Origin: an uncultured cyanobacterium
GTDB taxonomy: Bacteria > Cyanobacteriota > Cyanobacteriia > PCC-9006 > JAAUQQ01
Direction: 5' to 3'
DNA length: 64,000 nucleotides
Assembly: GCA_963718615.1 (NCBI GenBank)
Contig: OY970368.1
Span: 960,001-1,024,000, forward strand
Shown: piece after piece, positions 1 to 64,000 of the stretch
Numbering within the stretch: the stretch's first letter is position 1
How the letters are laid out: each line of letters begins with the position of its first letter
The notes under the pieces: model-generated
What the model was told of the DNA's origin: nothing
The model's database searches: none
Seen by the model: the letters and a program-made list of their open reading frames with translations, nothing else
Made by a program: the position numbers and the translations under genes

Positions 1-222
1 GAAGTGAGTCAGGCCCGACAGGTAGGGATGTATTTAATGCGCCAGCACACGGATCTGAGCTTGCCTAAAATCGGCGAGGCCTTTGGCGGGAAGGACCACA
101 CCACGGTGATGTATAGCTGTGACAAAATCGCCCAGCTCAAGGACTCAGATAACCAGCTCAACCTTACGATTCGTCAGCTCAACGACAAGCTGTACATGAA
201 TAGTAAGGTTCAGAGCCGCTAA
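1..222 (+). CDS. dnaA: Chromosomal replication initiator DnaA, C-terminal domain IV (5' partial)
   Basis: [33 protein letters not shown] signature of the DnaA DNA-binding domain. Confidence 0.95.
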
Positions 223-267
223 GGATTGCGATTGACGCAAGCTTGGGATAACCGTGATTAACCGTGA

Positions 268-852
268 TTAACGGGGAATCAGCTCGGTATTGACTTCATT
301 CACCTGACGACGGCGGAGCGTGGCCGATTCTGTGCGCGGTAACAGCTCAAACACCTCTCGGAGAGTATCGTCAATTTTTTCGTAGGACACCTGGCCGACT
401 TCATCCAGGACAATTTTGCCTGCTTGGTCAAACACAACCAGTTGGGGAACCTGACCGCGATAGTAGGAGCGCTCATCGGTTTTGGGATAATCCGTGTTGA
501 GCACGGTATCGGCGCTGATAGGAATGAAATCCGCTGCTCGGCCATAGCCTGCTTGCAGCTGGGAATAGGTCGAGGCAAATTGCTTACAGTCGCGGCTGTC
601 ATCTAGATAAAACAGCAACAGTGCAGGCTTTTTCTGGGCAAAGGATGTCGCTAGGTCAACCCGTGGGGGAACAAGAGAGCCATTGCTAGCGTAGAGGGCA
701 AAAATATTGCCATCAAAGCGATCGTCTTGCAAACTGGCCCACGCGGGAACGGGGCTCCAGGTGCTCAGAACAATCAGACCGACGACGACAAGGGAGCAAA
801 CAGCCAGGGTCCAGTGCAAGCAACGACGAAACCAAGTACGCAGCATGGTCAA
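268..852 (-). CDS. Thioredoxin-like thylakoid protein (photosystem I accumulation factor family)
   Basis: N-terminal TM/signal, DDRFDGNIFALYASNGSLVPP, FYLDDSRDCK thioredoxin-like motif. Confidence 0.7.
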   Translation of the reverse strand: MTMLRTWFRRCLHWTLAVCSLVVVGLIVLSTWSPVPAWASLQDDRFDGNIFALYASNGSLVPPRVDLATSFAQKKPALLLFYLDDSRDCKQFASTYSQLQAGYGRAADFIPISADTVLNTDYPKTDERSYYRGQVPQLVVFDQAGKIVLDEVGQVSYEKIDDTLREVFELLPRTESATLRRRQVNEVNTELIPR

Positions 853-858
853 AGGGAA

Positions 859-3141
859 TTAATCCTGAAGGGTTAAGATGGAATCCTTCCCATTTTGCCC
901 TAGGACTGCGACCAAAGGACGGGGCTCGGCAATGTTATAGCCTTGAGCGTAGTCGACACCGAGCTCACACACCTTGGCAAAAATGGCGTCGCTGGAAACA
1001 AACTCGGTGATGGTTTGGATGCCCATGACGCGGCCAATTTGGCTGATGGCTTCGACCATGGCCTGGGCGACGGGGTCTTCGACAATGTCTTTGACAAAAC
1101 AGCCATCGATTTTGAGGTAGTCAATGGGCAGATTTTTCAGATAGGCCAAGGAGGACATACCGGTACCAAAGTCATCCAGAGAGAACTTACAGCCGAGACG
1201 GCGCAGGTCCTGAATGAATTCGGCAGCTTTTTGGAGATTGGCGATCGCCACCGTTTCCGTCACCTCAAAGCACAAGACCTGGGGCGGAATTTGGTAGCGG
1301 GCAATCTGCTCTCGGACAAAATGAATAAACTGATCGTCGTTGATACTGCTGCCCGAAAGATTAATCGCGTAGACACATTCGCCACCCTCCTGACGACAGC
1401 GTTCCCAGGCTTGGCGGTAGTGCTCGCCCTGGGTCGAAAATAGCGTGGTAATCACCCAACGATCGATCACCGGCATGAGATTGTAGCGTTCTGCCGCTGG
1501 CATAAACGCCGCAGGAGAAATAATCCGCCCCGCTTCGTCCCGTAGGCGGATCAGCACTTCATAATGCTCACTGGCCGGGTGATGGGTTTGCAGAGGGGCG
1601 ATCGTCTGGAAATAAAGACAGAAGCGATTTTCCGTTAGTGCCTGCTGGATGCGCGCAATCCACTGAATTTCCTCACGCTGTTGGGCGATCGCCTGGTCAT
1701 CCCCCTTACAGGCATAAACCCGACCGCGACCCTGGCGCTTGGCGGTGTAGCAAGCTACATCGGCGGTGGAAATCACATCGCCGACGCTGGCCTCATGGCC
1801 CCGAACCGGCGCAATGCCGAGGCTGGCACTGACCGAAAACATTTGTCCTGACCAAAAAAACTTGAGCGATTGGATACTGCGGCACAGATCCTGGGCGATG
1901 GCCAAAGCCCGCTGTCCCGAACATTGATAGAGTAAAATCGCGAACTCATCGCCCCCCAGCCGCGCCACCACATCCGAGCGACGCACCTTTTCCCGCAGGA
2001 GCTGGCCAATCTGACAAAGGAGGCGATCGCCCGCCAAATGGCCACAGCTATCGTTAATTAATTTGAAGCAGTCCAAATCCAGAATGCAAACACTGTGTTC
2101 AAGGTTATTCTCCTTGGCCTGGAGAATGGCGCGCTGCAAATGGCTTTCAAAATTGCTGCGATTGGCCAATTCGGTCAACGGGTCATGACTCACCTGCCAA
2201 CACAATTGCCGCTCCATTTGTCGTGCCTGAGTGACATCTCGAAACGTTAGCACCGCGCCCTGGATCGTGCCTCGGCGATCGCGAATCGGCACCAACGAAT
2301 CATCAATGGCAAATTCATCCCCCATGCGGGAAATTAGCCGCTGGGTTTGGCGATGATCCCCTAGGCGTTCCTGACCTTGTAAGATCTGCTCAAGACCGAG
2401 GTCAATGGTTTTAGCGGTTTCCTCATCAATCGTCAAAAAGACTTCCGACAGGGGGCGATTCTGCGCCTCGATCGATGACCATCCGGTTAACAATTGAGCA
2501 ATGGGGTTAATCGATTGCACCAGTCCCTGGGCATCTAGGGTGATCACGCCTTCCGCCAGGGAATCCAGCGTTGTTTGGGCAAATTCTTTTTCCTGAAGGA
2601 GCTTGGCCTCCATTTGCTTGCGATCGCTAAAATACACCGCAATTTTTTGCACCAGCCAGGTCACCACCCCCACGAGGGAGAGACTAAACACGGCAAAGGT
2701 GACCCAGAGTAAAGTTAGGGTGAGCTTGCGTTGCGCTTCGAGGGGGCGATCGCCAGTTGCAGGAGGAGAGACCAGAGAGTCAGTCACCCAGCCGCTAGCC
2801 AAGCTACTTTCTCGTGGACTTTTCGCCTGCGGGTAAATTTCGATGGAAGCCTGCTCTAGAGCCCGAAAGCTGGTTGAGATTTTCACAGCGCTGACCCCCA
2901 CCACTCCCCCCGTCGCCAACAAGGAGAGCAGAAGCGTCGGAAGAGCCAGTTTACGTCTCAAAACGTCAACAGAATCCTCCTCACGGAGAACGATCGTGTC
3001 TCGAAAACGTGCTAGGTAATGCCTCAAGTCCATGGATTGGTACAGACCCTGCTGAGCAAAAACCGAGTCAAATGCCAACAGTGACTTGCCTTGCGCAGGC
3101 ATTCCTTCAACCTTGACTCGGAATAATCCCAGTAAGCCCAA
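859..3141 (-). CDS. Membrane-bound PAS-GGDEF-EAL diguanylate cyclase/phosphodiesterase (start uncertain)
   Basis: Two TM segments, PAS, RLGGDEF, YEVLIR, LDDFGTG motifs. Confidence 0.92.
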   Translation of the reverse strand: MGLLGLFRVKVEGMPAQGKSLLAFDSVFAQQGLYQSMDLRHYLARFRDTIVLREEDSVDVLRRKLALPTLLLSLLATGGVVGVSAVKISTSFRALEQASIEIYPQAKSPRESSLASGWVTDSLVSPPATGDRPLEAQRKLTLTLLWVTFAVFSLSLVGVVTWLVQKIAVYFSDRKQMEAKLLQEKEFAQTTLDSLAEGVITLDAQGLVQSINPIAQLLTGWSSIEAQNRPLSEVFLTIDEETAKTIDLGLEQILQGQERLGDHRQTQRLISRMGDEFAIDDSLVPIRDRRGTIQGAVLTFRDVTQARQMERQLCWQVSHDPLTELANRSNFESHLQRAILQAKENNLEHSVCILDLDCFKLINDSCGHLAGDRLLCQIGQLLREKVRRSDVVARLGGDEFAILLYQCSGQRALAIAQDLCRSIQSLKFFWSGQMFSVSASLGIAPVRGHEASVGDVISTADVACYTAKRQGRGRVYACKGDDQAIAQQREEIQWIARIQQALTENRFCLYFQTIAPLQTHHPASEHYEVLIRLRDEAGRIISPAAFMPAAERYNLMPVIDRWVITTLFSTQGEHYRQAWERCRQEGGECVYAINLSGSSINDDQFIHFVREQIARYQIPPQVLCFEVTETVAIANLQKAAEFIQDLRRLGCKFSLDDFGTGMSSLAYLKNLPIDYLKIDGCFVKDIVEDPVAQAMVEAISQIGRVMGIQTITEFVSSDAIFAKVCELGVDYAQGYNIAEPRPLVAVLGQNGKDSILTLQD

Positions 3142-3267
3142 AGCTATCCCATCAATTTCACAGGGAATTTACGGAAGTCCCTGGTCGGCAAGTCCTCTAG
3201 ATGGGGTTTTCCCACCAGCCCACTCGCCCGGTTCGCCGCTGATGGACGGGGGGTTCCCTAGCTTTCC

Positions 3268-3468
3268 CTAGCGGTCTCCCTGGCTGGGCGGTTCCAGGCC
3301 CCACTCATGCCTCAGTACTTCCCGATACAGGCTTTCCCGCACCATCATTTGCTCGTACAGTTCCAGCAAAAAGTCCTGCGCCTGCATCAAGTCCATCTGA
3401 GAAACCTGAGTTTTGAACGCATGCAGACTAAACTGCTGTTCCATCGAAAGCGATTTAGATTGATCCAT
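3268..3468 (-). CDS. nblA: Phycobilisome degradation protein NblA
   Basis: LSMEQQFSL...QAQDFLLELYEQMMVRESLYR, 66 aa. Confidence 0.9.
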   Translation of the reverse strand: MDQSKSLSMEQQFSLHAFKTQVSQMDLMQAQDFLLELYEQMMVRESLYREVLRHEWGLEPPSQGDR

Positions 3469-3531
3469 GGCAACCTCCCGTTACGGATCGATAACCTTAT
3501 GTGGATCCTGTTGCAGACTTCGATAAAAATC

Positions 3532-3547
3532 TGTACGGGATCATACA
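3532..3547 (-). promoter_or_regulatory. NtcA binding site upstream of nblA
   Basis: TGTA-cgggatca-TACA (GTA-N8-TAC); a -10-like CAGGAT lies 22 nt downstream on the minus strand. Confidence 0.8.
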
Positions 3548-3649
3548 AAGATTTATTAACAAAATGGAAACAGCCGCCCATTTTCTGATCTGCGGGCGAT
3601 TGTTCCCAGTGTATTCAAAAAAATGGATCGTTGCCTGGATTAACTTGAT

Positions 3650-4699
3650 TTACTCGTCGGGTAGGACTTTGAAGCGAATCGTACGTCCAGCGGCTAAATC
3701 CCCCAGGGGTAGCGAGAGCTGATCCCCAGAAATCTGGCCGAGGGCATCTAGCATTTGGCGCAGATGCGGTGTACTGGCTCCGCTTTCGAGATAGAGCCGT
3801 TCGCTCAGGTTGCCGAGCCGTTTCCAACTGGTGTAGAGCTTGGTCATGGCCTGCTCCACCTGGGAGGCTTGATTAACCAGGTCTGCTGCTAGGTTGAGGC
3901 AATCTAGGCGCAAGGCTTCTTCCAGGGCCTGTTCAATGTCCATGGTTCCTTGATTAATGGTTTGGACCTGGGCCGATGCCTCTAGATAGCGGGAGAGATA
4001 GCGGGCCGAAAGCGTCATCTCTTTAATGGTTTCGAGGTCTGGATTTTCGGCAACCTCGGCCTGGATAGCCTCTTGATGGACCTCGGGGAGTTTTTCCATT
4101 TGCTTGACCAGCGGAGCCAAGTAGCGCGATGGCAAGCTATTGTTGGCGGCCTTCTCCCGCACGGGCTCAGGCAACATCTCGGAGGTGACGGCGGTCCATT
4201 CGTCGGTCACCTGCTTGACCTGCTGGCGGGTGATGCGTTTGCCATCCCGTGCGGCGTCGCTGAGCATCACCTGGACCTCTGGCGGGGCCTGGGCTGTTTC
4301 AATAAAGGCACTTTTGCTAAAGCGGTTGACCGAGTCGCTATCGAGGCTGCCCTGTTCCAAGAGGTGATCGGCGCTGTTGGCCAGTTCAATCAGGTTGTAG
4401 GCGCGGCTTTTGGTGATTTCCCGGTCCTTCAGCCAGTTTAAAAACCCGGCTCCACGGGTGTCGCCGCCGTAGCGTTCGCGATCGCGCACCACCCGCAAAA
4501 TTCGCCCCCGCCAGATTTCCGTTTGCAGATCAAAGCGATCGCACACCTGCCAAGCCTGTTCGACCCTGGTATTAAAGTCATGGGGCGAGATTGCGTCATC
4601 CTCAGGATCCGGCAATGCAAAGCTTAACTCCAGGTCGGCAGCTAGGGTTGCGAGCTGGTCCTGGGCCAGGGGATCCGAAGAGAGCGGCGCAGCAACCAT
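3650..4699 (-). CDS. Conserved cyanobacterial hypothetical protein
   Basis: 349-aa ORF with motifs typical of a cyanobacterial family (WQVCDRFDLQTEIWRGRILR, GFLNWLK). Confidence 0.7.
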   Translation of the reverse strand: MVAAPLSSDPLAQDQLATLAADLELSFALPDPEDDAISPHDFNTRVEQAWQVCDRFDLQTEIWRGRILRVVRDRERYGGDTRGAGFLNWLKDREITKSRAYNLIELANSADHLLEQGSLDSDSVNRFSKSAFIETAQAPPEVQVMLSDAARDGKRITRQQVKQVTDEWTAVTSEMLPEPVREKAANNSLPSRYLAPLVKQMEKLPEVHQEAIQAEVAENPDLETIKEMTLSARYLSRYLEASAQVQTINQGTMDIEQALEEALRLDCLNLAADLVNQASQVEQAMTKLYTSWKRLGNLSERLYLESGASTPHLRQMLDALGQISGDQLSLPLGDLAAGRTIRFKVLPDE

Positions 4700-4769
4700 A
4701 GCGAAAACGTCCTTAGGGAAATCGATGCCGGTTTATTATCACACGCTAAGGGAGTGCTTCAGTGGGGGG

Positions 4770-5252
4770 CTAGAGGGCAGAACGGATCAAGTGAACCAGT
4801 CCGAGAATAACCGCGCTGGCGATCGCCACCGACATCGCCAACAGCAGTCCGAGGGCGACAAACACCAACCCAACCACCCACCGATCCGCAGCAGCATGCT
4901 GAGCGGGCTGGGCCAAATGGTCTTCTAGTAGGGCAACATTGCGGGCATTGGCTTTCCAGCCCACATCAAACAGATCGCCCAAGAGCGGCACCGTTCCCAG
5001 CAACCAGTCAACGCCGAGGTTGAGCACCATCCGAATCAAGGTCTCAGCGGGCAGCTTCCAGCGTGTCGCTTGAACAACGATGTAAGCAGAAAAGACAATC
5101 CCGGCTACATCCCCCATGCCGGGAATCAAGCCCAAAAACGGGTCAAGTCCCACGCGGTAGGAAGTACCGGGAATAGCGACGGCATTGTCTAAGAGCCGAC
5201 TCAGGGTCTGAAGTTGCTTGAGGGTTTGGGACCGAGACTCAGTGGAAAGCAT
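4770..5252 (-). CDS. DUF4112 family membrane protein
   Basis: LLDNAVAIPGT...GLDPFLGLIPGMGD...VPLLGDLFDVGWKANARN. Confidence 0.85.
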   Translation of the reverse strand: MLSTESRSQTLKQLQTLSRLLDNAVAIPGTSYRVGLDPFLGLIPGMGDVAGIVFSAYIVVQATRWKLPAETLIRMVLNLGVDWLLGTVPLLGDLFDVGWKANARNVALLEDHLAQPAQHAAADRWVVGLVFVALGLLLAMSVAIASAVILGLVHLIRSAL

Positions 5253-5377
5253 GGGAAACAGCGATTCAGAAAACTATCATTCAGACAATTATCTTGCTGA
5301 TCACAGTGTTTCGAACATAAGTGTTTCGAACATCAAGGTTCAACCCAAAACCCTCAGGCTCCTGAAGCAAACCTGGT

Positions 5378-5671
5378 TTAAAAATCTGCGGCAAACTCAG
5401 CGATCGAGCGAGGGTAGGCCATCTCCTCCAACGCCATCGCTTGCGCCATGTATCCCATGGAATTGTTCACCAAAAAATAGACCAACAGAAGTGCCGCTGC
5501 CGCTGAGACCACTAGGAATCCAGCAAGCATCAGCGAAAATTCACGTTGGGTAAGAGCGGACTGCATGAGGTGCAGAGCCCAGGCCACGAGGCCAACCGTT
5601 GCTGCCAATAAAATAACCATGGGAGAGATAAGGCCAAAAATGAGCCTGTCTTTAAGTATTGTAACAGCCAT
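5378..5671 (-). CDS. Small hypothetical membrane protein
   Basis: 97-aa ORF with two hydrophobic helices. Confidence 0.55.
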   Translation of the reverse strand: MAVTILKDRLIFGLISPMVILLAATVGLVAWALHLMQSALTQREFSLMLAGFLVVSAAAALLLVYFLVNNSMGYMAQAMALEEMAYPRSIAEFAADF

Positions 5672-5745
5672 TTAAAAAATGTGCCGCTAACGCCTCCTAA
5701 GTCCTCTCCCTTGTCAAGGGGGTGATATAGGGGAAGGACGCTAGC

Positions 5746-6516
5746 CTACAGCGGACGGACGGGAACGTGATGGGCTTGGAGATGGTCCTTAATTTCAGCG
5801 ACTGAAAGCTGGCCATAGTGCAACAGAGAAGCTAAAAGTGCAGCCTCAGCATGCCCCTCGGTTAAGGCTTCGCGAATGTGCTCACAGGTACCAGCCCCCC
5901 CGGAAGCAATGACAGGGACTTCAACCCGTTGGGCGATCGCCCGCGTCAGCTCCAAGTCATACCCCGCTTGGGTGCCATCCGCATCCATACTCGTGATCAA
6001 CAGTTCACCGGCTCCCCGTCGGGTCACATCCTCAGCCCACTGCACCGCATCCAAACCCGTATTTTCTCGGCCTCCTCTCACAAACACATCCCAGCCTGGA
6101 TTGCTTTGATCCGATCGACGGCGAGCATCGATTGCCACCACAATACACTGACGACCAAAGCGATCGCTGGCCCGATCAATCAGGCTTGGATCCCGCACAG
6201 CAGCGGAGTTCAGACTTATTTTGTCCGCTCCGGCACGTAACAAATTCTTAATCATTTCTAAGTTTTGAATCCCGCCCCCCACGGTCAGAGGAATAAACAC
6301 CTGCTCCGCCGTGCGGTAAACCACATCAAAAATAATGTCCCGTTCCTCGTGGGTCGCCGTAATGTCCAAAAAGACCAATTCATCGGCCCCAGCCTCGTTA
6401 TAGATCTGGGCCAGCTCGACCGGATCACCGGCATCCTTGAGGTCGACAAAGTTAACCCCCTTGACCACGCGCCCAGCTTTAACATCCAAACAGGGCAGAA
6501 TTCGTTTTGCTAGCAT
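5746..6516 (-). CDS. hisF: Imidazole glycerol phosphate synthase cyclase subunit
   Basis: [23 protein letters not shown]; start placed at MLAKR. Confidence 0.97.
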
Positions 6517-6759
6517 GAGTCTTCCTGCTTCTCCAATGTCCTGTTTCAAGTCCTGTACAGGTTCATTGCTGAACCACAACCATCGTTCTGAACGATTCTG
6601 AATAATGCCGAATTGCCCTGGGAACCGAACTCAGGGCTAAATTCTCTGCCCTGCCATTTTTGCACTTTGCGATCGCCCGAGGGGCTGAAAGGACTGATAG
6701 ACTGTGGACTGGCTTCAAACCTGTTAAGTTATTTTGAGTGCTTTTAAGAGAGGGCTTGG

Positions 6760-6960
6760 ATGAATATTGGGCAAAAGGTTAGAGTGCAGCGGATTCGCGA
6801 TCGCATTCCCGCCAGCGTTGTCGCGCAAATTAAAAAAAATCCCGTGGGCACCGTCCAGGGCTACCGCGTGGTCGATGGCAAGGGCATTGGTTATGTTGTT
6901 AAATTTAGCGATGCCTTTAGTACCTGGTTTTTTGAAGACGAAATTAAAGCAGAGGGCTAA
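6760..6960 (+). CDS. petP: DUF2862 / cytochrome b6f subunit PetP-like SH3 protein
   Basis: IGQKVRVQRIRDR...VDGKGIG...TWFFEDE. Confidence 0.75.
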   Translation: MNIGQKVRVQRIRDRIPASVVAQIKKNPVGTVQGYRVVDGKGIGYVVKFSDAFSTWFFEDEIKAEG

Positions 6961-7008
6961 TTGTCCTCCCCCTAATTCAACCCACTCCCATTGACCCCCA
7001 GAGAAGAC

Positions 7009-8100
7009 ATGGCACTGATTCTGACATATCTAGGTAAGGGCGGCACAGGGCGGACCACCGTCGCAGTGGCAGCGGCCAAGAAACTTGCGGCCCAAGGAAA
7101 ACGGGTGCTTCTGGCTTCTGCCGAAGCGGGTCCGGCCTTGGGTCTTTTATTGGGTCAAACCCTTGGGATAGACCCGTTGGTTTTGGAACCGAGCCTCTCA
7201 GTGGTGCAGTTACAGGCCACGGCTTTGGTGCAGCGCGGTTGGGAAGTGCTCAAGCAAAAAGAGGCCCAGTACCTGCGCAGTCCCTTTTTCAAAAATGTCT
7301 ATGGCGAAGAATTAGGAATTTTGCCGGGAATGGATTCGGCGCTGACCCTGAATGCGGTGCGGGACTACGCCCAGAGCGGTCTCTATGACGTGATTGTTTA
7401 CGACGGGGATTCCAGTTTAGAAACCCTGCGCACCTTCGGGTCCCTGGAAGTGACGAGTTGGTATGTGCGGCGGTTTAAGCAGGTGATTCTAGAGTCGGAC
7501 ATTGGCAAGTCGCTGATGCCATTTATTCAGCCGATCTCGGCCACAGTGCTGCAAAACGCCTGGAGCGGAGGCGATATGAATGGGCCGATGCAAGAGGCGG
7601 AAAATTTATTAGAAGAGGGGCGTCAGGCGATTAACGATCCGGCGCGGATGATGACGTTTTTGGTGACGACGGGGGATGAGTTGGCGATCGCCACCGCCCG
7701 TCATTTTTGGGGAAGTGCCCAGCAGGTGGGCTTAACCGTCGGCGGCGTCCTGGTCACCCAAGGGGCAAATCCGGCGACCTTGGCCAGTCAATTTACCCCA
7801 TTACCCCTGCATGCCTTACCAAGCTACACCGGCGATTGGCAACCCCTGATGGACGCCCTGCCCAGTCCTTCTGAGGGGCTGGGTGCGCCGGAGCCGCTAG
7901 AAATCGATGTTCAAGCGGGGCAGGTACGGGTCTTTTTACCGGGCTTTGACAAAAAACAAGTCAAGCTGACCCAATACAACCAGGAAGTCACCATTGACGC
8001 GGGCGACCAGCGGCGTAATATTTTGCTGCCGCCGGAGTTACGGGGGCGATCGGTCACCGGAGCAAAATTTCAGGACAGTTATCTGGTGATCTCGTTTTAG
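7009..8100 (+). CDS. ArsA/Get3-family ATPase with C-terminal HSP20-like domain
   Basis: LGKGGTGRTT deviant Walker A, LPGMDSAL, C-terminal FLPGFDK...AGDQRRNI. Confidence 0.88.
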   Translation: MALILTYLGKGGTGRTTVAVAAAKKLAAQGKRVLLASAEAGPALGLLLGQTLGIDPLVLEPSLSVVQLQATALVQRGWEVLKQKEAQYLRSPFFKNVYGEELGILPGMDSALTLNAVRDYAQSGLYDVIVYDGDSSLETLRTFGSLEVTSWYVRRFKQVILESDIGKSLMPFIQPISATVLQNAWSGGDMNGPMQEAENLLEEGRQAINDPARMMTFLVTTGDELAIATARHFWGSAQQVGLTVGGVLVTQGANPATLASQFTPLPLHALPSYTGDWQPLMDALPSPSEGLGAPEPLEIDVQAGQVRVFLPGFDKKQVKLTQYNQEVTIDAGDQRRNILLPPELRGRSVTGAKFQDSYLVISF

Positions 8101-8112
8101 GAGAAAAACATT

Positions 8113-9120
8113 ATGACGGAATCAACCCCAGTACCCCAGCCTACGCCTGAGACCGCCCCAGCGGAGACCGCCAGTGGCTCTAAAGCCCGACAAATGCTGG
8201 GTATGAAAGGTGCCCAGGCGGGCGAGACGTCCCTTTGGAAAATCCGGCTCCAGCTGATGAAGCCGATTACCTGGATTCCCCTGATTTGGGGGGTGGTCTG
8301 CGGAGCGGCGGCCTCGGGAAATTATGTTTGGACCCTCGATGATGTGCTGTTGTCTGCGGCCTGCATGCTGATGGCCGGACCGATGCTGACGGGCTACACC
8401 CAGACCCTGAATGACTATTGCGATCGCGAAATCGACGCCATCAACGAACCCTACCGCCCCATTCCCTCGGGAGCCATTCCCCTCAACCAGGTAAAGGTCC
8501 AGATTGGGATTTTGCTCATGGGGGGATTGGCGATCGCCTTCGGCCTCGATCGAGCCGTGGGCCACAGCTTCCCCACCATGACTGCCCTAACGCTGTTTGG
8601 GATCTTCGTCGCCTATATCTACTCCGCCCCCCCGCTGAAGCTCAAGCAAAACGGCTGGGCTGGCAACTACGCCCTCGGGGCCAGCTACATCGCCTTGCCC
8701 TGGTGGGCCGGTCAAGCGCTGTTTGGCGAGCTCAACTGGAAAATCATGGTGATTACGTTGGTGTATAGCTTGGCTGGACTGGGCATCGCCGTGGTCAATG
8801 ATTTTAAGAGCGTCGAGGGCGATCGCCAACTCGGCCTCCAATCCCTCCCCGTCATGTTTGGTATCGACAAAGCCGCCTGGATCTGCGTCGCCATGATAGA
8901 CCTCTTCCAGCTTGGCATTGCCGCCTATTTAATCGCCATTCATCAAAATCTTTACGCCGTCTTGCTGATTCTCTTGGTTATTCCGCAAATCACCTTTCAG
9001 GATATGTACTTTCTGCGGGATCCCTTGAATAATGATGTCAAATATCAGGCTAGCGCCCAGCCATTTTTGGTTCTCGGGATGTTAGTCACGGCTTTAGCTC
9101 TGGGTCATGCTGTGATTTAA
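8113..9120 (+). CDS. chlG: Chlorophyll synthase
   Basis: IRLQLMKPITWIPLIWG, DREIDAINEPYRPIPSG, NDFKSVEGDR. Confidence 0.97.
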   Translation: MTESTPVPQPTPETAPAETASGSKARQMLGMKGAQAGETSLWKIRLQLMKPITWIPLIWGVVCGAAASGNYVWTLDDVLLSAACMLMAGPMLTGYTQTLNDYCDREIDAINEPYRPIPSGAIPLNQVKVQIGILLMGGLAIAFGLDRAVGHSFPTMTALTLFGIFVAYIYSAPPLKLKQNGWAGNYALGASYIALPWWAGQALFGELNWKIMVITLVYSLAGLGIAVVNDFKSVEGDRQLGLQSLPVMFGIDKAAWICVAMIDLFQLGIAAYLIAIHQNLYAVLLILLVIPQITFQDMYFLRDPLNNDVKYQASAQPFLVLGMLVTALALGHAVI

Positions 9121-9175
9121 TCAGTTAGATCTAGATCCAGTCGTACAAATCCAATCGTTTTGCCAGAGGGCTCAG

Positions 9176-11584
9176 GTGACTAAGTCAATTGGTGGACCCG
9201 ATCGCACACCGCCAGAGTTGTCCAAGGCTGCCGCTCAAGCTGATGAGATGACGGCCCAGGACCAAGACCTGGTGGATGATAAAGCGGACAAAACGGGCAA
9301 AGAACAAGGCAAAGAGAACAGCAAAGTTCGCCGTCGTGCCCGGAGATCTCGTAAGCGTCGTCTCCCCCCGGTAACTTTGCCACCGGCGATCGCCAAAGTG
9401 GTTAAAATGCGACGGTTTCAAGTTGTTTCCGCAATCGTTGTGGTTTCGGGGGTCGTCGTCGGCGGTTTAGCCTACGGGCGTCAGCAAATGATTGCTGCCT
9501 TGCCCGATCCTAACGGAGCCTTGACCTTTGCCCGTCGGGGCACGCTCACGATCAAGTCTGCCGATGGTCAGGTGCTGCAAAAATTGGGTCCTTCCACCCG
9601 CGAAGATGTCCCTCTCAGCAAGCTGCCTGACCAAGTGATCAAAGCCTTTATTGCCGCCGAAGATCGTCGTTTTTATAAACACGATGGCGTTGACTATCAG
9701 TCCATCGCCCGAGCTGTACGGGCCAATCTCACCGCCCAAGGCGTAGTTGAGGGAGGCAGTACAATCACTCAGCAGTTGGCTCGCATTGCCTTCCTAGACC
9801 AAGACCGAACGCTTCAGCGCAAACTGCGGGAAGCGCTGATGGCGCAAAAGCTAGAGCACGAACTGGGTAAGGACAAAATCCTAGAGCGCTATCTCAACCT
9901 CGTATATTTGGGCTCCGGCGCTTACGGTGTGGCCGATGCGGCCTGGATTTATTTTGGCAAAACGCCTGACAAGCTCACCCTATCGGAAGCCGCTACGATT
10001 GCCGGAGTCCCGCCTGCCCCAAGCGCCTATTCTCCCCTGGAAAATCCCGATTTGGCGAAGGAGCGTCGCGGCATTGTGCTGCAACGGATGGTACGAGAGG
10101 GTTTTATTAGCCAAGCTGAAGCCGACCAGGCCAATGCCTCTGAGCTAAAAACCAACTCCCAAATCCCCAAATACTTCAATAGCCAATCCCCCTATTTCAC
10201 CACCTACATTCAAAAAGAGCTCAGCAAGTTTTTGAGTAAGGAAGAAATAGAGGCAGGGGGATTAACCGTTGAAACCAGTCTCAATCTCAAATGGCAAGAT
10301 CACGCTTCTCAAATGGTTGTGGATTTTGTCAACAACGAGGGCTATTACCAAGGGTTCGAGCAGGCCGCGATGGCGATCATTGACCCAAAAACGGGTCAAA
10401 TTAAGGTGATGGTCGGGGGCGCAGATTTCAAAGATAGTCAGTTTAATCGGGTTACCCAAGCCCAGCGTCAGCCTGGGTCAACCTTCAAGACCTTTGTCTA
10501 TACCGCCGGGATTGCGGCGGGCTTTTCGCCCTACGACGTCTATAACGATGTGCCCCTTGAGGTGGATGGCTATAAACCCAAAAACTATGGCGGTAAACAC
10601 GCCGGCTCGATGAATATGATTCGGGCGCTAAGCTCTTCGGTCAATATCATTGCCCTGCGAGTTTTGCTAGATGCGGGATTTAAGCCGACGATCAACATGG
10701 CTCGGGCCATGGGCATCGAATCCAAGCTAGAGCCTACCTATTCCATGGCCCTGGGGGCTTGGGAGGTCAATCTGCTAGAGCTGACGAGTGCCTATGGGAC
10801 CTTGGCCAATAAAGGCGAGCATGTTCAGCCCCACGGCATTGTCAAAGTGGTCGATCGCACGGGCAAAGTTCTCGTGGATGGATCCAAGGAATACAAAGCG
10901 AAAAAAGCGGTAGATCCAGGTACAGCATCGATTATGACCTGGATGCTTGAGCAAGTGGTTGAAGCGGGGACCGGTGGACCTGCCTATTTGAGCGATCGCC
11001 AGGTCGCCGGAAAAACAGGAACTTCAGAGAAAGCTAGGGACCTCTGGTTTGTGGGATATATTCCGCAGCTTGTCGCTGGTGTTTGGTTAGGCAATGATGA
11101 CAACTATCCCACGGGGGGAACGAGCGGTACAGCAGCCTCCCTTTGGCATGAGGTGATGAAGGAAATCACCGCAGACCTTGATGTCGAAAAGTTTCCGAAT
11201 TTGCCGAATTTGGATACGCGCAAAGGCAGTATTAAGGCGGAGCCGATCAATCCCAATAGCTTCATTGAAGGTCGCTATGACCCAGAGCCTAAACGAAGCT
11301 ATTCGGACAATTCTGATGATGGCTATTCTAACGATAGCTATGCAGAGGACCCTTACTACGACAATAATAATTCGACGGACAATTATTACGACTCTAAACC
11401 TGAGCCCGAGCCCTACTATGAGCCCGAGCCCGAGCCCTACTATGAGCCCGAGCCCGAGCCCTACTATGAGCCCGAGCCCCAACCTGAGCCTGCTTATGAG
11501 GCACCACCACCCGAGCCTGCCTACGAGGAACCACCCCCGCCACCCCCGCCGCCCCCGTTGCCTGATGCCACTTCGGGTCAATAG
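9176..11584 (+). CDS. Class A penicillin-binding protein (transglycosylase/transpeptidase) with acidic Pro-rich tail
   Basis: EDRRFYKHDG, GGSTITQQLA, QPGSTFK, SVN, GKTGT motifs. Confidence 0.93.
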   Translation: MTKSIGGPDRTPPELSKAAAQADEMTAQDQDLVDDKADKTGKEQGKENSKVRRRARRSRKRRLPPVTLPPAIAKVVKMRRFQVVSAIVVVSGVVVGGLAYGRQQMIAALPDPNGALTFARRGTLTIKSADGQVLQKLGPSTREDVPLSKLPDQVIKAFIAAEDRRFYKHDGVDYQSIARAVRANLTAQGVVEGGSTITQQLARIAFLDQDRTLQRKLREALMAQKLEHELGKDKILERYLNLVYLGSGAYGVADAAWIYFGKTPDKLTLSEAATIAGVPPAPSAYSPLENPDLAKERRGIVLQRMVREGFISQAEADQANASELKTNSQIPKYFNSQSPYFTTYIQKELSKFLSKEEIEAGGLTVETSLNLKWQDHASQMVVDFVNNEGYYQGFEQAAMAIIDPKTGQIKVMVGGADFKDSQFNRVTQAQRQPGSTFKTFVYTAGIAAGFSPYDVYNDVPLEVDGYKPKNYGGKHAGSMNMIRALSSSVNIIALRVLLDAGFKPTINMARAMGIESKLEPTYSMALGAWEVNLLELTSAYGTLANKGEHVQPHGIVKVVDRTGKVLVDGSKEYKAKKAVDPGTASIMTWMLEQVVEAGTGGPAYLSDRQVAGKTGTSEKARDLWFVGYIPQLVAGVWLGNDDNYPTGGTSGTAASLWHEVMKEITADLDVEKFPNLPNLDTRKGSIKAEPINPNSFIEGRYDPEPKRSYSDNSDDGYSNDSYAEDPYYDNNNSTDNYYDSKPEPEPYYEPEPEPYYEPEPEPYYEPEPQPEPAYEAPPPEPAYEEPPPPPPPPPLPDATSGQ
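11400..11490 (+). repeat. 24-bp in-frame tandem repeat (EPEPEPYY x3) in PBP tail
   Basis: gagcccgagcccgagccctactat repeated. Confidence 0.9.
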
Positions 11585-11648
11585 GACGTAGGTTTAACGC
11601 CTCTGTAGTGCTGTCTGTGTTTATCTTTTTATCGATTGAGTGAGCTGC

Positions 11649-11864
11649 ATGTTTTTATCTTTGATATTTGCGATCGCCTCCGAAGCCTCCCGTCCCTTCC
11701 CCAAGCTCTTTGCCTTGGTCTACGGGGTTGGTTTTTTGGCGGCGGTTGTAGGGGGATCTTTGGCTTGGTATAACTCCAAGCGTCCTGCGGGTTGGGAAGA
11801 TGTAGAACGCCCGAGCTTTATCCCTGAGATTAAAACCAAGCTAGACGAGCAAGACAAAGATTAG
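11649..11864 (+). CDS. Small conserved cyanobacterial membrane protein
   Basis: VYGVGFLAAVVGGSLAWYNSKRPAGWED. Confidence 0.65.
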   Translation: MFLSLIFAIASEASRPFPKLFALVYGVGFLAAVVGGSLAWYNSKRPAGWEDVERPSFIPEIKTKLDEQDKD

Positions 11865-11953
11865 CGAGACTAAGGTGAGCAACACAAGTGCATCCGACGC
11901 GGGGACATGGCATTGTCATGTCCCTTAGATTAATAGATTAAGATCAGCATTCT

Positions 11954-12439
11954 TCAGGTAAGGGTTTCTAGACGATCCAGCCAATGGCGATAGATTTTCT
12001 GAACCGATTGCAACATGGCGCTAGGCGAGGGCTTCTCAACGCTACAGGCGGCATCGATTTCCTGGAGATGATTAAGCAGACGAGCCTCTTCAATCTCAAT
12101 GCTGCCATCGCTGTAGACCAGCGCACTGATGGCCTCTAGCAAATCATTGCAAGCCGTTGAATTGGGGCTACTGCCCAAATATTCCTCAATCCAGGCGTAA
12201 CACTGCTCCGGTTTGACTGAAACGAGCTCGTACAGGAAAGGCTTGAGTTCAGGGTCATTTTCTAAACCTTGCTGTTCCGCCAGATGCCGAAGATACTGCC
12301 GTTCTTCAACTTGGATGGTGCCATCAATCCAAGCCGCACCAATGAGAACCTTAAGGAGCATTTTGGTCCGGGATTGCGGGTTCCGGGATTGTGGGTTCCG
12401 GGATTGCATTACCATACTTGCCCTGCTCCTGGAATACAA
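11954..12439 (-). CDS. TerB-family (tellurite resistance-like) protein (start uncertain)
   Basis: LIGAAWIDGTIQVEERQYL...LVYSDGSIEIEEARLL. Confidence 0.8.
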   Translation of the reverse strand: MYSRSRASMVMQSRNPQSRNPQSRTKMLLKVLIGAAWIDGTIQVEERQYLRHLAEQQGLENDPELKPFLYELVSVKPEQCYAWIEEYLGSSPNSTACNDLLEAISALVYSDGSIEIEEARLLNHLQEIDAACSVEKPSPSAMLQSVQKIYRHWLDRLETLT

Positions 12440-12544
12440 TTGAGTGTTAATACATACTCTTTTAGCCTAGCCTGGGGATCAGAGCTTGGGCCTTAATCCA
12501 CTAGGATTCTTTACACCTTCACAGAAGATTAATGAGACCGCAGA

Positions 12545-13951
12545 TTAATGAGACCGCCGTAACCGCGCCATAAAGAATCCATCCTGATCGCTGCGGTGTG
12601 GCCAGACTTGATACCAGCCTTCAGGGGTGACATAGGCTAGGGCAGGGGAGTTGGCTTGGGGGGGGTCGAGTTTCCAGTGGGGATGGGTGCGTAAGAAGTC
12701 CTGAAGTTGCAGCTCGTTTTCCTGGGGCTGGAGCGTACAGGTGGCATAGACCAAGATGCCCTGAGGCTTTACCCAGGTTGCGGCGTGATGGAGCAAGTTT
12801 TTTTGCAGGTTAACCAGTGGGGCGATCGCCTCCGGTGTCTGTCGCCAGCGAGCATCTGCATGGCGGTGGATTGTTCCTAAGCCTGAACAGGGGACATCGA
12901 GCAAAACTCGATCGGCCCGGTTTTCAAACTGGGGCTGATTCGTGCTGTCGCCTTCGTGAATGCGGATATTTTTGAGCCCGAGACGTTTGGCATTTTGTTT
13001 GAGTTTGCGGAGTCGGGAAGCGGTGCGATCGCAGGCCCAAATCACCCCTTTGTTTTCCATCAGCTCAGCAATATGAGCCGTTTTTCCCCCCGGCGCAGCA
13101 CAGGCATCGATCACCGTTTCACCGGGCTGCGGGTCGAGCAAATGACTGACTAACTGAGCGCTGCTGTCTTGCACCATCCAGTGGCCTTCGGCGAAACCCG
13201 GTAGGGATTGAATGGGTCCGGCAGCTTCCTGGAGGCGGAGGGCTTGAGGTAGGTAGGGCAAACGCTCGACGGGAATGCCGGCGGCTTGAAAGGCAGCTTC
13301 GGTGGTCTCCAGGCTGGTCACGAGGGGATTGATACGCAGGTCAATGCTGGGGGTTTGGTTGAACCAATGGGCGATCGCCACCACTTCGTCGGGGGGCAGT
13401 TGCGATCGCCAGGTTTCAATCATCCAATCAGGATAGCTCTGCTCAATTCCCAAGCGTTGCACCGGGTCTTCGGGCAATTGCAATGGATCCTCACCGGCAT
13501 CCCGCTGACGCAAATACTGACGCAGAAGCCCATTGATAAACCCTGCCAATCCGGTCAGTCCTTCGGTTTTGGCCAGTTCGACGGTGGTATTGACCGCTGC
13601 GGAAGGGGGAATCTGGTCAAGATAGCGCAGTTGATACAATCCTAGGTGTAGCAACAACCGGAGTTTGGGTACCTGCTGGCGGGCTGGCTTTTGGGCCAGT
13701 TGATCGATCAAGGTATCTAGGGTACGCTGGCGGCGAATGCAGCCGTACACCAGTTCTGTGGCCAAGCGGCGATCGGCGGAGCTGAGGGCTGGGTTTTGAG
13801 CTGGATTTTGGGCTGGATTTTGGGTTGATTTTTGAGACTGGGCCAATTTTTGAGACTGGGTCAGGGCGCGATCAAGGGCAACATCGGCATAGGCTCCAGC
13901 TTCTATGGCACAGAGGGCGATAAAGGCAAGTTGGCGGGCAGGTGAGGTCAC
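12545..13951 (-). CDS. rsmB: 16S rRNA (cytosine967-C5) methyltransferase
   Basis: NusB-like N-terminus, DACAAPGGKT, DVPCSGLG, YATCT, DGFF. Confidence 0.95.
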   Translation of the reverse strand: MTSPARQLAFIALCAIEAGAYADVALDRALTQSQKLAQSQKSTQNPAQNPAQNPALSSADRRLATELVYGCIRRQRTLDTLIDQLAQKPARQQVPKLRLLLHLGLYQLRYLDQIPPSAAVNTTVELAKTEGLTGLAGFINGLLRQYLRQRDAGEDPLQLPEDPVQRLGIEQSYPDWMIETWRSQLPPDEVVAIAHWFNQTPSIDLRINPLVTSLETTEAAFQAAGIPVERLPYLPQALRLQEAAGPIQSLPGFAEGHWMVQDSSAQLVSHLLDPQPGETVIDACAAPGGKTAHIAELMENKGVIWACDRTASRLRKLKQNAKRLGLKNIRIHEGDSTNQPQFENRADRVLLDVPCSGLGTIHRHADARWRQTPEAIAPLVNLQKNLLHHAATWVKPQGILVYATCTLQPQENELQLQDFLRTHPHWKLDPPQANSPALAYVTPEGWYQVWPHRSDQDGFFMARLRRSH

Positions 13952-13991
13952 AGGTTCGAGGAAAATGGGGAAGAGAGATCATCCTAGCGGT

Positions 13992-16664
13992 TTATCGGGG
14001 CATTTCCAGCGTGCCTCGGGTGACGCCGAGCTGGTTTTGGAGTTTGAGCGATCGCCACAGCGCTTTCCCATCCAGATGACCGGCCAGGAGACGCTGGTAA
14101 GATCGCAGGATTTGGGTGACTTGGTCTGGGGTTTCTTGCAAAAACTCGATGCGGAAATGGTGGAGTCCGGCGGTTCGCAACAGGTCAATGGCCTCGGCAC
14201 CGGTTTGGGCGGTGCTGTTGAAGAGGGTATTGCGGCATCCGGCATCGGCGTGGAGGAGGTGGTCTTTGCCAACGCGATCGCGCAGTTTCACCTCGTGGGT
14301 TTCGCAGGGCCGTCCGCAGTCGCGGAAGTCTTTGCCTTCGGACAAAAAGGCGCAGAAGACGCAGTGCTCCATATGGAACATGGGCATATGCTGATGAATC
14401 GTGACCTCTAGCCAGTCGGGGGGACAGTGGCGAGCCAGGGCTGCGAGTTGCTGGGCGTTGAGATCGTAGGAGGCGGTGAGACGGCTGAGGTTGAACTGTT
14501 GCTTGAAATACTCAGCGGTGAGGGGGTTGGCCACGTTAAGCGAAAAATCGCCGATGCAGGCTTCGGCGGGGAGGTCGGCAAAATAGTCGAGCTGGTCGTA
14601 ATTGCGAATCAGGTAGCCATCGGCACCGGCCTTGCGGATTTGGTCGAGGATGTAGCGTTCTTTGGGCTTCGTAATTCGCGGTGGGGCGAGGAAGAGTTTG
14701 GGAGGGGTGATGGGGTGATGGGGGGATGGGGTCCAGGCGCGGATGAGGGCGACGGCTTGGCGATATTGGGCGGGGTCTTCGAGTTCGCAGTAGAGGGTCG
14801 TGATTCCGGCTTCGAGGGCAGGCCGGAGCTGGGCTAACCGCCGGACTAAGACCATTAGCTCGACCGTTTCATCTATTTTCTGCGGATTCTCCCCTTGCCC
14901 ACCCTGGGGAGAGGGGTCGGGGGTGAGGGGGACTGTTTGTAGATTTGCGGGTGGATTTGCGGGTGGATTCAAGGTCCAACGGGGTAGATCTTTGGCACTT
15001 GCTCCCGCCGATCGCTCCCGCAATTGATCCAACTGCTCCACCAAGGCTCGCCGCATGCGATTCAGCTCGCTCACGGGCAAAATTCCTTCGCCCTCTAGCG
15101 CCACCGTCAGCTCCGCCAACTCGTAGGCCGTATTGCCCAGGCGGCTAAACTGCTGCTGAAGTCGTTCAGGGGTGAGGGGTTGGTTTTGGGCGGGTTCGAG
15201 CACCTGGCTGGATTCGACTTGGACGCTCTGGTTTTGGGGGTCTTGGGCGATCGCCCGCAAAGGCTGTCCCACACCCCCCTGAATTGTTACCCGAATCGGG
15301 CATTTCAGCAGGGCCTTTTCACGGTTTTCACTGCTGTAGGTTTGGCGGATACGGCGGCTGAGGGCGGGATCGCTGGTTTTGTAGAGGCGATCGCCCACCT
15401 GAATCCTACGCAAATCCAAATCCCGCCGCCCGAAGGCCACTAGCGTCTCTTTCCCCCGTGCCTCGACGCCGTAAACGCGCCCCCCCTGTTCTTTCTCCTT
15501 GGCATAATCCCCGGCAAAGACCACGCCATCTCCGGCACTGAGCGGCGCTTCCAGCCGAATCGCAATTTTCGGGTCTTTCCCCGGCAAAATGCGCCGGACT
15601 TGGCCCAGGTAAACGCCCCGCTTTTTGGCAAATTCGCCATGGACCAGCTTCTGGTTATCAATCCCCTCAAACCAACCGGTGTAAAGTCCCCGCGAAAAGG
15701 CCATTTCCAGTTCATATTGAGCCTCGGGATCCGGTTGGCCCAAAGCCTGAAGAGTCACCGCTGTTTCTAAATCCGCCATCACCCGGTCCAGGGCTTCCCG
15801 ATAGACCCGTGTGACGCTGGCCACATATTCTGGGGCCTTGAGCCGTCCTTCAATTTTGAGACAGCTCACCCCCGATCGCACCAATTCCGGCAACACCGAC
15901 AGCCCCGCCAAATCCTGGGGACTGAGGAGATAGCGGCGATCGCCCAACGCCCGCACCTCCCCATCCACCACTAGTTCATAGGGCATCCGGCAAGCCTGGG
16001 CGCATTCTCCCCGATTCGCCGATCGCCCCCCCAGCGCCTCACTGGTCAAGCACTGTCCCGAATAGGCCACACAAAGCGCCCCATGGACAAAGACTTCCAG
16101 GGGGAGGGATTTCCCTGGCCGAACAGCCATCTGGGCCTGAATTTTTTCAATTTCTGCGATCGAACATTCCCGCGCCAACACCACCAGTTCACAGCCCAGG
16201 TTTTCGGCAAACGCCACCCCGGCGGCACTGGTAATCGTCATCTGAGTTGAGGCATGAATCGGGAAATCCGGCGATAGCTGGCGTATCAAGCGACAGAGCC
16301 CTACGTCCTGGACAATGGCTGCGTCTACCCCGGCGGTGATCAGCGATCGCAAATACCCCTCAATCTCCGCCAACTCTTCCGTAAAAATCAACGTATTGAC
16401 CGTTACATAGCCCCTTACCCCTCGTTGGTGTAGAAAGGTCATCAAGTCCGGCAGATCGGCTTCCGTAAAGTTGTGGGCGCGCATTCTGGCATTGAAGCGA
16501 TCGAGGCCAAAGTAAATAGCGTCGGCTCCATTTTCTACCGCCGCCTTGACACAGTCCCAATCCCCGGCTGGAGCCAATAGGACAGGTCGCTGATGGACCA
16601 AAGATCGGTGGTCATTCGCCTCAAATGGGGAAGAATTAGAGGAGAGCACAGAAGCAACATGCAT
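13992..16664 (-). CDS. Peptidase U32 family protein with DUF3656 (RlhA-like rRNA hydroxylase)
   Basis: LLAPAG, EVFVHGALCVAYSGQC, SANRGECAQACR, KIEGRLK. Confidence 0.9.
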   Translation of the reverse strand: MHVASVLSSNSSPFEANDHRSLVHQRPVLLAPAGDWDCVKAAVENGADAIYFGLDRFNARMRAHNFTEADLPDLMTFLHQRGVRGYVTVNTLIFTEELAEIEGYLRSLITAGVDAAIVQDVGLCRLIRQLSPDFPIHASTQMTITSAAGVAFAENLGCELVVLARECSIAEIEKIQAQMAVRPGKSLPLEVFVHGALCVAYSGQCLTSEALGGRSANRGECAQACRMPYELVVDGEVRALGDRRYLLSPQDLAGLSVLPELVRSGVSCLKIEGRLKAPEYVASVTRVYREALDRVMADLETAVTLQALGQPDPEAQYELEMAFSRGLYTGWFEGIDNQKLVHGEFAKKRGVYLGQVRRILPGKDPKIAIRLEAPLSAGDGVVFAGDYAKEKEQGGRVYGVEARGKETLVAFGRRDLDLRRIQVGDRLYKTSDPALSRRIRQTYSSENREKALLKCPIRVTIQGGVGQPLRAIAQDPQNQSVQVESSQVLEPAQNQPLTPERLQQQFSRLGNTAYELAELTVALEGEGILPVSELNRMRRALVEQLDQLRERSAGASAKDLPRWTLNPPANPPANLQTVPLTPDPSPQGGQGENPQKIDETVELMVLVRRLAQLRPALEAGITTLYCELEDPAQYRQAVALIRAWTPSPHHPITPPKLFLAPPRITKPKERYILDQIRKAGADGYLIRNYDQLDYFADLPAEACIGDFSLNVANPLTAEYFKQQFNLSRLTASYDLNAQQLAALARHCPPDWLEVTIHQHMPMFHMEHCVFCAFLSEGKDFRDCGRPCETHEVKLRDRVGKDHLLHADAGCRNTLFNSTAQTGAEAIDLLRTAGLHHFRIEFLQETPDQVTQILRSYQRLLAGHLDGKALWRSLKLQNQLGVTRGTLEMPR

Positions 16665-17099
16665 AGCTCAGTATTGGGCGGTCGAAATTTTCACTCAAAA
16701 ATTAGCAGTTTGGCGCTAGCGCCTTGGACTCGATTCGATCAAATCCTTCTAAAATATCGTCCCATCGATTTACAAGATTGTCTTTGCATTTTGGGGGTAT
16801 CCCCAGATTGGAGTCATCTGCCGCAAAAACCCTGTTTTTTTCTCTTGCACAAAGGACAAAAATTTGTCTTTTATTGCGTACAAACTCTGAGGATAGGAAT
16901 ATTCAAGCGACACAGCCATCTCTTTGAGGTTTTCGTAAAGTCTCTTACGGCTTCTCCGTGATGATAGCTATGATGCTCAGTAACTCCGTCCCATTTTCCC
17001 GATACACCCGATACATTGGAAACGGCTTGACCTGTTAGCTCATTACATCTATTAAAGCAATTTCATCGCAACCAGGTTGCATAGGTCCCAAGAGTAAAT

Positions 17100-18575
17100 A
17101 TGAAAAAAAATACAATCATTATTGGTGCGGGTCCTGCGGGGTTAACTGCGGCTTACGAGCTCTGTAAGCATGGAATTGCCTCAACGGTTCTCGAACAGGG
17201 CGAAAAAGTAGGAGGTATTTCTCGGACAGAAACTTATAAAGGTTATCGATTTGACATTGGTGGACATCGGTTTTTTACGAAGATTGGCGAAGTTCAAACC
17301 CTATGGAATGAAGTTCTAGGAAAGGAATTTATCAAGGTTCCTCGGCTCTCTAGGATTTATTATCAAGGTAAATTTTTTAACTATCCCCTATCGATTGGCA
17401 ATACCCTTCGAAACTTGGGACCTTTCAATAGCGCAGCCATTGGATTGAGCTATCTCAAGGCTCGGCTTCAGGCTCGATTTTTTCCAGGGAAAGAGGCCGA
17501 GAACTTCGAAGATTGGGTGAGCGAACGGTTTGGCCGTCGTCTCTATCGCACCTTTTTTAAGACTTACACCGAGAAAGTGTGGGGAATTCCCTGCGACAAA
17601 ATTCAGGCGGAATGGGCAGCTCAGCGGATTAAGGGGTTATCGCTGAAAAAGGCGGTGATGGATGCGATCGTGGGCAGCAGTGATGCCAAAACCCTAATCA
17701 AGGAGTTTGATTATCCCCTCCATGGTCCCGGCATGATGTGGGAGCGGTTTCAGGAGAAGGTAGAAGCTCAAGGGTCTGAGGTTCAGGTGGAGACGCGGGT
17801 GATTCGCCTAGACCACCACGAGGGCCGGATTCAGCGAGTGATTGCGGAGCGAGCAGGCAAAACCCTAGAGCTGGCCGGTGAGCACTTTGTCTCGACGATG
17901 CCGGTTACGGCCCTAGTTCAGCGGTTGAACCCTGCTCCTCCCGAGAAGATTCTACAGGCGGCTCGCAGCTTGAAGTACCGCGACTTTTTGATTGTGGCGC
18001 TGATTGTCGACCAAGAGGATTTATTTCCAGACAACTGGATTTATATCCATAGCCCCGAGTTTAAGGTGGGTCGTATCCAGAACTTCAAAAACTGGAGCCC
18101 TGCCATGGTGCCCGATGCCCGCAAAACCTGTTTGGGCATGGAGTATTTCTGTAGTGAAGGGGATGCCCTCTGGGAAATGTCGGAGTCGGAGCTGATTGAG
18201 CTGGCGAGCCAGGAGGTCCGGGGCTTGGGGCTGATGGCGGCGGCGACTCAAATCGAAGATGGAACGGTAATTCGCCAGCGCAAGGCCTACCCAGTGTATG
18301 ACGGAGAATACCGTGACCATCTTCAGGTTCTACGGAACTATCTCTGCCAGTTTGAGAATCTTCAAACGGTGGGCCGCAATGGGATGCACCGCTACAACAA
18401 TCAAGATCACTCGATGTTGACCGGGCTCCTCGCCGCAAAAAATATTCTGGGTGAATCCCATGATCTGTGGGAGGTCAATACGGAGCGTTCCTATTATGAA
18501 GATTTCACAAAGGAACAGTGGTCGCAGCTCAAGCAAGCCCAGCAAAAGCGTCAGCAAGAAGCCCTTGCGGCCTAG
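17100..18575 (+). CDS. FAD-dependent oxidoreductase (UDP-galactopyranose mutase/protoporphyrinogen oxidase-like)
   Basis: [35 protein letters not shown]. Confidence 0.85.
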
Positions 18576-18586
18576 AGGAGGAGCAG

Positions 18587-19492
18587 ATGGTTGCAAACGT
18601 AGTCCTGCCTTATACCTCAGTAATTATACCGACGTATAATCGACCGGAACGGCTGGGGGCTTGTCTAGGGGCGTTAGCGCGGCTGGATTATCCGGGCGAT
18701 CGCCTCGAAGTCATCGTGGTAGACGACGGCAGCCCTCAAACTCTAGAACCGGTCCTAGCCCCGTTTAACCCTCAGCTCAATCTAACGCTGATCCAGCAAG
18801 CGAATAGGGGTCCAGCCACTGCTCGCAACCGGGGAGCCGCTGCGGCCCAGGGAGATCTGCTGGTATTCACTGACGATGACTGTCTGCCTGAACCAGGATG
18901 GCTACGGGCTTTTGCTGTGTGCTGGCAATCTGCGCCGGGAGCCCTTCTGGGGGGCAAAACGCTGAATGCCTTGGCGGAGAATCTGTATTCCACGGCATCC
19001 CAGCAGTTAATTGATTATCTCTACGACTATTACAACCAGCCGAACCAAGCCATTCAGTTTTTTGCTTCGAATAACATTGCCATGGGGCGCGATCGCTTCC
19101 TCGAAATCGGCGGGTTTGATGTGACGTTCCCGCTGGCGGCGGCGGAGGACCGGGAGTTTTGCGATCGCTGGCTACACCTGGGCTATTCCCTAGAATATGT
19201 GCCGGAAGCCCAAATTCGCCATGCCCATCATCTGACGCTGGGCTCGTTTTGGCGGCAGCATTTTGGCTATGGGCGCGGGGCGTTTTGTTTTCACCAGGTG
19301 CGAGCCCAGCGCAAGGCGGAGCCGATTCAGGTGGAGCCGCTGTCGTTTTATACGGATTTGTTGACCTATCCCCTGAAGGCGAAGTCGAGCCATCCGGGGC
19401 TGTTGGTGTCGGGGCTCTTTTTTCTGTCTCAGGTTGCAACAACAACGGGATTTTTTAGGGAGCGGTGGGGAGCACCTAGATCGTCAACCTAA
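18587..19492 (+). CDS. Glycosyltransferase family 2
   Basis: SVIIPTYNR, VVDDGS, GPATARNRG, FTDDDC; RBS gaggag upstream. Confidence 0.9.
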   Translation: MVANVVLPYTSVIIPTYNRPERLGACLGALARLDYPGDRLEVIVVDDGSPQTLEPVLAPFNPQLNLTLIQQANRGPATARNRGAAAAQGDLLVFTDDDCLPEPGWLRAFAVCWQSAPGALLGGKTLNALAENLYSTASQQLIDYLYDYYNQPNQAIQFFASNNIAMGRDRFLEIGGFDVTFPLAAAEDREFCDRWLHLGYSLEYVPEAQIRHAHHLTLGSFWRQHFGYGRGAFCFHQVRAQRKAEPIQVEPLSFYTDLLTYPLKAKSSHPGLLVSGLFFLSQVATTTGFFRERWGAPRSST

Positions 19493-19820
19493 GGTCAGAT
19501 ACCGCGTGTTTTCAACCCCCCGCTTGAGCTTCCCCCATCTGAGCATTTACATTAGATTGATTGCGGATCGATCCCTTGCGGGCGAAACCGTAATGTTTGC
19601 GATGTAGGCCCAGTCCGGTGCTGTGTGGTTTCCGAGGCCAACCCTGATATCTGGAACGGCATCTCATTGCATCATAGGGCGATCGCCCACCCCCTGCTGC
19701 AACTGGCTCTCGATTACAAAAAATCTTGACAGGCAAGGAATCAAAGCAACGCTAGGATAGGAGCCGAAACCCTCGTTGTGGGGTTTCGCGATCACAACAA
19801 AACCTCTCGCCGTAACCGCC

Positions 19821-20801
19821 ATGGTGCACCACTCCCACGAGAGCCATCCCCACGCCCATCCCCCCGAGCAGCCCCCCCAACCTTCCCACCTAGGCATAGT
19901 TCGTCGCAAAGCGGTACGACGGGTGTTAGTTATTACGTTAGTCCTCAATTTAGCGGTGGTGTTGCTAAAAGGCTGGGTCGGATGGGTTACTGGCTCCCTC
20001 AGCATTATGGCCGACGCGCTCCACAGTGTGACCGACAGTATCAATAATGTTCTGGGTCTGGCAACCAATCAATTAGCGACCCCTGAGCCCGATCGCGAAC
20101 ATCCCTATGGTCACCAAAAATTTGAAGCGGTGGGAGCCCTGGGCATTGCGGCATTTCTCGGCATTGCCTGCTTTGAGATCTTGAAAACCGCAGTTTCGCG
20201 CCTGTTCACAGGGAGTAGCCCCCTAAATATCACAGCACCAGAACTATGGTTGTTGATCTTGGTCCTCGGAATTAATATTTTTGTGGCGTTCTACGAGCGC
20301 AGGGTGGGCAAACGCCTCGATAGCCCCATTCTGATCGCCGATGCCCACCACACCATGAGCGATGTCTGGATTACGATTACGGTGATTGTAGGGTTGCTAG
20401 GGGTATGGCTGCTAAAAATTCAGTGGCTGGATATGGTGCTGGCGTTTCCGGTGGCGGCCTTGGTGCTGTGGAGCGCTTGGGAGGTGTTGAAAATGAATTT
20501 GCCTTGGTTGGTGGATGAGATGGCGATCGCCCCCGAAGCCATCCACCAAACGGTCATGGAAGTACCTGGGGTCATGAATTGCCACAGCATCGCCTCGCGG
20601 GGCATGTTAGGACGGCAGGTGTTTGTGGAAATGCATTTGATTGTAGAGGCCCAGGATGTGGAGACGGCCCACAAGATTACGGAGGCGGTGGAGGCGAAAT
20701 TGAGCGATCGCTACCACCCCATTCGCCCAACGATTCACGTCGAACCCCCGGACTATGTTTCGGAGGAATTAACCTACACGCCGGACTCGCAGCATCCCTG
20801 A
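19821..20801 (+). CDS. Cation diffusion facilitator family transporter
   Basis: ADALHSVTD, PDREHPYGHQKFE, ADAHHTMSD, His-rich N-terminus. Confidence 0.92.
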   Translation: MVHHSHESHPHAHPPEQPPQPSHLGIVRRKAVRRVLVITLVLNLAVVLLKGWVGWVTGSLSIMADALHSVTDSINNVLGLATNQLATPEPDREHPYGHQKFEAVGALGIAAFLGIACFEILKTAVSRLFTGSSPLNITAPELWLLILVLGINIFVAFYERRVGKRLDSPILIADAHHTMSDVWITITVIVGLLGVWLLKIQWLDMVLAFPVAALVLWSAWEVLKMNLPWLVDEMAIAPEAIHQTVMEVPGVMNCHSIASRGMLGRQVFVEMHLIVEAQDVETAHKITEAVEAKLSDRYHPIRPTIHVEPPDYVSEELTYTPDSQHP

Positions 20802-20834
20802 ATCCAGGCTGGATTAAACCCCAAGACCTTCTCA

Positions 20835-21047
20835 GATTGATGAGCCGTTTTGGATGCCGGAGATGGGTTTGGGGCTCGGTCGGCGTGTTTTGTCCTTTGG
20901 GGGACTGGAACAGGAGGGGGTGAGCTGGTGGCAGCGGACAGCAGCTACTATCTCAACGCGGAGGAACTTGCCCAACAGGCAGAGTAAGACAAGGAACGGC
21001 TGGCGGCAAAATTGTGGGAATTGGGGGTTGATCCGGGCGAAATTTGA
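20835..21047 (+). pseudogene. Frameshifted 3' remnant of a Uma2 endonuclease gene
   Basis: gagccgttttggatgccggag...ggggttgatcc is homologous to about 22355-22613. Confidence 0.8.
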
Positions 21048-21434
21048 TCACCAAATGAGCTGAACAGGATACTGAGAGAATATTTGATCGGCACTAATCA
21101 GAGGCATTTCCTCCTGGCGGGCTTGAGAAATAATGAGCCGATCAAACGGATCGCGATGGTGCTGTTCTAATGCGCTCAGACCGTAAATGTGATGCGTTTC
21201 AATCGATAGCAATTGTAGTTGGTTGGTTTGTATTTCATCAGTGACTAGAGTTTCCAATGGGAGTGCGAGAGATAATTTACCAAGCTGCTGCTTGATTTGT
21301 ATTTCCCAGATGCTGACCTTACTCAGAAAAATTGAGTTTTCTCGGTTCTCTAGAATTCTACGCGCCTGCTCGGAAAGCCGTTCTGGACTGAGGCTGAGCC
21401 AGAGAAAAACGTGGGTGTCGATCAGGTAGTTCAC
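21048..21434 (-). CDS. VapC/PIN toxin
   Basis: YLIDTHVFLW, SIWEIQIK, HHRDPFDRLIISQA. Confidence 0.92.
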   Translation of the reverse strand: MNYLIDTHVFLWLSLSPERLSEQARRILENRENSIFLSKVSIWEIQIKQQLGKLSLALPLETLVTDEIQTNQLQLLSIETHHIYGLSALEQHHRDPFDRLIISQARQEEMPLISADQIFSQYPVQLIW

Positions 21435-21700
21435 ACATCCTCTCCAAACCAGAAGGAATCTGGGAGGGGATCGTTGAAGTCTGGGCTGATCGAACCCATG
21501 CCAGCGTGGAGACCCAGAACCCTTGGCGGTTGGGCAGTTGCAGGCTGAACTTTAGGGGGTAACGTCGAGGGTAATGACTGAAAGTGTTGATATTTATTGA
21601 GTAAGAACTCGATGAAATCAAGGACTTGTTTTTGCAGTGCGGGTGGAAGAAGGGACCATTTTTTCTGCATTTCGGCTGTTAGAGGGCTAATTTTTTCCAT
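21431..21700 (-). CDS. DUF2281-type antitoxin
   Basis: LPPALQKQVLDFIEFL...ISPDFNDPL; GTGA overlap with the toxin. Confidence 0.85.
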   Translation of the reverse strand: MEKISPLTAEMQKKWSLLPPALQKQVLDFIEFLLNKYQHFQSLPSTLPPKVQPATAQPPRVLGLHAGMGSISPDFNDPLPDSFWFGEDV

Positions 21701-21875
21701 AGCTTGCGCTTAAGGATAGAGACGGGGCATGTTCTCTCCATTTTAGCGGCAGCTTGAGGTGAGAAAGAAAGGTTGGATATTGACTGAATCGCTGAATAGG
21801 TGGCGATCGCTATGCCCCTAACCCATGTCGTATGCTTGAGGAGCACCCACGTATTTTGGGATAGACCCAGAAACT

Positions 21876-22613
21876 ATGCTTCAGGTTGATCCAAAACTCC
21901 AGTTGCCCTCCAGTACCGAGCTACCCTGCTCAGACGATATTCCTGTGGATAACGAAGACCAGAACCTGCTGCCAAATTACCTACTGTTTCTGCTGCAGCG
22001 CATTTGGGCCGATCGCCTCGACTGGTTTTTTGCGGTGGATATGGCGATTTATCACACCACCGGAGCAAACCCTAGGGTTCCCGTCGTGCCGGATGCGTTT
22101 TTGAGTTTGGGGGTCGATCGTAAGAAAAATGGCGAATCTCGCCTCAGCTATGTGATGTGGGAGGAGAATGAGACGCCGCCCGTGATGGTGCTGGAAATGG
22201 TTTCCCATACACCGGGCGGTGAGTACGACAGAAAGCTAGAAATTTACCGCAGGCTGGGGGTGCTCTACGTGGTGGTCTACAATCCCCGCTACTGGCAGCG
22301 AGAGCGGCATCAGCCTTTTGAGGTTTATAAGCTGATGGATGGAGCTTATCAGCTACAAATTGGTGAGCCGTTTTGGATGCCGGAAGTCGGCTTGGGGATT
22401 GGCAGGCATGTATTAACGCTGGGTGGGCTGGAGCAGGAAGGTTTGAGCTGGTTTGCTGTGGACGGGATCCCCTATCCCAGCGCCGAGCAACTGGCTCAGC
22501 AAGCCGAGCAACTGGCTCAGCAAGCCGAGCAACGGCAGCAGCAGGCGGAGCAGGATAGGGAGCGGCTGGCGGCAAAGCTTCGGGAGCTGGGGGTTGATCC
22601 AGACAGCGTGTGA
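21876..22613 (+). CDS. Uma2 family endonuclease
   Basis: LPCSDDIPVDNEDQ, VPDAFL, VLEMVS, LRELGVDP tail; 21-bp AEQLAQQ repeats. Confidence 0.92.
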   Translation: MLQVDPKLQLPSSTELPCSDDIPVDNEDQNLLPNYLLFLLQRIWADRLDWFFAVDMAIYHTTGANPRVPVVPDAFLSLGVDRKKNGESRLSYVMWEENETPPVMVLEMVSHTPGGEYDRKLEIYRRLGVLYVVVYNPRYWQRERHQPFEVYKLMDGAYQLQIGEPFWMPEVGLGIGRHVLTLGGLEQEGLSWFAVDGIPYPSAEQLAQQAEQLAQQAEQRQQQAEQDRERLAAKLRELGVDPDSV

Positions 22614-22677
22614 GACAGAAGTTGGGGAGCAGCGGGATACGCTAGGCTATTGAAAGCTCATCGTGGAGTGTTTTTCA

Positions 22678-23049
22678 ATGGCGCAAATTGTTCTAGAGTT
22701 GCCTGATAGCTTTGTGGAACAGGTGAGTCGTCTTTGTCCAAACCAGGATTTAGCTGGGGTTTTGGCAGACCGGCTGGTGAAACTATGGTCTTTGGGAGAG
22801 TTGTTGCCGGAGTCGTTGTCGGAAGTTTCGCTTCAGCAGTTGACGGATAGCGAGGTATTGGAGCTGGCTGAGCTGAAGATGGAGGCTGGGCAGAATCAGC
22901 GGTTGGGAGATCTACAGACAAAGGGAAAGACGCAGTCTCTGACGAAGCTTGAAAGCATTGAGCTGTTTGTTTTATTGCAGGTTTATCAGCTTGGACAGCT
23001 ACGCAAGTCTGAAGGATTAGCAGAGGCGTCACGGCGCGGAGGACGTTAA
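22678..23049 (+). CDS. Hypothetical antitoxin-like protein (type usually found upstream of an HNH nuclease)
   Basis: LQQLTDSEVL...RLGDLQ...GQLRKSEGLAEASRRG. Confidence 0.65.
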   Translation: MAQIVLELPDSFVEQVSRLCPNQDLAGVLADRLVKLWSLGELLPESLSEVSLQQLTDSEVLELAELKMEAGQNQRLGDLQTKGKTQSLTKLESIELFVLLQVYQLGQLRKSEGLAEASRRGGR

Positions 23050-23112
23050 ATTCACCGTTGGCGGTGACTGTGAGGCGGAATTGGGTAAAGGCGGGGTGGC
23101 ATCCACCAAACT
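23046..23112 (+). pseudogene. C-terminal remnant of an HNH endonuclease
   Basis: Translates LNSPLAVTVRRNWVKAGWHPP, the typical C-terminus of these HNH proteins. Confidence 0.6.
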
Positions 23113-23173
23113 TATCAGCTCAAAATAATAATTTAGAACTCTGAAGAGGCGGAAATTCCAAAACGGATAAGCT

Positions 23174-23293
23174 AGATATTGGTTGACTTGCGGGAATGTG
23201 ACGAATCGGGCTTTGCGTCAGCTTTTGGCGGAGACTTTTGCAGATGCCTTGCAACAGCTTGAGATCGGGGAAGAAATTGTGGAAATTGGGTAA
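23174..23293 (+). pseudogene. C-terminal remnant of a DUF5615 PIN-like toxin
   Basis: Translates WLTCGNVTNRALRQLLAETFADALQQLEIGEEIVEIG*. Confidence 0.6.
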
Positions 23294-23558
23294 GGTGGTG
23301 TGTGGCGGGTAGAGGCGGTGCGGCGTGGACTGTAAGGAAGCGTTGGCTGCATGAGTTTGTCAGAGTAAGGTCGATTTACGCATTTTCGACGTTTCAGCCG
23401 ATCTTGCCTTACAATTTGAAACCAAAGACTCTTAAAAAACAGGATTTTTTGAACGATTCTATAAGCTTTCAGGCGATATTTGGCTAGACCTGGCTTTTTC
23501 GGCAAGCTCTAAATAGCAAGAAATAGGATAGGTAGCGGGTACAGAGTATCGTCAAGAA

Positions 23559-23596
23559 AAAACTCCGCCTCTGACAACATCAGAAAGCGGAGTTTT
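23559..23596 (-). terminator. Rho-independent terminator downstream of pilA
   Basis: aaaactccgc...gcggagtttt stem with a T-run on the minus strand. Confidence 0.7.
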
Positions 23597-23774
23597 GGGT
23601 TCACACAATAATTAGCGTAGTTACAGAAACGCTAGTGTTAAAAGATTCAATTGAGTCAAAGCACCTACCTTTTGTGCAGTCGCAGATTTTTACTAGAAAA
23701 ACAAGCTGTTTGCGATATTAATCGTGCTTTACTCAATTGGCTAAGCTGATTTCGAACGGTATAGGGGCTTAAAC

Positions 23775-24395
23775 CTAGTTAACCGGATTATAGCCAGCAG
23801 GATCAGCCGCAAGATTGGGACATACGGGAGCACCAGCTCCAGCAGTGTATACAAACCCAAACGTGTCCGTGCCATCTGCACCAGTCTGCACAGGAGCCTT
23901 CACCGCTTCACAGAGAGTGGCAAGGGTAGTTGCTTCGCCAGTTCCGAGCTGAGTACCAATTTGGACACCACCTAGGTATGCTTTTAAGGAATCAGTTTTC
24001 GGCTGAGCCTGATTAGTGACACTTTTAAAGGTATCTGCTACTGTGCCCGCATCACCGTCCGCAACATTGTAGATGTAGTACTGGGTTGTTGTCTGAATAC
24101 CCAAGCCAAGAGCTCCAATCGCTTTATCATTAGTACCTATGGTTGTGATGCCAGGGGCTGCAAAGCTACCTTTTTCTAAGTAGTAAGCTTGCTGAGCACG
24201 GTTCATAGAACCTACATAGGTTTTGGCTTCAGACTGCTTTGCTTTGTTAGCCTGGTTTAGGAAGGAAGGCAGGGCAATGGCAGATAGAATACCAATGATG
24301 ATGATCACGACTAGCAACTCAATCAAGGTGAAACCACCTTCTTGGCGCTTTGCAACAACGTGCTGTAGAAACTTAGTCTTGAATTCAGCTTTCAT
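23775..24395 (-). CDS. pilA: Type IV major pilin
   Basis: G|FTLIELLVVIIIIGILSAIALPSFLNQANKAKQSEAK; C-terminal Cys pair. Confidence 0.93.
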   Translation of the reverse strand: MKAEFKTKFLQHVVAKRQEGGFTLIELLVVIIIIGILSAIALPSFLNQANKAKQSEAKTYVGSMNRAQQAYYLEKGSFAAPGITTIGTNDKAIGALGLGIQTTTQYYIYNVADGDAGTVADTFKSVTNQAQPKTDSLKAYLGGVQIGTQLGTGEATTLATLCEAVKAPVQTGADGTDTFGFVYTAGAGAPVCPNLAADPAGYNPVN

Positions 24396-24452
24396 TATGA
24401 TGTCTCTCCTAGAGGGGTTCGGTGCCGTCTATTGTCTAGCTCCTGAATACAA

Positions 24453-24459
24453 CTTACCC
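24453..24459 (-). promoter_or_regulatory. SigF-type promoter element (GGGTAAG) upstream of pilA
   Basis: GGGTAAG on the minus strand about 60 nt before the pilA start; matches the cyanobacterial SigF -12 motif. Confidence 0.65.
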
Positions 24460-24507
24460 AGAAGACATGGGTTTCATATCATTTAGCACAGAAGCTCTGT
24501 TTCTTCT

Positions 24508-25836
24508 TTAAGTGGATTGTTCTGCAAGCACATACCCTAACTCCATAAGGCGCTGCATCTCGACTTGAATAGCATCATGGGCTTCCTGATAAGTCGTGGG
24601 TGCTAGGGTTAGCAAATTAACCGGTTGAATTTTTCGCCACTGCTCTACTATTGCCGAAAACTCCGTTGGACCGTTAAATAGCTGGAGTAAGCAGGACGCG
24701 AGTAGGCCATTAACCAGGACGGGCGAGACGCTTTTGTCGCAAATTCTGTTAAGATCTGTCACTGTCATAGTGATTACCGATTCTGTCAAGTTTTGCTGTA
24801 GCTGCTCCGTTGCGATCTGTGGATGCAGAGCGATTCGCGAGCTTTGCCATTGTTCTGTTGTCCAATGTTCTAGAGGTATTGGATCTGCTGAATCGTCGGG
24901 GTGACCACACCAGAGATCCAGCAAGCGGTTGAATTTGGAGTTTAAAAGCTCATACATGTGGAGCTGTTCTTCTGGGCTAGCGCCTGCAAGGGCTATCGCA
25001 ACCCCAACCGGAACTTCTTCTAAGTCCTCGAACAAAGTGAGTAGGTTCCATCGTTCCCATTCGACCATACTGATGAATTCCAAGCCAGCTTTGCTCAGAG
25101 CTGAAAAAAATTGAGGGATAGTCCAGCCTTTGTCGCCCCTAAGAAGATGGTTAGCCAAAACGAGTCCGTCATCTGTTTGATAAGGTGGGCTCCAGGTCTG
25201 TGCCTTGATTGTCACCGCTGGCCTGAGTGCAGCCATGAACTCACGAAACAATGCAATCGAAGTTTCTCTGGATTCATCCATGATGCCGACCATCTGGGCG
25301 AATTCTTGAGCCTGATGATAAAGGTGACGTTGTAACGCGCTATGAAAATTGACTCGCAGCACTCCTGTTTTTTTTAAGACAGCACCCATGGTCTTGAGTC
25401 CTGCAATGGGGTCGGTAAGGAGATAAAGTACTTCATCACAATTAATGTAATCAAACTGCCTACCTAGCTGAGGTAAATTTGCCACGTCCATGACATGAAA
25501 TTCATAATTTTCAAAACCATAATGAGCAAGGCGTTTGCTTGCAAGATCAACAGATATTTCAGAGATGTCAATACCAACGATTCTTGCTCCAGGGTTGGCC
25601 GCAGCGAGAATTAAGGACTTATAACCACTTCCACAACCTACATCCAAAATGAGTTTGTCATGGGTAGAAATGATATGCTGGTTTTTCCGGTAATAACCTG
25701 TTACGAGACAATGGCTGTATAAGCGTTCTCTATCGTTGAGAGGAGATTGTTCCAAGGGAACATTGGGATAGGGGGCTTCATTAAATTGCTGGCGAATCTT
25801 TTCCAACATTTCTGAGGCGGCAATCATAGTACTCAT
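24508..25836 (-). CDS. Class I SAM-dependent methyltransferase
   Basis: ILDVGCGSG, GIDIS, FDYINCDEVLY. Confidence 0.88.
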   Translation of the reverse strand: MSTMIAASEMLEKIRQQFNEAPYPNVPLEQSPLNDRERLYSHCLVTGYYRKNQHIISTHDKLILDVGCGSGYKSLILAAANPGARIVGIDISEISVDLASKRLAHYGFENYEFHVMDVANLPQLGRQFDYINCDEVLYLLTDPIAGLKTMGAVLKKTGVLRVNFHSALQRHLYHQAQEFAQMVGIMDESRETSIALFREFMAALRPAVTIKAQTWSPPYQTDDGLVLANHLLRGDKGWTIPQFFSALSKAGLEFISMVEWERWNLLTLFEDLEEVPVGVAIALAGASPEEQLHMYELLNSKFNRLLDLWCGHPDDSADPIPLEHWTTEQWQSSRIALHPQIATEQLQQNLTESVITMTVTDLNRICDKSVSPVLVNGLLASCLLQLFNGPTEFSAIVEQWRKIQPVNLLTLAPTTYQEAHDAIQVEMQRLMELGYVLAEQST

Positions 25837-26082
25837 AAACTTTAGGGGGACTATATGCTGTAGGCGTTGTAAAAACAGCGTTACGAGTGAATATAAACTA
25901 CCCTCTACCTAGAGAAATACCGTAGAACTAACCTTTACTCCGATTGCAGAGACTCAAAGGACTCTGGGAGTGAGCAGGATTTTGTGTAAATCCCTAAAAA
26001 TCAACGAAAGAATCAAGATTTTAGGCGGGTCGTGCCCAATTTTGTGAACACTCCCCAGAGCCCAGCGTCCTGGATAGCCAAA

Positions 26083-26400
26083 ATATGTCTGCCAAAGACA
26101 TCAAAAAATCTCTAGCACTCGTGATTTTGTACCAAGACTTTCTGTTACAGAAATGGGAGGAGTTCAGAAATGCATAATCCCAACCCCCTCGCCCAAACCG
26201 TTACCTACAATCCCACCAACCTCAACATCATCGTCGGCTTTGGTGACGCTCGGCCCCCATCGAAATTAACCCCACGCTTGTCCCCGGCTGGCGCACCGTC
26301 ACCATCGACGACCTCAAAGCCGCCAAAATCGATCTTTACGGCGAGGCCATCACCCTTCCCTCCTATCCTGAGACCGAACTCTCCGTCCATTGGCTGAATC
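26083..26400 (+). pseudogene. Decayed DUF4160-DUF2442 TA copy
   Basis: Homologous to 27650-27960 (...QKWEEFRNA / MHNPNP...), 5' truncated and frameshifted. Confidence 0.85.
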
Positions 26401-26442
26401 TCAGGCTATGCATAACCCCAACTCGCATCAAACCATTCAGCC

Positions 26443-26548
26443 GTGCAGGCTGGGTGGCGCGAAGCAGAATCCGGCAAAGCCGTAGCTCAATGCAATATAG
26501 CTCAATACCCCTGCCTGTTGGGTTTCACTGCGTTTAACCCAACCTACG
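26443..26548. repeat. GTAG-family REP/REPIN-like inverted repeat
   Basis: caggctgggtggcgcgaagcag ... gttgggtttcactgcgtttaacccaacctac; related half-sites at about 27268 and 29543. Confidence 0.6.
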
Positions 26549-26773
26549 GCTGGTTTTGGGTTCAGGCTGACTGGCCGATCGCAACAACAAAACCTCCGCC
26601 ATCAGCTTTTGCAACAACGCCATCACCTCTGCCAACGTTGGCTGTGATGACCCTTGGCGAGACCGCTGGGCTAGCTCTGCCTCCCGTTCTTCTCGCTCTT
26701 GCCGCATCTCAGCGAGCTGCTCGCGAAGTGGCCCCGTACTTGGAATGATGTAGCTATCTTGAACGATCTCCAT
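26534..26773 (-). CDS. Small coiled-coil hypothetical protein
   Basis: MEIVQDSY... third gene of a coupled mini-operon. Confidence 0.45.
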   Translation of the reverse strand: MEIVQDSYIIPSTGPLREQLAEMRQEREEREAELAQRSRQGSSQPTLAEVMALLQKLMAEVLLLRSASQPEPKTSRRLG

Positions 26774-26984
26774 CTTGGTCCTCCAGCACCTGAATCCGCT
26801 TGAAAGCCGCCTTGTTTTCATCTAACAAAATTTGCAGCGTTTGGTTCAGCTCAGCAAAGCCCGCTCGCATCTCTGCCAGAATTTCTTCCTTGTCTGCATC
26901 CACAATCTCTTTCAAAATTTCCAAGCCACCTCGGAGCACCTCGGTGGTCTCGATGAGTTTGTCGATATCTTGGCGATCGCTCAC
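26754..26984 (-). CDS. Small coiled-coil hypothetical protein
   Basis: GTGA overlap with the upstream ORF; heptad pattern. Confidence 0.55.
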   Translation of the reverse strand: MSDRQDIDKLIETTEVLRGGLEILKEIVDADKEEILAEMRAGFAELNQTLQILLDENKAAFKRIQVLEDQDGDRSR

Positions 26985-27178
26985 TGCCCTGACAACTCAT
27001 CTAAGTTTTTGTCAACGATTTCCAACTGCTTCTTGAGCAGATACCTCAACTTTTGCGAATAACTCAGCTCGTTCCACATAACTGGGTCAATACCAGCCGC
27101 TTCCGGATACGCATCTATCTTGGCGAGCATGTCTGCAATGTCAATTTGGACTCTTTCCCTCGGTTTCTTTTGCGCCAT
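26981..27178 (-). CDS. Small putative ribbon-helix-helix-like DNA-binding protein
   Basis: MAQKKPRERVQIDI strand followed by two helices (LSYSQKLRYLL); identical copy at 29255-29452. Confidence 0.55.
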   Translation of the reverse strand: MAQKKPRERVQIDIADMLAKIDAYPEAAGIDPVMWNELSYSQKLRYLLKKQLEIVDKNLDELSGQ

Positions 27179-27494
27179 AAGTTTTCACTGACATTATTGA
27201 CATCGTAAACAGAATGGCAAGAAAAGGCAAACAATTTGCCAAATTTGACACCAACTTGCTCGGCCTCGTAGGCTGGGTGGCGCGCAGCAGAGCCTAGCAA
27301 AGCTCCGGTTCCACGCTGTCACCAGCGCGATCGACGATTCCAGAGCCACTAAAATAAAGTGACTCTCGTAGATAAGGAGAAAGCCCTGGGGTTGCAGAGT
27401 TCAAGGTTCAGCCCTCGTCACCATCGATGGCCTCAAAGCCTGCCAAAATAGAGTAGCTAGAACGCGGCGAGTAGAGGATTGGAGAGACACCTAG

Positions 27495-27740
27495 ATGCCA
27501 GTAATTGTTAGCGAACAAGGCTTTAGCGTCGTTCTGTACTTCAACGATCACGACCCTGCCCACGCGCATGTCAAAAAAGCAGGCGGCGAAGCCCGGATCT
27601 TTCTGGGAGACATAGACACAGAGCCAAGCCTATGGGACAGCGACGGGCTCTCCAACAAAGACGTTAAAAAGGCACTGGCAATTGTCATCTTGTTTCAAGA
27701 CCTGCTGCTCCAAAAATGGGAGGAATTTAGAAATGCATAA
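27495..27740 (+). CDS. DUF4160 family protein (TA component)
   Basis: YFNDHDPAHAHVKKAGGEARI...LLQKWEE. Confidence 0.85.
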   Translation: MPVIVSEQGFSVVLYFNDHDPAHAHVKKAGGEARIFLGDIDTEPSLWDSDGLSNKDVKKALAIVILFQDLLLQKWEEFRNA

Positions 27741-28002
27741 CCCCAACCCCCAGGCCAAGAGCGTCAGCTACAACCCCGAGAACCTCAACATTATCGTCGG
27801 TTTTGATGACGCACGCCCCCCCATCGAAATCAACCCGACGCTTGTCCCTGGCTGGCGTATCATCACGATCGACGATCTCAAAGCTGCCAAAATCGATCGC
27901 TACGGCGAAGCCATCACTGTTCCGTCCTATCCGGACACTGAACTCTCTGTCCATTGGCTGATCCGGCATTTTGGGAGCCAGACCCCAGCAGATTTACAAT
28001 AG
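27733..28002 (+). CDS. DUF2442-like protein (TA partner)
   Basis: Overlaps the DUF4160 stop; GEAITVPSYPDTELSV. Confidence 0.7.
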   Translation: MHNPNPQAKSVSYNPENLNIIVGFDDARPPIEINPTLVPGWRIITIDDLKAAKIDRYGEAITVPSYPDTELSVHWLIRHFGSQTPADLQ

Positions 28003-28062
28003 AGCGAGCCAAGCACCTAAAACCAGGGGCAGACATAGCAGTCGCAAACCACATCGCAAACC

Positions 28063-28353
28063 ATGCAAGCCTACAAATACACCGCCATCATTGATGCCAA
28101 TGGTCGCCTAGTTCTCGAAGAACCCCTTACACTCCCCGCTGGACAGATCCTCGAAATCGTAATCTGGATAAGTTCTGCGCCAATGCTCCATCCAGCTCCT
28201 CCATCGTCCTTACACCCCGAACCCATTGCTCGCCGCACCGTCCATTGCGACATCCCAATCCTGAAGGAATGGCTAGAACAAACCATTCCCCCGGCTGAGG
28301 TAGAGGCCGAACCAGCAAAATGGGAGTATCTGCGCTCCAAACATGGCCTATGA
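28063..28353 (+). CDS. Putative antitoxin
   Basis: IIDANGRLVL...KWEYLRSKHGL; ATGA overlap with the PIN gene. Confidence 0.65.
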   Translation: MQAYKYTAIIDANGRLVLEEPLTLPAGQILEIVIWISSAPMLHPAPPSSLHPEPIARRTVHCDIPILKEWLEQTIPPAEVEAEPAKWEYLRSKHGL

Positions 28354-28766
28354 AAATATTGGTAGATACAAATGTACTTTTAGACATTGCGTTAGAAAGA
28401 CAGCCTTTCTTTGCCGACAGCCTCCAAGTGCTCTCGCTGATTTTCCACAAGCAGTTGGAGGGATACCTATCGGCATCAACCGTCAGCGATCTCTACTACA
28501 TCATTCGCAGAAACAAAGGGCACGCACCATCCATCGACTTTATCCGACGCATCTTAACGTTCTGTCGGGTCGCAGTTGTCGATCAAGATGCCATCGAATC
28601 CGCGCTGGATTCCAACTTCGGTGACTTTGAAGATGCTATCCAACATAGCACCGCAATCATTAACCAGCTTGATTTAATCGTTACGCGAAATCCCAATGAC
28701 TATACGGATTCGACAATCCAAATTCTTACACCGATACAGTTGCTAGGAGAATTTCGCCGTGAGTAG
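28350..28766 (+). CDS. PIN domain toxin
   Basis: ILVDTNVLLD, DFEDAIQ, IVTRNPNDY. Confidence 0.9.
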   Translation: MKILVDTNVLLDIALERQPFFADSLQVLSLIFHKQLEGYLSASTVSDLYYIIRRNKGHAPSIDFIRRILTFCRVAVVDQDAIESALDSNFGDFEDAIQHSTAIINQLDLIVTRNPNDYTDSTIQILTPIQLLGEFRRE

Positions 28767-28777
28767 GCTGGCGTTGA

Positions 28778-28907
28778 ATGCAGAACTCTAACCCCCGAGC
28801 CCAAACCGTTACTGACAACCCCACCCTCGTTCCTGGCTGGCGTACCGTGACGGTCGATGAGCTCAAAGCCGCCACAATCGACCTGTAGGGCGAGGCGATT
28901 ACCCTCT
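28778..28907 (+). pseudogene. Internally deleted DUF2442 remnant
   Basis: atgcagaactctaacccc...cctggctggcgtaccgtgacggtcgatgagctcaaagccgcc with an in-frame stop. Confidence 0.75.
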
Positions 28908-29005
28908 GTACAATTCAGACAGAAAAGGGATTGAGAACCTTTAAACCCTGAATTGACTTGAAGTCATCTAACGTTGCGCGTCACTAACGTCAAATTGTAT
29001 TATGC

Positions 29006-29565
29006 ACTGGCCGATCGCAACAACAAAACCTCCGCCATCAGCTTTTGCAACAACGCCATCACCTCTGCCAACGTTGGCTGTGATGACCTTTGGCGAGACC
29101 GCTGGGCTAGCTCTGCCTCCCGTTCTTCTCGCTCTTACCGCATCTCAGCGAGCTGCTCGCGAAGTGGCCCCGTACTTGGAATGATGTAGCTATCTTGAAC
29201 AATCTCGGAGCGCCTCGGTGGTCTCGATGAGTTTGTCGATATCTTGGCGATCGCTCACTGCCCTGACAACTCATCTAAGTTTTTGTCAACGATTTCCAAC
29301 TGCTTCTTGAGCAGATACCTCAACTTTTGCGAATAACTCAGCTCGTTCCACATAACTGGGTCAATACCAGCCGCTTCCGGATACGCATCTATCTTGGCGA
29401 GCATGTCTGCAATGTCAATTTGGACTCTTTCCCTCGGTTTCTTTTGCGCCATAAGTTTTCACTGACATTATTGACATCGTAAACAGAATGGCAAGAAAAG
29501 GCAAACAATTTGCCAAATTTGACACCAACTTGCTCGGCCTCCTAGGCTGGGTGGCGCGAAGCAGA
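29006..29565 (-). repeat. Near-identical second copy of 26570-27291 with an internal deletion of about 160 bp
   Basis: Direct sequence identity; includes the ORF at 29255-29452. Confidence 0.92.
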
Positions 29566-29726
29566 AGACCCACTTTGAAGAGCTGACCCACCAACTTCAA
29601 CATCCTCGTCGGCGCTGGGGAAGCTCACCCACCCATACCAAAATCCATAAAAAACAGGCACTAGAGAGCCAGTCTCCAGCGCCGCAATTTGCAGCCGATG
29701 ACTTAGGACGACCTAGGACAACGGGC

Positions 29727-30341
29727 CTACAGGAGATACAGGAGGATAAAGAGGATAATCCAGACCACATCCACAAAGTGCCAGTAGAGCTCCGCCGCTT
29801 CGATGCCGAATTTGTGGTCAGCGCGGTAGTGGTTGGGTTGGCGCGATCGCCACAGCACCGCCAAAATCGTCAAAACCCCCACCAACACATGGAGCCCGTG
29901 AAATCCAGTCAGCACATAAAACGTGCTGGCAAATAGATTATCCTTCAGTCCAAAGTTGAGATTGCTGTACTCATAGAGCTGGCCCGCCAAAAAGACGATT
30001 CCCAGGACCGCCGTAATCCCAAACCATTGCTGAACCCCTTTGACGTCATTCTCATGAATAGCGTCCTCTGCCTTGTGAATGATAAAGCTACTGCTAATCA
30101 GAATCAGCGTATTGATCCCTGGCAAGAGCAGCTCCAGCTCCGGCATCTGGTCTTCCGGCAGAGACGAAACCGCCCGAAAGGTCAAATAGGCCGCAAACAA
30201 CCCCAGAAAAATCATGCTCTCTGCCACCAGGAACATAATTAATCCAAAGACCCGATGGTCCGGATGCTCCTCGTGGTGGGCAACAGAGGCAGTGCCCGCC
30301 ATATTCAACGTCGTTTCCGTATCAATCGCAGAACCTTGCAT
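29727..30341 (-). CDS. ctaE: Cytochrome c oxidase subunit III
   Basis: TGFHGLHV, YWHFVDVVW. Confidence 0.95.
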   Translation of the reverse strand: MQGSAIDTETTLNMAGTASVAHHEEHPDHRVFGLIMFLVAESMIFLGLFAAYLTFRAVSSLPEDQMPELELLLPGINTLILISSSFIIHKAEDAIHENDVKGVQQWFGITAVLGIVFLAGQLYEYSNLNFGLKDNLFASTFYVLTGFHGLHVLVGVLTILAVLWRSRQPNHYRADHKFGIEAAELYWHFVDVVWIILFILLYLL

Positions 30342-30385
30342 AGGTCAAAACCAGCAAAACATTAAAGACCAACTCACCAGGAAAA

Positions 30386-32062
30386 TTATGATTTCGCTGC
30401 CCACAAATCAGACCCGCGAATCGCTCCAATCCGCTTCCGCCCGGACTTTGTGCCATAGGCATAGGGATCCTTAATCAACGGCGGTTCACCAAACCAATTT
30501 TCGACCGGCGGTGGCGAAGTCGTCTGCCACTCCAACGTCAAGGCATTCCAGGGATTGTCCCCGGCCTTTTCGCCCTTGGACCAGGACCAAATCGCATTGA
30601 CAATAAACGGAATGGTGGAAATTGCTAGCAGAAACGACCCCACCGTACAAATCAAATTCACCGTGGCAAATTGGGGATCATACTCCGCTACCCGGCGCGG
30701 CATGCCGTTGAGCCCCAGCCAATGCATTGGCATAAAGCAGAGGTTGAAACCCAAAAACGTCAACACAAAGTGAATCCGGCCCCAGGTTTCATTCATCATT
30801 CGTCCCGTCATTTTTGGGAACCAGTGATAAATCCCGGAATAGAGTCCAAAGACGCTGCCCCCAAACAACACATAGTGCAAATGGGCGACGATGAAATAGG
30901 TATCGTGAACGTGAATATCAAAGGGGACCGAAGCCACCATCACGCCACTAAGACCGCCAACCACAAACATTGAGACAAACCCCATGGCAAACAGCATGGC
31001 GCTGTTGAGCCGAATTTTGCCGCCCCAGAGGGTTGCCACCCAGCTAAAGACCTTGATCCCCGTGGGCACCGCGATAATCATCGTCGCCACCATGAAGAAC
31101 ATGCGCAGCCAGGCCGGGGTGCCGCTGGTGAACATGTGGTGCGCCCAGACGATTAGACCTAGAAAGCTGATGGCGAGACTGGAGTAGGCGATCGCCTTAT
31201 ACCCAAAAATCGGCTTACGCGCATGAACCGGAATAATCTCCGAAATCATCCCAAACACCGGCAAAATCATGATGTAGACCGCCGGGTGGGAGTAAAACCA
31301 GAACATGTGCTGGTACACGATGGGATCGCCACCGCCAGCCGGGTTAAAGAAATTCGTGCCGACCATCAGGTCAAAACTGAGGAGCACTAAGGCCCCAGCC
31401 AAAACCGGCGTAGAGATCAAAATCAGCGCCGAAGCCGCCAGCATCGCCCAGCAAAACAGGGGCATTTGGGTGAGCTGAAGATTGGGTCGACGCATTTTCA
31501 GGATCGTCGTCGAAAAGTTGATCGCCCCCAAAATTGAAGAGGTTCCCAGGAGCAAAACGCTCAGGATCCAAATCAGTTCACCGGTCTTGCCATTGACCAA
31601 ACTCAGCGGGGGATAGGACGTCCAACCCGAGCCCGGTGCTTCCACCAGAAAGCTGCCGATGAGCAATAAACCGGCGGGCGGGATCATCCAAAACGCCACG
31701 GCATTCAGCTTTGGAAACGCCATGTCCCGTGCCCCAATCAGCAGCGGGATCAAATAATTTCCAAAGGCTCCGGTGCCTGCCGGAACGATCCAAAGAAAGA
31801 TCATCACCGTGGCATGGACGGTAAACAGTTGGTTGTAGAGTTCTCGGCTAACGAGGTCAACCTGGGGAGTCGCGAGCTCAGCCCGCACCACAGTGGCTAA
31901 AATACCCCCAATCAAATAGAAAATAAACGACGTCACCAAATACTGAATACCAATGACCTTATGGTCTTCGCTAAAGCTAAAGTAGGTGCGCCAAGTTGTG
32001 GGTTTATGCTTGGGCTCCGGGGGAGAAGCGCCTGGGAGAGATTCTTGTAGGACTTGGGTCAT
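30386..32062 (-). CDS. ctaD: Cytochrome c oxidase subunit I
   Basis: WFYSHPAVY, VWAHHMF, VAHLHYVL. Confidence 0.97.
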   Translation of the reverse strand: MTQVLQESLPGASPPEPKHKPTTWRTYFSFSEDHKVIGIQYLVTSFIFYLIGGILATVVRAELATPQVDLVSRELYNQLFTVHATVMIFLWIVPAGTGAFGNYLIPLLIGARDMAFPKLNAVAFWMIPPAGLLLIGSFLVEAPGSGWTSYPPLSLVNGKTGELIWILSVLLLGTSSILGAINFSTTILKMRRPNLQLTQMPLFCWAMLAASALILISTPVLAGALVLLSFDLMVGTNFFNPAGGGDPIVYQHMFWFYSHPAVYIMILPVFGMISEIIPVHARKPIFGYKAIAYSSLAISFLGLIVWAHHMFTSGTPAWLRMFFMVATMIIAVPTGIKVFSWVATLWGGKIRLNSAMLFAMGFVSMFVVGGLSGVMVASVPFDIHVHDTYFIVAHLHYVLFGGSVFGLYSGIYHWFPKMTGRMMNETWGRIHFVLTFLGFNLCFMPMHWLGLNGMPRRVAEYDPQFATVNLICTVGSFLLAISTIPFIVNAIWSWSKGEKAGDNPWNALTLEWQTTSPPPVENWFGEPPLIKDPYAYGTKSGRKRIGAIRGSDLWAAKS

Positions 32063-32148
32063 GGGAGCATGGAATAGGCTTTTGCGAGAATAAGCTGGGA
32101 TAGGACTAGCGATGGAACTAGTGACGCTGAAGTGAACGGTTTACAGCA

Positions 32149-33135
32149 TTAGGATCCAGAGCCATGCAGGCTGTGCATCATGGAAGGGCTCATGTCCATG
32201 GCCATGGCCTCGGCAAAGGGAGCCAGAAACTCACCCTCAGGATTAGCGGCGATCGCCTCTCCCGCCAGCTCTTCACCGCCATTCAACATCGCCACCTGGC
32301 TTTGCACCCAACTGTCATAGGCTTCCGGCGTTTCCACAATCACCTGGGACCGCATTGCGCCATGGTAACTGCCGCAGAGCTCCGCGCAGACAATGGGATA
32401 GGTCCCCGGTTCCGTTGGCACGAAGCGCAACTCCGTTTGCCGCCCCGGAATGGCGTCCTGCTTTAGCCGAAACTGGGGTACCCAAAACGCATGGAGCACA
32501 TCCTGAGCTGAAAGATTGAGCTGGACATCGCGATTAGCGGGGATGTGGAGTTCACCGCTGATAATGCCATTGGGATAATTAAAAATCCAGGCGTACTGGA
32601 GTCCGGTCACATTCACCACCACATCCGCCGGTTTTTCCTCACCCCCCGGTCGAGCCCCGATCCCACCGGCGTACTGGGAATCTTGCGAGGCTGCTTGAGC
32701 TTCACCACTGGAGGATTCATAGGCCATCATCTGGGCGGTAGGCGCACTGTGGGCGCTGTGTCCGCCGTGGTTCATGGGGTCGAGACCGCCCATGCGGTTG
32801 TAAATGTCAAAGCTGTAAACCGAGACCCCCAAAACCAAGACAGCGGGGATCGCCGTCCAGAGAATCTCTAGGGGAATATTGCCATGGATGGGAGGGCCAT
32901 CGGAGTCATCCCCAGGCCGCTGGCGAAACTTGATAGCTGCAATCACAATCAGGCCCTGAACCAACAGGAAGAGGCCCATGGCGATCGCAAACATGACATT
33001 GAACAAACTGTCAAAACCACCGGCATTTTCAGCAGCGGCGAGGGGTAGAAGATTATTATTTTGCCCAAACCAAAGGCTTAGGAGGGTAATGGCAATCCCC
33101 GCAAGCAGGGTCAGGATAGTCGTTGGAATATTCAC
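32149..33135 (-). CDS. ctaC: Cytochrome c oxidase subunit II
   Basis: DVLHAFWVP, CAELCGSYHGAM CuA motif. Confidence 0.96.
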   Translation of the reverse strand: MNIPTTILTLLAGIAITLLSLWFGQNNNLLPLAAAENAGGFDSLFNVMFAIAMGLFLLVQGLIVIAAIKFRQRPGDDSDGPPIHGNIPLEILWTAIPAVLVLGVSVYSFDIYNRMGGLDPMNHGGHSAHSAPTAQMMAYESSSGEAQAASQDSQYAGGIGARPGGEEKPADVVVNVTGLQYAWIFNYPNGIISGELHIPANRDVQLNLSAQDVLHAFWVPQFRLKQDAIPGRQTELRFVPTEPGTYPIVCAELCGSYHGAMRSQVIVETPEAYDSWVQSQVAMLNGGEELAGEAIAANPEGEFLAPFAEAMAMDMSPSMMHSLHGSGS

Positions 33136-33737
33136 AGCAGGCGATCGCAGTCTCTACGAACACAATTTGGCAAAATTTGGCCAAGGATTTGGCCCATGAG
33201 CTCTGGCCCATAACTAAACAGATGGGCCAGAGGAGGCAAGCTGTCGTGACCTAGGATTGCCCCCATTTTTTTAAGGTTCGCCTCCAATAAACCGTTCCTC
33301 TCCTACCACGGTAAAACAGTCTTCCGGGTGCGTGGGTGCTAAAACCAACATCTTTAACAATTTATTTCGACGATATTGGTTTTCCAGAGATAAATTTTGA
33401 TCATCCGTCAACCTTGGGGGCATGCTATTGCCTTCTTCATCAGTTTAGGGAGTTTTGCAAATCTTAGGGGGTTCTCAAAACTTAAGAAAAATTTAACTTT
33501 TCTTTTAGCCAATCAACGTGCTGAATAACGTTCTGAATTTTGTAGTGCCCAAATTGTCGCGAAAGTCTGCAAAAAATCAAAAGAAAGCGCGATTTTTCGC
33601 CCTGCTTGAGATTCTCTCGCTACAGTAGGGGTATCCAAAAGTTAAGCGCTGAAGCGAAAACGTTCAAGATCGAGTCGCACCGTATCGCCTTTCCCATCAC
33701 AACCCGTTGTGCTTACGCTTGCAACTATTCCGTCCCC

Positions 33738-34691
33738 ATGACTGAATCTCTTTCCCCTTTTGCCTCTCGGCTTCCTTTATTCTCGATTGTTGCGAAACCC
33801 GCACCGGATCAGGTCCATTGGTTAGCGGGACGATTAGCCGTTGCTACGCTGATTTTGATGGCTATTGGCAGCGCGACCCGTGTGATGAATGCCGGACTCG
33901 CCTGTCCCGATTGGCCTCTGTGCTACGGCCAGTTCCTACCCAGCCAGCAAATGAATGTGCAGGTTTTTTTGGAGTGGTTCCACCGACTGGATGCTTCGGT
34001 GGTCGGCTTTGGCACCATTGCCCTGCTGGGTCTTGCGGTTGGGAAGCGGCGATCGCTCCCTCATTGGGTGCCCTGGGCCGCAGCCTTGGCCTTATTTCTG
34101 GTGGTCTTTCAGGGTATTTTGGGCGCGCTGACGGTGACAGAACTCCTACGGTTTGACCTGGTCACGGCCCATTTAGGCACTGCCCTTTTGTTTTTCTCGG
34201 TGCTGCTGATGCTTACCCTTGGCCTCATGCCCTACCAAGCCGTTGGCTCAGCCGGGCGGCTGCGCTGGTTAGGTTTGGTCGCGACGGTCTTGGTCTATGG
34301 TCAGAGTCTCTTGGGCGGTGTGGTGGCATCCCGCTGGGCGCTGCACCAGTGCTTTGGCGGAGGGGAACTCTGCCTGGTAATGAATAGCCACATTGCTGGG
34401 GTTTTGCCCGCCACCCTGGCGACCCTGGGCCTGGTGGTGTGGACGGGGCGATCGCCTGCCCTTTCCCGGCCCCTGCGCCAGCTTGCCCTAGGAGCCGGAT
34501 TTGCCCTGCTGGCTCAGGTTTGCCTCGGGGTTTTGGCGCTGCGGCTGCGGCTCCAGGTTGAGCCTCTGACCGTCACTCACCAACTGGTTGGAGCCGTTCT
34601 ACTGGGGCTTTTGCTGGCCTTTACGATTTTGGCTTGGCGGGATCATCTCGAAACCCCCACCATTCTGCCCACTGAATCCCCATCCCTCTAA
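33738..34691 (+). CDS. ctaA: Heme A synthase (COX15/CtaA)
   Basis: [21 protein letters not shown]. Confidence 0.92.
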
Positions 34692-34705
34692 TTTTTGACG
34701 GCACT

Positions 34706-35698
34706 ATGCAAGAAACGTTTAATGCAGCCCCTCGTCTCCACGCCAACGGCCTGCAAGTTCTTCAAAGCTATTACCAACTGACTAAACCGCGCATCATTCT
34801 TCTGTTGCTGATCACGACCACCGCAGGCATTTGGGTGGCTTCCCAGGGCCAAGTGGATACCACGCTGCTCTTGGTGACGCTGGTGGGAGGAGCCCTGGCC
34901 TCGGGATCGGCCAATGCGATCAACTGCTACTACGATCGCGACATTGATTTCATCATGGAACGCACCCGCTGGCGACCCATCCCCTCGGGCCGAGTGCAGC
35001 CGAGGGACGCGCTGATTTTTGCCGCTGGGTTGGCGATCGCCTCCTTTGGTTTGCTCACCCTGTTTGCCAATCTACTGGCGGCGTTCTTGGCCATGGCCGG
35101 GATCGTTTTTTACGTCTTGATCTATACCCATTGGCTCAAGCGCCACAGTGTCCAAAATATTGTCATCGGGGGAGCGGCAGGAGCCATTCCGCCGTTAGTC
35201 GGCTGGGCTGCGGTCACGGGCGACTTGAGCTGGGCTCCTTGGCTGATGTTTTTAATTATTTTCCTTTGGACTCCGCCCCATTTTTGGTCCCTGGCGCTGA
35301 TGATTCGCGATGACTATGCCTCCGTCGGTGTTCCCATGCTGCCGGTGGTTGCCGGAGAGGAAGAAACCGCTTGGCAAATCTGGGTCTATTCGATCTTGCT
35401 CGTGCCTGCCACGCTTTTGCTGGTGTATCCGGTGGGGAGCAATGGTCTGATTTATGGGGCAAGTGCTCTTCTCCTCGGGGTCCAGCTTTTGGTGAAGGCT
35501 TGGCGATTATTGCGAGACCCGAGCGATCGCGTTCTGGCTCGTGCCCTCTTCAAATACTCGATCCTTTATCTGATGCTGCTTTCCGCCGCCATGGTCGTGG
35601 ATGTCCTGCCTAACATTGCCGCCTACTCCGAGCAGCTCCTCGGCGAAGTTCAAGGGGTGTTGGCCGCCATTCCCATCAATCAATTTCTCAGCCTGTAG
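34706..35698 (+). CDS. ctaB: Heme o synthase (protoheme IX farnesyltransferase)
   Basis: [34 protein letters not shown]. Confidence 0.95.
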
Positions 35699-35788
35699 CC
35701 TGAGCCTGTAAAAAGCTGGGGACGAATTGTGATTCGTCCCCAAGGTTCGTTTTTATTGAATTTGATTCTATTGAAGCTAATTCCAGGG

Positions 35789-36340
35789 CTAGTCTTGAAC
35801 CCAGATGAATGTGACTCGCTTGCCTGCGATCGCCTCCAAAATCTCATCGGTCAAAGGCATATCATAGGTTTTGGCCCGAACACCAAACATCTTGCCCTTC
35901 ACGAATACTAATTTACCGCCCTTCAGGTAGGACGTATCCACGGTGGTGCGGCGTAGACGCGTATCTCCATCCTCCGCCTCCAGCGCAATCAGCTCCCGCC
36001 CTGAGGCATCCACCACCCGCACTTCCTTCGCCCAGTCCAGCAGCGAGCGAAAGCCGAGCTCCACCTCCGTTGCCCCTAAATCAGCCTGGGATTCAAACTG
36101 GTATTGAATCTCGTCATAATCACTGAGCAGATCGACCTCACTCAATTTATAAGACCGATTACAACTCAGGTCGCGCCCTAGACAAACATTGGTATTGTTC
36201 AGGTCCTGAAAGGAAATGACTTGATCGGCAAAAGCCGGGGCCTGTCTAACCCCAACAACCAACGTGGATCCCGCCAGGACGCATCCTAGATAACCCAGCA
36301 GATGCAGCGGAACCAACCGAGAGAATGCGCTTCGTTTCAT
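35789..36340 (-). CDS. Secreted hypothetical protein
   Basis: Signal peptide ending APAFA; WAKEV and FVKGKMFGV motifs; no family recognised. Confidence 0.55.
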   Translation of the reverse strand: MKRSAFSRLVPLHLLGYLGCVLAGSTLVVGVRQAPAFADQVISFQDLNNTNVCLGRDLSCNRSYKLSEVDLLSDYDEIQYQFESQADLGATEVELGFRSLLDWAKEVRVVDASGRELIALEAEDGDTRLRRTTVDTSYLKGGKLVFVKGKMFGVRAKTYDMPLTDEILEAIAGKRVTFIWVQD

Positions 36341-36480
36341 AGCTCGTCTCAAATACTTGTCTGAATTAGGAGTTCGCGGTCTGAGATCAGAATGAACTGA
36401 TTTTAGGCGGTTTGTTCCCGCTGGCAAGGCTTTCATCAAACTTAGCCCTAGGCGAACCGGGCTTGCTTCAATATAGATAG

Positions 36481-37781
<1,301 letters not shown>

Positions 37782-38002
37782 TGACTTCTCGCTGAAAAAT
37801 CTTCTGTTCTTCCTTTCTACGTTGTTTTGCCATGATTTATGCACATCCTACAGGTGGATTCTTTCTCCGCCGATTGGCTGAAATCGCAGTATGGCGTTAG
37901 AGAGATACAGTCAGAACAAGAGATCCACGCTACATTAGGGTCGCCAAAAGGTCGCCAAAAGGTCGCCAAGAACAGCCGATGTAATGGCTACGCAATTAAA
38001 CT

Positions 38003-38851
38003 ATGTCTAATTCCCCCACGCAACGAAGCGAAACCCGCTGCTTCGGAGGCTCCTTAGGTTTTTATCGTCATTGGTCTATGGTTTGCCAATGCGAAATGAA
38101 TTTTGCGATCTATCTACCTCCTCAAATCAAAAAAGAGCCTGCTCCTGTTTTGTACTATCTGTCGGGGCTCACCTGTACGGAGGAAAACTTTATTACAAAA
38201 GCTGGGGCACAACGCTATGCGGCGGAGCAGGGACTGATTCTCGTGGCTCCGGATACCAGTCCTCGGGGGTTGAATTTGCCGGGGGACGCGGAAGCTTGGG
38301 ATTTTGGGGTAGGAGCGGGCTTTTATGTAGATGCGACGCAAGCGCCCTGGCATGACCATTACCGGATGTACAGCTATGTGGTTGAGGAATTGCCTGGGTT
38401 GATTGGGGCACATTTTCCTGCGGATATCAGTCGCCAGGGGATTTTTGGCCATTCCATGGGAGGTCATGGGGCGTTGATTTGTGCGCTGCGCAATGGCGAT
38501 CGCTACCGTTCGGTCTCAGCCTTTTCACCGATCGCGGCTCCGATGCGATCGCCCTGGGGTCAAAAAGCCTTTACCCATTATCTGGGGCCAGACCCGACCA
38601 ACTGGAAAGGGTACGATGCCAGCGAACTGGTGGGTACGGCTAATTTTGGTGGCAGTATTTTGATTGACCAGGGAACAGCCGATGGCTTCCTGGAAACCCA
38701 GCTCATGCCCCAGGTCTTTAAGCAAGCCTGCGAAGAGGCTGGACAGTTGCTGACGCTGCGGATGCAGCCGGGTTATGACCACAGCTATTACTTCATTGCC
38801 ACGTTTATGGAAGACCATATCAAACATCACGCGACAGCTTTACTGGATTAA
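38003..38851 (+). CDS. fghA: S-formylglutathione hydrolase
   Basis: LSGLTCTEENF, GHSMGGHG, GYDHSYYFI. Confidence 0.95.
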   Translation: MSNSPTQRSETRCFGGSLGFYRHWSMVCQCEMNFAIYLPPQIKKEPAPVLYYLSGLTCTEENFITKAGAQRYAAEQGLILVAPDTSPRGLNLPGDAEAWDFGVGAGFYVDATQAPWHDHYRMYSYVVEELPGLIGAHFPADISRQGIFGHSMGGHGALICALRNGDRYRSVSAFSPIAAPMRSPWGQKAFTHYLGPDPTNWKGYDASELVGTANFGGSILIDQGTADGFLETQLMPQVFKQACEEAGQLLTLRMQPGYDHSYYFIATFMEDHIKHHATALLD

Positions 38852-38863
38852 AACCTGTGTACT

Positions 38864-39871
38864 TCAGTCAACTCCTGAGGTCAGAATGAGATTGAAAAGA
38901 TATCCTACACTAATGATTCCTAAGGTTGTGATGCTAACAAACAAAGTCAAAAGCTGAGGACGAAGGACCCTCTTGAGAATGATCATTTGTGGCAGGGACA
39001 AGGCTGTGACAGCCATCGTAAAGGACAACACCGTGCCCAAAGGCATACCTTTATTGACTAAGGCTTCTGCAATGGGGAGGACCCCAGCCACGTTGGTGTA
39101 GAGGGGAACCCCCATCAAAACAGCAATGAGCACGGCGAAGGGATTGCTGGGGCCTGCCCATTGGCTAATTAGATCGGTGGGGGCATAACCGTGAATTCCA
39201 GCGCCGATGGCAATGCCGATAACGACATAGGGCCAAACTGAGCTGAGGATTTCAACGGATTGTGATTGAGCACTTTTCCATCGCTGTGCCCAGGTTTCTG
39301 GAGCTAAATCAGTCTCTATGTCTAAGGCTTTCATCTGATAGGTATCCCGAGCTTTTAAGATTAAGGGATCCACCCATTTCTCTAGATTTAACTGACCGAT
39401 GATAAACCCAGAAACAATGGCTAAAGTTACGCCAAAGCCGATGTAGAGAAGCGTTGCTTGGAGACCAAATAAACTCCAAAGCAGAAAGACAGCGATCGCA
39501 TCCACCATTGGTGCCGAAATCAAGTAAGAAAACGTGACACCGAGGGGAACTCCTGCCCCTAAAAATCCGATAAATAAAGGAACAGCAGAGCAGGAGCAAA
39601 AGGGGGTAAATGCGCCCAATAAACCCGCTAGAATATTGCCTGAAATTGTCAATTTTCCCGCCAGAAACTGGCGCACTTTTTCGGGGGAGAGAAAACTTTG
39701 TAGTATCCCAATGACAAAGCTAATGACGACCAGTAAGCTTAAAACCTTCGGCACATCATAAAGGAAAAAATGGAGACTGGCACCGAGTTGAGAGTCAGGA
39801 GATAGCCGAAATACGTAGCTGACAATCTGGGTGGCAAGCCAGTCGAAGGGATAAAAGAGATCAAACATCAT
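38864..39871 (-). CDS. ArsP/DUF318 family permease
   Basis: TPFCSCSAVP, GVPLY, ALSLPQMIIL. Confidence 0.88.
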   Translation of the reverse strand: MMFDLFYPFDWLATQIVSYVFRLSPDSQLGASLHFFLYDVPKVLSLLVVISFVIGILQSFLSPEKVRQFLAGKLTISGNILAGLLGAFTPFCSCSAVPLFIGFLGAGVPLGVTFSYLISAPMVDAIAVFLLWSLFGLQATLLYIGFGVTLAIVSGFIIGQLNLEKWVDPLILKARDTYQMKALDIETDLAPETWAQRWKSAQSQSVEILSSVWPYVVIGIAIGAGIHGYAPTDLISQWAGPSNPFAVLIAVLMGVPLYTNVAGVLPIAEALVNKGMPLGTVLSFTMAVTALSLPQMIILKRVLRPQLLTLFVSITTLGIISVGYLFNLILTSGVD

Positions 39872-39904
39872 GGACTCCGCAAGCGGGACTCTACAAACTA
39901 GGCA

Positions 39905-40147
39905 CTAGACTTGTAAGAGGGATTGAATCTCTGTGCTGCTCATAACCTTTCCTTTGCTGACGATTTTGCCATTGATCGCTAAGGCTGGGGTGGATAGGAT
40001 GCCACGCTGGGCAATTTCAAGGGGATCGGTAATGTGCAAGACTTCTGCGTCTAAATTGAGGTTGGCGATCGCCTCCTTCGCATTCGCTTCCAGTTGTTGA
40101 CATTTCTTGCAGCCTGTTCCTAATACTTCAAGTTTTAGCTGAATCAT
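39905..40147 (-). CDS. Small redox-active disulfide protein (thioredoxin_3)
   Basis: LGTGCKKC, TPALAING. Confidence 0.88.
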   Translation of the reverse strand: MIQLKLEVLGTGCKKCQQLEANAKEAIANLNLDAEVLHITDPLEIAQRGILSTPALAINGKIVSKGKVMSSTEIQSLLQV

Positions 40148-40228
40148 GGTTTAACGCCTTGGTTTAACGCTTTGGTTTAATGCCTTAGATTGACTGGCGA
40201 GATTAATGAGCAAGATTGACGATTAACG

Positions 40229-40660
40229 CTAAAGCTCTTGGGGGTCTTGCTCTAGAACAATGCATTGATGCTGTGGATCGGGGTGGTCTAGATTTTGAGC
40301 ACATTGTTCAAGGAGCGGAGCCAGTTCGTTGTGGAGAGATTGCAATTGTTGGATTTGCGCTTGAATGGCTTGGGTCTTTTGCTGGAGCCGTTGATATACT
40401 GCTTGACAGGTGAGCGATCGCCCCTCCTTCAGCGCCAGAATTTCCTGGATTTCCCCCAAGCTTAGCCCCAAGGTCTTTGCCCTGGTGATAAATGCCAGCC
40501 GCTCCACATCCGCTGGACTATAGAGCCGATAACCGGATGCATTGCGTTGAGGAATTGGAATGAGGCCGATCCGCTCATAAAAATAAAGGGTCTGCGGATT
40601 AAGTCCTAATTTTTGCGCCACCTCCCCCACTTGAAACATCGATTCTGTTGCTTTACCCAC
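40229..40660 (-). CDS. MerR-family heavy-metal-responsive regulator
   Basis: VGEVAQKLG...YERIGLIP...GYRLY; Cys in TCQ and a C-terminal C...C. Confidence 0.92.
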   Translation of the reverse strand: MGKATESMFQVGEVAQKLGLNPQTLYFYERIGLIPIPQRNASGYRLYSPADVERLAFITRAKTLGLSLGEIQEILALKEGRSLTCQAVYQRLQQKTQAIQAQIQQLQSLHNELAPLLEQCAQNLDHPDPQHQCIVLEQDPQEL

Positions 40661-40686
40661 TGTTCCTGCTCACTCCACTCTCATGG

Positions 40687-40719
40687 ATCCTAATCCTTAA
40701 TACCCAGGTATAAGGTCAA
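40687..40719 (-). promoter_or_regulatory. MerR-type promoter/operator of merR-trx-arsP
   Basis: TTGACC-N21-TAGGAT with dyad CCTTATACC-t-GGGTATTAAGG. Confidence 0.7.
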
Positions 40720-40793
40720 CGCCCATTGATGGCCACTAACCAATTCATGTTTGCACACGGACAGCCTAGACAGGCGAGACTAGATGCATCGTT

Positions 40794-41762
40794 TTAGAGC
40801 AATGAGATTCGGGTTTCATAGAAAGGCTCCACTGGACCATTCACCACCATAGCCCCTACGGGTCCTGCGGCCTGCTTAAAACGAGGGTCGAGATGGGAAT
40901 TTTCGTGGTCCCACACGGACTCCCATACCCCATGCATTAGATAAGCCCTCAAGCTTCCATCGGGAAAGGCATTGCGGAGGATTTCTGTGGTCACAGCTTT
41001 ATGGTAATGGCGATTATTGGGAGCACCGGGAAGCCCGATGCCATCCTGGGTGGTGGTGGGCTGGTAGGTTTGCTGGGCGATCGCGAGCAGTTCTGCGGTT
41101 TTAGCCTCAAAGAGGAGGAGGTCAGCATCTTGGATGAAGACATGATTTTCGACGGTCACATAGCCGCGATCGGGCAAATCTGCGGGACGGCGCAAAAATG
41201 CCAAAATCTCTTCGGGTTGGCGATAAATGGCGTTGCGATCGCCCGCCACCACCGTCTGATAAATCCCTCGATAGGATTCCATCGCCATCGGCGTTTTTTG
41301 AGGACCCTCTGGCGTCTGGCGATAGGCATAGAGGTGAGGGGCAATCACTGTGTCAAACCAGCGATCGACCTGGGCTTTTTGTAAGTGCTCATAGTCCGAA
41401 AACCGCACAAACAGCGAATAGAAATAGGGCAATGACCCATCAGCCACCGCATCCGCATAAGCCGTGGCCAACCTGCCCTTGTAGGCTTCCGGGTAGTTTT
41501 TTACCATCGTCGAGTCCCCCGTCATTTGTTTGAGCGAAAGACTGAGGAAACCAGAGGCCTTTTGTAGCGATCGCGCCTGGGTTTGAATCGCCCCCATCAA
41601 AGCCTGATTCTCCGGGACAGCCACGCGAATTTCTGCATAAAACGTTATGGCTCCCGTTGGGGCCTGAGCCACTGTCTGCGCCGCTTGGGCAGGAGATGTG
41701 ACTGCAAAACCCACAGTGGAGAGTCCAGCACCCGCACACAGAAAATGACGACGATTGAGCAT
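40794..41762 (-). CDS. Tat-exported sulfur oxygenase reductase-like / dimeric alpha-beta barrel protein
   Basis: NRRHFL Tat signal and AQA cleavage site; WESVWDHENSH...GPVEPFYE. Confidence 0.6.
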   Translation of the reverse strand: MLNRRHFLCAGAGLSTVGFAVTSPAQAAQTVAQAPTGAITFYAEIRVAVPENQALMGAIQTQARSLQKASGFLSLSLKQMTGDSTMVKNYPEAYKGRLATAYADAVADGSLPYFYSLFVRFSDYEHLQKAQVDRWFDTVIAPHLYAYRQTPEGPQKTPMAMESYRGIYQTVVAGDRNAIYRQPEEILAFLRRPADLPDRGYVTVENHVFIQDADLLLFEAKTAELLAIAQQTYQPTTTQDGIGLPGAPNNRHYHKAVTTEILRNAFPDGSLRAYLMHGVWESVWDHENSHLDPRFKQAAGPVGAMVVNGPVEPFYETRISLL

Positions 41763-41797
41763 AGAACAGTGGCTCCCTTAAATTCAGCATCACCGTG

Positions 41798-41829
41798 ATG
41801 CTAAACCCTATAGTGAGGTACAAGGTCAA
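41798..41829 (-). promoter_or_regulatory. MerR-type promoter/operator of the SOR-like gene
   Basis: TTGACC-N20-TAGCAT with dyad ACCTTGTA-N6-TATAGGGT. Confidence 0.75.
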
Positions 41830-41839
41830 CCCCAAGGAC

Positions 41840-41880
41840 CTTAAAGATTTGCTAACCCAAGGTTAAAGATTTCCTTACCT
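41840..41880 (+). promoter_or_regulatory. SphR (Pho) box upstream of phoX
   Basis: Four YTTAAYY-like units at 11-bp period: cttaaaga, gctaaccc, gttaaaga, ccttacct. Confidence 0.7.
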
Positions 41881-41941
41881 GCGACCGATAGGATGACATC
41901 GTTCCTATCCCTTTGCTTCGGTTCCTCCAGCAGATCTTGCT

Positions 41942-44173
41942 ATGGCGAAAAAACACAGCTTTTCTTCCCGGATTCAAAAGGCCATTCATTCTGAAGATAC
42001 AATTCATAACGGTTCTGCCAACGACTCCTTTGATCAGGTCTTAGCAAGAGCTCGCGTGGGGCGACGGGGGTTTCTCAAAGGCAGTTCATCCCTGGTGGCG
42101 GCTTCTATGCTGGGAACAGGGCTGTCTTTTCTGGCCGACTCAGCCCATCCTGCCCGGAAAGTTGCTCAAGCTACTACAAAGGCTTCTCTGAGCTTCAATC
42201 CAGTGGCCAAGACTATCACTGATAGCCTGACTGTTCCGGAGGGATATACGGCGAGAGTTTTATTGGCAACGGGTGATCCGATTCATCGGGATGTTACTCC
42301 CTATAAGAATGATGGGACCGACGATGACTTCGCAGGGCGGGCCGGCGATCACCATGACGCGATGCAATACTTCGGCATGGACTCCTCGGGTACGAAATGG
42401 GACTCTAAGGGTAGCGATCGCGCCCTCCTCTGTATAAACCACGAAGTTTGTGAAGACCTGGGCTTCATCCATCCCAATGGCCCAACGGACTATGGCCCCG
42501 AAGCGATCGCCCCTCGTCCTCCCACAGAAATCGATAAGGAAGTTGATGCCCATGGAGTGAGCGTGATTGAAATCCTGCGGCAGGGTGACACTTACCAGAT
42601 CAATCGTGACTCCCGGTACAACCGACGAATCACGGGCACAACCCTTTTTGAAATCACGGGGCCTGCTCGTCGCAGCCCGATGATGGCGACCGTTTTTTCT
42701 CCCAGTGGCGAACAGACCCGTGGAACCCTGAACAATTGCGGACATGGATACACGCCTTGGGGAACCTTTCTCAGTGGCGAAGAAAACTGGGCTGGATATT
42801 TCCATCGTCGCGAAGCGGATACGGCCAGAACCACCAAGGACGTAGCCTCGTTCAAACGCTACGGTATTGGTTCAGCGACTTCGGGGCGTTACAACTGGTC
42901 ACGAGCTGGAGCCACCGATAGCACCGACCACTATCGCCGTTGGGACGTCGGACAAACAGGCAGCAGCGCTGAGCAAGATTTTCGGAATGGGGCCAATGCC
43001 TTTGGTTGGGTTGTGGAAATTGATCCCTTTCATCCCAATGCTACTCCTAAAAAACGTACTGCCCTAGGTCGATTCGCCCATGAGGGAGCCTGGTCTGCTC
43101 CAGTGGTTGCTGGACAGCCCCTTGTGTTTTATATGGGCGACGATGCTCGCAACGAATACATCTATAAATTTGTTTCCGCCGCTGCCTGGGACCCTCAAGA
43201 TGCCACCAGAGGGCTGGAGGCTGGCAACAAGTATCTGGATGCCGGTACATTGTATGTGGCCCAATTTCAGGATGATGGGACTGGGGAGTGGTTGCCCCTA
43301 ACCCTCAACAATCCCAAGATTGCCAACTACACGACCTATCCCTTCGCGGATGAAGCTGATGTGGTAATCAATGCCCGTATCGCCGCCGATGCCGTTGGAG
43401 CCACGAAGATGGACCGTCCTGAGTGGGGCGGGGTCAACCCGGCCAATGGAGAGGTTTATATCACGCTGACCAACAATGTCTCAAGCAGTAATGGGCGAGG
43501 GTTTAAGACTCCCCTTGATGCCGCTAATCCCCGTTTCTATGGGGACGAGAAAGGCTCCAAAACCACTCAGGGGAATGTTAACGGCCACATCCTTCGTTGG
43601 CGTGAAACCGCTAGCAACTCTGCCGCGCTGTCCTTTTCCTGGGATGTTTATCTATTTGGAGCCCAGGCCGACGCAGAGGCGGACGTCAACCTTTCGAATC
43701 TCACGGATGAAAACGATTTTTCAAGCCCTGATGGCCTTTGGTTTAGCGAAGCAGTACCCGGTTTGCTATGGATTCAAACCGATGATGGTTATTACACCGA
43801 TCGTACCAATTGCATGATGCTAGCGGCAATCCCCGGAGCCGTGGGGGATGGTGGCACAAAAATGGTGACCAATAAGGCTGTACCCACGAATAGCAATTCG
43901 GATCAAACCCTCCAAACCTACCTGGGGCAGCCCGCTAGCCCAATGGTGTTACGGCGCTTTTTGGTTGGTCCTCGGGATTGTGAAATCACTGGCATCACTG
44001 AATCGCCCGATGGCAAGGTCCTTTTCGTGAATATTCAGCACCCCGGCGAGAATAGCCCCTCGGTTACTGATCCGAGTCAATTTACAAGCCATTGGCCGGA
44101 TGGGGGAAATGCGCGTCCCCGCTCTGCAACGGTCGTGATTACGCGCAATGATGGCGGGAAGATTGCGGTTTAG
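41942..44173 (+). CDS. phoX: PhoX-family alkaline phosphatase (Tat)
   Basis: RRGFL Tat motif, TPWGTFLSGEEN, ALGRFAHE, MDRPEW, FVNIQHPGE. Confidence 0.93.
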   Translation: MAKKHSFSSRIQKAIHSEDTIHNGSANDSFDQVLARARVGRRGFLKGSSSLVAASMLGTGLSFLADSAHPARKVAQATTKASLSFNPVAKTITDSLTVPEGYTARVLLATGDPIHRDVTPYKNDGTDDDFAGRAGDHHDAMQYFGMDSSGTKWDSKGSDRALLCINHEVCEDLGFIHPNGPTDYGPEAIAPRPPTEIDKEVDAHGVSVIEILRQGDTYQINRDSRYNRRITGTTLFEITGPARRSPMMATVFSPSGEQTRGTLNNCGHGYTPWGTFLSGEENWAGYFHRREADTARTTKDVASFKRYGIGSATSGRYNWSRAGATDSTDHYRRWDVGQTGSSAEQDFRNGANAFGWVVEIDPFHPNATPKKRTALGRFAHEGAWSAPVVAGQPLVFYMGDDARNEYIYKFVSAAAWDPQDATRGLEAGNKYLDAGTLYVAQFQDDGTGEWLPLTLNNPKIANYTTYPFADEADVVINARIAADAVGATKMDRPEWGGVNPANGEVYITLTNNVSSSNGRGFKTPLDAANPRFYGDEKGSKTTQGNVNGHILRWRETASNSAALSFSWDVYLFGAQADAEADVNLSNLTDENDFSSPDGLWFSEAVPGLLWIQTDDGYYTDRTNCMMLAAIPGAVGDGGTKMVTNKAVPTNSNSDQTLQTYLGQPASPMVLRRFLVGPRDCEITGITESPDGKVLFVNIQHPGENSPSVTDPSQFTSHWPDGGNARPRSATVVITRNDGGKIAV

Positions 44174-44314
44174 GGTATCCCTAACTACTGACGGTCTTTT
44201 TTTGAGGACACTTCTTTTCCTAAGAGCTTGATCGAGTTAAGGTCGAGCTCTTTTCTTAATTCTGAATGGGCTCGATTAAAATGGACAAGAGTTTGTTCAT
44301 CCTCATACAATCCT

Positions 44315-45340
44315 ATGGCTCCCGCAATTCTCATTGAGAAGCTTCAAAAATCCTACGGTTCGGTGCAGGCCGTCAAAGACGTCTCGCTCCAGGTGGAAGC
44401 GGGGGAGATTTTTGGACTATTGGGTCCTAACGGTGCGGGCAAAACAACGACGCTGCGCTGTCTCTGTACCTTGAGCACGCCCGACGCGGGTAAGCTGGAA
44501 GTCAGTGGGGTGTCGGTTGTGGCGCAGCCGAAGTTGGCGCGGCAGAAGCTGGGCTATGTGGCCCAGGAGGTGGCGCTGGATAAGGTTTTAACGGGGCGGG
44601 AACTACTGCGGCTTCAGGCGGCGCTGTATCACTTGCCGAAGCAACGGATTGGCGATCGCGTCCAACAAGTCATCGATCTCCTCGGCATTGGCGATTGGGC
44701 GGATCAAAAGACCGGCACCTACTCTGGCGGCATTCGTAAACGCCTAGACCTGGCGGCGGGATTGCTACACCAACCTAGCGTTCTGGTTTTGGATGAACCA
44801 ACGGTGGGTCTGGATATCGAGAGCCGCACGGTGATTTGGAATTTTTTACGCGGTCTAAAGGCCCAGGGGATTACGGTTTTGCTGACCAGCCACTATTTGG
44901 AGGAAGTGGATGCCCTGGCGGATCGGGTGGCGATTATTGACCGGGGGCAGGTAATTGCGGTAGGGACGCCGTCGGAGTTGAAGGATCGGGTGGGGGGCGA
45001 TCGCATCACGCTCCGCATTCGTGAATTCACCCCTGACGAAGAAGCCCACCAAGTCAAGCAGATGCTTGAGCAACTTCCCTTGGTGCAAGAGGTGATCCTT
45101 AATGCGGCCCAGGGCAATTCTTTAAACCTTGTGGTTGATCCCCAAGCAGATGCCTTAGCAACGGTGCAGCAAGCTTTGCGGGAGGCGGGGTTGCCGACGT
45201 TTGGGATAGCCCAGGCGCGACCTAGTTTGGATGATGTCTATTTGGCGGCGACGGGACGGACGTTGATGGATGCGGAATTGGCGGCGGCGGGGAGTCGGGA
45301 TTTGAAGAAGGAGAAGAAACAGGCGATGAAGGGTTTGTAG
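44315..45340 (+). CDS. ABC transporter ATP-binding protein (DrrA-like)
   Basis: GPNGAGKT, YSGGIRKR, LDEPTVGLD. Confidence 0.92.
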   Translation: MAPAILIEKLQKSYGSVQAVKDVSLQVEAGEIFGLLGPNGAGKTTTLRCLCTLSTPDAGKLEVSGVSVVAQPKLARQKLGYVAQEVALDKVLTGRELLRLQAALYHLPKQRIGDRVQQVIDLLGIGDWADQKTGTYSGGIRKRLDLAAGLLHQPSVLVLDEPTVGLDIESRTVIWNFLRGLKAQGITVLLTSHYLEEVDALADRVAIIDRGQVIAVGTPSELKDRVGGDRITLRIREFTPDEEAHQVKQMLEQLPLVQEVILNAAQGNSLNLVVDPQADALATVQQALREAGLPTFGIAQARPSLDDVYLAATGRTLMDAELAAAGSRDLKKEKKQAMKGL

Positions 45341-45406
45341 GGGCATGGGGCATGGGCATGGGGCAAGGGACATGGTGGTGGGGACATGGCATTGCCATAT
45401 CCCTAC
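45337..45406. repeat. REP-like palindrome plus ggggcat short tandem repeats
   Basis: ggggacatggcattgccatatccctac; a related copy lies at about 11900-11926. Confidence 0.6.
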
Positions 45407-45499
45407 TCTCGTCTTCTGTGAATTCCTGGAACAATACCCCGATGTACAAACGGCACAAGCTAGGACTGAGACCCAACTGACACAGTTCTTTCGGGGAGG

Positions 45500-45860
45500 A
45501 GCAAGGAAGCAGTTTGAACTTCAAGTGTTCCTGGAACAGGAGGATCAATATTTACAAGTTCACGACATACAACTTTAGGGATAATGACCTGATTATAGAG
45601 TTGAGGTAAAAGTTGTAAGTGATGAATTGCCGCCAGATTCGTCAGCATCGATGTATCACTGATAACGATTAAAGCCGTCCCAACTCCTGCAAGTTTTTCA
45701 AGTCTATTGCAAAATCTTCCACGTCGTAGGAGTAGAGAGGTATGTTTTGCTGCTTAAGGAGTTGACGAAAAGCATTCAGGGGCACTTCTGCTAGCTTACT
45801 AGCATAACCTATCGTCAGATAACTAGTTTGGAATAGATGTAGGGCAATGCAGATTAGGTC
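45500..45860 (-). pseudogene. Truncated UPF0175 antitoxin + DUF3368 PIN toxin remnants
   Basis: IALHLFQ...GYASKLAEV...YDVEDFAIDLKNL* followed by VISDTSMLTNLAAI...VIIPKVV. Confidence 0.75.
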
Positions 45861-46030
45861 TCTATCTTGTTGCTCGATTGAACTGCTTTAGGTTTTGAAT
45901 AAATCAAATACGAAGATGGCTCTGATAGCTCAGTTCGGCTGACAATCAAAACTGAGTATCAGGTGGTTGGGGCTGGCTTAAATTCGCTCAAACATTACTT
46001 TAGAGTTGTTTTTCACTTTCTCTATTGATC

Positions 46031-46059
46031 CCGTCCGACTCAGGACCTATGTTAGGTGT
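46031..46059 (-). other. attC left arm (R''/L'') of cassette C; right arm degenerate
   Basis: Minus strand ACACCTAAC-ataggt-cctgagtcggac, 38 nt after the stop; complementary to GTTAGGTGT at 47860-47868. Confidence 0.65.
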
Positions 46060-46096
46060 TTTCTTATGCATCCAGCTTGTTATAAAGACAATGCTA

Positions 46097-47779
46097 CTAT
46101 ACGGGGCTTAATTGCTTGCTAATTTTGTACATCTCATCATGATTTAGCTTTAAGAGAGGCATACGAATTAAACTCCCATTTAGAGAGATGCTTCCTTGTT
46201 CCCACTCTACTACTGATCTGTTGTAGATATCTATTAAAAGTCTATCTGTAACCGTCTTAACGTCTGCAAGATTCAAGTTTTCGGAGGATAGGATTCTATG
46301 TACGACTCCGTTAAGCAATTGAAGATTAAGCACAGTAATATCTTTTTTTAGCTTCCAAACTGAATGAGTGCCAAGACCAGCACGGCACAATAGTACACTT
46401 ACACATTGAACGTTCTCGACTCTTATTTCAAATATTTCCGATATTACAGAATCACGCTCATCTTGAGGTAAATCTTGAAAACGGTTAAGTTGCTCTATTC
46501 CCTCTTTTGAACGATTTTCAACAGCTTTTGTCATTCTTGCACCTTGTGGTGGAATAGCTGCTTTCGCTTGAATATGTACCACTGTATTAGCGCTTGATTG
46601 ATAGATGAGTAAATCAAATTCTCCCTTGCTCCAATTTTTATTAGAGACGATCCTTAAACCTGGTAGTCTTTCCCATATTTCTAAAGCTTGCTTTAAAAGT
46701 GTGGGTTCAAGATGCTGTGAAACAATATTGTTGAATTGAGTCGTATTGCATCTGTTAAGAACATAGAAAATGTTTCTTGTTGCCAACATTGATCGAAGAA
46801 TATATGGGCTAAATAAATAAGAATGCGAATAATCTATTAAAGGTGGGAAAAAACCTTCACCAGAATTTTCAAAATTCTGATTGACAACATCAATAGTGAA
46901 GAAATTTAATATATTTTCAATTGCAGAACTTTTAACGTTTGTTAAAGCCATTAATAACCTTATAAAAAAGCTTTTAGCATTAAAAACTGCAACCCATTCG
47001 TAAAATTCGTGAAATAGAGTTTCCTTTCTTGTTTCACTGCTTTCATTAAGCCAAAGAAATTCTAAAGCATTTGCAAGACCAATACTGTAGTCTGCATATG
47101 CGAATAGTGCAGCCCTGATCTTACAAAACTCTTCCCATGTTGTCCCAATAGATATTTGGAAAGCGTTTGGCTCTAAAATTGGTATTTCCTTAAAACTATT
47201 TAAACGATATTGAAATAGATCGGCTAATACTCTACACATCAAAGCCATATTAATATTAGGAAGTTGATCCGCTAGTTCAATAAATTCTTGCTTTAAATTA
47301 GGAGCTTCACCAACTAAGAACGTTAAGCTAAGTTCAGTTAAAAGAACATCGTACTCTTCAGCTCTTGAAAATTCTTCATTGGGATGTATAAGCTCAAACC
47401 CTTCCTCGATTTTTCTGACCTCATAGTAACCGCGCCGTACTTCAGGCATAAGTTCGCAAAAATGGGCATAGGATACTAGCTCTCGAAAATCTTTGACGAA
47501 CAGTGCAGTAGCTGAAAAAGCATCGATTGCGCTAACTCCTATTTGTGAAGTGCATTTTCTCAGCAAAGGGATTAAGTAAGAAAGTCTACTACTTAATGCT
47601 TCACCTTCTGCTTGATTCTTAGATATGTTGTGACCAAAGCGCTCACCCTGAATCAGAATGTCGATTACCACAAATAAGCTTGTTAAAACACTCCTAAGCG
47701 GTAACTGAAACATATCAGACTGAACAATTTTGTTGTCAATTTCACCTTCGAAAGAAAAAAGATCATCTCGATCGCTCAT
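46097..47779 (-). CDS. AT-rich cassette protein with a putative C-terminal PD-(D/E)XK nuclease
   Basis: 560 aa; GEFDLLIY...VHIQAK motif. Confidence 0.55.
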   Translation of the reverse strand: MSDRDDLFSFEGEIDNKIVQSDMFQLPLRSVLTSLFVVIDILIQGERFGHNISKNQAEGEALSSRLSYLIPLLRKCTSQIGVSAIDAFSATALFVKDFRELVSYAHFCELMPEVRRGYYEVRKIEEGFELIHPNEEFSRAEEYDVLLTELSLTFLVGEAPNLKQEFIELADQLPNINMALMCRVLADLFQYRLNSFKEIPILEPNAFQISIGTTWEEFCKIRAALFAYADYSIGLANALEFLWLNESSETRKETLFHEFYEWVAVFNAKSFFIRLLMALTNVKSSAIENILNFFTIDVVNQNFENSGEGFFPPLIDYSHSYLFSPYILRSMLATRNIFYVLNRCNTTQFNNIVSQHLEPTLLKQALEIWERLPGLRIVSNKNWSKGEFDLLIYQSSANTVVHIQAKAAIPPQGARMTKAVENRSKEGIEQLNRFQDLPQDERDSVISEIFEIRVENVQCVSVLLCRAGLGTHSVWKLKKDITVLNLQLLNGVVHRILSSENLNLADVKTVTDRLLIDIYNRSVVEWEQGSISLNGSLIRMPLLKLNHDEMYKISKQLSPV

Positions 47780-47937
47780 TACTCTTACCCGCTAAATATA
47801 TAGGCTAACCTAGTCTAATATAAAGGGAGCCACCAGAGGCTTGTTACAGTTCACAACTGACACCTAACGACCTCGTTAGACTGATTGGCAAGATAGCTGG
47901 CCCTTAATTTGTTCAACGCATCCTGGTAAATCATGGG

Positions 47938-48341
47938 GGTAGTGCCTTTAGCTGGGGGATGAGTATGGTGTGGCCATTAGAGAAAGAAAAAGCAAACTGG
48001 GTAAGACCCTTCTGTGCCAATTGCAATGACTCAAGAGCTGCTTCATTGTCCTAACTGTCTATCTGAAGATATCAGCCGTAACGGCTTCAACGATCGCGGT
48101 ACTCAAAGCTATAAATGTCGAGATTGCCGTCGCCGGTTTGTCCTGACTCCGAAATCCCTTCCCTTGAGCGATCTGCGGCAAAGGGTGTCGCGCTTGGTGC
48201 GAAAGGCGCTCTCGTTTTCAAAGAAACAAGAGAACCACGAGGCTGCGATCTGGAATTTCGTTCACCATTACAACCAGCCATTGCGCCTTAAGCAGGCACA
48301 TGCCGCTTCATTCTCTCCAGCACCCACATAATTGGACTACC
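47938..48341 (+). mobile_element. Internally deleted IS1-family element
   Basis: Ends ggtagt.../...actacc; InsA Zn finger (CPNC...YKCRDC) fused to the InsB tail (LRQRVSRLVRKALSFSK...HYN). Confidence 0.8.
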
Positions 48342-48727
48342 CTAAATTGTATGGGCCAATTCCTGAGTTAGATGGGTGGTTGAGGCGACGAATTCGGATG
48401 TGTTATTGGAAACAATGGCGCAGACCGAGGACTCGCATCAGTAACCTGTTGAAGTTGGGGACACCGAAGCAGCACGCTTTTTCTACTGGCTTGAGCCGGA
48501 AGGGATATTGGCGGTTGTCGCGGACGTTGGCCACGCAGACGGGTATGACAAATGAGTGGTTGGCACAACAGGGATTGCTTTCGATTCGTGACCTATGGAT
48601 GAAAGTCCAGGGCTACGAAGAGAAGCCTGTCAGTTTGTCTAGCAGTTAGGTTGAGAACCGCCCATTGCGGAGCCGCACGATGGGTGGTGTGGGAGGGGGG
48701 ATTCGTGAGGATTCTCCCTATCCCGAT
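48342..48727 (+). mobile_element. 3' remnant of a group IIC intron (maturase tail + DV/DVI)
   Basis: LDGWLRRRIRMCYWKQW maturase; DV gaaccgcc...gtggtgtgggagg; ends ctatcccgat. Confidence 0.9.
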
Positions 48728-48846
48728 TGGGCTGCTGGCAAGACACTCAAGTTAGCGGCAATGCCATAAACTCTGCTTTTCTAGTCGCAATGTTCTGGTG
48801 TTGTTTGTCAACACAAAAATGGAATCGTACTCTGCCGAAATTCCTC

Positions 48847-50427
48847 CTATAACCTGCACGCTTCTAAGCGAGAGAAAAGACTTGGCACTCCTCTAACCCA
48901 ACCTCCCGGTCGGGGTAAATGTCCTAACGGAGCCGATGAATCAAAGATCAAATCATAATACGGTATCCAAATACTTTTTAATCGCCATCCGACGCGGTCG
49001 CCAAACTTTTCATAAGTACTATCATCATAATTGTCATCAAGCTTGCCACCACATTCTAGATAAATTTGCTTCTGAATACTGAAACCAAATTTACCGCTAC
49101 TGTATTTCACCCACAATTCATCAAGGGTGCGGAGATCTAAACAGGGGAACTGTCTTATTTCTTCCTCCCTAACCCAGTCGCTTTCTCTCCGACCAATAAG
49201 CTTGAGTATGATCTTATAAGTTTCATAATCAGCTTCTTTCCATCTCCCAGCCTTTAACAAATCTCGGAGTAAAGTATAGTCCAAACCCCGCTCAGAACTA
49301 AGGTTATCGTGGGATGCTTCAACAGTCAAAGATGAATGTTGGGTGGAAGCAGACTGCTCAGCAACTACCTGTGCTTCAATTGCTGCAATATCTTCATCTC
49401 GTAAACCTAAATATTGCCGATAGTCTTTCAGATCCCTTAGAGATCCTTCACTTATAGGATTCTCCACCTGCATTACCTCAAGCAATGCCTCTTTATATTC
49501 TTGCAGTTTGCGTCGGTACTCTCGATGAGGTTGTAAAACCTCAACCTCAATTGCATGTGCCTCCGCTTCCGACAAGCCAAGTTGTTGTTTCAATACGTGC
49601 AAGACTCTACGAGCTACAGAGGATAATTCATCACGACTGGCAAAACGTTGTAATTCTTTGCGATATCTTAGTTTTGAATTGTCTACAGGTACTTTGGCTA
49701 GCAGAATCTTGTAACCTTCCGCAGCAGTGTAAAACATAGGAGTCATTGCTGGAGCAGCCGCTCTCACTTTGGCTTGAACGTACTCATGTAATTCATCAAC
49801 AGCAATAAAACCATCACTATCTAAATCGGCTGCTCCCGTTGCAATCCCCTCAACTAAATAACGGGTATAAAGTGACAGGTCAGATTCCTCCTGCCAAAAA
49901 GCATACTGGGTAGAGCTAGAGGAGGTTAGAATAGCACGTCCAACACCACCTAACTGTGCCCGGATATCGATATGGTCGTCGTCTCTGACAGGTAAAATCT
50001 TTACATCTCGACCAAATGTTCCACTAAAATCGCAATCTAAAATGACTACCTGTCTACGAGAACGACCATTACTCATCATCTCTTGAATGAATCTAGCTGA
50101 AACAGCAGTAGATTTTGCGAATCTATCCTTATCCTTTCGAGTGTTCCGAGTAGCTAAATAAATCTCTTCATTGTCGTCTTTAATTCCATGACCAGAGTAA
50201 TAGAATAATACCAAATCATTATTCTGGCTCTTAGAAAATAAATCATCTATGGCTTCTTCCATCTCTTGTCTACTTGGATTAGCTAGTAGAGAAGCCTGGT
50301 CAAATCCACCTACTTCGGGGTCTCGTAAAACGCGAGCCATTGCCTCGGCATCTACTCCTGCGCTTGGGAGTGGATTTAACCCCAGTTCATACTCACTCAC
50401 CCCTATCAATAGTGCAATTTTAGCCAT
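48847..50427 (-). CDS. Caspase (peptidase C14)-GUN4 fusion protein
   Basis: ALLIGVSEY, FYYSGHG, LDCDFSG; GUN4 DYTLLRDLLKAGRWKEAD...GKFGFSIQK. Confidence 0.88.
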   Translation of the reverse strand: MAKIALLIGVSEYELGLNPLPSAGVDAEAMARVLRDPEVGGFDQASLLANPSRQEMEEAIDDLFSKSQNNDLVLFYYSGHGIKDDNEEIYLATRNTRKDKDRFAKSTAVSARFIQEMMSNGRSRRQVVILDCDFSGTFGRDVKILPVRDDDHIDIRAQLGGVGRAILTSSSSTQYAFWQEESDLSLYTRYLVEGIATGAADLDSDGFIAVDELHEYVQAKVRAAAPAMTPMFYTAAEGYKILLAKVPVDNSKLRYRKELQRFASRDELSSVARRVLHVLKQQLGLSEAEAHAIEVEVLQPHREYRRKLQEYKEALLEVMQVENPISEGSLRDLKDYRQYLGLRDEDIAAIEAQVVAEQSASTQHSSLTVEASHDNLSSERGLDYTLLRDLLKAGRWKEADYETYKIILKLIGRRESDWVREEEIRQFPCLDLRTLDELWVKYSSGKFGFSIQKQIYLECGGKLDDNYDDSTYEKFGDRVGWRLKSIWIPYYDLIFDSSAPLGHLPRPGGWVRGVPSLFSRLEACRL

Positions 50428-52333
50428 TGTCTATCTCATGAGTAACAAATGCTAGTAAACTGTGAATCTCATCATTATCAGACTCTATATCTAATGCCTT
50501 TCTGAGTTGCTCCTTTGCTAGTTCAAACTCTTTTTGCAGTCTCAAATCTCGACCGTACCCTAACAGTGCTTGAATATAGTTTTCTTTAGTTCGTACTGAA
50601 TCAATCTGAAATCCCCTTGCATAAAGTGCTGACGCTTTACCAAAATCCTCAATCTCTAAGCACGCTGCTGCCATATTAAGTAGAGCACTAAAATGATTGG
50701 GGTTTAAATCTAGTACCTGACTGTATAGATCAAGCGTAGTTGTCATCTCACCCTTCTGATGCAACTCCATTGCTCCTTGATAAATACGATTAGCCTCTGG
50801 CTCCAACTTCTCCAACTCTCTTATTTCCTGGCGGAGTGGATAACGTTTGATTAACCAACGGCGGACAAGTTCAATTTTTACTTTATATGCGGGTGCTTTG
50901 GAATCTTTTATAAAATCTAGGAAATTCCATTCAACCAGTCGTTTTTCAGCATCAACTAATGGTTTAGTCCGAACAACTCCATATCCCTCCAACAACTCTA
51001 GTGGTAGAACTAATTTAGATTCTACTCTGGGTAGCCCAAGTGTTAGAACCTGTCCCACACGAACGTGCTGTAATTCTGTACTGACTACAACTGCCCCTAG
51101 TCTTGGATCATAGGAAGCGATCCAGGCTGTAGAGGGTAACTCACGCATCAGATAGCTATATAACCAGGTTGGAGCACGACCCGTAATGACTATTCCAATG
51201 TTCGTATCAATCTCTTCAGGTAGCTCTAGATTTACGAGATCCTGCGGCTCGATAACCCCACTTTCAGAGAGAAGTTCTATGGTTAACCACTGATATCTTA
51301 AACCTTCATAATCTTGCTGTTCACTTAATTGAAAGCGAACTGAGGCATTAGATGTTTGACTAATGTTACTTTGAATATCTAAATCACTGACTTCTTTGTT
51401 GGCTTTCTTTTGAGCTTCTGCTACAGCCGAAAAGACAACCCGTTCAGGAATGGGCAACCCATCTCGAAACCATGCTAAACCCGCTTCACCAATCTCAATT
51501 GCTCTATCTACAATTCTTTCTACATTTTCACAAATAATTTTCCAGCTTTGTTGCTCTCGTGCGTATCCAAAAAGCGTAAAACATATTAATTGTGTAAAGT
51601 AAGGATGTCCTGCTGAGAGGTTAAGAATTGCTTGTATAGCTGCTGAATCGTACTCTAATATTTCTTTAGCAGGTTCAACAATTAAACGCTTCGCACTCGT
51701 TTCATCAAGCAAACCAATCTCTTGACTAGGCGCTTCTTTGAATAAACTGAGTAACTTTGGCATGTCATCCAGTCGTCGTCCCACAACCGGAATGAGAAAA
51801 AGTTGTTTCTGTCGATGAATGATTGACTGTAAGTAGGGAAAAAAGTGTTCAACTGCTGTCTCTGGGTTATAGCTACTTAAGACATCAAACTCATCCATTA
51901 ACAAGACTAAGTTTCTGCCTCGCAATGCTTCATAAACTTGAGACAGAAAAATGCGAGAGAAAGCACTTGAATCTTCTTTCAGTTCCGTTGCTGAAGGTAA
52001 TGTTATCTCTTCTAATGGCAGTTCAAGTTGATCGACAATTTCCATAGCAAGATAGTGCAACACATCACTAAGAGGTGTTTTGCTTCTATCTTGAAGATCA
52101 AAGAGTACAAAAGAAAACTCGTTCAATCCGACACACCTTGGAATTTGAGAGAGTACAGAAGATTTGCCAATACGCCGTTGACCATGCAGCAAAATAACTT
52201 TTGCACCTGACTTCAGATTATCCTTAACGAATTGAAATAAATTTTCTCGCCCAAAAAACAGATCTGGCTTGTCGATCGGACTGCCAATGTCATAAGGATT
52301 TCTCCGAGATTGTGGAGACATCATAATCATCAA
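50420..52333 (-). CDS. STAND-like ATPase with inserted Csx3/Crn3-like domain and C-terminal TPRs
   Basis: NPY...FFGRE, GQRRIGKSS, LLMDEFD, GHPY; GIVITGRAPTWLY...YDPRLGAVVV; TPR helices. Confidence 0.8.
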   Translation of the reverse strand: MMIMMSPQSRRNPYDIGSPIDKPDLFFGRENLFQFVKDNLKSGAKVILLHGQRRIGKSSVLSQIPRCVGLNEFSFVLFDLQDRSKTPLSDVLHYLAMEIVDQLELPLEEITLPSATELKEDSSAFSRIFLSQVYEALRGRNLVLLMDEFDVLSSYNPETAVEHFFPYLQSIIHRQKQLFLIPVVGRRLDDMPKLLSLFKEAPSQEIGLLDETSAKRLIVEPAKEILEYDSAAIQAILNLSAGHPYFTQLICFTLFGYAREQQSWKIICENVERIVDRAIEIGEAGLAWFRDGLPIPERVVFSAVAEAQKKANKEVSDLDIQSNISQTSNASVRFQLSEQQDYEGLRYQWLTIELLSESGVIEPQDLVNLELPEEIDTNIGIVITGRAPTWLYSYLMRELPSTAWIASYDPRLGAVVVSTELQHVRVGQVLTLGLPRVESKLVLPLELLEGYGVVRTKPLVDAEKRLVEWNFLDFIKDSKAPAYKVKIELVRRWLIKRYPLRQEIRELEKLEPEANRIYQGAMELHQKGEMTTTLDLYSQVLDLNPNHFSALLNMAAACLEIEDFGKASALYARGFQIDSVRTKENYIQALLGYGRDLRLQKEFELAKEQLRKALDIESDNDEIHSLLAFVTHEIDNG

Positions 52334-52408
52334 TCCTGAGCCATGAGATCGAAGAGAAGACAGTAAAACAACTATAAGTAGAACACGTACTCTATACTCA
52401 ACAAGCAG

Positions 52409-53707
52409 CTAACCTGACACAAACCCTTTGGGAATGGCACTAACTAGCTTGCTAACCCATTCAATAACAGAGGGCACTTCGTCCTTATGCTGCCACAAAT
52501 ATCGAATCCCAGTTTTAACTTGCTCTGCTTGCTTGCTGCTCATTAGGTTGAGAAAAACCTTTTGGCGTTGTTGAAGTTCCTCCTCGTTGCTATTCTCGAT
52601 TTCTTTAATTACCCACCACTCCATCATTGACGAGGCAAATGCATAATTTGGTCTGCCCTGTTGCATAGTTCGGATAATTACTCCCCGTTGTTCCAAATCT
52701 GTCAATTCACGCTCTCGTTGACTAAAGACGATGCTGATGTCGCCCAAGTCATAATTCTTACGCTGTAAACGACCTTTTAGATTAGATAGAGCAATCAACA
52801 TTAGAAGTGTCTGTTCCTCCTGATTTGACATTTCCCAGGTTTGTTGGAAAAATTGTTCAGTTGCACTCAGGAAGTCTCGCGTGAATGCTTCAGGATCGGG
52901 CATCTGCCCAGTATGGAGTTTGTCATATAAAAGATAACCAGCATGTTGAATCAGTGCTGGATGTCCATCAGTAATTTCTCGAATCCCCTCCCGCAGTGCC
53001 GTTGTCATTGGCATACAACCTAATAAAGTATCAATTTCACTATCAGTAAATGGTTTGAGAGGTTGAAATAGGTAGTGATTATACCACGGAGACTTATCTG
53101 GCGAGAGCTTGGGTCCAAGTTCGTTGAGCCGACGAAATGAAGTCACGATCATTGAGAGACAACCTTTACTCTGAACTGCCAGGTTACGAGTCTCGCTCAG
53201 GAATATCTCTATGCTGCTCTCCTTATACTGATCATGCGGACGGAAAGCAGCATCATAGTTATCTAGCAGCAGCAGTAGAAACTTATTTTGTTTTCCTATT
53301 TGCTTCAAGAACTGACGTAAGTCATCCTTTGTTGCTTCAGCCTTCCTAAGGGATTGGTCGATCCCAGTTTGTAAAAGGTCATCATCAACAAGTTCGTCCT
53401 TGATCAAGCTTAGGATCTCTCGCCAGAAGGTAGCTGGTAGAAAGGGCATTATGCCCAAGCAGTCCAGGTAGATAATGATAGATTCAGAATGTTCACATCC
53501 ATAGTGTTGCCAAACTTGAGGAGAAATCAGCAGTTCCAAAAAAGATGACTTACCCATCCCCGCTCCACCCCAGATGGCTAAACTGCTACGACTAGCGATT
53601 CGATCAAAAGCAATACCAATTTCAGATGCCCATCCGACAAAGCTTTCTGAAGAAACTAACTTTCCAGGAGAAAAGGGATTTTTTGACATGGCATTCGCTG
53701 AGTCCAA
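52409..53707 (-). CDS. STAND-like P-loop NTPase
   Basis: NPF, GGAGMGKSS, LLLLDNYD, GHPALIQ. Confidence 0.8.
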   Translation of the reverse strand: MDSANAMSKNPFSPGKLVSSESFVGWASEIGIAFDRIASRSSLAIWGGAGMGKSSFLELLISPQVWQHYGCEHSESIIIYLDCLGIMPFLPATFWREILSLIKDELVDDDLLQTGIDQSLRKAEATKDDLRQFLKQIGKQNKFLLLLLDNYDAAFRPHDQYKESSIEIFLSETRNLAVQSKGCLSMIVTSFRRLNELGPKLSPDKSPWYNHYLFQPLKPFTDSEIDTLLGCMPMTTALREGIREITDGHPALIQHAGYLLYDKLHTGQMPDPEAFTRDFLSATEQFFQQTWEMSNQEEQTLLMLIALSNLKGRLQRKNYDLGDISIVFSQRERELTDLEQRGVIIRTMQQGRPNYAFASSMMEWWVIKEIENSNEEELQQRQKVFLNLMSSKQAEQVKTGIRYLWQHKDEVPSVIEWVSKLVSAIPKGFVSG

Positions 53708-53900
53708 AGGTCTTGATTAGGAGTTTTCCTTTGACTAGCTTAGCCCCACTGATACTTTTTGAGTACTACTCCTACAAATAACGAGAAGCAGCCCAACGTC
53801 GTAGCTGAGCCGCACCCGTCAATCTGCCAATACTGGCGACAACGTCGTCAGGACGGCTCGCTGAGATGTGAATGCTGTCGTGTCGGCTCCAGCGCAGTGT

Positions 53901-54370
53901 GTACGCCCAGCATGGGCGTGAGCTAATGGGGTGAAAGTCCCCTGTGGGAGAACCAGCCATCCAAATGCTCGTATTAATTGGAGCCGAGAGATGGACAACC
54001 ACTAGCCTAAGGCAAGGGCGTCTTCGCGAGAAGGGGTCGGTCGGAAACCAGACTTTTGGATTGCGTCTGCTTTCGGGTAAGTCGCTTTTCTAGGCTCTGT
54101 TTCACCGTGGGAACTCCCTATTAGCGCCAGTGTCACTTGCAATGAGTTTCTGATTGCGCCCAGCTCCTAGCTTCGATCTCCCGAATTCCGAGTCGGGTCA
54201 TCGTGGGCAGATCAGGAGTCACATCCGAGTTTGATGGAAGGGACTTTCACCCTCATCAAGAGGACAGTTCAGCTCTTGAGAGTGCTTCATGTTTGGAAGC
54301 CAAGCTGGCAGAGTTATTTATGGGCTTGCACCGTTATTCATCTGCAACGAATCGCACCCCCTATCCCGAT
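53901..54370 (+). mobile_element. Internally deleted group IIC intron
   Basis: 5' gtacgcccagcatgggcgtg...gggtgaaagtccc; 3' ctatcccgat. Confidence 0.85.
54040..54357 (-). mobile_element. 5' fragment of a second (IIB-like) group II intron nested antisense
   Basis: Minus strand starts GTGCGATTCGTT and contains gggtgaaagtccc. Confidence 0.7.
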
Positions 54371-54406
54371 TAGGTGTTGCTTAGATGTCACTTATCTAAG
54401 AACACT

Positions 54407-55234
54407 TTAAACATTTGCTTGCTGTAAAAGCTTTAAAATAGAAGTTGAACGGGTCATATAGGAAAGCCCAGTATGATGAAACATTGGTGGCACAGATGTT
54501 TCATCCCAAAAATGACCAGACATGATTCCCGCAAGCAATGCAGGTCGCCAAGTCGGATCGTCTATATCCCCGCCAGGACGAAATCCTCTCGCTGGCAAAA
54601 AGACCGGGCTACCACTTGATCCAGAAAAAGACAATCCTGATACAAGAATTATATCGTCTGTCTTTATTTGGTCGTTAGTGAATGATATCTGTGGCAGAGA
54701 AGCTACTGTACATTGACGGGCTACAGGAAGTTTCCATTTTTCATCCCACCAGTGCCGGCCATTCTTCCCTGGAAAACCGATAAAGAAGGATGTTTCCATC
54801 GGTCCAATAATTAGACTATTGGCAAAGTTTTTCTCATCAATAAGGTTTTCAAACTTAAGAATTTCTCTATTTGGATCGAATGGGGTTTCTTCATGGAATA
54901 CAGGTTCAACAAGAATAGAGCAGTCAGAAGATGGGGAAGAGAATAAACAACTTTCTATATTTGCCACATCAAAGAAATCTGTATTCTCTGCAGGCTGGTT
55001 TGATTCATAATATCGTAACTCTATAGAAATCCTATCGAGCTTTAATCCTGGCTTGTCGGGGAATCTTATAGATGGATCAACATTATGTTTGTTGGTGACA
55101 AAAATATTCTTTCCAGTCTGGGAAATCATCCAAAATCCAGTACCACAACCAGATTTTTCGTTTCCTATATCATCCGTAAAATTTACTTTGATGCGGTGGA
55201 TCATCCAAAAAATCTTTGGGTTAAGACCAAGCAT
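54407..55234 (-). CDS. Trypsin-like serine protease (cassette A)
   Basis: GTGF, VTNKH, SDCSIL, SGSSGSPVF catalytic triad motifs. Confidence 0.85.
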   Translation of the reverse strand: MLGLNPKIFWMIHRIKVNFTDDIGNEKSGCGTGFWMISQTGKNIFVTNKHNVDPSIRFPDKPGLKLDRISIELRYYESNQPAENTDFFDVANIESCLFSSPSSDCSILVEPVFHEETPFDPNREILKFENLIDEKNFANSLIIGPMETSFFIGFPGKNGRHWWDEKWKLPVARQCTVASLPQISFTNDQIKTDDIILVSGLSFSGSSGSPVFLPARGFRPGGDIDDPTWRPALLAGIMSGHFWDETSVPPMFHHTGLSYMTRSTSILKLLQQANV

Positions 55235-55298
55235 ATGGCTGTTCTCAAACTTATTTATCTAAAAAACTAGGTTAGATCTAATACTTGTTGAACTGACT

Positions 55299-55545
55299 AC
55301 ACCTAACAATTTATTCTCATGCACGATGCCTGATAACTCCCTCCTCTCGCTATTCTCAAGTATCAGCGCCGTATAATCCCCAGCCATGACCTATTACCCA
55401 TGCAATTATGCTGGATAACATCCCTGGTTAGGTATTATCAGGCAACGCCGCATGATAACAACCCATTTCCAGGCATTATCCCCGCACAGCCGCCGGATAA
55501 CATCCCTGAGCAGGTATTATCAGGCATGTCTCAGTATAATCATCC
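55299..55545 (-). other. attI-like site with about 41-bp periodic repeats
   Basis: Minus strand ...gaataaatt-GTTAGGT; repeats GGATAACATCCCTG...GGTATTATCAGGCA at 55413 and 55495. Confidence 0.55.
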
Positions 55546-55717
55546 CCTTTGAGTCAGCGTAGAAAATTACAAAATCTTCACCCCCGAGTCAGGGAATCCA
55601 AAGGCTTCAGCCTCGCTTTCCATGCAAACCCAGCCGCCCCAGACACTGTCCCAAAACTGACTCTAGCCAGGGATGCTTCTGTGACATTACACCCATGACG
55701 ACTCCCCGATTCATTGG

Positions 55718-57205
55718 CTACGCCCCCAAAACCGCCTCACCCTGCCGATACAGCTCCCGCGCATAATCCGTCCATTGTCCCTGGCCCCAGTAGCGAAAAC
55801 AGCTAGTTTCTAACAACAGCACATACAAAAGCGCCGCTTGATAATCCGAACGCTGCGTCATCGCAGGATCAGCCGCCACGAGGGCGTCGTATTTTTGATG
55901 AAACTGAATGCTCAAGCGCTGCATCGGTTCAAGGACGTTTTCATAACCCTGGACCCAGCTCAGATCATTCGTCCAGGATGCCCCGTCGAGGTGAAATTGG
56001 GGGTCTGTGTCGCGCAGGTGCTGGATGGCGATCGCCACCCCCTCCGGCGTCACAGAGTCTGTCCCCAGGTGCTGCCAAATCCTATGCTGATGCACCGCCT
56101 GACAGACAGGATAATCCTCAGGCTTAGCGCCTAGGGCTTCAATCAACTCCAAATATTCCGTCCCATTCATCGCCACCGTTCCCGCAGCATTGCCCCCCCC
56201 ATCCCGAATTTCGTGATACACCCGGAAGAGATCACGGGGATACTCGTTCATCATCACACCGCCGTTTTCACCATCCGCAATCTGAGACACCAGCGACGGA
56301 ACTTCAACCTCGCCTAACCGCTGACGGCCCCAGCCCTTGGCTTCAAAATAGGGCTGCATCTGAGCCACTAGCTTGGTGTCCGATCCCTGGGTTTTAATTA
56401 ACGCCGTGATGCTGATACTTTCTCCTTGAGCGTTGCGAGCCACTAAACGGTTGGGCAAATACTTGTCAGATTGATGCAAGCCCGAGCCATCTAGCCGCTC
56501 AACGGAATGCTCTTGCACCAACAACCAGCGATAGCCACAGTCCTTCAGGGCTTTGATATATTCATACAAAACATCGGGATGATTGGGCAAATGCATCTCC
56601 GGCGGCGAAAAGCCCTTGACCCGAGCCAGGGCTGCGGTGCCAAAGGTTGCCGCAAACTGGTGCTGCCAAGCCTGAATATGAAGCTTCAGATCCGGCACTG
56701 GCGTTGAAGGAACAACCGCATGGCTCCACATCGTCCCCAACCATTCCACCTGGAGCTGATAGCGCTGATCGCAGGCAATTCGCCGCAGCTTGTCGAGAAT
56801 GTCTTGCCGCTGCATCTGTTCCAACGCCCAAAGCAAATTGCCCGAATAGTCGAGCATAATGCGGGGATTACAGCCCTGGTCAATCAGTGCGGGGATAAAG
56901 TCCCCCATGCGTCCATAGCAATCTGCAAAGACCCCGGCGTTGTGATTGTCGCCATCGTGGGGATGCTCGAACATGTGTTGCAAATTGGAAATCAACGCAC
57001 CTTCAGGACCCGCCGGAATCGTCGGCTGATGCATATGCAGCGCGCAAGCGAAGCCAGACTGGAGGCGATCGCCCTCTAAATTCGTCCTCCCCAGAAACAC
57101 TGGCTCCGTTCCCTGAACCCAATCCCGCAACTCCGCCTCTCGGCCCGCAATGGGGGGCAAGGATTGACACAGGGCCGGCAACTGAGATGTAGTTTCAGCA
57201 ATCAT
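55718..57205 (-). CDS. Glycoside hydrolase family 57 protein
   Basis: ALHMHQP, FSPPEMHLP, IADGENGG, ETSCFRYWG. Confidence 0.88.
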   Translation of the reverse strand: MIAETTSQLPALCQSLPPIAGREAELRDWVQGTEPVFLGRTNLEGDRLQSGFACALHMHQPTIPAGPEGALISNLQHMFEHPHDGDNHNAGVFADCYGRMGDFIPALIDQGCNPRIMLDYSGNLLWALEQMQRQDILDKLRRIACDQRYQLQVEWLGTMWSHAVVPSTPVPDLKLHIQAWQHQFAATFGTAALARVKGFSPPEMHLPNHPDVLYEYIKALKDCGYRWLLVQEHSVERLDGSGLHQSDKYLPNRLVARNAQGESISITALIKTQGSDTKLVAQMQPYFEAKGWGRQRLGEVEVPSLVSQIADGENGGVMMNEYPRDLFRVYHEIRDGGGNAAGTVAMNGTEYLELIEALGAKPEDYPVCQAVHQHRIWQHLGTDSVTPEGVAIAIQHLRDTDPQFHLDGASWTNDLSWVQGYENVLEPMQRLSIQFHQKYDALVAADPAMTQRSDYQAALLYVLLLETSCFRYWGQGQWTDYARELYRQGEAVLGA

Positions 57206-57225
57206 AGACAGGTCCAGGTAGATGT

Positions 57226-57525
57226 TCAGAGGAAGCGACGTTCCATAAAATCGACGATCGGCACCAGAGGGTCAGACACTAGCCCAACCCCCGCAAAGCC
57301 CCAGCGATCGATCAAGGGCTTGAGCTGCGCCACGGCATTATGTTCGACGGCAAAGCGATCGCTCAATCCCGCCGCATGGGCATTGAGATAGCTTAAGGCT
57401 TCATGGTCTTGATGAAACAGCAACAGGTAGCGCTGGAGGGGCTCATCTGCCGTCTTCGCCGGTTGCCGCGCCGTCAAAAACTCGCCCGTTTGTCGCGATC
57501 GGATGACATAATAGCTGCCCTCCAT
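57226..57525 (-). CDS. Conserved cyanobacterial hypothetical protein
   Basis: YLLLFHQDHEALSYLN...RWGFAGVGLVSDPL. Confidence 0.7.
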   Translation of the reverse strand: MEGSYYVIRSRQTGEFLTARQPAKTADEPLQRYLLLFHQDHEALSYLNAHAAGLSDRFAVEHNAVAQLKPLIDRWGFAGVGLVSDPLVPIVDFMERRFL

Positions 57526-57569
57526 TAAAGACTCCTCGTAACGGTTCGTGGGCTGAGGGTTGGCACAAT

Positions 57570-58535
57570 CTATCCCCGAGTCAATTCCGCCAGGGCCGTT
57601 TCTGGCTCCTGAAACATCGGCGTACTGAGATAGCGTTCGCCAAAGCTCGGCTGAATCATCACAATCAACTTATTCTGATTTTCCGGACGCTTCGCCACTT
57701 GAATGGCCGCACAGAGCGCCGCGCCAGCGGAAATTCCCGACAACAGACCTTCCTCTCGGGCCAACCGACGACCGTAGGCGATCGCCTGCTCATCACTCAC
57801 CCCGATCACCTCATCCAGTAACTCAGGCCGCAACACCGCCGGCACAAACCCCGCTCCAATGCCTTGAATTTTGTGAGGGCCAGGACGTCCGCCGGAAAGC
57901 ACAGGGCTGTTCGTAGGTTCAACGGCGATCGCCTGAAATCCCGGTTTCCGCGCCTTCAAGACCTCAGCCACGCCCGTAATCGTACCGCCCGTCCCAACCC
58001 CCGCGACCAAAATATCAACTTGGCCATCACTATCCTGCCAAATCTCCTCGGCGGTGGTTTCCCGGTGAATTTTGGGGTTGGCCGGATTCTGAAACTGTTG
58101 CAGCATAAATGCATCCGGCAGGCTTTCCACAATCGTCTGGGCTCGCTGAATACAGCCCGACATCCCCTCCACACCGGGCGTCAGCTCAAGCTCCGCGCCA
58201 TAGGCCCGCAACATCGACCGACGCTCTGAGCTCATCGTATCCGGCATGGTCAAAATCAGCCGATAGCCCTTAGCTGCCGAAGCCATCGCCAAGGCAATCC
58301 CTGTGTTGCCTGAGGTTGGTTCTACAAGTACGGTTTTGCCGGGTGTAATTAGACCGTCGCGTTCCGCTTGCTCAATCATGCTGATGCCAATGCGATCCTT
58401 TACCGAAGAAGAGGGATTCATACTTTCCATCTTCACGATAATCTGAGCAACGCACCCCTCTGCAACGGGGATTCGATTGAGGCGCACAAGGGGAGTACGG
58501 CCAATAAGCTGCGTGATGTTGTCGGCAATCCGCAT
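57570..58535 (-). CDS. cysK: Cysteine synthase A
   Basis: [35 protein letters not shown]. Confidence 0.96.
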
Positions 58536-58601
58536 GGTAAATTCCTCGCTTTATCTCCTCAATGGTAAGGGGTCAGGGTCAGCGCGATCGCACCCCTGTC
58601 G

Positions 58602-59039
58602 TCAGATGTAATACATCAAATCGAGTTGTTGTTGGGCATCTCGGCGTTCTGCCAAATCCTGAAGGGTGTATCCCTGCAAAACTGCTTCCTTCGCCTGTCG
58701 AGCCTCCTGCCAAACTTCGAGGATGACTCCACCCTCTGTGGTTTTGGGACTATCTTTGACCTCTCCCACCGACGGCTCAGAGCCCTCAATACATTTAACA
58801 ATTTCCAGCAGCGTAATCTGCCAAGGTTCACGCTTGAGTAAATAGCCCCCCTTGGCACCCCGCTGGCTACGGACAAAACCGGCCCGCCGCAGCGCTGCGA
58901 GCAGTTGTTCCAGATAGCGATCGGGAATGTCTTGCTTGGCTGCAATTTGGCGAATTTGCAAGGGCTCTCCTCCACGGTAATGGGAGGCTAGCTCTAACAA
59001 CGCCAACAAGGCATATGCAGTTTTACAGGAAAGTTCCAC
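58602..59039 (-). CDS. Rrf2 family regulator (CymR-like)
   Basis: YLEQLL...SQRGAKGGYLL, C-terminal MYYI; upstream of cysK. Confidence 0.9.
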   Translation of the reverse strand: MELSCKTAYALLALLELASHYRGGEPLQIRQIAAKQDIPDRYLEQLLAALRRAGFVRSQRGAKGGYLLKREPWQITLLEIVKCIEGSEPSVGEVKDSPKTTEGGVILEVWQEARQAKEAVLQGYTLQDLAERRDAQQQLDLMYYI

Positions 59040-59113
59040 CGTTCCACACAGTCATCGACTAGGGTGCTCCTAGTATATCCCGGTTCTCCACTTGGGTTTG
59101 CGGGATTCCCCGT

Positions 59114-59914
59114 CTATTCCTGAACGTCGGTGGCAATCACAACCACGGTAATGTTGTCCCGTCCGCCGTTGTCCTTGGCGGAGGCGATCAGCTTGGTGGT
59201 AACTTTTTCGCAGGCTCGGGTGTTTTTCAAGAGTTCGGCGATTAGGTGATCCGACACCTCTTCGGTTAAGCCATCGCTACAGAGCAGGAGGCGATCGCCC
59301 GGCTGCAATTCCAATTTCTGAATGCTGATATCCGCCAAATCAGGACGCCCCAGACATTGGGACAGAACATGCCGCCAGGGATGGGTTTTCACCTGGTCGA
59401 GGCTAATCACCCCCAGCTTACTGGCTTTATTCACCCAGGTATGGTCTTCCGTAATCTGATCTAGCGTCGCCCCCCGCAATCGATAGAGGCGAGAATCTCC
59501 CACATGGGCACACCAGGGTTCGACCGTTTCCAAAGATAAGCCGTCCAGGGGAGCCGTTGCCGGATTATCGAGATCCTCGGGCGGCAGCGTGCGGTGCCGG
59601 AAAATGACCGTCACCACCGTGGTTCCCATATCCGACCGCTCAGGATGATCCTGTTGGTCTTGAATAATGACTTGGTTCGCCTCGGAAAGCGCCGCTTTAA
59701 GCAACTCGGGAGACGTCATCTTCTCTTCCCAAGCCTCCTCCAGAAAGCCCCGAATAGCTTCCGTGGCCAAGCGACTCGCTTCCTCGCCGCCGGCATGACC
59801 ACCCATGCCATCAGCCACGATAAAAAAGCGACCCTCGGGATCGATGTAATAGGCGTCCTGATTTGCCGAACGGACCAGCCCGGTATCAGTCGCTCCATCG
59901 AAATACAGCTTCAT
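59114..59914 (-). CDS. PP2C family Ser/Thr phosphatase (PphA-like)
   Basis: NQDA, VADGMGGH, VGDSR, CSDGL, GGRDNIT. Confidence 0.92.
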   Translation of the reverse strand: MKLYFDGATDTGLVRSANQDAYYIDPEGRFFIVADGMGGHAGGEEASRLATEAIRGFLEEAWEEKMTSPELLKAALSEANQVIIQDQQDHPERSDMGTTVVTVIFRHRTLPPEDLDNPATAPLDGLSLETVEPWCAHVGDSRLYRLRGATLDQITEDHTWVNKASKLGVISLDQVKTHPWRHVLSQCLGRPDLADISIQKLELQPGDRLLLCSDGLTEEVSDHLIAELLKNTRACEKVTTKLIASAKDNGGRDNITVVVIATDVQE

Positions 59915-59945
59915 CAGCCTGCGATCCTCTCTAGATTCCTGACGC

Positions 59946-61688
59946 TTACAGACGGTCTAGGCGGTTGAGACGCAACATCAACCGAATAAAGGCGATGCCA
60001 ATCCCAAGCGCCGCAATAAACAAGATCACGGCAAAGGGAAGCTTACCATAGACCAATAGAATTGATGCCGAAATTGTAAACGCCCCGAGTAATACGGCAT
60101 AGCTGGTCCCCATCTGAATACTACCCAAACGGCGGAGAAGGCGATCGCTTTCCGTCGACCGCACGCGCACGCGCACATCTCCCTGTTCCAGCTTGTCTAG
60201 GGTATCTTCAATCCGTCGCGGTAGCCCCAGGGCGGTGCTACTGACTTGCGCCGCTTGGCGACCGAGCTCATCGAAAAAGCCTGAATTGGAAGAACCGCCG
60301 TTGGTCATGATGTCGAGGGCAAAGGGTTTGGCTACCTCCATAAAGTTAAACTCGGGATCGAGCCCCTTGCCAACCCCTTCAAGGGTAGAAAAAGCCCGCA
60401 TCACAAATGTAAAGGTCGCAGGAAACCGAAAGGGCTGACCATAGGCAACCTCGTAGAGGTCATCGCTGATCGTTTCAATAGACTGCTCCTCAAAGGGCTT
60501 GTCCATGAAATGGTCGAGCATGTATTGAATGGAGCGACGGACCGGTCCCATATCCCCGGTGGGCACCAACGCCCCCAGCTCAATCAGGGAGTTCATGACC
60601 TGTCCGGCGTCTTTCTGGGCAATGCCAAAGAACGTTGACAGGAGCTTTTGACGCATATCTGAGCGAATCCGCCCCATCATGCCAAAGTCATAAAAAATTA
60701 ATGAGCCATCGGCACTCACGGCCAAATTGCCGGGATGGGGATCCGCATGAAACAGACCATAGTTTAAAATCTGCCGCAGGTAGGCCTCGGCTCCCATGCG
60801 GGCCAGCAGTTTGCGATCGAGTCCTGCGGCTTCGAGGGCCTGGTAGTGGCTAATCTTGATGCCGGGCATATATTCCAGCGTCAACACCCGAGGCGAGGAG
60901 TAGCGCCAGTAAACCCGAGGAACCTTGACCCAGGCCTGTTCTCGAAAATTGCGCCGGAACGAGTCAGCGTTGCGCCCTTCATTGAGATAATCGATTTCCT
61001 CCCAGAGGATTCGGCTACATTCTTCGTAGATTCCTAGCCAGTCCCGTCCTTGGCCCCAACGCGGATGACGCTGGAAGTAGCGCGCAATGCCCCGCAAAAT
61101 TTTGAGGTCAATCTCAAACAGCCGCCGCAATCCATAGCGCTGGATCTTGATGGCCACTTCCTCGCCGGAATGCAGTTGGGCTTTGTGGACTTGCCCGAGA
61201 CTGGCGGCGGCGATGGGCGTTGGCTCAATTTGCTGGAAGAGCACCGATACATCTTTGCCCAGATCCTGCCGGATAATCTGACAGGCCGACTCAAACGAAA
61301 AGGCCGGAACCCGATCCTGAAGCTTGGAGAGTTCCTCCACATATTCTACGGGAAACAGATCGGCCCGAGTGGAAAAGAGCTGACCGACTTTAATAAAAGT
61401 TGGCCCCAAATTCAGAAACGATTCCCGAATCCAAATCGCCAGTATCCGTCTACGGGCGGCCTTATTTTCCTCCGTGGGTCCATCTAAATAGGACCAGTCC
61501 TTGCCATCTCGCCACAGTCGAGCCGTGAGCAGCAGCACAAAGGACCAAATTTCGACAAAACGACGCTGGGACGAGTAGTTGCCTCGGTTCCAGCGATATT
61601 GGCTGCCATAGTCTCGCTCAGCCGAAGGGGCGATCGCCTTTGACGGGGGCAAAGATTTAAGATGGCGCTCAGACATTCCAGAACTCAT
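59946..61688 (-). CDS. ABC1/UbiB/AarF atypical kinase
   Basis: LGPTFIKVGQ, AAASLGQVH, HADPHPGN, YDFGM. Confidence 0.92.
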   Translation of the reverse strand: MSSGMSERHLKSLPPSKAIAPSAERDYGSQYRWNRGNYSSQRRFVEIWSFVLLLTARLWRDGKDWSYLDGPTEENKAARRRILAIWIRESFLNLGPTFIKVGQLFSTRADLFPVEYVEELSKLQDRVPAFSFESACQIIRQDLGKDVSVLFQQIEPTPIAAASLGQVHKAQLHSGEEVAIKIQRYGLRRLFEIDLKILRGIARYFQRHPRWGQGRDWLGIYEECSRILWEEIDYLNEGRNADSFRRNFREQAWVKVPRVYWRYSSPRVLTLEYMPGIKISHYQALEAAGLDRKLLARMGAEAYLRQILNYGLFHADPHPGNLAVSADGSLIFYDFGMMGRIRSDMRQKLLSTFFGIAQKDAGQVMNSLIELGALVPTGDMGPVRRSIQYMLDHFMDKPFEEQSIETISDDLYEVAYGQPFRFPATFTFVMRAFSTLEGVGKGLDPEFNFMEVAKPFALDIMTNGGSSNSGFFDELGRQAAQVSSTALGLPRRIEDTLDKLEQGDVRVRVRSTESDRLLRRLGSIQMGTSYAVLLGAFTISASILLVYGKLPFAVILFIAALGIGIAFIRLMLRLNRLDRL

Positions 61689-61771
61689 GCGAGACCTACA
61701 GGCACGCTATCACTCCCTAACTTGCATTTCCCGAACTTACAGCCGTGGCATCTATAGCCTCGATCATCTCC

Positions 61772-62086
61772 CTAGCGGTGCTGGTTGCGATATTCCTGAA
61801 GCTTGGAGCGCAGCAGTGCCACCTCAGCTCGCAGATCGTCAATCGTTTCCTGAAGATCGCCACTACTGGGCATTCCCCCCGGTGAGGTCGAGCCTCCCCG
61901 TTCGCTGCTCGCTTGCGCGGCTCGATTCAGCACCTGCTCTGAAAAGGTCCGCAGTTTTTCTCGCTGTTCCGCATCAAATTTACCCAGATCACTGAGGGCA
62001 TTGGATAATACAGCTTCGACCTGCTCATTCAGGCCCTCTGCCAGAGCGCGTCCAACAAAGAAGGCTTGTAGCACCGGATTCGTCAT
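61772..62086 (-). CDS. Conserved cyanobacterial coiled-coil protein
   Basis: AFFVGRALAE...DLQETIDDLRAEVA. Confidence 0.75.
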   Translation of the reverse strand: MTNPVLQAFFVGRALAEGLNEQVEAVLSNALSDLGKFDAEQREKLRTFSEQVLNRAAQASSERGGSTSPGGMPSSGDLQETIDDLRAEVALLRSKLQEYRNQHR

Positions 62087-62178
62087 GGTTTGCAGGCATC
62101 AGGAGGCGTAAAGGAATATAAAGAATTATAACCTGAGCCGCTTCGGCCTGTGGCGTCAAACCCTAGCTAAAACCATCC

Positions 62179-63750
62179 CTAAAACGATTCCGGCGTCGTT
62201 TCCAGCGGCAATCCCTCGTTGGGCAGCAGCGGCGGAGGCTCGGGAGCCTGTAGCTCTGGTTCCGGCAAGGACTCCAGCGGTTGCTCTACGGGGGACGGTT
62301 CAACAACGGTAGGTTCAGGTTCGGGGGCCGGTATGAACGCTTCGGGGACGGGGGCGGGTTCGGGAGCGATGGCTGCGGGTTCCTCCGGGGCCACAAACTC
62401 TCCAGGATCCGGCGATACAGAATCATGGGTAGAATCCTGCAAGATCTGCGGCTCAGGCTCACGCGGAACCGCTCGCAGGGGCGGCTCCGTCGCATCGTCG
62501 GGGATGACCTCTCGCAGGGCTCCCTCCTCCGGCAAGGCATTTTGCCAGCCTTCGAGCTGCTGTTCTGGCGGGGGTACGTCCTGGGGCAAGGTTTCTGCAC
62601 TGGAACTACCGGGCCAGCTTTCCTCTGGAAAACTCTGAGGACGACCCAGACCCGACAACCCTGCCACGGAAGCGGGGTTGGAGATGCGGAGAATGGTTCC
62701 CCCAAAGGCTCCGAGGGTTGCGGCAATGCAGCCAATGCCAATTAGGGTTTTCATGGGATTAAAATTGGGCGTCGGGAGAGTGGGACGGGAGACCCCTGAG
62801 GGGGAGGGCGATCGCGGTTTTACGGACTGGACCTGAACCGGCTCCTGAACCGGCTTGACCTGAACCGGCTGAGTCTGCACCGCTTGCGTCACCGTGATCG
62901 GCGTGGGTCGAGAGACAGGTTGAGAGACGGCTTGAGGAACAGCGGCTGGAGCCGGTGTCGCCACGGCCTCCGGCAACAAACTCAACCATGCACCCATGCT
63001 GGGAGGACGCACCTGGGGATCCGGCTCCATACCCTGCAAAATTGCCCGTTCCAGCACCGCACTTAAACGGGGCTGAATCTGACGGGGCATAATCAAGGCC
63101 GACTGCGCGCGCAACGCGGCATGGACCGGCGGCTGGCCCGTGACCAAGGCATAGAGGGTAGCCGCTAGGCCATAGACATCCAGTCCGGGATTAAAAGGAC
63201 CGCCGGGCTGAAATTGCTCGGGTGCAGCATAGCTGGAGGCACGGTTGGCCGGGAACAGCGAAGGTTGCAGGCCCCAATCTACTAAGACGGGACGGTTGAT
63301 GCCGGTGCGATAAATAATATTTTCTGGCTTGAGATCGCGATGAATAAGACCTTGGCCATGGATGCCGGTGAGGGCGATCGCCACCTGACGAATCACGGCG
63401 ATCGCCTGGGCTTCGGTCAAGGGCTTTTGATGCAGCCGTTGACTCAGGGGAATCCCAATAACTTCCTGCTGAACCAAAACCGGCAGTCCCTGGGTTTCAA
63501 AATAGTCCAGAATTCTGGCACGGTTGGGATGATGGAGCGAGGCGAGCCCTTGAACCACCCGCTGCATCCAAACCGCTTGAAACTGAATGCCCTGGGAGTT
63601 TTGCCGAGGCAGCTTCAAGATCACTGGTTGCCGGTCGCTCAAGCTATTGGCCCGCAGGGTCAGACTCCACTGTCCGCGACTGATCAGTTCACGGATGACG
63701 TAGCGATCGCCCAGGATCGTACTGGGTTGCAGAGAAAAGGGTTCAGCCAT
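62179..63750 (-). CDS. Membrane Ser/Thr protein kinase with Pro-rich tail
   Basis: HRDLKPEN, YAAPEQ, DVYGLAATLY, TM helix. Confidence 0.88.
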   Translation of the reverse strand: MAEPFSLQPSTILGDRYVIRELISRGQWSLTLRANSLSDRQPVILKLPRQNSQGIQFQAVWMQRVVQGLASLHHPNRARILDYFETQGLPVLVQQEVIGIPLSQRLHQKPLTEAQAIAVIRQVAIALTGIHGQGLIHRDLKPENIIYRTGINRPVLVDWGLQPSLFPANRASSYAAPEQFQPGGPFNPGLDVYGLAATLYALVTGQPPVHAALRAQSALIMPRQIQPRLSAVLERAILQGMEPDPQVRPPSMGAWLSLLPEAVATPAPAAVPQAVSQPVSRPTPITVTQAVQTQPVQVKPVQEPVQVQSVKPRSPSPSGVSRPTLPTPNFNPMKTLIGIGCIAATLGAFGGTILRISNPASVAGLSGLGRPQSFPEESWPGSSSAETLPQDVPPPEQQLEGWQNALPEEGALREVIPDDATEPPLRAVPREPEPQILQDSTHDSVSPDPGEFVAPEEPAAIAPEPAPVPEAFIPAPEPEPTVVEPSPVEQPLESLPEPELQAPEPPPLLPNEGLPLETTPESF

Positions 63751-63782
63751 GCGGGTTGCGTTCGGTTCAGTGGGTGGAGGGC

Positions 63783-64000
63783 TTAGGTCGTATATTCGGC
63801 ATTAATCTTGACATAGTCATAACTCAAGTCACAGCCCCAGGCGACCCCCTGTCCCAGACCGGCTCCGACCCCAACTTGGATAACGACGGGATGTTCTAGA
63901 TTCCTGGCTTCTAGGGCTGGACGGCGCTGGGCTTGGGTCGGTTCCGTTGTCGCATCCAATAGGGCATTGGCTGACTCGGAGCTGGCGATCGCCTCAGGTT
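63783..64000 (-). CDS. argJ: Glutamate N-acetyltransferase ArgJ, C-terminus (partial)
   Basis: Minus strand translates [23 protein letters not shown]. Confidence 0.9.

Follow-up and report, generated by a model that had tools for sequence, protein, structure and literature searches.

A CT0912-like protein with a putative SOR-type iron site, encoded beside a MerR-family regulator and an ArsP-family permease in an uncultured cyanobacterium

What does a protein do whose family is small yet strongly conserved (50–80% identity across at least seven phyla), and whose structural representative, CT0912, had its structure determined in a structural-genomics effort in 2009, while our literature search found no paper on its function or on the CT0912-like family? 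The question is raised by one gene in the window, by which we mean the whole 64,000-nucleotide stretch of DNA from an uncultured cyanobacterium that we analyzed. A sequence-only reading had described the gene product as a Tat-exported, cysteine-less relative of sulfur oxygenase reductase (SOR) with its halves in swapped order, and had proposed a new periplasmic metalloenzyme or metal-binding cage. Judged by sequence alone, the gene is unremarkable within a family already on record; what is new is how its function is read.

A conserved two-domain protein with a predicted export signal

The open reading frame at 40794 to 41762 proved to be real and to lie on the minus strand, which the sequence-only reading had not stated; in our list of open reading frames and their translations it encodes 322 amino acids plus a stop codon, and a Shine–Dalgarno-like AAGGGAG stands upstream of its ATG. 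Every motif that had been quoted from the protein could be placed: RRHFL at residue 4, FYAEIRV at residue 41, AIQTQARSLQKASGFL at residue 58, GDS at residue 82, WESVWDHENSH at residue 280 (giving H286 and H290), and GPVEPFYE at residue 309 (giving E312). The protein belongs in full to the CT0912-like family (PF21931 plus PF22087), both Pfam domains being present in that order from N to C terminus (127.3 and 202.8 bits; both cut-offs 27). The N-terminal ABM-like domain (residues 38–125; 41388 to 41651, minus strand; PF21931, 3.3e-37) contains an invariant KQMxGDSTMVKNYP loop, and the C-terminal CT0912-like domain (residues 171–318; 40809 to 41252, minus strand; PF22087, CT0912-like_C, 3e-60) is the half that hhalign places on the catalytic N-terminal half of SOR. 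No NCBIfam model covers the protein. With phmmer, residues 28–318 matched the PDB entry 3GN6 (E 1.9e-100), which comes from Chlorobium tepidum and is entitled “CT0912, ORFan protein with a ferredoxin-like domain repeat”; an AlphaFold model built with 40 homologues (mean pLDDT 86, pTM 0.84) matched the same entry in Foldseek with TM 0.83–0.91 at 55–57% identity. The protein is not new, as had been supposed, since the family is already in Pfam and the structure dates from 2009, though neither comes with a function.

A word-indexed search returned 343 clusters at 90% identity, with both Pfam domains in all matches listed, and fused or longer family forms of 565–2000 amino acids were not found. 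Homologues that carried a source name were all called “hypothetical” except one, named as the quinol monooxygenase YgiN. When the family profile was run against 1.84 billion representatives, it recovered 53 proteins, of which some 16 were complete in length; no other family was matched and none of the 53 was an SOR, so the link to SOR is invisible to plain HMMER.

An alignment of 40 homologues (50–80% identity to the window protein) has 60 invariant columns, including H207, H277, H290, D285, E287, E260, E312, and M80, and also R46, K78, Q79, K95, R120, R272, and R294; H286, M86, and M276 are near-invariant. H290 and E312 are kept in 40 of the 40 aligned homologues and H286 in 39. This pattern of invariance fits an enzyme pocket for an anion. 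The same alignment bears on a different reading, that of a noncatalytic periplasmic protein that would use conserved His, Glu, and Met side chains to buffer, or pass on, metal expelled by a permease. Sites of His and Met are typical of periplasmic copper proteins, which the four invariant and three near-invariant His and Met residues (H207, H277, H290, and M80; H286, M86, and M276) resemble, but 60 columns that stay invariant between phyla, often with Arg, Lys, Ser, Thr, or Asn, exceed what a binding site needs. We consider a purely metal-binding role quite unlikely.

Residues 1–27 form a predicted twin-arginine signal peptide (41682 to 41762, minus strand): after NRRHFL at residues 3–8 come a hydrophobic stretch and AQA at residues 25–27, from which we infer the cleavage site, and AlphaFold pLDDT falls below 50 over residues 1–31. 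These features (RR motif, hydrophobic stretch, AxA) agree with the Tat-type signal claimed earlier and predict export. Of 59 family loci, 39 have an RR motif before the first domain; the other 20 have no RR signal and include copies from Mycobacterium, Thiomonas, and Chromatiaceae, so the reaction is not bound to the periplasm. The existence of these signal-less, cytoplasmic versions counts against a periplasmic metal buffer, as does the Tat route itself, which suggests that a cofactor is loaded before export. In some Campylobacterales and Thiotrichales copies, a lipobox-like Cys follows the RR motif. The mature protein is free of cysteine, as the sequence-only reading had noted, its sole Cys being residue 9 within the signal peptide, and 95 of 115 homologues anchored on the KQM motif are Cys-free over the stretch that starts some 45 residues ahead of it and runs to the C terminus.

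Relation to sulfur oxygenase reductase and the putative iron site

Comparison of the AlphaFold model with known structures supports SOR as the nearest characterized relative by fold, as had been proposed. In Foldseek, ranks 4–12 after 3GN6 (nine rows) were all SOR, with E values of 6e-11 to 6e-10 and TM 0.56–0.60; the structures matched were 6QKM, 6QMV, 6QPA, 6QNE, 2CB2, 6QO0, 6QJC, and 6M35, with 3BXV at rank 15, and two-domain ABM monooxygenases followed below SOR at TM 0.47–0.48. The three best clusters by ESM features, which we use as a lead only, were likewise SOR (0.87). The Pfam SOR model PF07682 gave 12.4 bits against a cut-off of 25, over residues 277–318 only.

We compared the halves of the two families with hhalign, using an alignment of 30 SOR sequences and, as the SOR reference, a gene from an Acidithiobacillus genome that also bears a CT0912-like gene (L071:1489-2421). 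The controls were 30 column shuffles of the SOR N-half (mean score 14.9, maximum 24.8). Among the pairings of halves, solely that of the family C-half with the SOR N-half beat the shuffled controls (score 39.7, E 6.7e-6, probability 85%, 114 columns). The family C-half scored 20.1 against the SOR C-half, and the family N-half scored 16.6 against the SOR N-half and 17.2 against the SOR C-half, the last value being reached by two of 30 shuffles of the SOR C-half and thus not significant. Internal repeats scored 17.5 between the family halves and 29.4 between the SOR halves. In the alignment of the family N-half with the SOR C-half, LKQM falls on MKQF and NYPE on NPPE, which is topologically sensible. 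When the N-half was folded by itself (pLDDT 91), 3GN6 was its first match; the others were generic ABM proteins at E ≥4e-3, and the 38 matches listed from ranks 1–50 include no SOR.

The swapped order of halves is therefore half supported: the C-half is SOR-specific and carries the putative metal site on the C-terminal repeat, whereas SOR has it on the N-terminal one, but the N-half matches generic ABM domains and has no SOR-specific similarity. Circular permutation, which had been offered as one cause of the swap, is not borne out, because the N-half is at chance level against the SOR C-half and its structural matches, among those listed, are solely 3GN6 and generic ABM proteins. We conclude that the alignments support a SOR-specific metal-site domain placed on the other repeat. 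An N-half that matches solely generic ABM oxygenases such as SnoaB could also belong to a generic ABM-type enzyme of oxidative-stress defense, either a cofactor-free monooxygenase with an organic substrate or a heme protein near chlorite dismutase and dye-decolorizing peroxidase (DyP). The homologue named YgiN and the appearance of chlorite dismutase and DyP in Foldseek at TM 0.39–0.40 fit such an enzyme; however, SOR is clearly the better match at the TM values given above, and the motif in common is that of the SOR iron site. We regard this identity as very unlikely.

The accessible text of bioRxiv 10.1101/2020.05.03.074773 gives His86, His90, and Glu114 as the iron ligands of SOR and describes Cys31 as essential and Cys101 and Cys104 as supportive; the SOR motifs cited in the sequence-only reading were checked against this text and against the SOR gene that we fetched. 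In the profile–profile alignment, residues 278–316 of the window protein lie on SOR residues 79–119, and H286, H290, and E312 lie on H87, H91, and E115, which in the fetched SOR correspond to the published His86, His90, and Glu114. The 2-His-1-carboxylate motif thus appears to be kept, as claimed earlier, and from this alignment and from conservation we assign H286-x3-H290-x21-E312 (40827 to 40907, minus strand) as a putative mononuclear iron site of the SOR type, with iron as the candidate metal. That the motif matches a catalytic iron site counts further against a role in metal binding only.

The persulfide cysteine of SOR is missing, again as had been claimed: the columns of Cys31, Cys101, and Cys104 are all non-Cys in the alignment of the family C-half, and the column of the essential Cys holds F209, two residues past the invariant H207, in a region where the alignment is of low confidence. 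If the site is confirmed, a SOR active site could work without a persulfide-carrying cysteine. The missing cysteines also bear on the reading closest to SOR itself, in which the protein would be a soluble, exported SOR counterpart that oxygenates free polysulfide, sulfite, thiosulfate, or a similar sulfur compound, and its association with metal genes would be secondary. The nearest characterized fold and motif being those of SOR speaks for such a sulfur-compound oxygenase, but the three non-Cys columns and the lack of Cys after the signal in most homologues speak against it, and we judge it quite improbable.

Promoters, gene neighborhood, and distribution

On the minus strand, the CT0912-like gene is followed after 134 bases by merR, after a further 82 bases by a thioredoxin-like gene, and after 34 more by an ArsP_1 permease gene; upstream of it lies a divergent PhoX gene with a Tat signal. 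The MerR-family regulator (40229 to 40660, minus strand; Pfam MerR_1 and MerR-DNA-bind) has three conserved Cys (85, 120, and 133), which are kept in six of six cyanobacterial loci, and its best NCBIfam matches are MerR sensors of Hg, Cd/Pb, Zn, and Cu, all below cut-off. The thioredoxin-like protein (39905 to 40147, minus strand; Pfam Thioredoxin_3), with a CKKC motif, is of the MTH895/ArsE family (NCBIfam TIGR00412, 92.7 bits against a cut-off of 62). The ArsP-family permease (38864 to 39871, minus strand; Pfam ArsP_1, 4.6e-66) has a TPFCSCS motif, and it matches NCBIfam SaoE and SO_0444 below their cut-offs.

Two predicted promoters link these genes. One, of the MerR type, precedes the CT0912-like gene (41798 to 41829, minus strand) and consists of TTGACC, a 20-nucleotide spacer with an imperfect dyad, and TAGCAT; a second copy of the same promoter/operator motif (40687 to 40719, minus strand) precedes the merR/thioredoxin-like/permease unit. 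In both, a −35 box and a TAnnnT −10 box flank a spacer of 20 or 21 nucleotides that contains an imperfect dyad. The dyad in the spacer is CCTTATAC..GTATAAGG, and with a spacer within 19–21 nucleotides and an adjacent merR gene, both read as candidate MerR-activated promoters. The window has exactly two copies of the motif TTGACCTTRTACCT, one before the CT0912-like gene and one before merR, compared to 0.02 occurrences expected. It also stands ahead of the orthologue in four of six related cyanobacterial loci (L001, L003, L005, and L006), and ahead of merR or the thioredoxin unit in L001 and L005. From these motifs, we conclude that the CT0912-like gene has its own predicted MerR-type promoter, with an operator common to the adjacent merR/thioredoxin-like/permease unit. 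Predicted MerR control, together with linkage to an ArsP-type permease and to arsenic-type genes, is the strongest functional clue to the protein and was absent from the sequence-only reading. MerR control and the permease linkage would suit a metal-binding protein as well, while the predicted control of cyanobacterial copies by a MerR that has three Cys and the profile of a metal sensor counts against a sulfur-compound oxygenase. In one metatranscriptome, which contained 7% of the sampled sequence words, coverage was confined to 39409–39691, within the permease gene, and was zero on the CT0912-like gene. Looking for the signature of a genomic island, we found no departure in GC at 38.8–41.8 kb and no tRNA within the window.

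To survey gene linkage, we drew 70 family loci from a species-level genome collection and clustered by BLASTP the open reading frames within 7 kb of 64 loci plus the window (n = 65). The commonest neighbors were an ArsP-family permease and Thioredoxin_3, in 28 loci each and together in 26, so that one or the other was present in 30; the thioredoxin-like CxxC was found in 28 of the 28 cluster members, and 27 loci have a permease that contains C[ST]C. Regulators and resistance genes recurred as well: ArsR (16 loci, 11 of the 16 with CVC or CTC), CDF exporters (11), an ArsC cluster of the low-molecular-weight phosphatase type (11), RND pumps (8), MerR (6), and ArsB (5). The CDF and RND genes, as metal pumps, are further neighbors that a metal-binding protein would suit. 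CMD/AhpD-like (16 loci), OsmC-like (12), and HbpS-like (12) genes fit the generic ABM enzyme of oxidative-stress defense, against which biosynthetic or aromatic-degradation genes were not recurrent neighbors. The remaining recurrent clusters were glyoxalase-fold proteins (14 loci), SigZ-like ECF sigma factors (12), rhodaneses (13), and SQR-like proteins (5).

Because the glyoxalase-fold cluster was heterogeneous, we recounted arsenic genes strictly, requiring an ArsC with a P-loop (7 loci), ArsB (5), an ArsI-type protein with vicinal Cys (5), or an ArsR with CVC. At least one such marker was present in 14 of the 65 loci, and a strict marker, the permease, or the thioredoxin in 36. The broad “ArsI” cluster of 19 open reading frames was set aside; it contained five with vicinal Cys, six Cys-less glyoxalase-fold proteins, and several spurious overlapping frames. 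One example, at L039, is a tightly packed operon of ArsI-ArsR-ArsC-permease-CT0912-Trx in which the gaps from ArsR to Trx run from −3 to 13 bases and the ArsI and ArsR frames overlap by 180; other tightly packed gene strings are found at L024, L011, L030, and L054-L057. Metal-type neighbors were absent from 19 of the 65 loci. Fourteen loci without any label revealed no alternative conserved context among the eight longest, which were listed, and the five that were annotated; the annotated ones held unrelated genes, such as an integrase, a transposase fragment, and a glycosyltransferase.

The sulfur-compound oxygenase finds some footing in this survey. A rhodanese or SQR-like gene lies within 7 kb in 17 of the 65 loci, ArsR-family regulators include persulfide sensors, and about 33 of the 70 host genomes are sulfur oxidizers, as judged from their names (e.g., Thiomonas, Acidithiobacillus, Thiocapsa, Halothiobacillus, Campylobacterales, and Sulfobacillus). 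Against it, the ArsC, ArsB, ArsI, and ArsR-CVC neighbors are arsenic-type, Sox, Dsr, and Hdr clusters are absent among the recurrent neighbors, and the habitat of sulfur oxidizers is confounded with metal load.

The window's own genome has one family copy, and the family is present in three of the 61 cyanobacterial genomes searched, this one included. None of seven genomes of the same taxonomic family (62–93% complete) has a CT0912-like gene, and tblastn found no match in 72,556 plasmid records. A distribution this patchy fits an accessory resistance function. Regarding the partners, the ArsP family also holds copper and zinc exporters, according to the accessible part of bioRxiv 10.1101/2022.07.06.499078, and a cluster of permease, thioredoxin-family, and ArsC genes in Nitratiruptor is induced by Cd and Cu in the part of PMC10092412 available; as possible homologues of the window genes, these serve as a lead only. 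A candidate from an arsenite transcriptome of Thioalkalivibrio was rejected; in the available portion of PMC6620896, it is a SoeABC-like molybdoenzyme unrelated to the CT0912-like family.

A candidate detoxification role and its comparison with known systems

Together, the gene neighbors suggest a detoxification enzyme for arsenic-like toxic elements. Our preferred reading, to which we give about an even chance, is that the protein is an iron enzyme, periplasmic here, that works in a soft-metal(loid) detoxification module with a sensor, an exporter, and a thioredoxin, and that it oxidizes the exported species. For this reading, we infer the metal (iron), the use of oxygen, the substrate, and what each partner does, as follows: A thiol-reactive soft metal or metalloid would bind the three-Cys MerR sensor and switch on both promoters. 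The ArsP-family permease would then expel the toxic species, with the small thioredoxin keeping the permease's cysteine pair reduced. The CT0912-like protein would acquire its iron in the cytoplasm and cross the membrane in the folded state, and in the periplasm, it would use oxygen at its SOR-type site to oxidize the expelled species, making it less toxic and less permeant. The likeliest expelled species would be a trivalent arsenical, a thio-arsenical, or a similar oxyanion.

Several observations count against parts of this reading. Trivalent arsenicals are usually bound by protein thiols, and a mature protein without thiols counts against a trivalent-arsenical substrate. Chlorobium tepidum is an anaerobe, and a solved member from this organism is a poor fit with obligatory use of oxygen. 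Also on this side are the 19 loci without a metal-type neighbor, the 20 loci without an RR signal, the presence of strict arsenic markers in only 14 loci, and the copper and zinc exporters that the source cited above places in the ArsP family.

A more specific version, which we consider unlikely, is that the family is a Cys-free offshoot of SOR that oxygenates arsenic species instead of sulfur, outside the cytoplasmic membrane and after ArsP-type export. Its candidate substrates are methylarsenite, arsenite, and thio-arsenicals, the last being dominant in sulfidic, arsenic-rich waters. If true, this would supply a missing periplasmic oxidation step of arsenic resistance and explain the concentration of the family in sulfur oxidizers and cyanobacterial metagenome bins. 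The SOR iron site and the ArsP/ArsE/ArsR/MerR modules jointly make the candidate detoxification role of the family directly testable.

Of the known systems, CT0912 itself (3GN6) is the closest, matching the window protein over its full length in sequence and fold and in both Pfam domains; it differs in that the window copy is predicted to be under MerR control with its own operator. Because CT0912 carries no assigned function, this match identifies the family but says nothing of the activity. SOR (PF07682; e.g., 2CB2, 6QPA, and 6M35) shares the two-domain ABM barrel and a His-x3-His...Glu motif in a GVWxxxxxHExxH...GPxEPxYE context. The spacing to the Glu, however, is x21 in the window protein compared to x23 in SOR, and SOR is a cytoplasmic hollow sphere of 24 subunits with an N-terminal catalytic domain, whereas the window protein has its site on the C-terminal half and a predicted export signal, which the fetched SOR lacks. 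Single-domain ABM oxygenases (SnoaB and putative antibiotic biosynthesis monooxygenases) resemble the fold of the N-half (TM 0.44–0.48, E 4e-3 to 2e-2), but they are dimeric, metal-free proteins of about 100 amino acids that act on polyketides, while the window protein is a fused pair with a metal-type motif.

The arsenic-resistance genes ArsP, ArsE, ArsI, ArsC, and ArsR are repeated operon partners of the family and not its homologues; we know of no ars gene that encodes a CT0912-like protein, nor did our literature search find one. For the logic of the proposed module, the closest parallel is CueR-CopA-CueO of Escherichia coli, in which a MerR-family sensor is combined with an inner-membrane exporter and a Tat-exported periplasmic oxidase. 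The families are unrelated, CueO being a multicopper oxidase and CopA a P-type ATPase. We propose oxidation of the exported species because of this analogy: the logic would be the same in both systems, with the expelled species made less harmful by a periplasmic oxidase.

The CT0912-like family beside sulfur oxygenase reductase

The CT0912-like family and sulfur oxygenase reductase (SOR), its nearest characterised relative by fold, are found together in one Acidithiobacillus genome (G002; loci L071, L073, with L038). Two full SOR genes (E about 1e-144) are present in this genome, which additionally encodes a CT0912-like protein without a signal. Because both families occur in the same genome, we conclude that they coexist, neither replacing the other.

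Family loci with other partners or split genes

At Acidocella, Acidithiobacillus, and Thiomonas-type loci, the closest-packed partners of the family gene are a glyoxalase-fold protein, which is Cys-less and carries the motif EFHLSLRV, and a CMD/AhpD-like protein with a single Cys. Genes for these partners directly flank the family gene, on its upstream or its downstream side, at loci L007, L010, L024, L048, and L050, and they make up a second type of module, one that lacks the permease. In 2 metagenome bins, the CT0912-like gene is broken into two ORFs (L062, 7965-8968; L060, 8001-9004). Both contigs are of low coverage, and the two-ORF genes are a product of frameshift or assembly error.

Neighbouring genes in the window

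Divergent from the CT0912-like gene (40794-41762, minus strand) is a plus-strand gene for a PhoX alkaline phosphatase (41942-44173; Pfam 6e-127) with its own twin-arginine motif, RRGFL; PhoX did not recur next to CT0912-like family genes at other loci. A minus-strand 560-aa ORF without a Pfam match (46097-47779) lies where GC is 35-39%, versus about 50-55% in the flanks, and this low-GC stretch may be foreign DNA. The gene for a 637-aa protein that unites a STAND NTPase with a CRISPR-associated Csx3 domain and with TPR repeats (50420-52333, minus strand) is followed by one for a caspase-domain protein fused to GUN4 (48847-50427, minus strand); the two proteins may form a defence or signalling pair. 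Genes for cytochrome c oxidase subunits II, I, and III, then CtaA-like and UbiA-family (CtaB-like) genes, constitute an ordinary respiratory cluster (29727-35698).

Adjoining the ArsP-family permease gene (38864-39871, minus strand) are two mutually adjacent plus-strand genes, encoding a zinc alcohol dehydrogenase with ADH_N and ADH_zinc_N domains (36514-37623) and an esterase-family protein (38003-38851). The window MerR (40229-40660, minus strand) matched NmlR weakly (2.2e-16, below the cut-off). We take the dehydrogenase and esterase genes to resemble adhC/fghA, the thiol-dependent formaldehyde detoxification pair; elsewhere in bacteria, adhC/fghA-type pairs are under MerR-type NmlR regulators.

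Follow-up and report, generated by a model that had tools for sequence, protein, structure and literature searches.

A probable decayed chromosomal integron in a HIP1-free island of an uncultured cyanobacterium

Composition and gene content of the island

In the chromosome of an uncultured cyanobacterium, an island at 45.85-55.64 kb of the window (the whole stretch of 64,000 nucleotides analysed here) features an attI-type block, three cassettes and the remains of group II introns and insertion sequences. HIP1 (GCGATCGC) occurs 75 times in the window compared to 1.13 expected copies, and the HIP1-free island within HIP1-rich DNA that had been described earlier was found again, no site being present between 45004 and 56028, i.e., over approximately 11 kb. 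The GC content decreases to 0.33-0.45 across 45.5-55.5 kb, and the higher-GC patches within the island at 48.0-49.0 and 53.5-54.5 kb correspond to inserted elements. All long reading frames of the island are located on the minus strand. The gene next to the island, previously designated GH57, matched no Pfam or NCBIfam family. In the direction of the cassettes, the features are as follows:

55622-55639, plus strand: stub of an integron integrase, ATG and five codons (MQTQPP, as at the beginning of the integrase remnant L001:17645)
55308-55642, no strand assigned: attI-type block, i.e., putative cassette insertion site and integrase upstream region, with repeated GTTATC/GATAAC-type motifs
54371-55307, minus strand: cassette A, one frame at 54407-55234 (275 aa), starting with GTTAGGTGT directly beyond the attI-type block
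53901-54370, plus strand: degenerate, ORF-less group II intron in the attC bottom strand, between GT and TAGGTGT
53791-53900, minus strand: attC body of cassette A with R' box GTTGGGC, L box and variable part, R'' being completed by 54371-54377
48728-53797, minus strand: cassette B, 5.07 kb, three genes, starting with GTTGGGCTGC (53797-53788), with the complement at its end (48735-48728)
52409-53707, minus strand: B1, STAND/NACHT-like NTPase by family match
50420-52333, minus strand: B2, STAND-Csx3-TPR by family match
48847-50427, minus strand: B3, caspase-GUN4 by family match
48343-48727, plus strand: relic of the 3' part of a group II intron that bore an ORF; it runs antisense to the cassettes, and its last base directly precedes TGGGCTGC, with which cassette B ends
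47938-48342, plus strand: internally deleted IS1-family copy, recognised from genome copies
47869-47937, minus strand: probable remainder (3' half) of the cassette B attC, flanked by the cassette C start and the IS1-type copy; this attC cannot be reconstituted
46051-47868, minus strand: cassette C, one frame at 46097-47779 (560 aa), with GTTAGGTGT at its start (47868-47860) and the complement at its end (46059-46051)
45852-46050, plus strand: footprint of the 3' end of an insertion sequence (IS110/IS1111 family), adjoining the end of cassette C in antisense orientation to the cassettes
45460-45785, minus strand: broken toxin-antitoxin-like remnant by family matches, at the far island end, which may be what is left of one more cassette

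An anti-phage role of the cargo is probable; it comprises the three-gene STAND NTPase/Csx3/caspase-GUN4 module together with one protein resembling PDC-S45 and an unknown one. The protein of cassette A matches PDC-S45 of PADLOC (E 1.1e-15) and weakly Trypsin_2, and has no homologue at E<=1e-10 among 300 other sampled genomes. Likewise, the protein of cassette C has no homologue at E<=1e-10 among 300 other sampled genomes of the phylum; it matches no family, and its nearest ESM Atlas clusters are unnamed. The designation of the cassettes as defence-type in the original prediction holds for A, B2 and B3, by PADLOC and Pfam family matches only, and does not extend to C and B1, for which PADLOC and Pfam provided no defence match.

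Three genes in 5.07 kb are unusual for a single cassette, and this content of cassette B was counted against a decayed integron; the gap between B1 and B2 contains no R boxes. The same three-gene module is present at locus L025 of another genome, with an amino-acid identity of 78% for B2, and the homology begins there exactly at GTTGGGCTGC (GTTGGGC); what precedes it there is a different cassette, together with an attC-like site. This recurrence of cassette B behind a different cassette was counted in favour of an integron. In addition, a metagenome contig aligns with the window from 48727 on, with its first 135 nt being unlike the window.

Cassette ends, attC sites and inserted elements

The three co-oriented minus-strand units with a GTTRRRY start and a complementary end, which formed the core of the original prediction, were confirmed with all motifs in place. 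GTTAGGTGT is located at 46051-59 on the plus strand, its complement ACACCTAAC at 47860-68 and 55299-55307, TAGGTGT at 54371-77 with the preceding GT at 53899-900, GCAGCCCAAC at 53788-97 and TGGGCTGC at 48728-35. The units adjoin the attI-type block, start with G/TTRRRY (the slash marking the cassette junction) and end in the matching RYYYAAC. In all three window cassettes and in 9/9 examined in the genome, the start matches the end of the same cassette read as its reverse complement, and the two ends are identical in 9/12 bases for cassette A, 10/12 for B and 9/12 for C. The mean match run after GTT amounts to 5.3 for own ends and to 1.67 for 72 mismatched pairs.

None of the three attC sites in the window is intact, since all of them are interrupted or truncated within or beside the R'' box; one can be reconstituted and the other two are cut short. 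Removing 53901-54370 indeed rebuilds one full attC with L boxes, as had been proposed, namely that of cassette A, which comprises 113-115 nt after the intron is cut in silico (cuts 53899-54370 and 53901-54370). Its L box TGAGCCG/CGGCTCCA comprises 7 bp with one extra base in the R''-side arm of the bottom strand. This extra base is a C on the bottom strand; G is the usual extra L-box base of attC sites. In genome G003, this L box recurs with a C/G exchange that is compensatory, and the intron position is the same there; the shared L box with its exchange was counted in favour of an integron. When the bottom strand was folded as had been suggested, the reconstituted site did not surpass shuffled versions in stability (z -0.25 and -0.30), its minimum-energy fold leaving the R boxes unpaired. 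The probable remainder of the cassette B attC matches nothing else in the genome.

Uninterrupted attC-type sites are present elsewhere in the genome (G000:C1:4668886-4668971, 3907884, 4649970 and 5014241), featuring R boxes, a spacer that is short and unpaired, and a stem whose R''-side arm carries single-base bulges. Folds of uninterrupted genome sites reached z values of -3.8, -3.3, -2.3 and -2.3, and uninterrupted genome sites together with the G003 site folded in the expected manner (-3.8, -3.3 and -2.9). Of six uninterrupted sites of the family that were folded, three showed weak values (-0.26, -1.06 and -1.51), and the attC-like site in L025 gave -0.45. Rfam, which contains no attC model, yielded no match in 44500-57000. 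As all three attC sites of the window are interrupted, the array may well escape finders that rely on a model.

The segment 53901-54370 had been regarded as an intron, and its intron origin is supported by homology to copies in other genomes, which the first 153 nt of the stretch 53899-54370 match from base one. The copies in L020 and L021 represent Rfam group II introns (RF02001, 114 and 83 bits; also RF01998; RF00029 at 39.4 compared to a gathering score of 40) and occupy the same position of an attC-like site as the window intron. The intron copies in the window gave no Rfam match, and the 3' part at 54022-54370 has six other copies in the genome. The second segment formerly considered a removable intron, 47938-48727, turned out to be composite, with 48343-48727 being the 3' relic of a group II intron and 47938-48342 an IS1-type copy. 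The relic contains a GIIM fragment in a 105-aa frame (24.6 bits, cut-off 23), and its last ~78 nt resemble, by reading, domain V/VI and the 3' end of the L020 intron. Neither an RVT_1 match nor a reverse transcriptase was found in the genome; the ribozyme of the G003 intron spans ~735 nt (L020:1503-2236), which leaves no room for a reverse-transcriptase gene.

Both halves of the IS1-type copy are matched at 97-99% by nine genome copies having ~455-520 nt more in between, and its frame 48014-48331 matches Zn_ribbon_InsA and DDE_Tnp_IS1; no target-site duplication was found around 47938-48342 by reading. The IS110/IS1111-type footprint at 45852-46050 had been overlooked in the earlier reading. 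The window contains the last 199 nt of this element only, and the six other copies in the genome extend ~1 kb further upstream. From a full copy at G000:C1:2245116-2247006, a protein of 421 aa is encoded in which DEDD_Tnp_IS110 and Transposase_20 domains were recognised; for the full copy L003:4535-5800 the DEDD transposase and Transposase_20 scores are 96 and 59 bits. All seven copies are followed by GTTA(G/T)(G/A), and two full copies are located inside attC sites of one family. A degenerate insertion sequence footprint at an array terminus was reportedly described by Tetu and Holmes in 2008 for Pseudomonas arrays.

According to passages of two publications (PMC3001079, PMC4424553), group IIC-attC introns such as S.ma.I2 and its relatives insert into the bottom strand of attC in antisense orientation and part the gene from its attC, and IS1111-attC elements are found antisense at the attC 5' end; ISPa21 and ISPst6 are cited in the former as members of the IS1111-attC group of the IS110 family. 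The intron pieces in the window lie at the attC 5' end, on the bottom strand and antisense to the cassettes. They thereby resemble group IIC-attC introns, as far as these passages describe them, in strand, attC 5'-end position and orientation relative to cassette transcription, whereas they differ in their cyanobacterial lineage, their degeneracy and a genome without reverse transcriptase. Likewise, the insertion sequence resembles the IS1111-attC group of the same passages in being site-specific, near the attC 5' end and antisense to the array, a likeness of domains and position. The placement of intron and footprint as published for attC-targeting elements was counted in favour of an integron.

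The attI-type block and the integron integrase

The attI-type block of 335 nt gave 11 further BLAST matches in the genome, six of them covering at least 275/335 nt. Every copy starts directly behind ..AAC, at the junction with the first cassette, and different cassettes are located beside the other copies. Copies adjoin integron-integrase remnants at 3859645, 4713843 and 4646399; the remnant L001:17645-18274 matches TIGR02249 with 258 bits. The block contains a 52-nt direct repeat. A sigma-70-like site at 55461-55434 on the minus strand faces the cassettes, one such site being found and 0.8 expected, which is chance level. Like attI1 of class 1 integrons, the block features a G/TT cassette junction and an upstream region with several short repeats of a GTTA-type core, whereas its repeats are far more numerous and extend over ~300 nt. 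These repeats may resemble the accessory integrase-binding repeats of attI1.

Integron integrases are tyrosine recombinases with an IntI-specific extra segment. The statement that the window contains no intI remains correct insofar as no integrase gene is present within the island, with the 6-codon stub at 55622-55639 having been missed; similarity of the stub to the remnant L001:17645 ends beyond these codons. The genome-wide search for intI that had been recommended was successful, as an intact integron integrase was found 57 kb upstream of the island (G000:C1:948635-949606). It matches TIGR02249 with 444 bits (cut-off 265), the match covering 1-313 of 315 positions, can be aligned along its whole length with IntI4 (2a3v, E 8e-90) and adjoins one cassette ending in the same IS110/IS1111-type footprint. 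The region upstream of this integrase shows no BLAST similarity to the attI-type block of the window, which was counted against its acting on that block. A second genome of the family, G344, likewise features one intact integrase and fragments.

Origin of the island

The island is very probably a decayed chromosomal integron consisting of an attI-type block and three cassettes, with the integrase deleted and the attC sites broken. This is indicated by the foreign composition, i.e., 11 kb free of HIP1 and a low GC content, by the match of each cassette start to the reverse complement of its own end, and by the paralogy of the block to blocks adjoining integrase remnants. The original proposal of a CALIN or decayed integron thus gains support from the paralogous block, the cassette ends, the intact integrase in the genome, the intron and the reconstituted site. 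Counted against it were the lack of an Rfam match, the single attC out of three that can be rebuilt, with its weak fold, the weak folds of other attC-like sites, the C in place of G as extra L-box base, the chance-level promoter-like site and the dissimilarity between the block and the region upstream of the intact integrase. The island is an ordinary, already known kind of element.

CALIN are clusters of attC sites without integron integrase (Cury et al., 2016; PMC4889954), the criterion being two or more attC sites with no integron integrase nearby. Passages of the same study describe integrons in Cyanobacteria, more than one integrase in 36 genomes and pseudo-integrases near 15/279 CALIN. 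Like decayed integrons and CALIN, the island comprises co-oriented, promoterless-looking cassettes bounded by R boxes, a lost integrase with an intact one elsewhere in the replicon and insertion sequences inside the array. Unlike them, it has kept an attI-type region with an integrase stub of 6 codons, none of its three attC sites is free of interruption, and the block occurs at approximately ten further places in one genome. The integrase gene that stands beside the array in a complete integron is represented here by the stub only.

The cassettes would have been captured singly, as circles, with the integron integrase recombining attI with the bottom strand of the respective attC in its folded form, and a crossover between G and TT would make the first bases of a cassette complementary to its own attC. 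Transcription of the cassettes may have proceeded from a promoter in the attI block. A group II intron lineage, an IS110/IS1111-type insertion sequence and an IS1-type element entered the attC sites, and the integrase would later have been deleted and the attC sites broken. With its integrase deleted and its attC sites broken, the array would represent a non-excisable fossil, despite the intact integrase 57 kb away.

It is rather unlikely that the array is no fossil and that the intact integrase acts in trans on the window block and the approximately ten others, as a dispersed multi-site integron. The presence of one intact integrase, of different cassettes alongside the 11 further block matches and of uninterrupted attC sites at other loci agrees with such an activity, and passages of PMC4889954 argue that cassettes without a nearby integrase may be mobilised in trans. 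It is opposed by the damage at or near the R'' box of all three window attC sites, by the upstream region of the intact integrase, which is unlike the block, and by the metagenome contigs, in which neither circular junctions nor variants were seen. Comparably improbable is a multiplication of the integron platform in this lineage, with approximately ten dispersed attI-type blocks heading short arrays and one surviving integrase serving them all, as a distributed, multi-site integron. If this were true, its cassettes would be shaped, and some of them perhaps even created, with the participation of attC-targeting group II introns and IS1111-type elements.

Far more doubtful is the view that the GTTRRRY/RYYYAAC ends, instead of being integrase sites, represent half-sites targeted by the IS110/IS1111-type element and by the intron, in which case the island would be a generic defence island invaded by both. 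Insertion is site-specific for both kinds of element, with (G/A)TTRKR following every copy; however, cassettes are joined to the attI-type block by this motif also in places where neither insertion sequence nor intron is present, and it likewise frames uninterrupted hairpin sites. The matching of the two ends of each cassette beyond the shared core and the adjacency of the blocks to integron-integrase remnants largely refute this view.

A transposon, Tn7-like or other, with 45852-46050 and 55308-55642 as its ends and the genes as cargo is highly improbable. Both repeated blocks flank variable cargo at several loci, the right one carries many short repeats, and one paralogous locus contains a Mu-transposase-like gene. 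The left block, however, forms the 3' end of an element of the IS110 family that has a transposase of its own, the Mu-like gene has IstB as its partner and thus belongs to an IS21-type insertion, the outer flanks of the right block share integrase remnants only, and the island in the window contains no transposase. The IS110 identity, the IstB pairing and the outer flanks refute the two blocks as transposon ends. That the inverted 9- and 10-mers arose by chance in foreign DNA rich in AT has a negligible probability and is refuted, because, although motifs with up to one mismatch are not enriched in the window (8 compared to 7.34 expected), exact copies number three within 9.3 kb compared to 21 in the whole 6.1-Mb genome, from which ~0.03 would be expected in a stretch of that size, all of them lie exactly at the boundaries of blocks repeated elsewhere in the genome, and the end rule holds in 9/9 cassettes and in another genome.

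At the far end of the decayed integron, the toxin-antitoxin-like remnant comprises a 38-aa frame (45669-45785) matching the C-terminus of UPF0175 (29 bits, cut-off 27.9) and a frame at 45460-45648 with a weak PIN_4 match only (E 0.086), and its GC content is 0.41.

Cassette ends and composition of the island

The island at about 45.85-55.64 kb is best read as a chromosomal integron array in decay, a known kind of element. This reading, already favored in the original prediction, is supported by an attI-type block, a stub of an integrase gene and a cassette-end rule which the cassettes of the window follow. The features are as follows:

45852-46050, plus strand, antisense to the cassettes: 3' footprint of an IS110/IS1111-type IS (genome copies and transposase domains)
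46051-47868, minus strand: cassette C
47938-48342: internally deleted IS1-type copy
ending at 48727, directly before TGGGCTGC: 3' relic of an ORF-bearing intron from the lineage of the intron below (GIIM fragment, then tail)
48728-53797, minus strand: cassette B with B1 (STAND/NACHT-like NTPase), B2 (STAND, Csx3 and TPR domains) and B3 (caspase and GUN4 domains)
53899/53901-54370: degenerate group II intron (copies in other genomes, of which those in loci L020 and L021 are Rfam-positive)
54371-55307, minus strand: cassette A, with a protein that matches PDC-S45, a candidate defence family (E 1e-15)
55308-55642: attI-type block

All cassette-end motifs were recovered where they had been predicted, i.e., GTTAGGTGT on the plus strand at 46051-59, its complement at 47860-68 and 55299-55307, TAGGTGT at 54371-77 with GT at 53899-900, GCAGCCCAAC at 53788-97, and TGGGCTGC at 48728-35. 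The 9-mer GTTAGGTGT, with up to one mismatch, occurs 8 times in the window vs. 7.34 expected and shows no enrichment; exact copies number three inside 9.3 kb vs. 21 in the whole 6.1-Mb genome. Across nine cassettes of the genome, three of them in the window, the first 12 bases and the reverse-complemented final 12 agree at 8-11 of 12 positions. The matching run after GTT has a mean length of 5.3 for own ends and 1.67 for 72 mismatched pairs, nine of which reach a run of four because some cassettes have a common box. Such a match between start and end is what would be predicted from a G/TT crossover.

All long frames of the island lie on the minus strand, and its GC content falls to 0.33-0.45. 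The claimed lack of HIP1 sites was likewise borne out, with 75 sites in the window and none between 45004 and 56028. Two more long HIP1-free gaps (21810-26973 and 26980-29247) may represent other foreign segments. The right-hand neighbor had been named as GH57; this assignment was not upheld, as the 495-aa frame at 55718-57205 has no match in Pfam or NCBIfam. A Tn7-like transposon was rejected as a reading of the locus, and the window features no tRNA gene and hence no tRNA-type integration site.

The attI-type block and the integrase

A BLAST comparison of the non-coding parts of the island with the own genome revealed repeated blocks of four kinds. The block at 55308-55642 has 11 further genome matches, six of them nearly full length, and each copy starts right after an AAC. 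In L001, another locus of this genome, the block is directly followed by a plus-strand frame matching integron integrase (TIGR02249, 258 bits) with a Phage_int_SAM_4 domain and a truncated catalytic domain; two further copies adjoin shorter integrase fragments. Six codons from the start of the L001-type integrase gene remain in the window at 55622-55639, after which the similarity ends. The integrase and cassette sides of the block face away from each other in an integron-like manner. The block is read as attI because of these adjoining integrase remnants, the stub and the divergent sides.

The original prediction had seen no integrase in the window and pointed to the remaining genome, where one intact integron integrase was indeed found at G000:C1 (the chromosome) 948635-949606. 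Its TIGR02249 match is full length and reaches 444 bits (cut-off 265), and its alignment with IntI4 (2a3v, E 8e-90) runs from end to end and covers the stretch that separates the catalytic motifs. The gene adjoins one large cassette, which has a perfect 10-bp inverted repeat at its boundaries and terminates in the IS footprint known from the window; its 874-aa protein (L004:5357-7981, G000:C1:945357-947981) comprises EAD8, CHAT, TPR and periplasmic-binding domains.

About ten further blocks are spread over the chromosome (292652, 295424, 417516, 427907, 745658/745756, 3859331, 3906953, 4096875, 4646419, and 4713823), each with different cassettes, and their outer flanks have only integrase remnants in common. 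Of the five loci with integrase sequence, only one is intact. The number of decayed integron platforms in one genome is unusually high, and no paper on multi-copy cyanobacterial integrons was found in the main texts searched. PMC4889954 describes integrons in Cyanobacteria, including genomes with several integrases and integrase-less arrays. At 4646826-4656179, 12 co-oriented low-GC frames are neighbored by an attI-type block as well as by an integrase fragment; this array holds at least one attC of a conserved family (4649831-4649992). Another decayed integron, at 4714 kb (L002:4622-5668 and L002:53-1597), is located near ilvD, and one of its cassettes codes for a protein that carries a minimal CRISPR polymerase (mCpol) domain.

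Interrupted attC sites and inserted elements

Uninterrupted attC sites occur elsewhere in the genome. One attC family has nine copies at up to three mismatches (427140, 2245121, 3133794, 3852927, 3907884, 4100584, 4649970, 5014241, and one weaker), in which the arms are conserved and the loops variable, as in Vibrio repeats. Seven of the nine reside in arrays which adjoin an attI-type block or hold the IS, and two members contain a full IS110/IS1111-type element. A separate uninterrupted site is located at 4668886-4668971. When folded, the uninterrupted sites showed paired R boxes, an open spacer of 3-5 nt and single-base bulges on the R''-side arm (z -3.8, -3.3, -2.3, -2.3, -1.5, -1.1, and -0.3). 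A heuristic genome scan for R-box pairs combined with fold energy yielded 108 scattered candidates, mostly due to chance, and was dropped. The Rfam search of 44500-57000 and three paralogous loci gave no match, Rfam being a collection without an attC family.

Regarding cassette A, the prediction that removal of 53901-54370 would restore an attC was confirmed in part. The cut (53899-54370 or 53901-54370) rebuilds a site of 113 to 115 nt with an L box, TGAGCCG/CGGCTCCA, with one extra base. Its minimum-energy fold leaves the R boxes unpaired and does not exceed shuffled sequences in stability (z -0.25, -0.30). An attC in G003, the genome containing L020, features the same L box with a compensatory C/G exchange, and the intron sits at the same position there. 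For cassette B, the attC is beyond reconstruction since no duplication flanks the IS1-type copy, and the IS footprint truncates that of cassette C. Because all attC sites of the array are interrupted, model-based finders may miss an array which close sequence reading recovers.

The insert at 53901-54370 had been predicted to be an intron, and its homologs confirm this origin. Copies in other genomes match the first 153 nt, from base 1 of the tested 53899-54370 onward, and the copies in L020 and L021 are group II introns according to Rfam (RF02001 with 114 and 83 bits, RF01998, and RF00029 with 39.4). Both reside in attC-like sites, and the flanks rejoin to GTTAGGC in L020. The window copy is degenerate and without an Rfam match, and no reverse transcriptase was detected in the genome. 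The 3' part has six further genome copies, each followed by T(A/G)(G/T)(G/A). An IS1111-type miniature element was also considered for 53899-54370, initially based on a 10-mer common with the attC family and an 11-mer common with the IS end; pairwise scores were not above those of shuffles, and the other-genome copies fixed the 5' end and showed an intron. The resemblance of 53910-53919 to the conserved attC family may stem from chance, from target mimicry or from the footprint of an earlier intron. For 47938-48727, the predicted intron holds for the 3' portion, a relic whose tail after the GIIM fragment resembles the domain V/VI region of L020, whereas the first part is the IS1-type copy.

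The block at 45852-46050 has six further genome copies, which extend about 1 kb farther upstream. DEDD_Tnp_IS110 and Transposase_20 domains were identified in the 421-aa product of one full copy; accordingly, the block is the 3' footprint of an IS110/IS1111-type IS. GTTA(G/T)(G/A) directly follows the IS end in 7/7 copies. In L001, an IS21-type element (12364-14722; IstA-like with a Mu-transposase C-terminal domain, and IstB) lies inside a cassette array and adjoins a Schlafen/AlbA_2 gene.

According to PMC3001079, group IIC-attC introns enter the bottom strand, opposite to cassette transcription, and the antisense strand, close to the 5' end of attC, is where IS1111-attC elements insert; PMC4424553 confirms attC as a class C intron target. 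Measured against these papers and PMC4889954, every part of the locus fits known biology, and the understanding of integron function is unchanged. The locus adds a cyanobacterial case in which integron cassettes are associated with an IS110/IS1111-type IS and a lineage of group II introns that target attC. For such introns in cyanobacteria, the literature search returned a general review only.

Cargo and recurrence of the cassettes

The predicted defence-type cargo is plausible from family names, which fit for cassette A, B2 and B3, whereas the cassette C protein matches no family. At E ≤ 1e-10, no homolog of the cassette A or cassette C protein was found in 300 other sampled genomes, and metagenome scans with the two proteins gave no match. 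Among the listed sequencing runs, three metagenome runs of one study carry about 10% of the words, and none is an RNA run; missing contig cover of cassettes A and C in these runs carries no evidential weight.

The nearest genomes compared belong to other genera, with flanking genes 73-75% identical, and an integron integrase above the cut-off occurs in 17/301 sampled genomes of the phylum, the present one included. Cassette B recurs in L025, a locus of genome G344, with the same three genes (B2 78% identical). Homology starts at GTTGGGCTGCTTCTCGTT, upstream of which an attC-like site (GGCTAAC to GTTGGGC; weak fold, z -0.45) and a different small gene are found; at the far end, similarity ends a few bases short of the R'' box of the window. 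G344 contains one intact integron integrase plus fragments, with the cassette array far from the intact gene (integron loci at C56:4708-5646, 528365, and 509626), and is a second genome of the family with the same integrase pattern. The STAND/Csx3/caspase-GUN4 three-gene module acts as a single cassette in two genomes. In addition, metagenome contigs match cassette B at 90-99%, and one of them aligns from 48727 onward, its first 135 nt being unlike the window.

Follow-up and report, generated by a model that had tools for sequence, protein, structure and literature searches.

Features of the Locus

The window analysed here is a 64,000-nt stretch of a cyanobacterial chromosome. In it, two broken copies of an attC-targeting intron lie on either side of a defence-like cassette of three genes. 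The features identified were, from left to right:

47937-48341, plus strand: IS1-family remnant with a 455-bp internal deletion, which abuts and truncates intron remnant 1
48342-48727, plus strand: intron A remnant 1, the last 386 nt (maturase tail, domain V, domain VI)
48332-48649, plus strand: maturase tail ORF (Pfam GIIM 24.6 bits, cut-off 23)
48657-48688, plus strand: domain V of remnant 1, a predicted hairpin
48690-48725, plus strand: predicted domain VI of remnant 1, whose bulged branch-point A is at 48720
48728-48735, plus strand: presumed vestige of an attC R'' side, TGGGCTGC, belonging to the attC of the three-gene cassette
48847-53707, minus strand: three-gene unit between the two sites (Pfam, PADLOC), made up of the next three genes
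48847-50427, minus strand: caspase+GUN4 gene (Pfam GUN4 137 bits, Peptidase_C14 75 bits)
50420-52333, minus strand: nSTAND NTPase-Csx3-TPR gene (Pfam Cas_csx3 90 bits, nSTAND1 31 bits)
52409-53707, minus strand: AAA/NACHT-like ATPase gene (sub-threshold AAA_22/NACHT matches only)
53788-53900, plus strand: attC site 1, bottom strand (R' box GCCCAAC at 53791-53797, L'/L'' stems, GT of R'')
53901-54051, plus strand: part a of remnant 2, covering the initial ~144-151 nt of intron A, with the 5' end GTACGCCC...
54052-54357, minus strand: part b of remnant 2, covering the initial ~306 nt of intron B (IIB-type), with its 5' end GTGCG at 54357-54353
54358-54370, plus strand: part c of remnant 2, the final 13 nt of intron A, cccctatcccgat, read directly
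54371-54380, plus strand: remaining R'' bases of attC site 1, TAGGTGTTGC
54407-55234, minus strand: trypsin-like gene, the cassette owning attC site 1, which follows its 3' end

Direct reading of the sequence showed that the junctions given in the earlier note, at 48727 and at 53900/54371, were exact to the base. At the left junction, ctatcccgat (48718-48727) runs straight into tgggctgc (48728-48735), so that TGGGCTGC directly follows cccgat. At the right junctions, agtgt (53896-53900) is followed by gtacgcccagcatgggcg from 53901 onward, and ctatcccgat (54361-54370) by taggt (54371-54375), giving agtGT / intron 53901-54370 / TAGGT on the plus strand. A start of intron A at GTGTACG (53899) was considered and dropped; uninterrupted attCs read ...TTGTTAG, which places the start at 53901, in agreement with the earlier coordinate. 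Both intron fragments are on the plus strand, whereas the ORFs around them run on the minus strand. Between 46097 and 63750, every ORF of 110 aa or more (11 in total, those inside a longer ORF left out) was on the minus strand, which bears out the orientation, opposite to the cassette genes, that had been noted for the introns.

Two Remnants of One Intron Family

Both fragments had a match in the same 1980-nt intron of another genome (L034). The segment 53901-54044 was 93% identical to its first 144 nt (E 1e-55) and 48342-48727 was 86% identical to its last 409 nt (1572-1980; E 3e-139). As judged by these alignments, the matches are far beyond chance and assign the two fragments to one cyanobacterial family of class C group II introns, designated A. 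Part a of remnant 2 was also 84% identical to positions 1-150 of L035 and 95% identical to L033; remnant 2 keeps the first ~150 nt of domain I. The last 13 nt of A were matched exactly in remnant 1 and in L034/L035. Six other genomic copies carry this 13-nt end, four of them exact or one base off, the others differing at 2 and 3 of the 13 positions.

In remnant 1, the predicted fold of 48657-48725 (-41.2 kcal/mol, z = -3.7) comprises a domain V hairpin followed by domain VI, whose bulged A lies 8 nt from the end. Its domain V was 82% (32/39) identical to that of a class 1 integron intron. Rfam searches had a mixed outcome. There were no matches at gathering score in the window, nor anything relevant at E<=10 in 47500-55000; the fuller relatives did match, L034 to group-II-D1D4-3 (83 bits) and D1D4-1 (56 bits), and L035 to group-II-D1D4-3 (44 bits) and Intron_gpII (42.5 bits). 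With no Rfam group II match in the window, the class assignment rests on these relatives.

Blastn and tblastn searches of the genome with full-length A and B gave fragments and no intact copy of either, and GIIM occurs once in the genome, at remnant 1. These results upheld the view that both introns are deleted remnants. As no RT and no complete ribozyme are left in the genome, A and B are both fossils.

Class of Intron A

The window holds the maturase tail only, and the RTs of relatives stood for A in our comparisons. The RT of the near-full-length relative L034 scored 299 bits against the GsI-IIC RT, as compared to 133 against LtrA (IIA) and 86 against 6ME0 (IIB); its scores against the solved IIC RTs were 299, 216, 212, and 211 bits. 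The relative L035 has one open RT match, of 226 aa at 73% identity. In a tree of 12 rows, based on the RT domain only, the L034 RT fell in a 100/100 clade with the class C RTs, apart from B, consistent with the class C maturase proposed earlier.

Within this tree A grouped with an intron of Methylocalor that is also at TTGT/ (support 91/88), and the two lay outside the clade of four terminator-targeting introns (95/96). A and two class 1 integron introns were in an open polytomy. The RT of A was 55-61% identical to those of the two class 1 integron introns and 65% identical to that of the terminator-targeting Brucella anthropi intron. The IEPs of IIC-attC introns are described in PMC3001079 as a monophyletic clade with 100% bootstrap.

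attC Site 1 and the Target of Intron A

The GT at 53899-53900 together with 54371-54380 restores GTTAGGT (= GTTRRRY), which is split by the intron. Despite the interruption, attC site 1 scored 28.7 bits (E 5e-5) against model R2, made from 18 other, uninterrupted sites of this genome only, and 54 bits against model R1, whose training set includes the site itself. When the exons were joined in silico, they formed one long hairpin in which the R' and R'' sides were paired; the interrupted strand was without such pairing. These analyses indicate that 53788-53900 plus 54371-54380 is a real attC. No further attC of the same family was found in the window (best other matches E 0.23 and 0.64), so attC site 1 is an isolated relic and not part of an array. 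BLAST of the site against the genome gave no repeats, and the attCs here are not identical in sequence.

Across the genome, the attC model found 28 sites at E<=1, clustered near an intact integron integrase and four integrase-fragment loci. The intact integrase (TIGR02249 443.8 bits, cut-off 265) is encoded 10.4 kb to the left of the window. Only one site is beside it, 268 nt upstream, and this would be in keeping with the 82-112-nt palindromic sites being some other repeated hairpin, REP-like or terminator, used by class C introns. We regard that explanation as very improbable because the RYYYAAC and GTTRRRY-like ends pair and the inner stems covary. Across the 18 sites, 80% of cells pair compared with 67% in shuffled alignments, 13 of 22 pairs vary on both sides, and the covariation score was 0.384 versus 0.154 when shuffled and 0.06-0.10 with slid partners. 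The clustering with the integrase gene and its fragments argues in the same direction, as do same-strand arrays in relatives, spaced ~0.4-0.8 kb apart (e.g., 5 sites in 3.2 kb at L039, the intron-bearing one counted). In addition, three attCs of a plasmid-borne class 1 integron were detected by the model (40.5, 28, and 19 bits), against none in four terminator-type loci, and an IS110-family element has entered at the same spot in 6 of the 28 sites.

IIC-attC introns are reported to enter the attC bottom strand (PMC3001079), with TTGT/T in R'' as the target and an orientation opposite to the cassettes (PMC7923331). The near-full-length relatives of A in other genomes were likewise at TTGT/T of an attC bottom strand, antisense to the cassettes. 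The 5' exons of nine relatives and of the window end in GT; the distance upstream to an ...AAC box is 74-83 nt in the relatives and 105 nt in the window. At the insertion point of A, 18 uninterrupted sites of this genome read ...TTGTTAG.... Model R2 matched the intron 5' exon at nine of ten relative loci, L036 being the exception, versus none of four terminator-targeting class C loci. An attC-like site was present at each of the ten other family-A 5' junctions that were inspected, and the window site itself reads cagtGT/TAGGT at a model-supported attC. Together, the RT scores, the attC-model matches and the parallel with a class 1 integron intron (below) sustain the original reading of a class C, attC-type intron at GT/T of R''.

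A Second Intron within Intron A

The stretch 53901-54370 had been read as the remnant of a single intron, and this stands for parts a and c. Intron A is present there only at 53901-54051 and 54358-54370; about two-thirds of the stretch is instead the 5' end of another intron, B, of IIB type, inserted on the opposite strand 13 nt from the 3' end of A. Parts a and b join in the microhomology GAAACCAG at 54044-54051. The B fragment was 96.6% identical to a Leptothoe sp. contig, in which B continues for at least 1.8 kb, and 74-78% identical to sequence lying immediately 5' of ORFs with RVT_N, RVT_1 and GIIM domains in two further genomes (L054/L055 ORF: RVT_N 105, RVT_1 122, GIIM 36 bits). Intron_gpII domain V matches of 49.6 and 47 bits follow the ORFs of the B relatives. 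The protein of a B relative was closest to the IIB maturase 6ME0 (235 bits versus 117 for a IIC RT); we therefore assign B to the IIB-type introns, a label that comes from the protein match and not from an RNA subclass. The conserved interior was also considered as a transposon guide RNA or other ncRNA, and this was dropped because it is the antisense of a domain I that precedes a gene for an RVT_N RT.

The 5' end of B, followed by 13 nt of A and the remainder of an attC R'', occurs in 10 places in four sources, namely the window, six more places in the genome and three elsewhere. B is cut on its 3' side, or by the contig end, in all 10. An intact A::B composite was not found by searching for the junction pattern, which gave one relevant genome contig (plus one match expected by chance) and two metagenome contigs, with B truncated or contig-cut in all. 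Copies at two different attCs, the window's and 4666540-4666888, share the internal deletion, which suggests either that a composite element has spread or that gene conversion has acted between copies at separate sites.

At 470 nt, 53901-54370 is near the length of a class C ribozyme and has correct 5' and 3' ends, and it might be taken for a complete, ORF-less, active mini-intron with the six other copies as its 5'-truncated retro-copies. Those six share its 3' end (0-3 differences in 13 nt) with different attC remainders, and the copy at 4666540-4666888 has the same internal junction. We rejected this possibility as extremely improbable: there is no domain V, Rfam gave nothing even at E<=10, the folding energy is ordinary (z = -0.67), and 54052-54357 is the antisense of domain I of another intron. 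Moreover, two of the six truncations abut other repeats and so look like DNA-level events.

The chimera of A and B is our reading of remnant 2. Based on it, we speculate that B may be a hyperparasite, that is, a IIB-type lineage homing to the antisense strand of domain VI of A, although we would put the chance of this at somewhat below even. A comparison of EBS1 and EBS2 of B with the last 13 nt of A gave one 6-mer candidate each, not above chance (an estimated ~3 expected per 700 nt). If this speculation is correct, B would land in integron arrays in the cassette sense orientation and would split domain VI of A above the branch-point helix, and the A::B composite may have stayed mobile. Within the portions of the literature that our search covered, no description was found of IIB-type introns nested repeatedly, and in antisense, within a IIC-attC intron.

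The Second Site and the IS1-Family Remnant

The earlier note described two consecutive attC sites. The model and the fold support this for 53900/54371; at 48727 what remains is an 8-nt vestige, from which we infer the attC. The vestige TGGGCTGC fits the continuation after GT of uninterrupted attCs (e.g., TATGCTGC and TCGGCTGC), and no attC-model match was found left of 48728. The rest of this second attC and 1.57 kb of the intron are gone, beside the IS1-family remnant. The two halves of that remnant (47934/47938-48172 and 48173-48341/2) were each 97.6-99% identical to the same nine other genomic places, where they are ~455 bp apart. Its ORF at 48014-48331 matched Zn_ribbon_InsA (34.8 bits) and, just below the cut-off of 24.1, DDE_Tnp_IS1 (23.2 bits). 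The presumed attC at 48728 was removed by an IS-associated deletion and not by the intron itself.

Remnant 1 might instead have inserted behind a hairpin of terminator type that followed the caspase-GUN4 gene, in which case the window would have one attC and the three-gene unit would never have been a cassette. The whole 5' exon is missing, leaving no hairpin to inspect, and the lack of a model match to the left is compatible with this, as is the lack of an attC at any of 11 homologous caspase-GUN4 loci. Furthermore, introns of the attC lineage are reported to keep some use of terminators (PMC7923331). We nevertheless consider this origin unlikely, as the 3' exon fits the extended R'' pattern T-R-K-N-C-N-G-C, the other family-A junctions were uniformly attC-like, and the unit begins right after the R' box of attC site 1, as expected of a cassette.

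The Three-Gene Unit and Its Probable Fixation

We take the three-gene unit to be a cassette, flanked by attC site 1 and the presumed attC vestige. PADLOC matched it to PD-T4-6 (145 bits), caspase (58 bits) and Csx3 (93 bits). The product of the neighbouring trypsin-like gene matched Trypsin_2 below the cut-off (17.6 bits) and PADLOC PDC-S45 (55 bits). The same cassette with an intact attC was not found elsewhere; the best caspase-GUN4 homologues were at most 53% identical, and with no attC at their 11 loci the cassette status of the unit depends on its two flanks only.

The unit is without an attC of its own and the R box of the upstream attC is split; the host integrase can thus probably no longer excise it. 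It is plausible that the intron remnants "lock" the cassette in place. The locus may be read as a fossil of the change from cassette to fixed chromosomal gene set, in which one attC was split by an intron and the other was lost in an IS-associated deletion. What remains is a caspase/Csx3/STAND-NTPase unit of the kind seen in defence islands.

Proposed History

We consider it highly probable that the locus is a small relic of an integron cassette array that underwent two insertions of A, truncation by IS1, and invasion by B with a deletion, after which the introns were left as fossils and the cassette was probably fixed. In this scheme, reverse splicing would have carried A into two adjacent attCs, on their bottom strand and between GT and T of R'', and entry into that strand would have placed it antisense to the cassette genes. 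The insertion at 53900/54371 is demonstrated; that into an attC at 48727/48728 we infer. Copy 1 would then have been struck by the IS1-family element, with loss of its first ~1.57 kb and the rest of the attC. Copy 2 would have been invaded by B on the opposite strand, 13 nt from the 3' end of A, and a single deletion at a short microhomology could have removed most of A and B, leaving A(1-~150) + antisense B(1-~306) + A(last 13). The order of the B insertion, the deletion and the IS event is our reconstruction.

Comparison with Known Systems

Terminator-targeting class C introns (Brucella anthropi pOANT01; Rhodoferax, Providencia and E. coli plasmids) resemble family A in having a class C RT (51-65% identical), in the lack of long exon pairing and in insertion just past a hairpin. 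Unlike family A, they form a clade of their own, begin with GTGCGCC directly behind a GC hairpin and a T-run, and have flanks unmatched by the attC model.

Two other cases are also comparable. Like bacterial twintrons such as those of Trichodesmium (PMC4649490), the locus has one group II intron within another in a cyanobacterium. In classical twintrons both introns have the same orientation and splice sequentially, whereas B is antisense to A and so could splice from a cassette-sense transcript only. UHB.F1 (PMC7923331) is likewise a truncated IIC-attC intron antisense to cassettes, in that case 5'-truncated. The integrons and CALINs of hypersaline samples in that report also have IIB-class introns with attC arrays and an IS adjoining the array. 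The IIB introns described there are beside or after the attC, whereas here B is inside a IIC-attC intron, antisense, at a junction that recurs in 10 places.

Family A is also like the IIC-attC introns of mobile integrons (S.ma.I2 / E.c.I7 / Kl.pn.I1; PMC3001079), which share the class C RT, the TTGT/T target and the anti-cassette orientation. The aadA1 attC intron of a Pseudomonas putida VIM-2 plasmid (NZ_MF564290) reads gaattgt/GTACGCCCAGCATGGGC ... cccgat/TAGAC, and family A similarly starts GTACGCCCAGCATGGGC and ends CCCGAT; 50 of 56 aligned bases (7 exon, 49 intron) were identical, and the RTs were 61% identical over 223 aa. The host here is a cyanobacterial chromosome, whereas theirs are proteobacterial plasmids; both copies here are dead fragments, and the large cassettes are of a defence-like kind rather than resistance genes. 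A Pout is reported in most members of that group (PMC3001079), whereas no outward sigma-70-like promoter was predicted on either strand of 53650-54450, which includes the kept 150 nt of A. Introns of the attC-targeting class C, known mainly from proteobacterial integrons, thus extend to the chromosomal integron relics of cyanobacteria, where the target rule TTGT/T and the intron ends are the same. Intron A, the IS110-family element and, via A, intron B mark attCs in this genome, and offer an independent, sequence-only means of certifying them.

Junctions and orientation of the inserts

Direct reading of both junctions bore out the bases named in the earlier note:

Site 1, plus strand: agtGT up to 53900; insert 53901-54370 (gtacgccc ... 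ctatcccgat); TAGGT from 54371
Site 2, plus strand: ctatcccgat up to 48727, then TGGGCTGC

Both inserts were on the plus strand and all 11 ORFs that reach 110 aa in 46097-63750 (ORFs nested in longer ones left out) were on the minus strand, confirming that the introns are antisense to the cassette genes. Where the junction falls, 18 uninterrupted sites in the host genome read ...TTGTTAGNC..., which placed the insertion point at TTGT/T and the intron start at 53901, in agreement with the start proposed earlier.

Intron family A is a class C group II intron

Rfam lent the intron call no direct support in the window, where nothing matched at the gathering score; the sole match in 47500-55000 was an irrelevant snoRNA (E 9). 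Remnant 1 (48342-48727) is overlapped by an ORF (48332-48649) encoding the end of a maturase domain (GIIM 24.6 bits, cut-off 23), and 48657-48725 folded as two elements, a domain V-like hairpin and a domain VI whose bulged A stands 8 nt before the end (z = -3.7). The host genome and those of 60 relatives were searched with 53900-54371, and 15 of the 61 gave matches. The 1980-nt element at L034, a locus in another genome, was matched by both window pieces, 53901-54044 to its first 144 nt (93%) and 48342-48727 to its last 409 nt (86%). Rfam recognized L034 (group-II-D1D4-3 83 bits, D1D4-1 56 bits) and a second such locus, L035 (D1D4-3 and Intron_gpII, 42.5 bits), and L034 codes for a frameshifted RT (RVT_1 110 bits) and maturase (GIIM 48 bits). 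Since the L034 element matches both pieces, the 53901-side and 48342-48727 fragments are the 5' and 3' ends of a single family, A.

RT structure scores of L034
GsI-IIC RT (IIC): 299 bits
Three further IIC RTs: 211-216 bits
LtrA (IIA): 133 bits
6ME0 maturase (IIB): 86 bits

Together with a 12-row RT tree, these scores showed that family A is a member of class C. The tree set class C apart from intron B, described below (100/100), joined the L034 and L035 introns with a Methylocalor plasmid intron (91/88), and placed four introns that start GTGCGCC directly 3' of a hairpin and T-run in a separate starred clade (95/96). Class C, as suggested in the earlier note, stands; the 12-row tree did not place the two introns from class 1 integrons relative to A and gives no placement for the IIC-attC clade.

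The target is the attC core

Alignment of the 5' exons of nine relatives and the window revealed GT immediately 5' of the intron, an ...AAC box 74-83 nt upstream (105 nt in the window), and covarying inner arms (CAGCGG/CCGCTG, GAGCGG/CCGCTC, CACCCG/CGGGTG). Model R1, an attC covariance model trained on these exons, picked out 28 host-genome sites with E<=1, 18 of them uninterrupted when read at the junction. In these 18, 80.1% of cells formed pairs, versus 67.0% in shuffles (0 of 500 reached the observed value), and the covariation score was 0.384, compared with 0.154 after shuffling and 0.06-0.10 when partners were slid. Model R2, trained on the 18 alone, matched the interrupted window site at 28.7 bits (E 5e-5) and, on a plasmid with a class 1 integron, detected three attCs (40.5, 28 and 19 bits). 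The model matched the intron-bearing site at 9 of 10 relatives' loci (L036 was missed), with further same-strand sites spaced ~0.4-0.8 kb apart at several, and found no sites at four terminator-type loci, which upheld the earlier claim that these introns target the attC core.

One relative has a densely packed cassette array at locus L039 (G052:C22, minus strand), with five attC-model hits in 3.2 kb, all on the same strand and including the intron-bearing one (3380-3477).

Remnant 2 contains a piece of a nested antisense intron

The insert at site 1, previously read as one intron remnant, is so only in its outer parts:

53901-54051 and 54358-54370, plus strand: the only bases of A
54052-54357, minus strand: antisense piece of intron B

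Relatives of the interior, conserved and covarying, occur in other cyanobacteria. There they are antisense to the stretch just upstream of an RVT_N, RVT_1 and GIIM ORF, downstream of which Rfam matched a domain V (49.6 and 47 bits). The encoded protein was nearest to the IIB maturase 6ME0 (235 bits versus 117 for an IIC RT). Based on these relatives, and on the minus-strand reading starting GTGCGATTCG at 54357, the interior represents the 5'-terminal ~306 nt of a second intron, B. Its insertion point is 13 nt before the 3' end of A, which in the domain VI fold falls between C75 and U76. In a Leptothoe sp. contig, B continues for at least 1.8 kb beyond the identical A/B junction, with 96.6% identity to the window. 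The deletion joint falls in the microhomology GAA(A/G)(C/T)CAG; a nested A::B element would have become the 470-nt chimera by one deletion.

The host genome holds six further pieces with an antisense B 5' end, 13 nt of A and a T-RRRY-like remainder, an arrangement also present on two metagenome contigs. In every copy B is cut on its 3' side (48, 188, 194, 210, 217, 226, 306, 306, 759 and at least 1815 nt). Five host copies (3909269, 4656221, 3844574, 2244074 and 293168) end 188-226 nt from the 5' end of B. In two of the six (4666540 and 3909269) the truncation adjoins other repeated elements, and the internal joint of the window copy recurs in 4666540-4666888, which has a different attC remainder. 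These copies may have arisen by repeated homing of B into copies of A or by spread of the composite. Three more fragments of A, without B, are at 788899, 815476 and 4720414. Neither A nor B has any RT-coding part left in the host genome, consistent with the view that both introns are dead remnants.

Site 2 lies beside an IS1-family element

Homology to A begins exactly at 48342, and immediately left of it (47937-48341) is an IS1-family element with nine more genome copies, relative to which it has a 455-bp internal deletion. Left of this element the sequence is unique and the attC-model search found no attC. From this edge and the lack of an attC further left, the intron's first ~1.57 kb and the entire attC bar TGGGCTGC appear to have been lost beside the IS. 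As TGGGCTGC agrees with the local R'' continuation (compare TATGCTGC and TCGGCTGC), site 2 was probably an attC. The earlier claim of two attCs thus holds for site 1, given its R2 score, and is probable for site 2, of which TGGGCTGC alone is left.

Between the gene at 46097-47779 and the IS1 remnant, 47859-47886 (plus strand; ACCTAACGACCTCGTTAGACTG) has R'-like and R''-like boxes back to back without inner arms (R2 11.9 bits, E 0.64). This may be a collapsed attC or a chance match.

Integrases and other attC sites of the host genome

An intact integron integrase (G000:C1:948656-949594; TIGR02249 443.8 bits, cut-off 265) lies 10.4 kb left of the window, with one attC 268 nt upstream and no further attC found beside it. 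This attC is one of three 112-nt hits with a common right flank, gttaattcgtagcgga (G000:C1:948277-948388, 4665885-4665996 and 5045049-5045160). Integrase fragments or pseudogenes occur at four more loci (G000:C1:3859666-3860405, 4646232, 4712672-4713822 and 1907122), each near clusters of attC hits, and several decayed integrons seem to be present in this genome. All seven intron remnants with an attC hit within 10 kb are on the same strand as that hit.

At 6 of the 28 attC-model hits (G000:C1:2245200 onward, or L078 436-1701; 1919952, 4836367, 4717583, 3852924 and 3845693), (T)ATGGGG(G)GAC... follows in place of GTTAGNC. The element at 2245200, of more than 1.5 kb and inserted after ...GTT of the attC, encodes an IS110-family transposase (DEDD_Tnp_IS110 96 bits, Transposase_20 59 bits); in its behaviour it resembles the IS1111 group, which targets attC.

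Gene content and predicted consequence for the cassette

48847-53707, minus strand: three genes between the sites (caspase and GUN4; nSTAND NTPase-Csx3-TPR; AAA/NACHT-like ATPase, from sub-threshold hits only)
54407-55234, minus strand: gene upstream of the site 1 attC, trypsin-like, PADLOC PDC-S45 match

The three-gene unit, next to which the trypsin-like gene lies, is a candidate defence module; genes from 57570 onward resemble housekeeping genes. Homologues of the caspase-GUN4 gene were found in 68 of 121 genomes of relatives (E<=1e-30), with no attC near them at the 11 loci read. When the site 1 exons were joined in silico, the bottom strand folded into one hairpin with its R' and R'' sides paired, and with the intron present this pairing was gone. 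The three-gene unit has lost its own attC and the R box of the upstream attC is split, so the unit is probably fixed by now.

Comparison with known attC-targeting introns

Passages of PMC7923331 and PMC3001079 place IIC-attC introns in the bottom strand of attC, at TTGT/T within R'' and against the direction of cassette transcription, and family A follows this rule. Passages of these papers and PMC4889954 also cover IIC-attC introns, truncated ones in CALINs, IIB introns near integrons, IS-driven array decay and cyanobacterial integrons; "cyanobacteri" is absent from the main text of PMC3001079 and PMC7923331. No title or abstract listed by our literature search described an attC-targeting intron from a cyanobacterium or a IIB intron nested in antisense, which is weak evidence of absence. 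Overall, the earlier observation is real and its reading as remnants of attC-targeting introns correct. In a canonical case, the intron between qacEdelta1 and aadA1 on the P. putida plasmid NZ_MF564290 reads gaattgt/GTACGCCCAGCATGGGC ... cccgat/TAGAC and is identical to family A at 50 of 56 aligned bases (7 exon and 49 intron). The finding belongs to a known kind, with one unusual add-on.

Follow-up and report, generated by a model that had tools for sequence, protein, structure and literature searches.

Paired NTPases, a Csx3 domain and a caspase–GUN4 protein in one cyanobacterial operon: a possible reader of the type III CRISPR signal

Fusions of Csx3 to P-loop ATPases are known mainly from cyanobacteria, in the form of the Csx3-AAA and AAA-Csx3 type III accessory proteins (clusters 35 and 67; Shah et al., 2018, PMC6546367), and their ATPase has been proposed there to be allosterically controlled by cOA. 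In AfCsx3 (Crn3), stacked Csx3 dimers are described as holding cA4 between them, with the D69 face on one side and the H60 face on the other, an arrangement that would make cA4 a natural oligomerisation trigger. The H60A and D69A substitutions each abolish cA4 cleavage, and H57, H60 and H80 are reported to be strictly conserved and required for that reaction (PMC7371418). Paired NTPases also have a precedent, since a similar operon of two STAND genes has been published: the mobile nSTAND2 operon encodes two paralogous STAND-type NTPases that are expected to form a hetero-oligomer, one partner having eroded NTP motifs and carrying a GT4 or HEPN effector, as described by Kaur et al. (2021, PMC8195603). 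A two-gene EACC1–caspase system was described by Kaur et al. (2020, PMC7159879), and the modules studied experimentally are reported to use the caspase-fused domain as sensor and EACC1 as killer (Evans et al., 2025, bioRxiv 10.1101/2025.11.14.688446). TPR-CHAT/Csx29 Craspase and the SAVED-CHAT cascade are described as tying type III CRISPR signalling to active proteases of the caspase fold, which sit on the effector complex or carry SAVED sensors. Avs and other bacterial NLR-like antiviral STANDs share a grammar of NTPase, repeat arm and caspase-fold module.

The locus reported here lies in a 64,000-nt window (the whole stretch of DNA analysed) of contig OY970368.1, from the genome of an uncultured cyanobacterium (GCA_963718615.1). 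ORF calls bore out the three-gene operon of the first-pass annotation, including its boundaries and its protein sizes of 432, 637 and 526 aa. Its features and surroundings, in window positions, are as follows.

52409..53707, minus strand: NTP1, 432 aa (ORF list)
50420..52333, minus strand: NTP2, an NTPase-Csx3-WH-TPR protein of 637 aa from a TTG start (Pfam, AF2)
51035..51343, minus strand: Csx3 domain of NTP2, between the helical domain and the WH (Pfam, TIGR02579, fold)
50423..51004, minus strand: WH and TPR arm of NTP2 (TPR Pfam matches, AF2)
48847..50427, minus strand: caspase-GUN4, 526 aa (ORF list, Pfam, AF2)
About 49732-50427, minus strand: caspase domain, residues 1-232 (NF047832, AF2)
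About 48910-49296, minus strand: GUN4 domain, residues 378-506 (Pfam), with a helical linker between it and the caspase domain
About 48825..53825, minus strand: block homologous to the L008 locus, which takes in the three genes with about 118 bp of upstream and about 20 bp of downstream sequence (tblastx, L008 compared with the window)
48716..48731, plus strand: downstream "R box" (CCCTATCCCGATTGGG), 3′ terminus of a group II intron-like remnant that spans 48332-48730
54359..54374, plus strand: upstream "R box" (CCCTATCCCGATTAGG), 3′ terminus of a dispersed repeat that spans about 54022-54374
47934..48342, plus strand: internally deleted remnant of an IS1-like element (Pfam: zinc ribbon of InsA, fragment of DDE_Tnp_IS1)

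The three genes are co-directional, and the stop of NTP2 overlaps the ATG of caspase-GUN4 by 8 nt (ATGGCTAA). The public gene call for NTP2 (P0001) starts three codons later and yields 634 aa, the numbering used below for its AF2 domains and for the Csx3 residues aligned to AfCsx3. A second genome carries the identical triplet in the same order at 61–83% identity (the L008 locus), with flanks unrelated to those of the window, and for a third NTPase-Csx3-TPR protein (P0003), as for the caspase-GUN4 that matches it best (P0278), the recorded contig is 326,273 bp long. The triplet thus recurs elsewhere, and the proposal that it acts as one unit is upheld. The GC content of the L008 block is 38–40% against 44–52% in its surroundings, and it is low in both genomes. 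In a single pairwise comparison with L008 (NG86; dS 0.7–1.9, partly saturated), dN/dS lies between 0.07 and 0.24 for every gene and domain, which indicates that the operon genes are still functional. PADLOC names no system for the triplet, in agreement with the initial impression that it matched none. A gene neighbouring the operon matches the PADLOC candidate PDC-S45.

NTP1 is a P-loop NTPase without an added sensor domain. Its Pfam matches to AAA_22, AAA_16, NACHT and nSTAND1 are weak and all below cut-off (nSTAND1, 18.0 bits), and a sequence search of the PDB found no relative. Its Walker A motif is GAGMGKS (K53) and its Walker B motif LLLLDN (D149, N150). Across 28 family members, the G, K and S of Walker A and D149 are invariant, and the Walker B Asp is followed by D in 23 and by N in five, the window protein being one of the latter. 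NTP2 passes the nSTAND1 profile (PF20703; 31.1 bits, cut-off 27.1) and falls below that of nSTAND2 (22.7 bits, cut-off 24), which NTP1 does not match at all. Its Walker A (GQRRIGKS) and Walker B (DE) motifs are kept in 40–42 of 42 family members. An hhalign comparison of NTP1 with the N-terminal domain of NTP2 (probability 99.2%, E 7e-20, 276 columns) shows, at the level of sequence profiles, that NTP1 is a paralog of the N-terminal module of NTP2. Of 401 cyanobacterial genomes, 19 carry NTP1; the NTP1- and NTP2-type genes are adjacent and on one strand in 20/20 loci chosen via NTP1 and 6/6 chosen via NTP2, and NTP2-TPR-NTP1 fusions also occur (e.g., L011, L050, L053, L063). The two are therefore a conserved paralogous pair, sometimes fused, and the pairing noted at the outset is a family trait present in all loci examined. 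Whereas one partner of the nSTAND2 operon has eroded motifs, both proteins of the window keep Walker A, and the modules added to pairs of the window type are Csx3/TPR or solute-binding domains. All ten long NTP2-type proteins scanned end in Peripla_BP_6/ANF_receptor (solute-binding) domains. The habit of the NTP2 family is small-molecule sensing, with a solute-binding domain carried by its usual members.

The AF2 model of NTP2 (mean pLDDT 84.9, pTM 0.73) comprises an NTPase (residues 1–205), lid (208–258), helical domain (265–314), Csx3 (328–430), WH (441–494) and TPR (497–633). Apart from the Csx3 insertion ahead of the WH, this is the STAND layout: a P-loop bearing Walker A and B, then a helical domain and a WH. 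The nearest solved folds of the NTPase found by Foldseek are ORC1/Cdc6, RuvB/RuvBL, RFC and proteasomal Rpt AAA+ proteins (E about 1e-6, TMt 0.4–0.6), and no STAND protein of the Apaf-1, NLR, MalT or Avs type is among the 50 matches listed. Judged from the model, the module is best called AAA+/STAND-like. The WH and TPR arm is kept across the NTP2 family at 30–50% identity (tblastn; 26/26 related loci, partial in some), with a dN/dS of 0.158, a pattern at odds with the variable phage sensor that the first-pass annotation had made of the TPR. Its "Avs-like" label likewise fell away, given the AAA+ folds nearest the NTPase and the absence of any Avs family among the PADLOC matches at E<=0.01.

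The Csx3 domain is recovered by Cas_csx3 (PF09620; residues 358–430, E 9e-26, 90 bits against a cut-off of 21) and TIGR02579 (84.3 bits, cut-off 55.4), and it matches AfCsx3 both by sequence (E 2e-12) and by fold (3wzg; TMt 0.78, 33% identity). With residue roles taken from the AfCsx3 description (PMC7371418), the cA4 face retains G45, R46, D69 and R71 as G382, R383, D406 and R408, with S44 replaced by T381, whereas H57, H60 and H80 of the catalytic/metal face are replaced by R394, P397 and E417. All five NTPase-Csx3-TPR proteins have R or Q at the H57 position and P at that of H60; G45 and D69 are invariant among them, and R71 is R in four and K in one. In the L008 ortholog the position of R46, a cA4 contact, is Pro, and that of I49 is Thr in the window. 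On these residues the window Csx3 probably still binds cA4 and is predicted not to cleave it, so that the suggested cyclic-oligonucleotide input gains support at the motif level.

The proteins closest to this Csx3, about 54% identical to it, are Csx3-AAA proteins of about 320 aa whose genes immediately precede Cas10 in type III loci, and derivation of the window Csx3 from these proteins is shown at the level of motif and fold. The Csx3-AAA proteins are cas-adjacent and keep the histidines (H57 and H60, in L-x-H-E-x-H, in 6/6 aligned), whereas the window domain is far from cas genes, has lost the His face and sits inside a different ATPase (nSTAND1/AAA_35-like), alongside a TPR arm and with a second NTPase as partner. 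The PADLOC profile C3a67 ("AAA-Csx3") matches NTP2 only via its Csx3 part. Insertion of Csx3 into NTPase-TPR proteins is very rare, with five proteins in two clusters among 1.84 billion representatives. P0004 and P0005 are NTPase-Csx3-TPR-CHAT fusions whose TPR-CHAT ends recall TPR-CHAT/Csx29 Craspase as described, and P0121 is a caspase-Csx3-Csx3-AAA protein; these architectures suggest a recurrent link between Csx3 and caspase-fold domains. An alignment of the CHAT domains of P0004 and P0005 reads as G or S at the expected Cys position.

The third protein belongs to the same NCBIfam type as the caspases of the EACC1 system (NF047832, orthocaspase, EACC1-associated type; 162.4 bits, cut-off 140), with Pfam matches to Peptidase_C14 (E 1e-20) and GUN4 (PF05419; E 6e-40, 137 bits). 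In its AF2 model (mean pLDDT 81.2), Foldseek matches the caspase domain to MALT1 paracaspase (E 1e-10), metacaspases and caspases. The GUN4 domain, recognised by sequence (1z3x, E 2e-21) and structure (4xkc, rmsd 1.8 Å over 160 columns, Foldseek), has the fold of porphyrin-bound GUN4. Pfam thus recovered the NTPase, Csx3, TPR, caspase and GUN4 content first read from the operon, with the exception of NTP1, whose matches stayed below the cut-offs. His80 is kept, and the motif expected as ILDCCFSG reads ILDC(132)D(133)FSG, Asp133 occupying the catalytic Cys position as assigned by motif alignment. Among the 120 best homologs, 117 keep the second Cys of the D-C/S-C motif; the three exceptions are the window protein, with Asp, and the L008 protein and P0278, both with Ser. 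These three form an exclusive clade (support 1.0), and the loss is therefore one evolutionary event rather than three independent ones. The protein is apparently an inactive protease, a pseudo-caspase as far as its motifs tell, and the proteolytic effector first envisaged finds no support, the catalytic Cys being replaced. Cys132, which adjoins the lost residue, is kept in all three clade members and could be an alternative nucleophile.

Fusion of a caspase to a C-terminal GUN4 is common, and the same genome encodes two active caspase-GUN4 paralogs, each preceded by a 143-aa ORF; as a lead only, these ORFs are placed near EACC1 clusters in a protein atlas. In contrast to the EACC1–caspase system, the cassette contains no EACC1 gene, and the position immediately upstream of its caspase-GUN4 is taken by NTP2, which overlaps the start; this caspase also lacks the catalytic Cys and is partnered by the NTPase pair. 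Because the caspase-fused domain is the sensor in the EACC1–caspase modules described, GUN4 may provide a second input instead of the output. With a dead caspase, the operon would contain no evident effector.

The operon had also been seen as a single large cassette bounded by a matching pair of R boxes. The sole repeat flanking the unit, CCCTATCCCGATT at 48716 and 54359, is an exact 13-mer within an extended direct repeat of 15/16 nt, of which about 0.8 pairs are expected by chance in 12 kb (about 7e7 position pairs × 49/4^16). Across the genome (6.1 Mb) the 13-mer is present seven times, and every occurrence marks the common end of a repeat copy. The downstream copy closes a remnant with a group II intron maturase fragment (GIIM, 24.6 bits; the sole GIIM match in the genome), whose last 74 nt form two hairpins (z = -4.3). 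The upstream copy ends a different, 5′-truncated repeat family, whose seven genomic places begin at differing points but share their 3′ end; this family showed no folding above that of shuffles (z = +0.3). Rfam gave no match at E<=1 across 45300–55800, the motif is absent from L008, and both window copies lie outside the shared block. Being the ends of two repeat families, at chance level and outside that block, the R boxes are no integron mark. No integrase or recombinase was found among the nine flanking ORFs scanned (38.8–63.7 kb), and an origin as an integron gene cassette finds no support in these results. Insertion-sequence debris adjoins the cassette in both the window and L008 genomes; the IS1-like remnant has nine further genome copies at 97–99% identity, split at the same point. 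An intact NTP1 was not found in seven other genomes of the host family (completeness 62–93%), one of which holds a broken fragment.

The host genome has two type III-B (Cmr) loci whose Cmr2/Cas10 genes bear YAGGDDF (GGDD) motifs, together with Cmr3/RAMPs, Cas1 and CRISPR arrays. The Cas10 genes lie at 2.18 and 5.23 Mb, the window at 0.96–1.02 Mb; the operon is at least 1.2 Mb from either locus, and cas loci are unlinked to the cassette in L008 too. The cassette has no genomic association with CRISPR. The window Csx3 is the only Csx3 domain in the host genome, and four models for other cOA effectors (Csx1/Csm6 HEPN, APE2256, SAVED) gave no match there, control genomes being positive for one model only. 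The L008 genome has Cas10-palm2 matches, and since Cas10 is common in filamentous cyanobacteria, its presence alongside the operon in two genomes is weak evidence.

The reading that we favour, tentatively and with somewhat less than even confidence, is that this rare, mobile and horizontally acquired operon of a filamentous cyanobacterium encodes a type III CRISPR ATPase module that acts in trans, senses cA4 and has its output via the pseudo-caspase-GUN4. NTP1 and NTP2 would form a two-subunit AAA+/STAND-like switch, with Csx3 at the hinge between the helical domain and WH of NTP2, its binding face apparently kept and its cleaving histidines lost. cA4 made by the two Cmr complexes of the host would be bound by this Csx3, and sandwiching of the ligand by Csx3 dimers would draw NTP2 subunits together for ATP-dependent assembly with NTP1. 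The assembly might then act through the translationally coupled caspase-GUN4, which would be a scaffold or adaptor and not a protease, the weakest step of the scheme. Output could run through the tetrapyrrole-binding GUN4 or through engagement of the active caspase-GUN4 paralogs, with growth arrest or death of the infected cell as the presumed end. Like Craspase and SAVED-CHAT, this would link type III signalling to a caspase fold; it would differ in sensing by a Csx3 within an ATPase and in caspase or CHAT modules that lack the Cys.

An unlikely reading, and still one to be taken seriously, is that of a metabolic or stress ATPase, which would sense a nucleotide via Csx3 and a tetrapyrrole via GUN4 and regulate chlorophyll or haem metabolism or a stress response rather than immunity. 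It would suit the solute-binding domains of the long NTP2-type relatives, the well-conserved core and porphyrin-bound fold of GUN4, the disabling of both enzymatic "weapons" (the Csx3 His face and the caspase Cys) and the silence of PADLOC; EACC1 modules fused to DnaK are also said to suggest roles beyond phage defence (10.1101/2025.11.14.688446). It accords poorly with the patchy distribution, low GC, nearby IS debris and failure to find an intact NTP1 in the seven other family genomes, and with the CRISPR-linked kin of the Csx3 domain, the neighbouring PDC-S45 match and the description of nSTAND1 and EACC1-type caspases as families from conflict systems. The Avs/NLR-like mechanism, in which the TPR arm would detect a phage protein, the NTPases would oligomerise and the caspase would cut its targets, appears distinctly improbable. 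The NTPase, TPR and caspase-fold grammar is present, nSTAND1 passes its cut-off in NTP2, and Cys132 with His80 could in principle form a shifted dyad; yet the repeat arm is conserved and under purifying selection, no Avs model matched, and the nucleophile position holds Asp or Ser throughout the clade, a difference that argues against a new shared nucleophile there. Relative to Avs, the operon would further differ by its nucleotide-binding Csx3 input, apparently inactive protease and two NTPase subunits.

We consider it very unlikely that the operon is a cA4 sponge or damper on a mobile element, in which a dead Csx3 blunts type III signalling as a host off-switch or as an anti-CRISPR of the element. 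A binding face without a cleavage face and a mobile context would fit, and ring nucleases and cOA-binding proteins are described as regulators of type III signalling (PMC7371418). Such a device, however, needs no two conserved, motif-intact NTPases, TPR arm and coupled caspase-GUN4, all of them under purifying selection. Scarcely credible, and already disfavoured, is the idea that a former Csx3/caspase defence operon is decaying here as a functionless relic. Three degenerate catalytic sites (Csx3 H57/H60, the caspase Cys and the Walker B DN of NTP1) and the surrounding insertion-sequence debris recall decay, but the frames are intact, the dN/dS values are low (subject to the single, partly saturated comparison), and the same substitutions are common to orthologs at 57–78% identity.

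On the cA4-sensing reading, judged from its motifs, the operon looks like a new way to read the CRISPR alarm signal. A bolder version, which we regard as a long shot, casts cA4, held by the dead Csx3, as the glue that assembles a hetero-oligomeric ATPase platform, where a cFLIP-like pseudo-caspase-GUN4 would recruit and activate the active paralogs beside their EACC1-like pore-former genes, or where GUN4-porphyrin would serve as a light-driven killer. If true, this would connect type III CRISPR, in a multicellular cyanobacterium, to a death pathway of the caspase/apoptosome style, and a CRISPR second messenger would be read by an NLR-like machine.

The operon lies in the complete, single-contig 6.1-Mb genome of the cyanobacterial host (G000), of which the window covers positions 960001–1024000. 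An ORF scan recovered three minus-strand ORFs exactly where the first-pass annotation had placed them, and the NTP2 stop and the CASP start overlap, as had also been described, by 8 nt:

52409–53707, minus strand: NTP1, 432-aa ORF
50420–52333, minus strand: NTP2 (NTPase-Csx3-WH-TPR), 637-aa ORF from a TTG start, 634 aa in the public gene call
48847–50427, minus strand: CASP (caspase-GUN4), 526-aa ORF

Against Pfam, the P-loop matches of NTP1 are all sub-threshold (AAA_22, AAA_16, NACHT, nSTAND1), and its sequence matches no solved structure. NTP2 matches nSTAND1 at 31.1 bits (cut-off 27.1) and Cas_csx3 at E 9e-26, with TPRs at the C-terminus. hhalign identifies the NTPase modules of NTP1 and NTP2 as paralogs (99.2%, E 7e-20). 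NTP1 homologs are found in 19/401 sampled cyanobacterial genomes (G000 included) and 15/155 genera; among 7 other genomes of the host's family (completeness 62–93%) there is no intact NTP1, only one broken fragment. An NTP1-type gene is followed by an NTP2-type gene on one strand at all 20 loci reached via NTP1 and all 6 reached via NTP2, and at several loci the two types are fused (NTP2-TPR-NTP1) or alternate in arrays. Walker A and a DE Walker B are retained in 40–42 of the 42 NTP2-family members. The NTP1 family keeps Walker A and the Walker B Asp in 28/28 members, while the residue after that Asp is Asn instead of acidic in 5/28, window NTP1 among them. Kaur et al. (2021, PMC8195603) have already described a two-gene operon that pairs novel STAND NTPases. 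One of its partners is inactive and bears GT4 or HEPN, whereas the usual add-on of the NTP1/NTP2 family is a solute-binding domain, present in 10/10 long NTP2-type proteins scanned. Such sensors suggest that the pairs are ligand-gated ATPase switches. At eight loci (L046, L048, L049, L051, L052, L055, L057 and L060) an NTP2-type NTPase-TPR protein is fused to Peripla_BP_6/ANF_receptor, frequently as tandem paralog pairs behind one NTP1 gene; these putative ligand-gated ATPases of filamentous cyanobacteria form a family not yet studied.

In the operon under study the extra module is a Csx3 domain, which is rare in this position. Among the best 120 of 999 NTP2 homologs (E ≤ 1e-3; 8000 candidates scored), only 5 contain PF09620. 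A Csx3 profile search of 1.84 billion representatives returned 479 proteins, with the NTPase-Csx3-TPR architecture in two clusters only (P0002 and P0004). The nearest other Csx3 domains (~54% identity) belong to Csx3-AAA proteins of ~320 aa encoded directly upstream of Cas10, an accessory family in Shah et al. (2018, PMC6546367). In AfCsx3, the D69 face (S44, G45, R46, I49, R71) contributes most of the binding of cyclic tetra-adenylate (cA4), and the opposite face bears the absolutely conserved residues H57, H60 and H80 (Athukoralage et al., 2020, PMC7371418). Since stacked dimers form the active site between them, the substitutions H60A and D69A are each enough to abolish cleavage (Athukoralage et al., 2020, PMC7371418). 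The window Csx3 retains the D69 face (T381, G382, R383, D406 and R408 of the 634-aa NTP2) and has R, P and E in place of H57, H60 and H80. H57 and H60 are missing in 5/5 NTPase-Csx3-TPR proteins and kept in 6/6 CRISPR-linked relatives. In an AF2 model of NTP2 (pLDDT 84.9), the order is NTPase, lid, helical domain, Csx3, winged helix and TPR. A metagenome scan with a single Csx3 stretch gave 552 pattern matches, none of them a relative, and a second, alignment-based scan gave 24 loci, all without NTP1, NTP2 or caspase-GUN4 homologs.

Other rare Csx3 fusions occur among public proteins: P0225 (Csx3-AAA-TPR-WD40, 906 aa), P0004 and P0005 (NTPase-Csx3-TPR-CHAT, 830 and 843 aa) and P0121 (caspase with SGYG/DCCHG motifs-Csx3-Csx3-AAA, 547 aa). 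In our alignment the expected Cys of the C-terminal CHAT of P0004 and P0005 is G or S. Csx3 is linked independently to caspase folds in these proteins, to CHAT in P0004/P0005 and to a caspase in P0121.

CASP matches the Pfam domains Peptidase_C14 and GUN4, and its caspase domain scores above the cut-off of the NCBIfam model "caspase, EACC1-associated type". A fold search confirmed the caspase/paracaspase and GUN4 folds. By sequence, the caspase domain gives only marginal metacaspase matches among solved structures, which span the His region, so the Cys position rests on motif alignment. The caspase-GUN4 architecture is common, with 2395 homologs at E ≤ 1e-20 among 8000 candidates scored and 29/473 orthocaspases in PMC8283722. 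The CASP motif is ILDCDFSG, and two host paralogs (48% identity) have the normal ILDCCFSG. This second Cys is retained in 117 of the best 120 homologs; the exceptions are window CASP, the protein of the orthologous locus L008 in another genome, and P0278. These three Cys-less caspases form an exclusive clade (support 1.0), and P0278 and a third NTPase-Csx3-TPR protein, P0003, are each recorded on a 326,273-bp contig. A single lineage has thus lost both EACC1 and the Cys and acquired NTPase partners. Cys132 might replace the lost Cys as nucleophile.

The host paralogs are located at 5.050–5.052 Mb (L016 6898–9308) and 5.885–5.887 Mb (L017 6683–9201) and encode proteins of 640 and 676 aa with a normal DCCFSG motif. 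In front of each lies a 143-aa ORF, nearly identical in the two cases, with a hydrophobic segment rich in small residues and no Pfam or NCBIfam match. A protein-atlas search of this ORF leads to EACC1 (score 0.91; third-ranked cluster with PF19953 on 29% of its members; 22/30 hits in that set), and on this lead the two pairs may be EACC1-caspase modules.

A possible source of cA4 is present in the host, which carries two Cmr loci with Cas10, arrays and Cas1:

G000 2.184–2.194 Mb (L014) and 5.225–5.233 Mb (L015): type III-B (Cmr) loci with short Cas10, 564 and 537 aa, GGDD kept

At one locus the array is long, with repeats of 37 nt, and at the other there are Cas1 and an array; WYL regulators lie nearby. 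The Cmr-locus neighbours scanned include no CARF-type effector, and there is no second Csx3 domain in the host genome. The genome of L008 has Cas10-palm2 matches too.

We tentatively read the operon as a cA4-sensing accessory module of type III CRISPR, a reading that is quite possible and short of probable. NTP1 and NTP2 would form a hetero-oligomer, as their adjacency, fusion and paralogy suggest. The Csx3 insert, to go by its residues, would bind cA4 without cleavage and, from its place at the hinge between helical domain and winged helix, could couple ligand-driven dimer stacking to ATPase assembly, the signal presumably being supplied in trans by the type III-B systems. The Cys-less caspase-GUN4 protein may then act as a scaffold or adaptor. 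This is the weakest step, because the fused domain is the sensor in EACC1 modules, no effector is evident in the operon and Cys132 might substitute; in the EACC1 modules studied experimentally, the killer is EACC1, which forms pores (Evans et al., 2025, bioRxiv 10.1101/2025.11.14.688446). A complex prediction for NTP2 441–634 with CASP 1–265 (score 0.00, mark 0.32, controls unfolded) speaks neither for nor against binding.

Two observations count against cA4 sensing, namely that the operon is unlinked to the type III loci and that the R46 equivalent is Pro in the L008 ortholog. The search for other cyclic oligoadenylate (cOA) effectors also limits this reading, as just one of its four models gave signal in control genomes. 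A non-immune small-molecule regulator, akin to the solute-binding members of the family, is a rather unlikely alternative. An Avs-like system, following the STAND-TPR-caspase logic of the first-pass annotation, is improbable; the closest solved folds of the NTP2 model are AAA+ ATPases (ORC/Cdc6, RuvB, RFC, Rpt), not classical STANDs. A cA4 sponge would share the binding of cA4 without cleavage with the accessory-module reading, and we consider it very improbable. That the operon is a relic is hardly credible. Its caspase motif has lost a Cys, but purifying selection continues in CASP (dN/dS 0.155 for the caspase and 0.10 for GUN4) and also acts on the Csx3 insert (0.21).

The operon is part of a variable island. 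GC is 35–46% at ~46–56 kb versus 51–60% across most of the remaining window, and this stretch is bordered by an ABC-transporter ATPase gene on one side and a conserved 495-aa gene on the other. Mobile debris is found across it: three dispersed repeat families, the remnant of a group II intron maturase and an IS1-like element with an internal deletion. At nine relatives' loci of the 495-aa gene, the cassette genes are absent and no ABC ATPase or PALP gene lies within 1.5 kb, save one ABC match (33% identity); synteny therefore did not place the insertion site. Homology between L008 and the window is confined to 48825–53825, with unrelated flanks. The proposal that the three genes moved as a single unit thus stands, while the flanking "R boxes" as its ends and its identity as an integron cassette do not.

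The sole repeat flanking the operon is a 13-mer at 48716 and 54359 that extends to 15/16 nt, and we calculate that 12 kb should contain about one such pair by chance. It has seven copies in the genome, every one at the common end of a repeat copy, in two distinct families. Both boxes fall outside the block shared with L008, the motif is not present at L008, and nothing marks an integron, with no integrase among the nine flanking ORFs scanned between 38.8 and 63.7 kb; the integron/attC reading was rejected. The downstream copy (48716) is the terminus of a group II intron-like remnant, an assignment supported by a GIIM match and a D5/D6-like fold: two hairpins in the terminal 74 nt (z = −4.3), of which the second carries a 2-nt bulge close to the 3′-end. 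A GIIM search of the genome gave no second match. The upstream copy (54359) terminates a family present at seven places, whose copies are ragged at the 5′-end and do not fold significantly. Rfam returned nothing at gathering score for the whole window, nor at E ≤ 1 for 45300–55800, and a group II intron identity for both boxes was rejected.

The three dispersed repeat families (45852–46056, 54022–54374 and 55302–55642; no Rfam match) lie at the island edges and recur together at at least six other places (about 0.293, 2.244, 3.844–3.859, 3.907–3.909, 4.646–4.674 and 4.714–4.721 Mb), at some of which the IS1-like element and the maturase fragment recur as well; the repeats may mark further variable islands. 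Directly after the L008 cassette is an ISAzo13-type DDE transposase (DDE_Tnp_ISAZ013; L008 10663–11881), split over two frames. Just upstream of the window cassette, past the repeat, a minus-strand gene at 54407–55234 encodes a 275-aa trypsin-like protein (Trypsin_2, E 0.007) that matches the PADLOC candidate defence family PDC-S45 (E 1e-15) and is absent next to the L008 cassette. A 560-aa minus-strand ORF at 46097–47779 (GC 35–39%) occurs once in the genome and has no Pfam, NCBIfam or PADLOC match; by eye, a D...Q-x-K stretch in its C-terminal part is reminiscent of PD-(D/E)xK nucleases. Four metagenome DNA runs from one study contain 0.08–0.21 of the sampled words, and no RNA sequencing run containing the sequence is listed.

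PADLOC run on the operon matches only Csx3 models, a caspase model and PD-T4-6 (through the GUN4 part) and names no system, in agreement with the first-pass annotation. Csx3-ATPase fusions, paired novel STANDs, EACC1-type caspase-GUN4 proteins and pseudo-orthocaspases are already known in kind, and Kaur et al. (2020, PMC7159879) mention a Csx3 combination where they treat VMAP-system effectors. What we did not find in PADLOC or the literature examined (running text) is the triplet itself: the insertion of a His-less Csx3 into one of the two subunits of a conserved NTPase pair, the coupling of that pair to a Cys-less caspase-GUN4, and their occurrence without nearby cas genes or an EACC1 gene.

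Given its rarity (three genomes seen), the system has limited general importance, and its value is mechanistic. The work defines a conserved NTP1/NTP2 pair in those 19 of 401 genomes, and the lineage-specific loss of the caspase Cys and the EACC1 partner would be a case of a prokaryotic pseudo-caspase adaptor. To our knowledge, every known type III cOA receptor is a CARF or SAVED domain fused directly to an effector enzyme. If the degenerate Csx3 is a pure cA4 sensor in the hinge of a two-subunit AAA+/STAND-like switch, ring-nuclease folds would be recyclable as receptors, and CRISPR signalling could feed an NLR/apoptosome-like assembly step.
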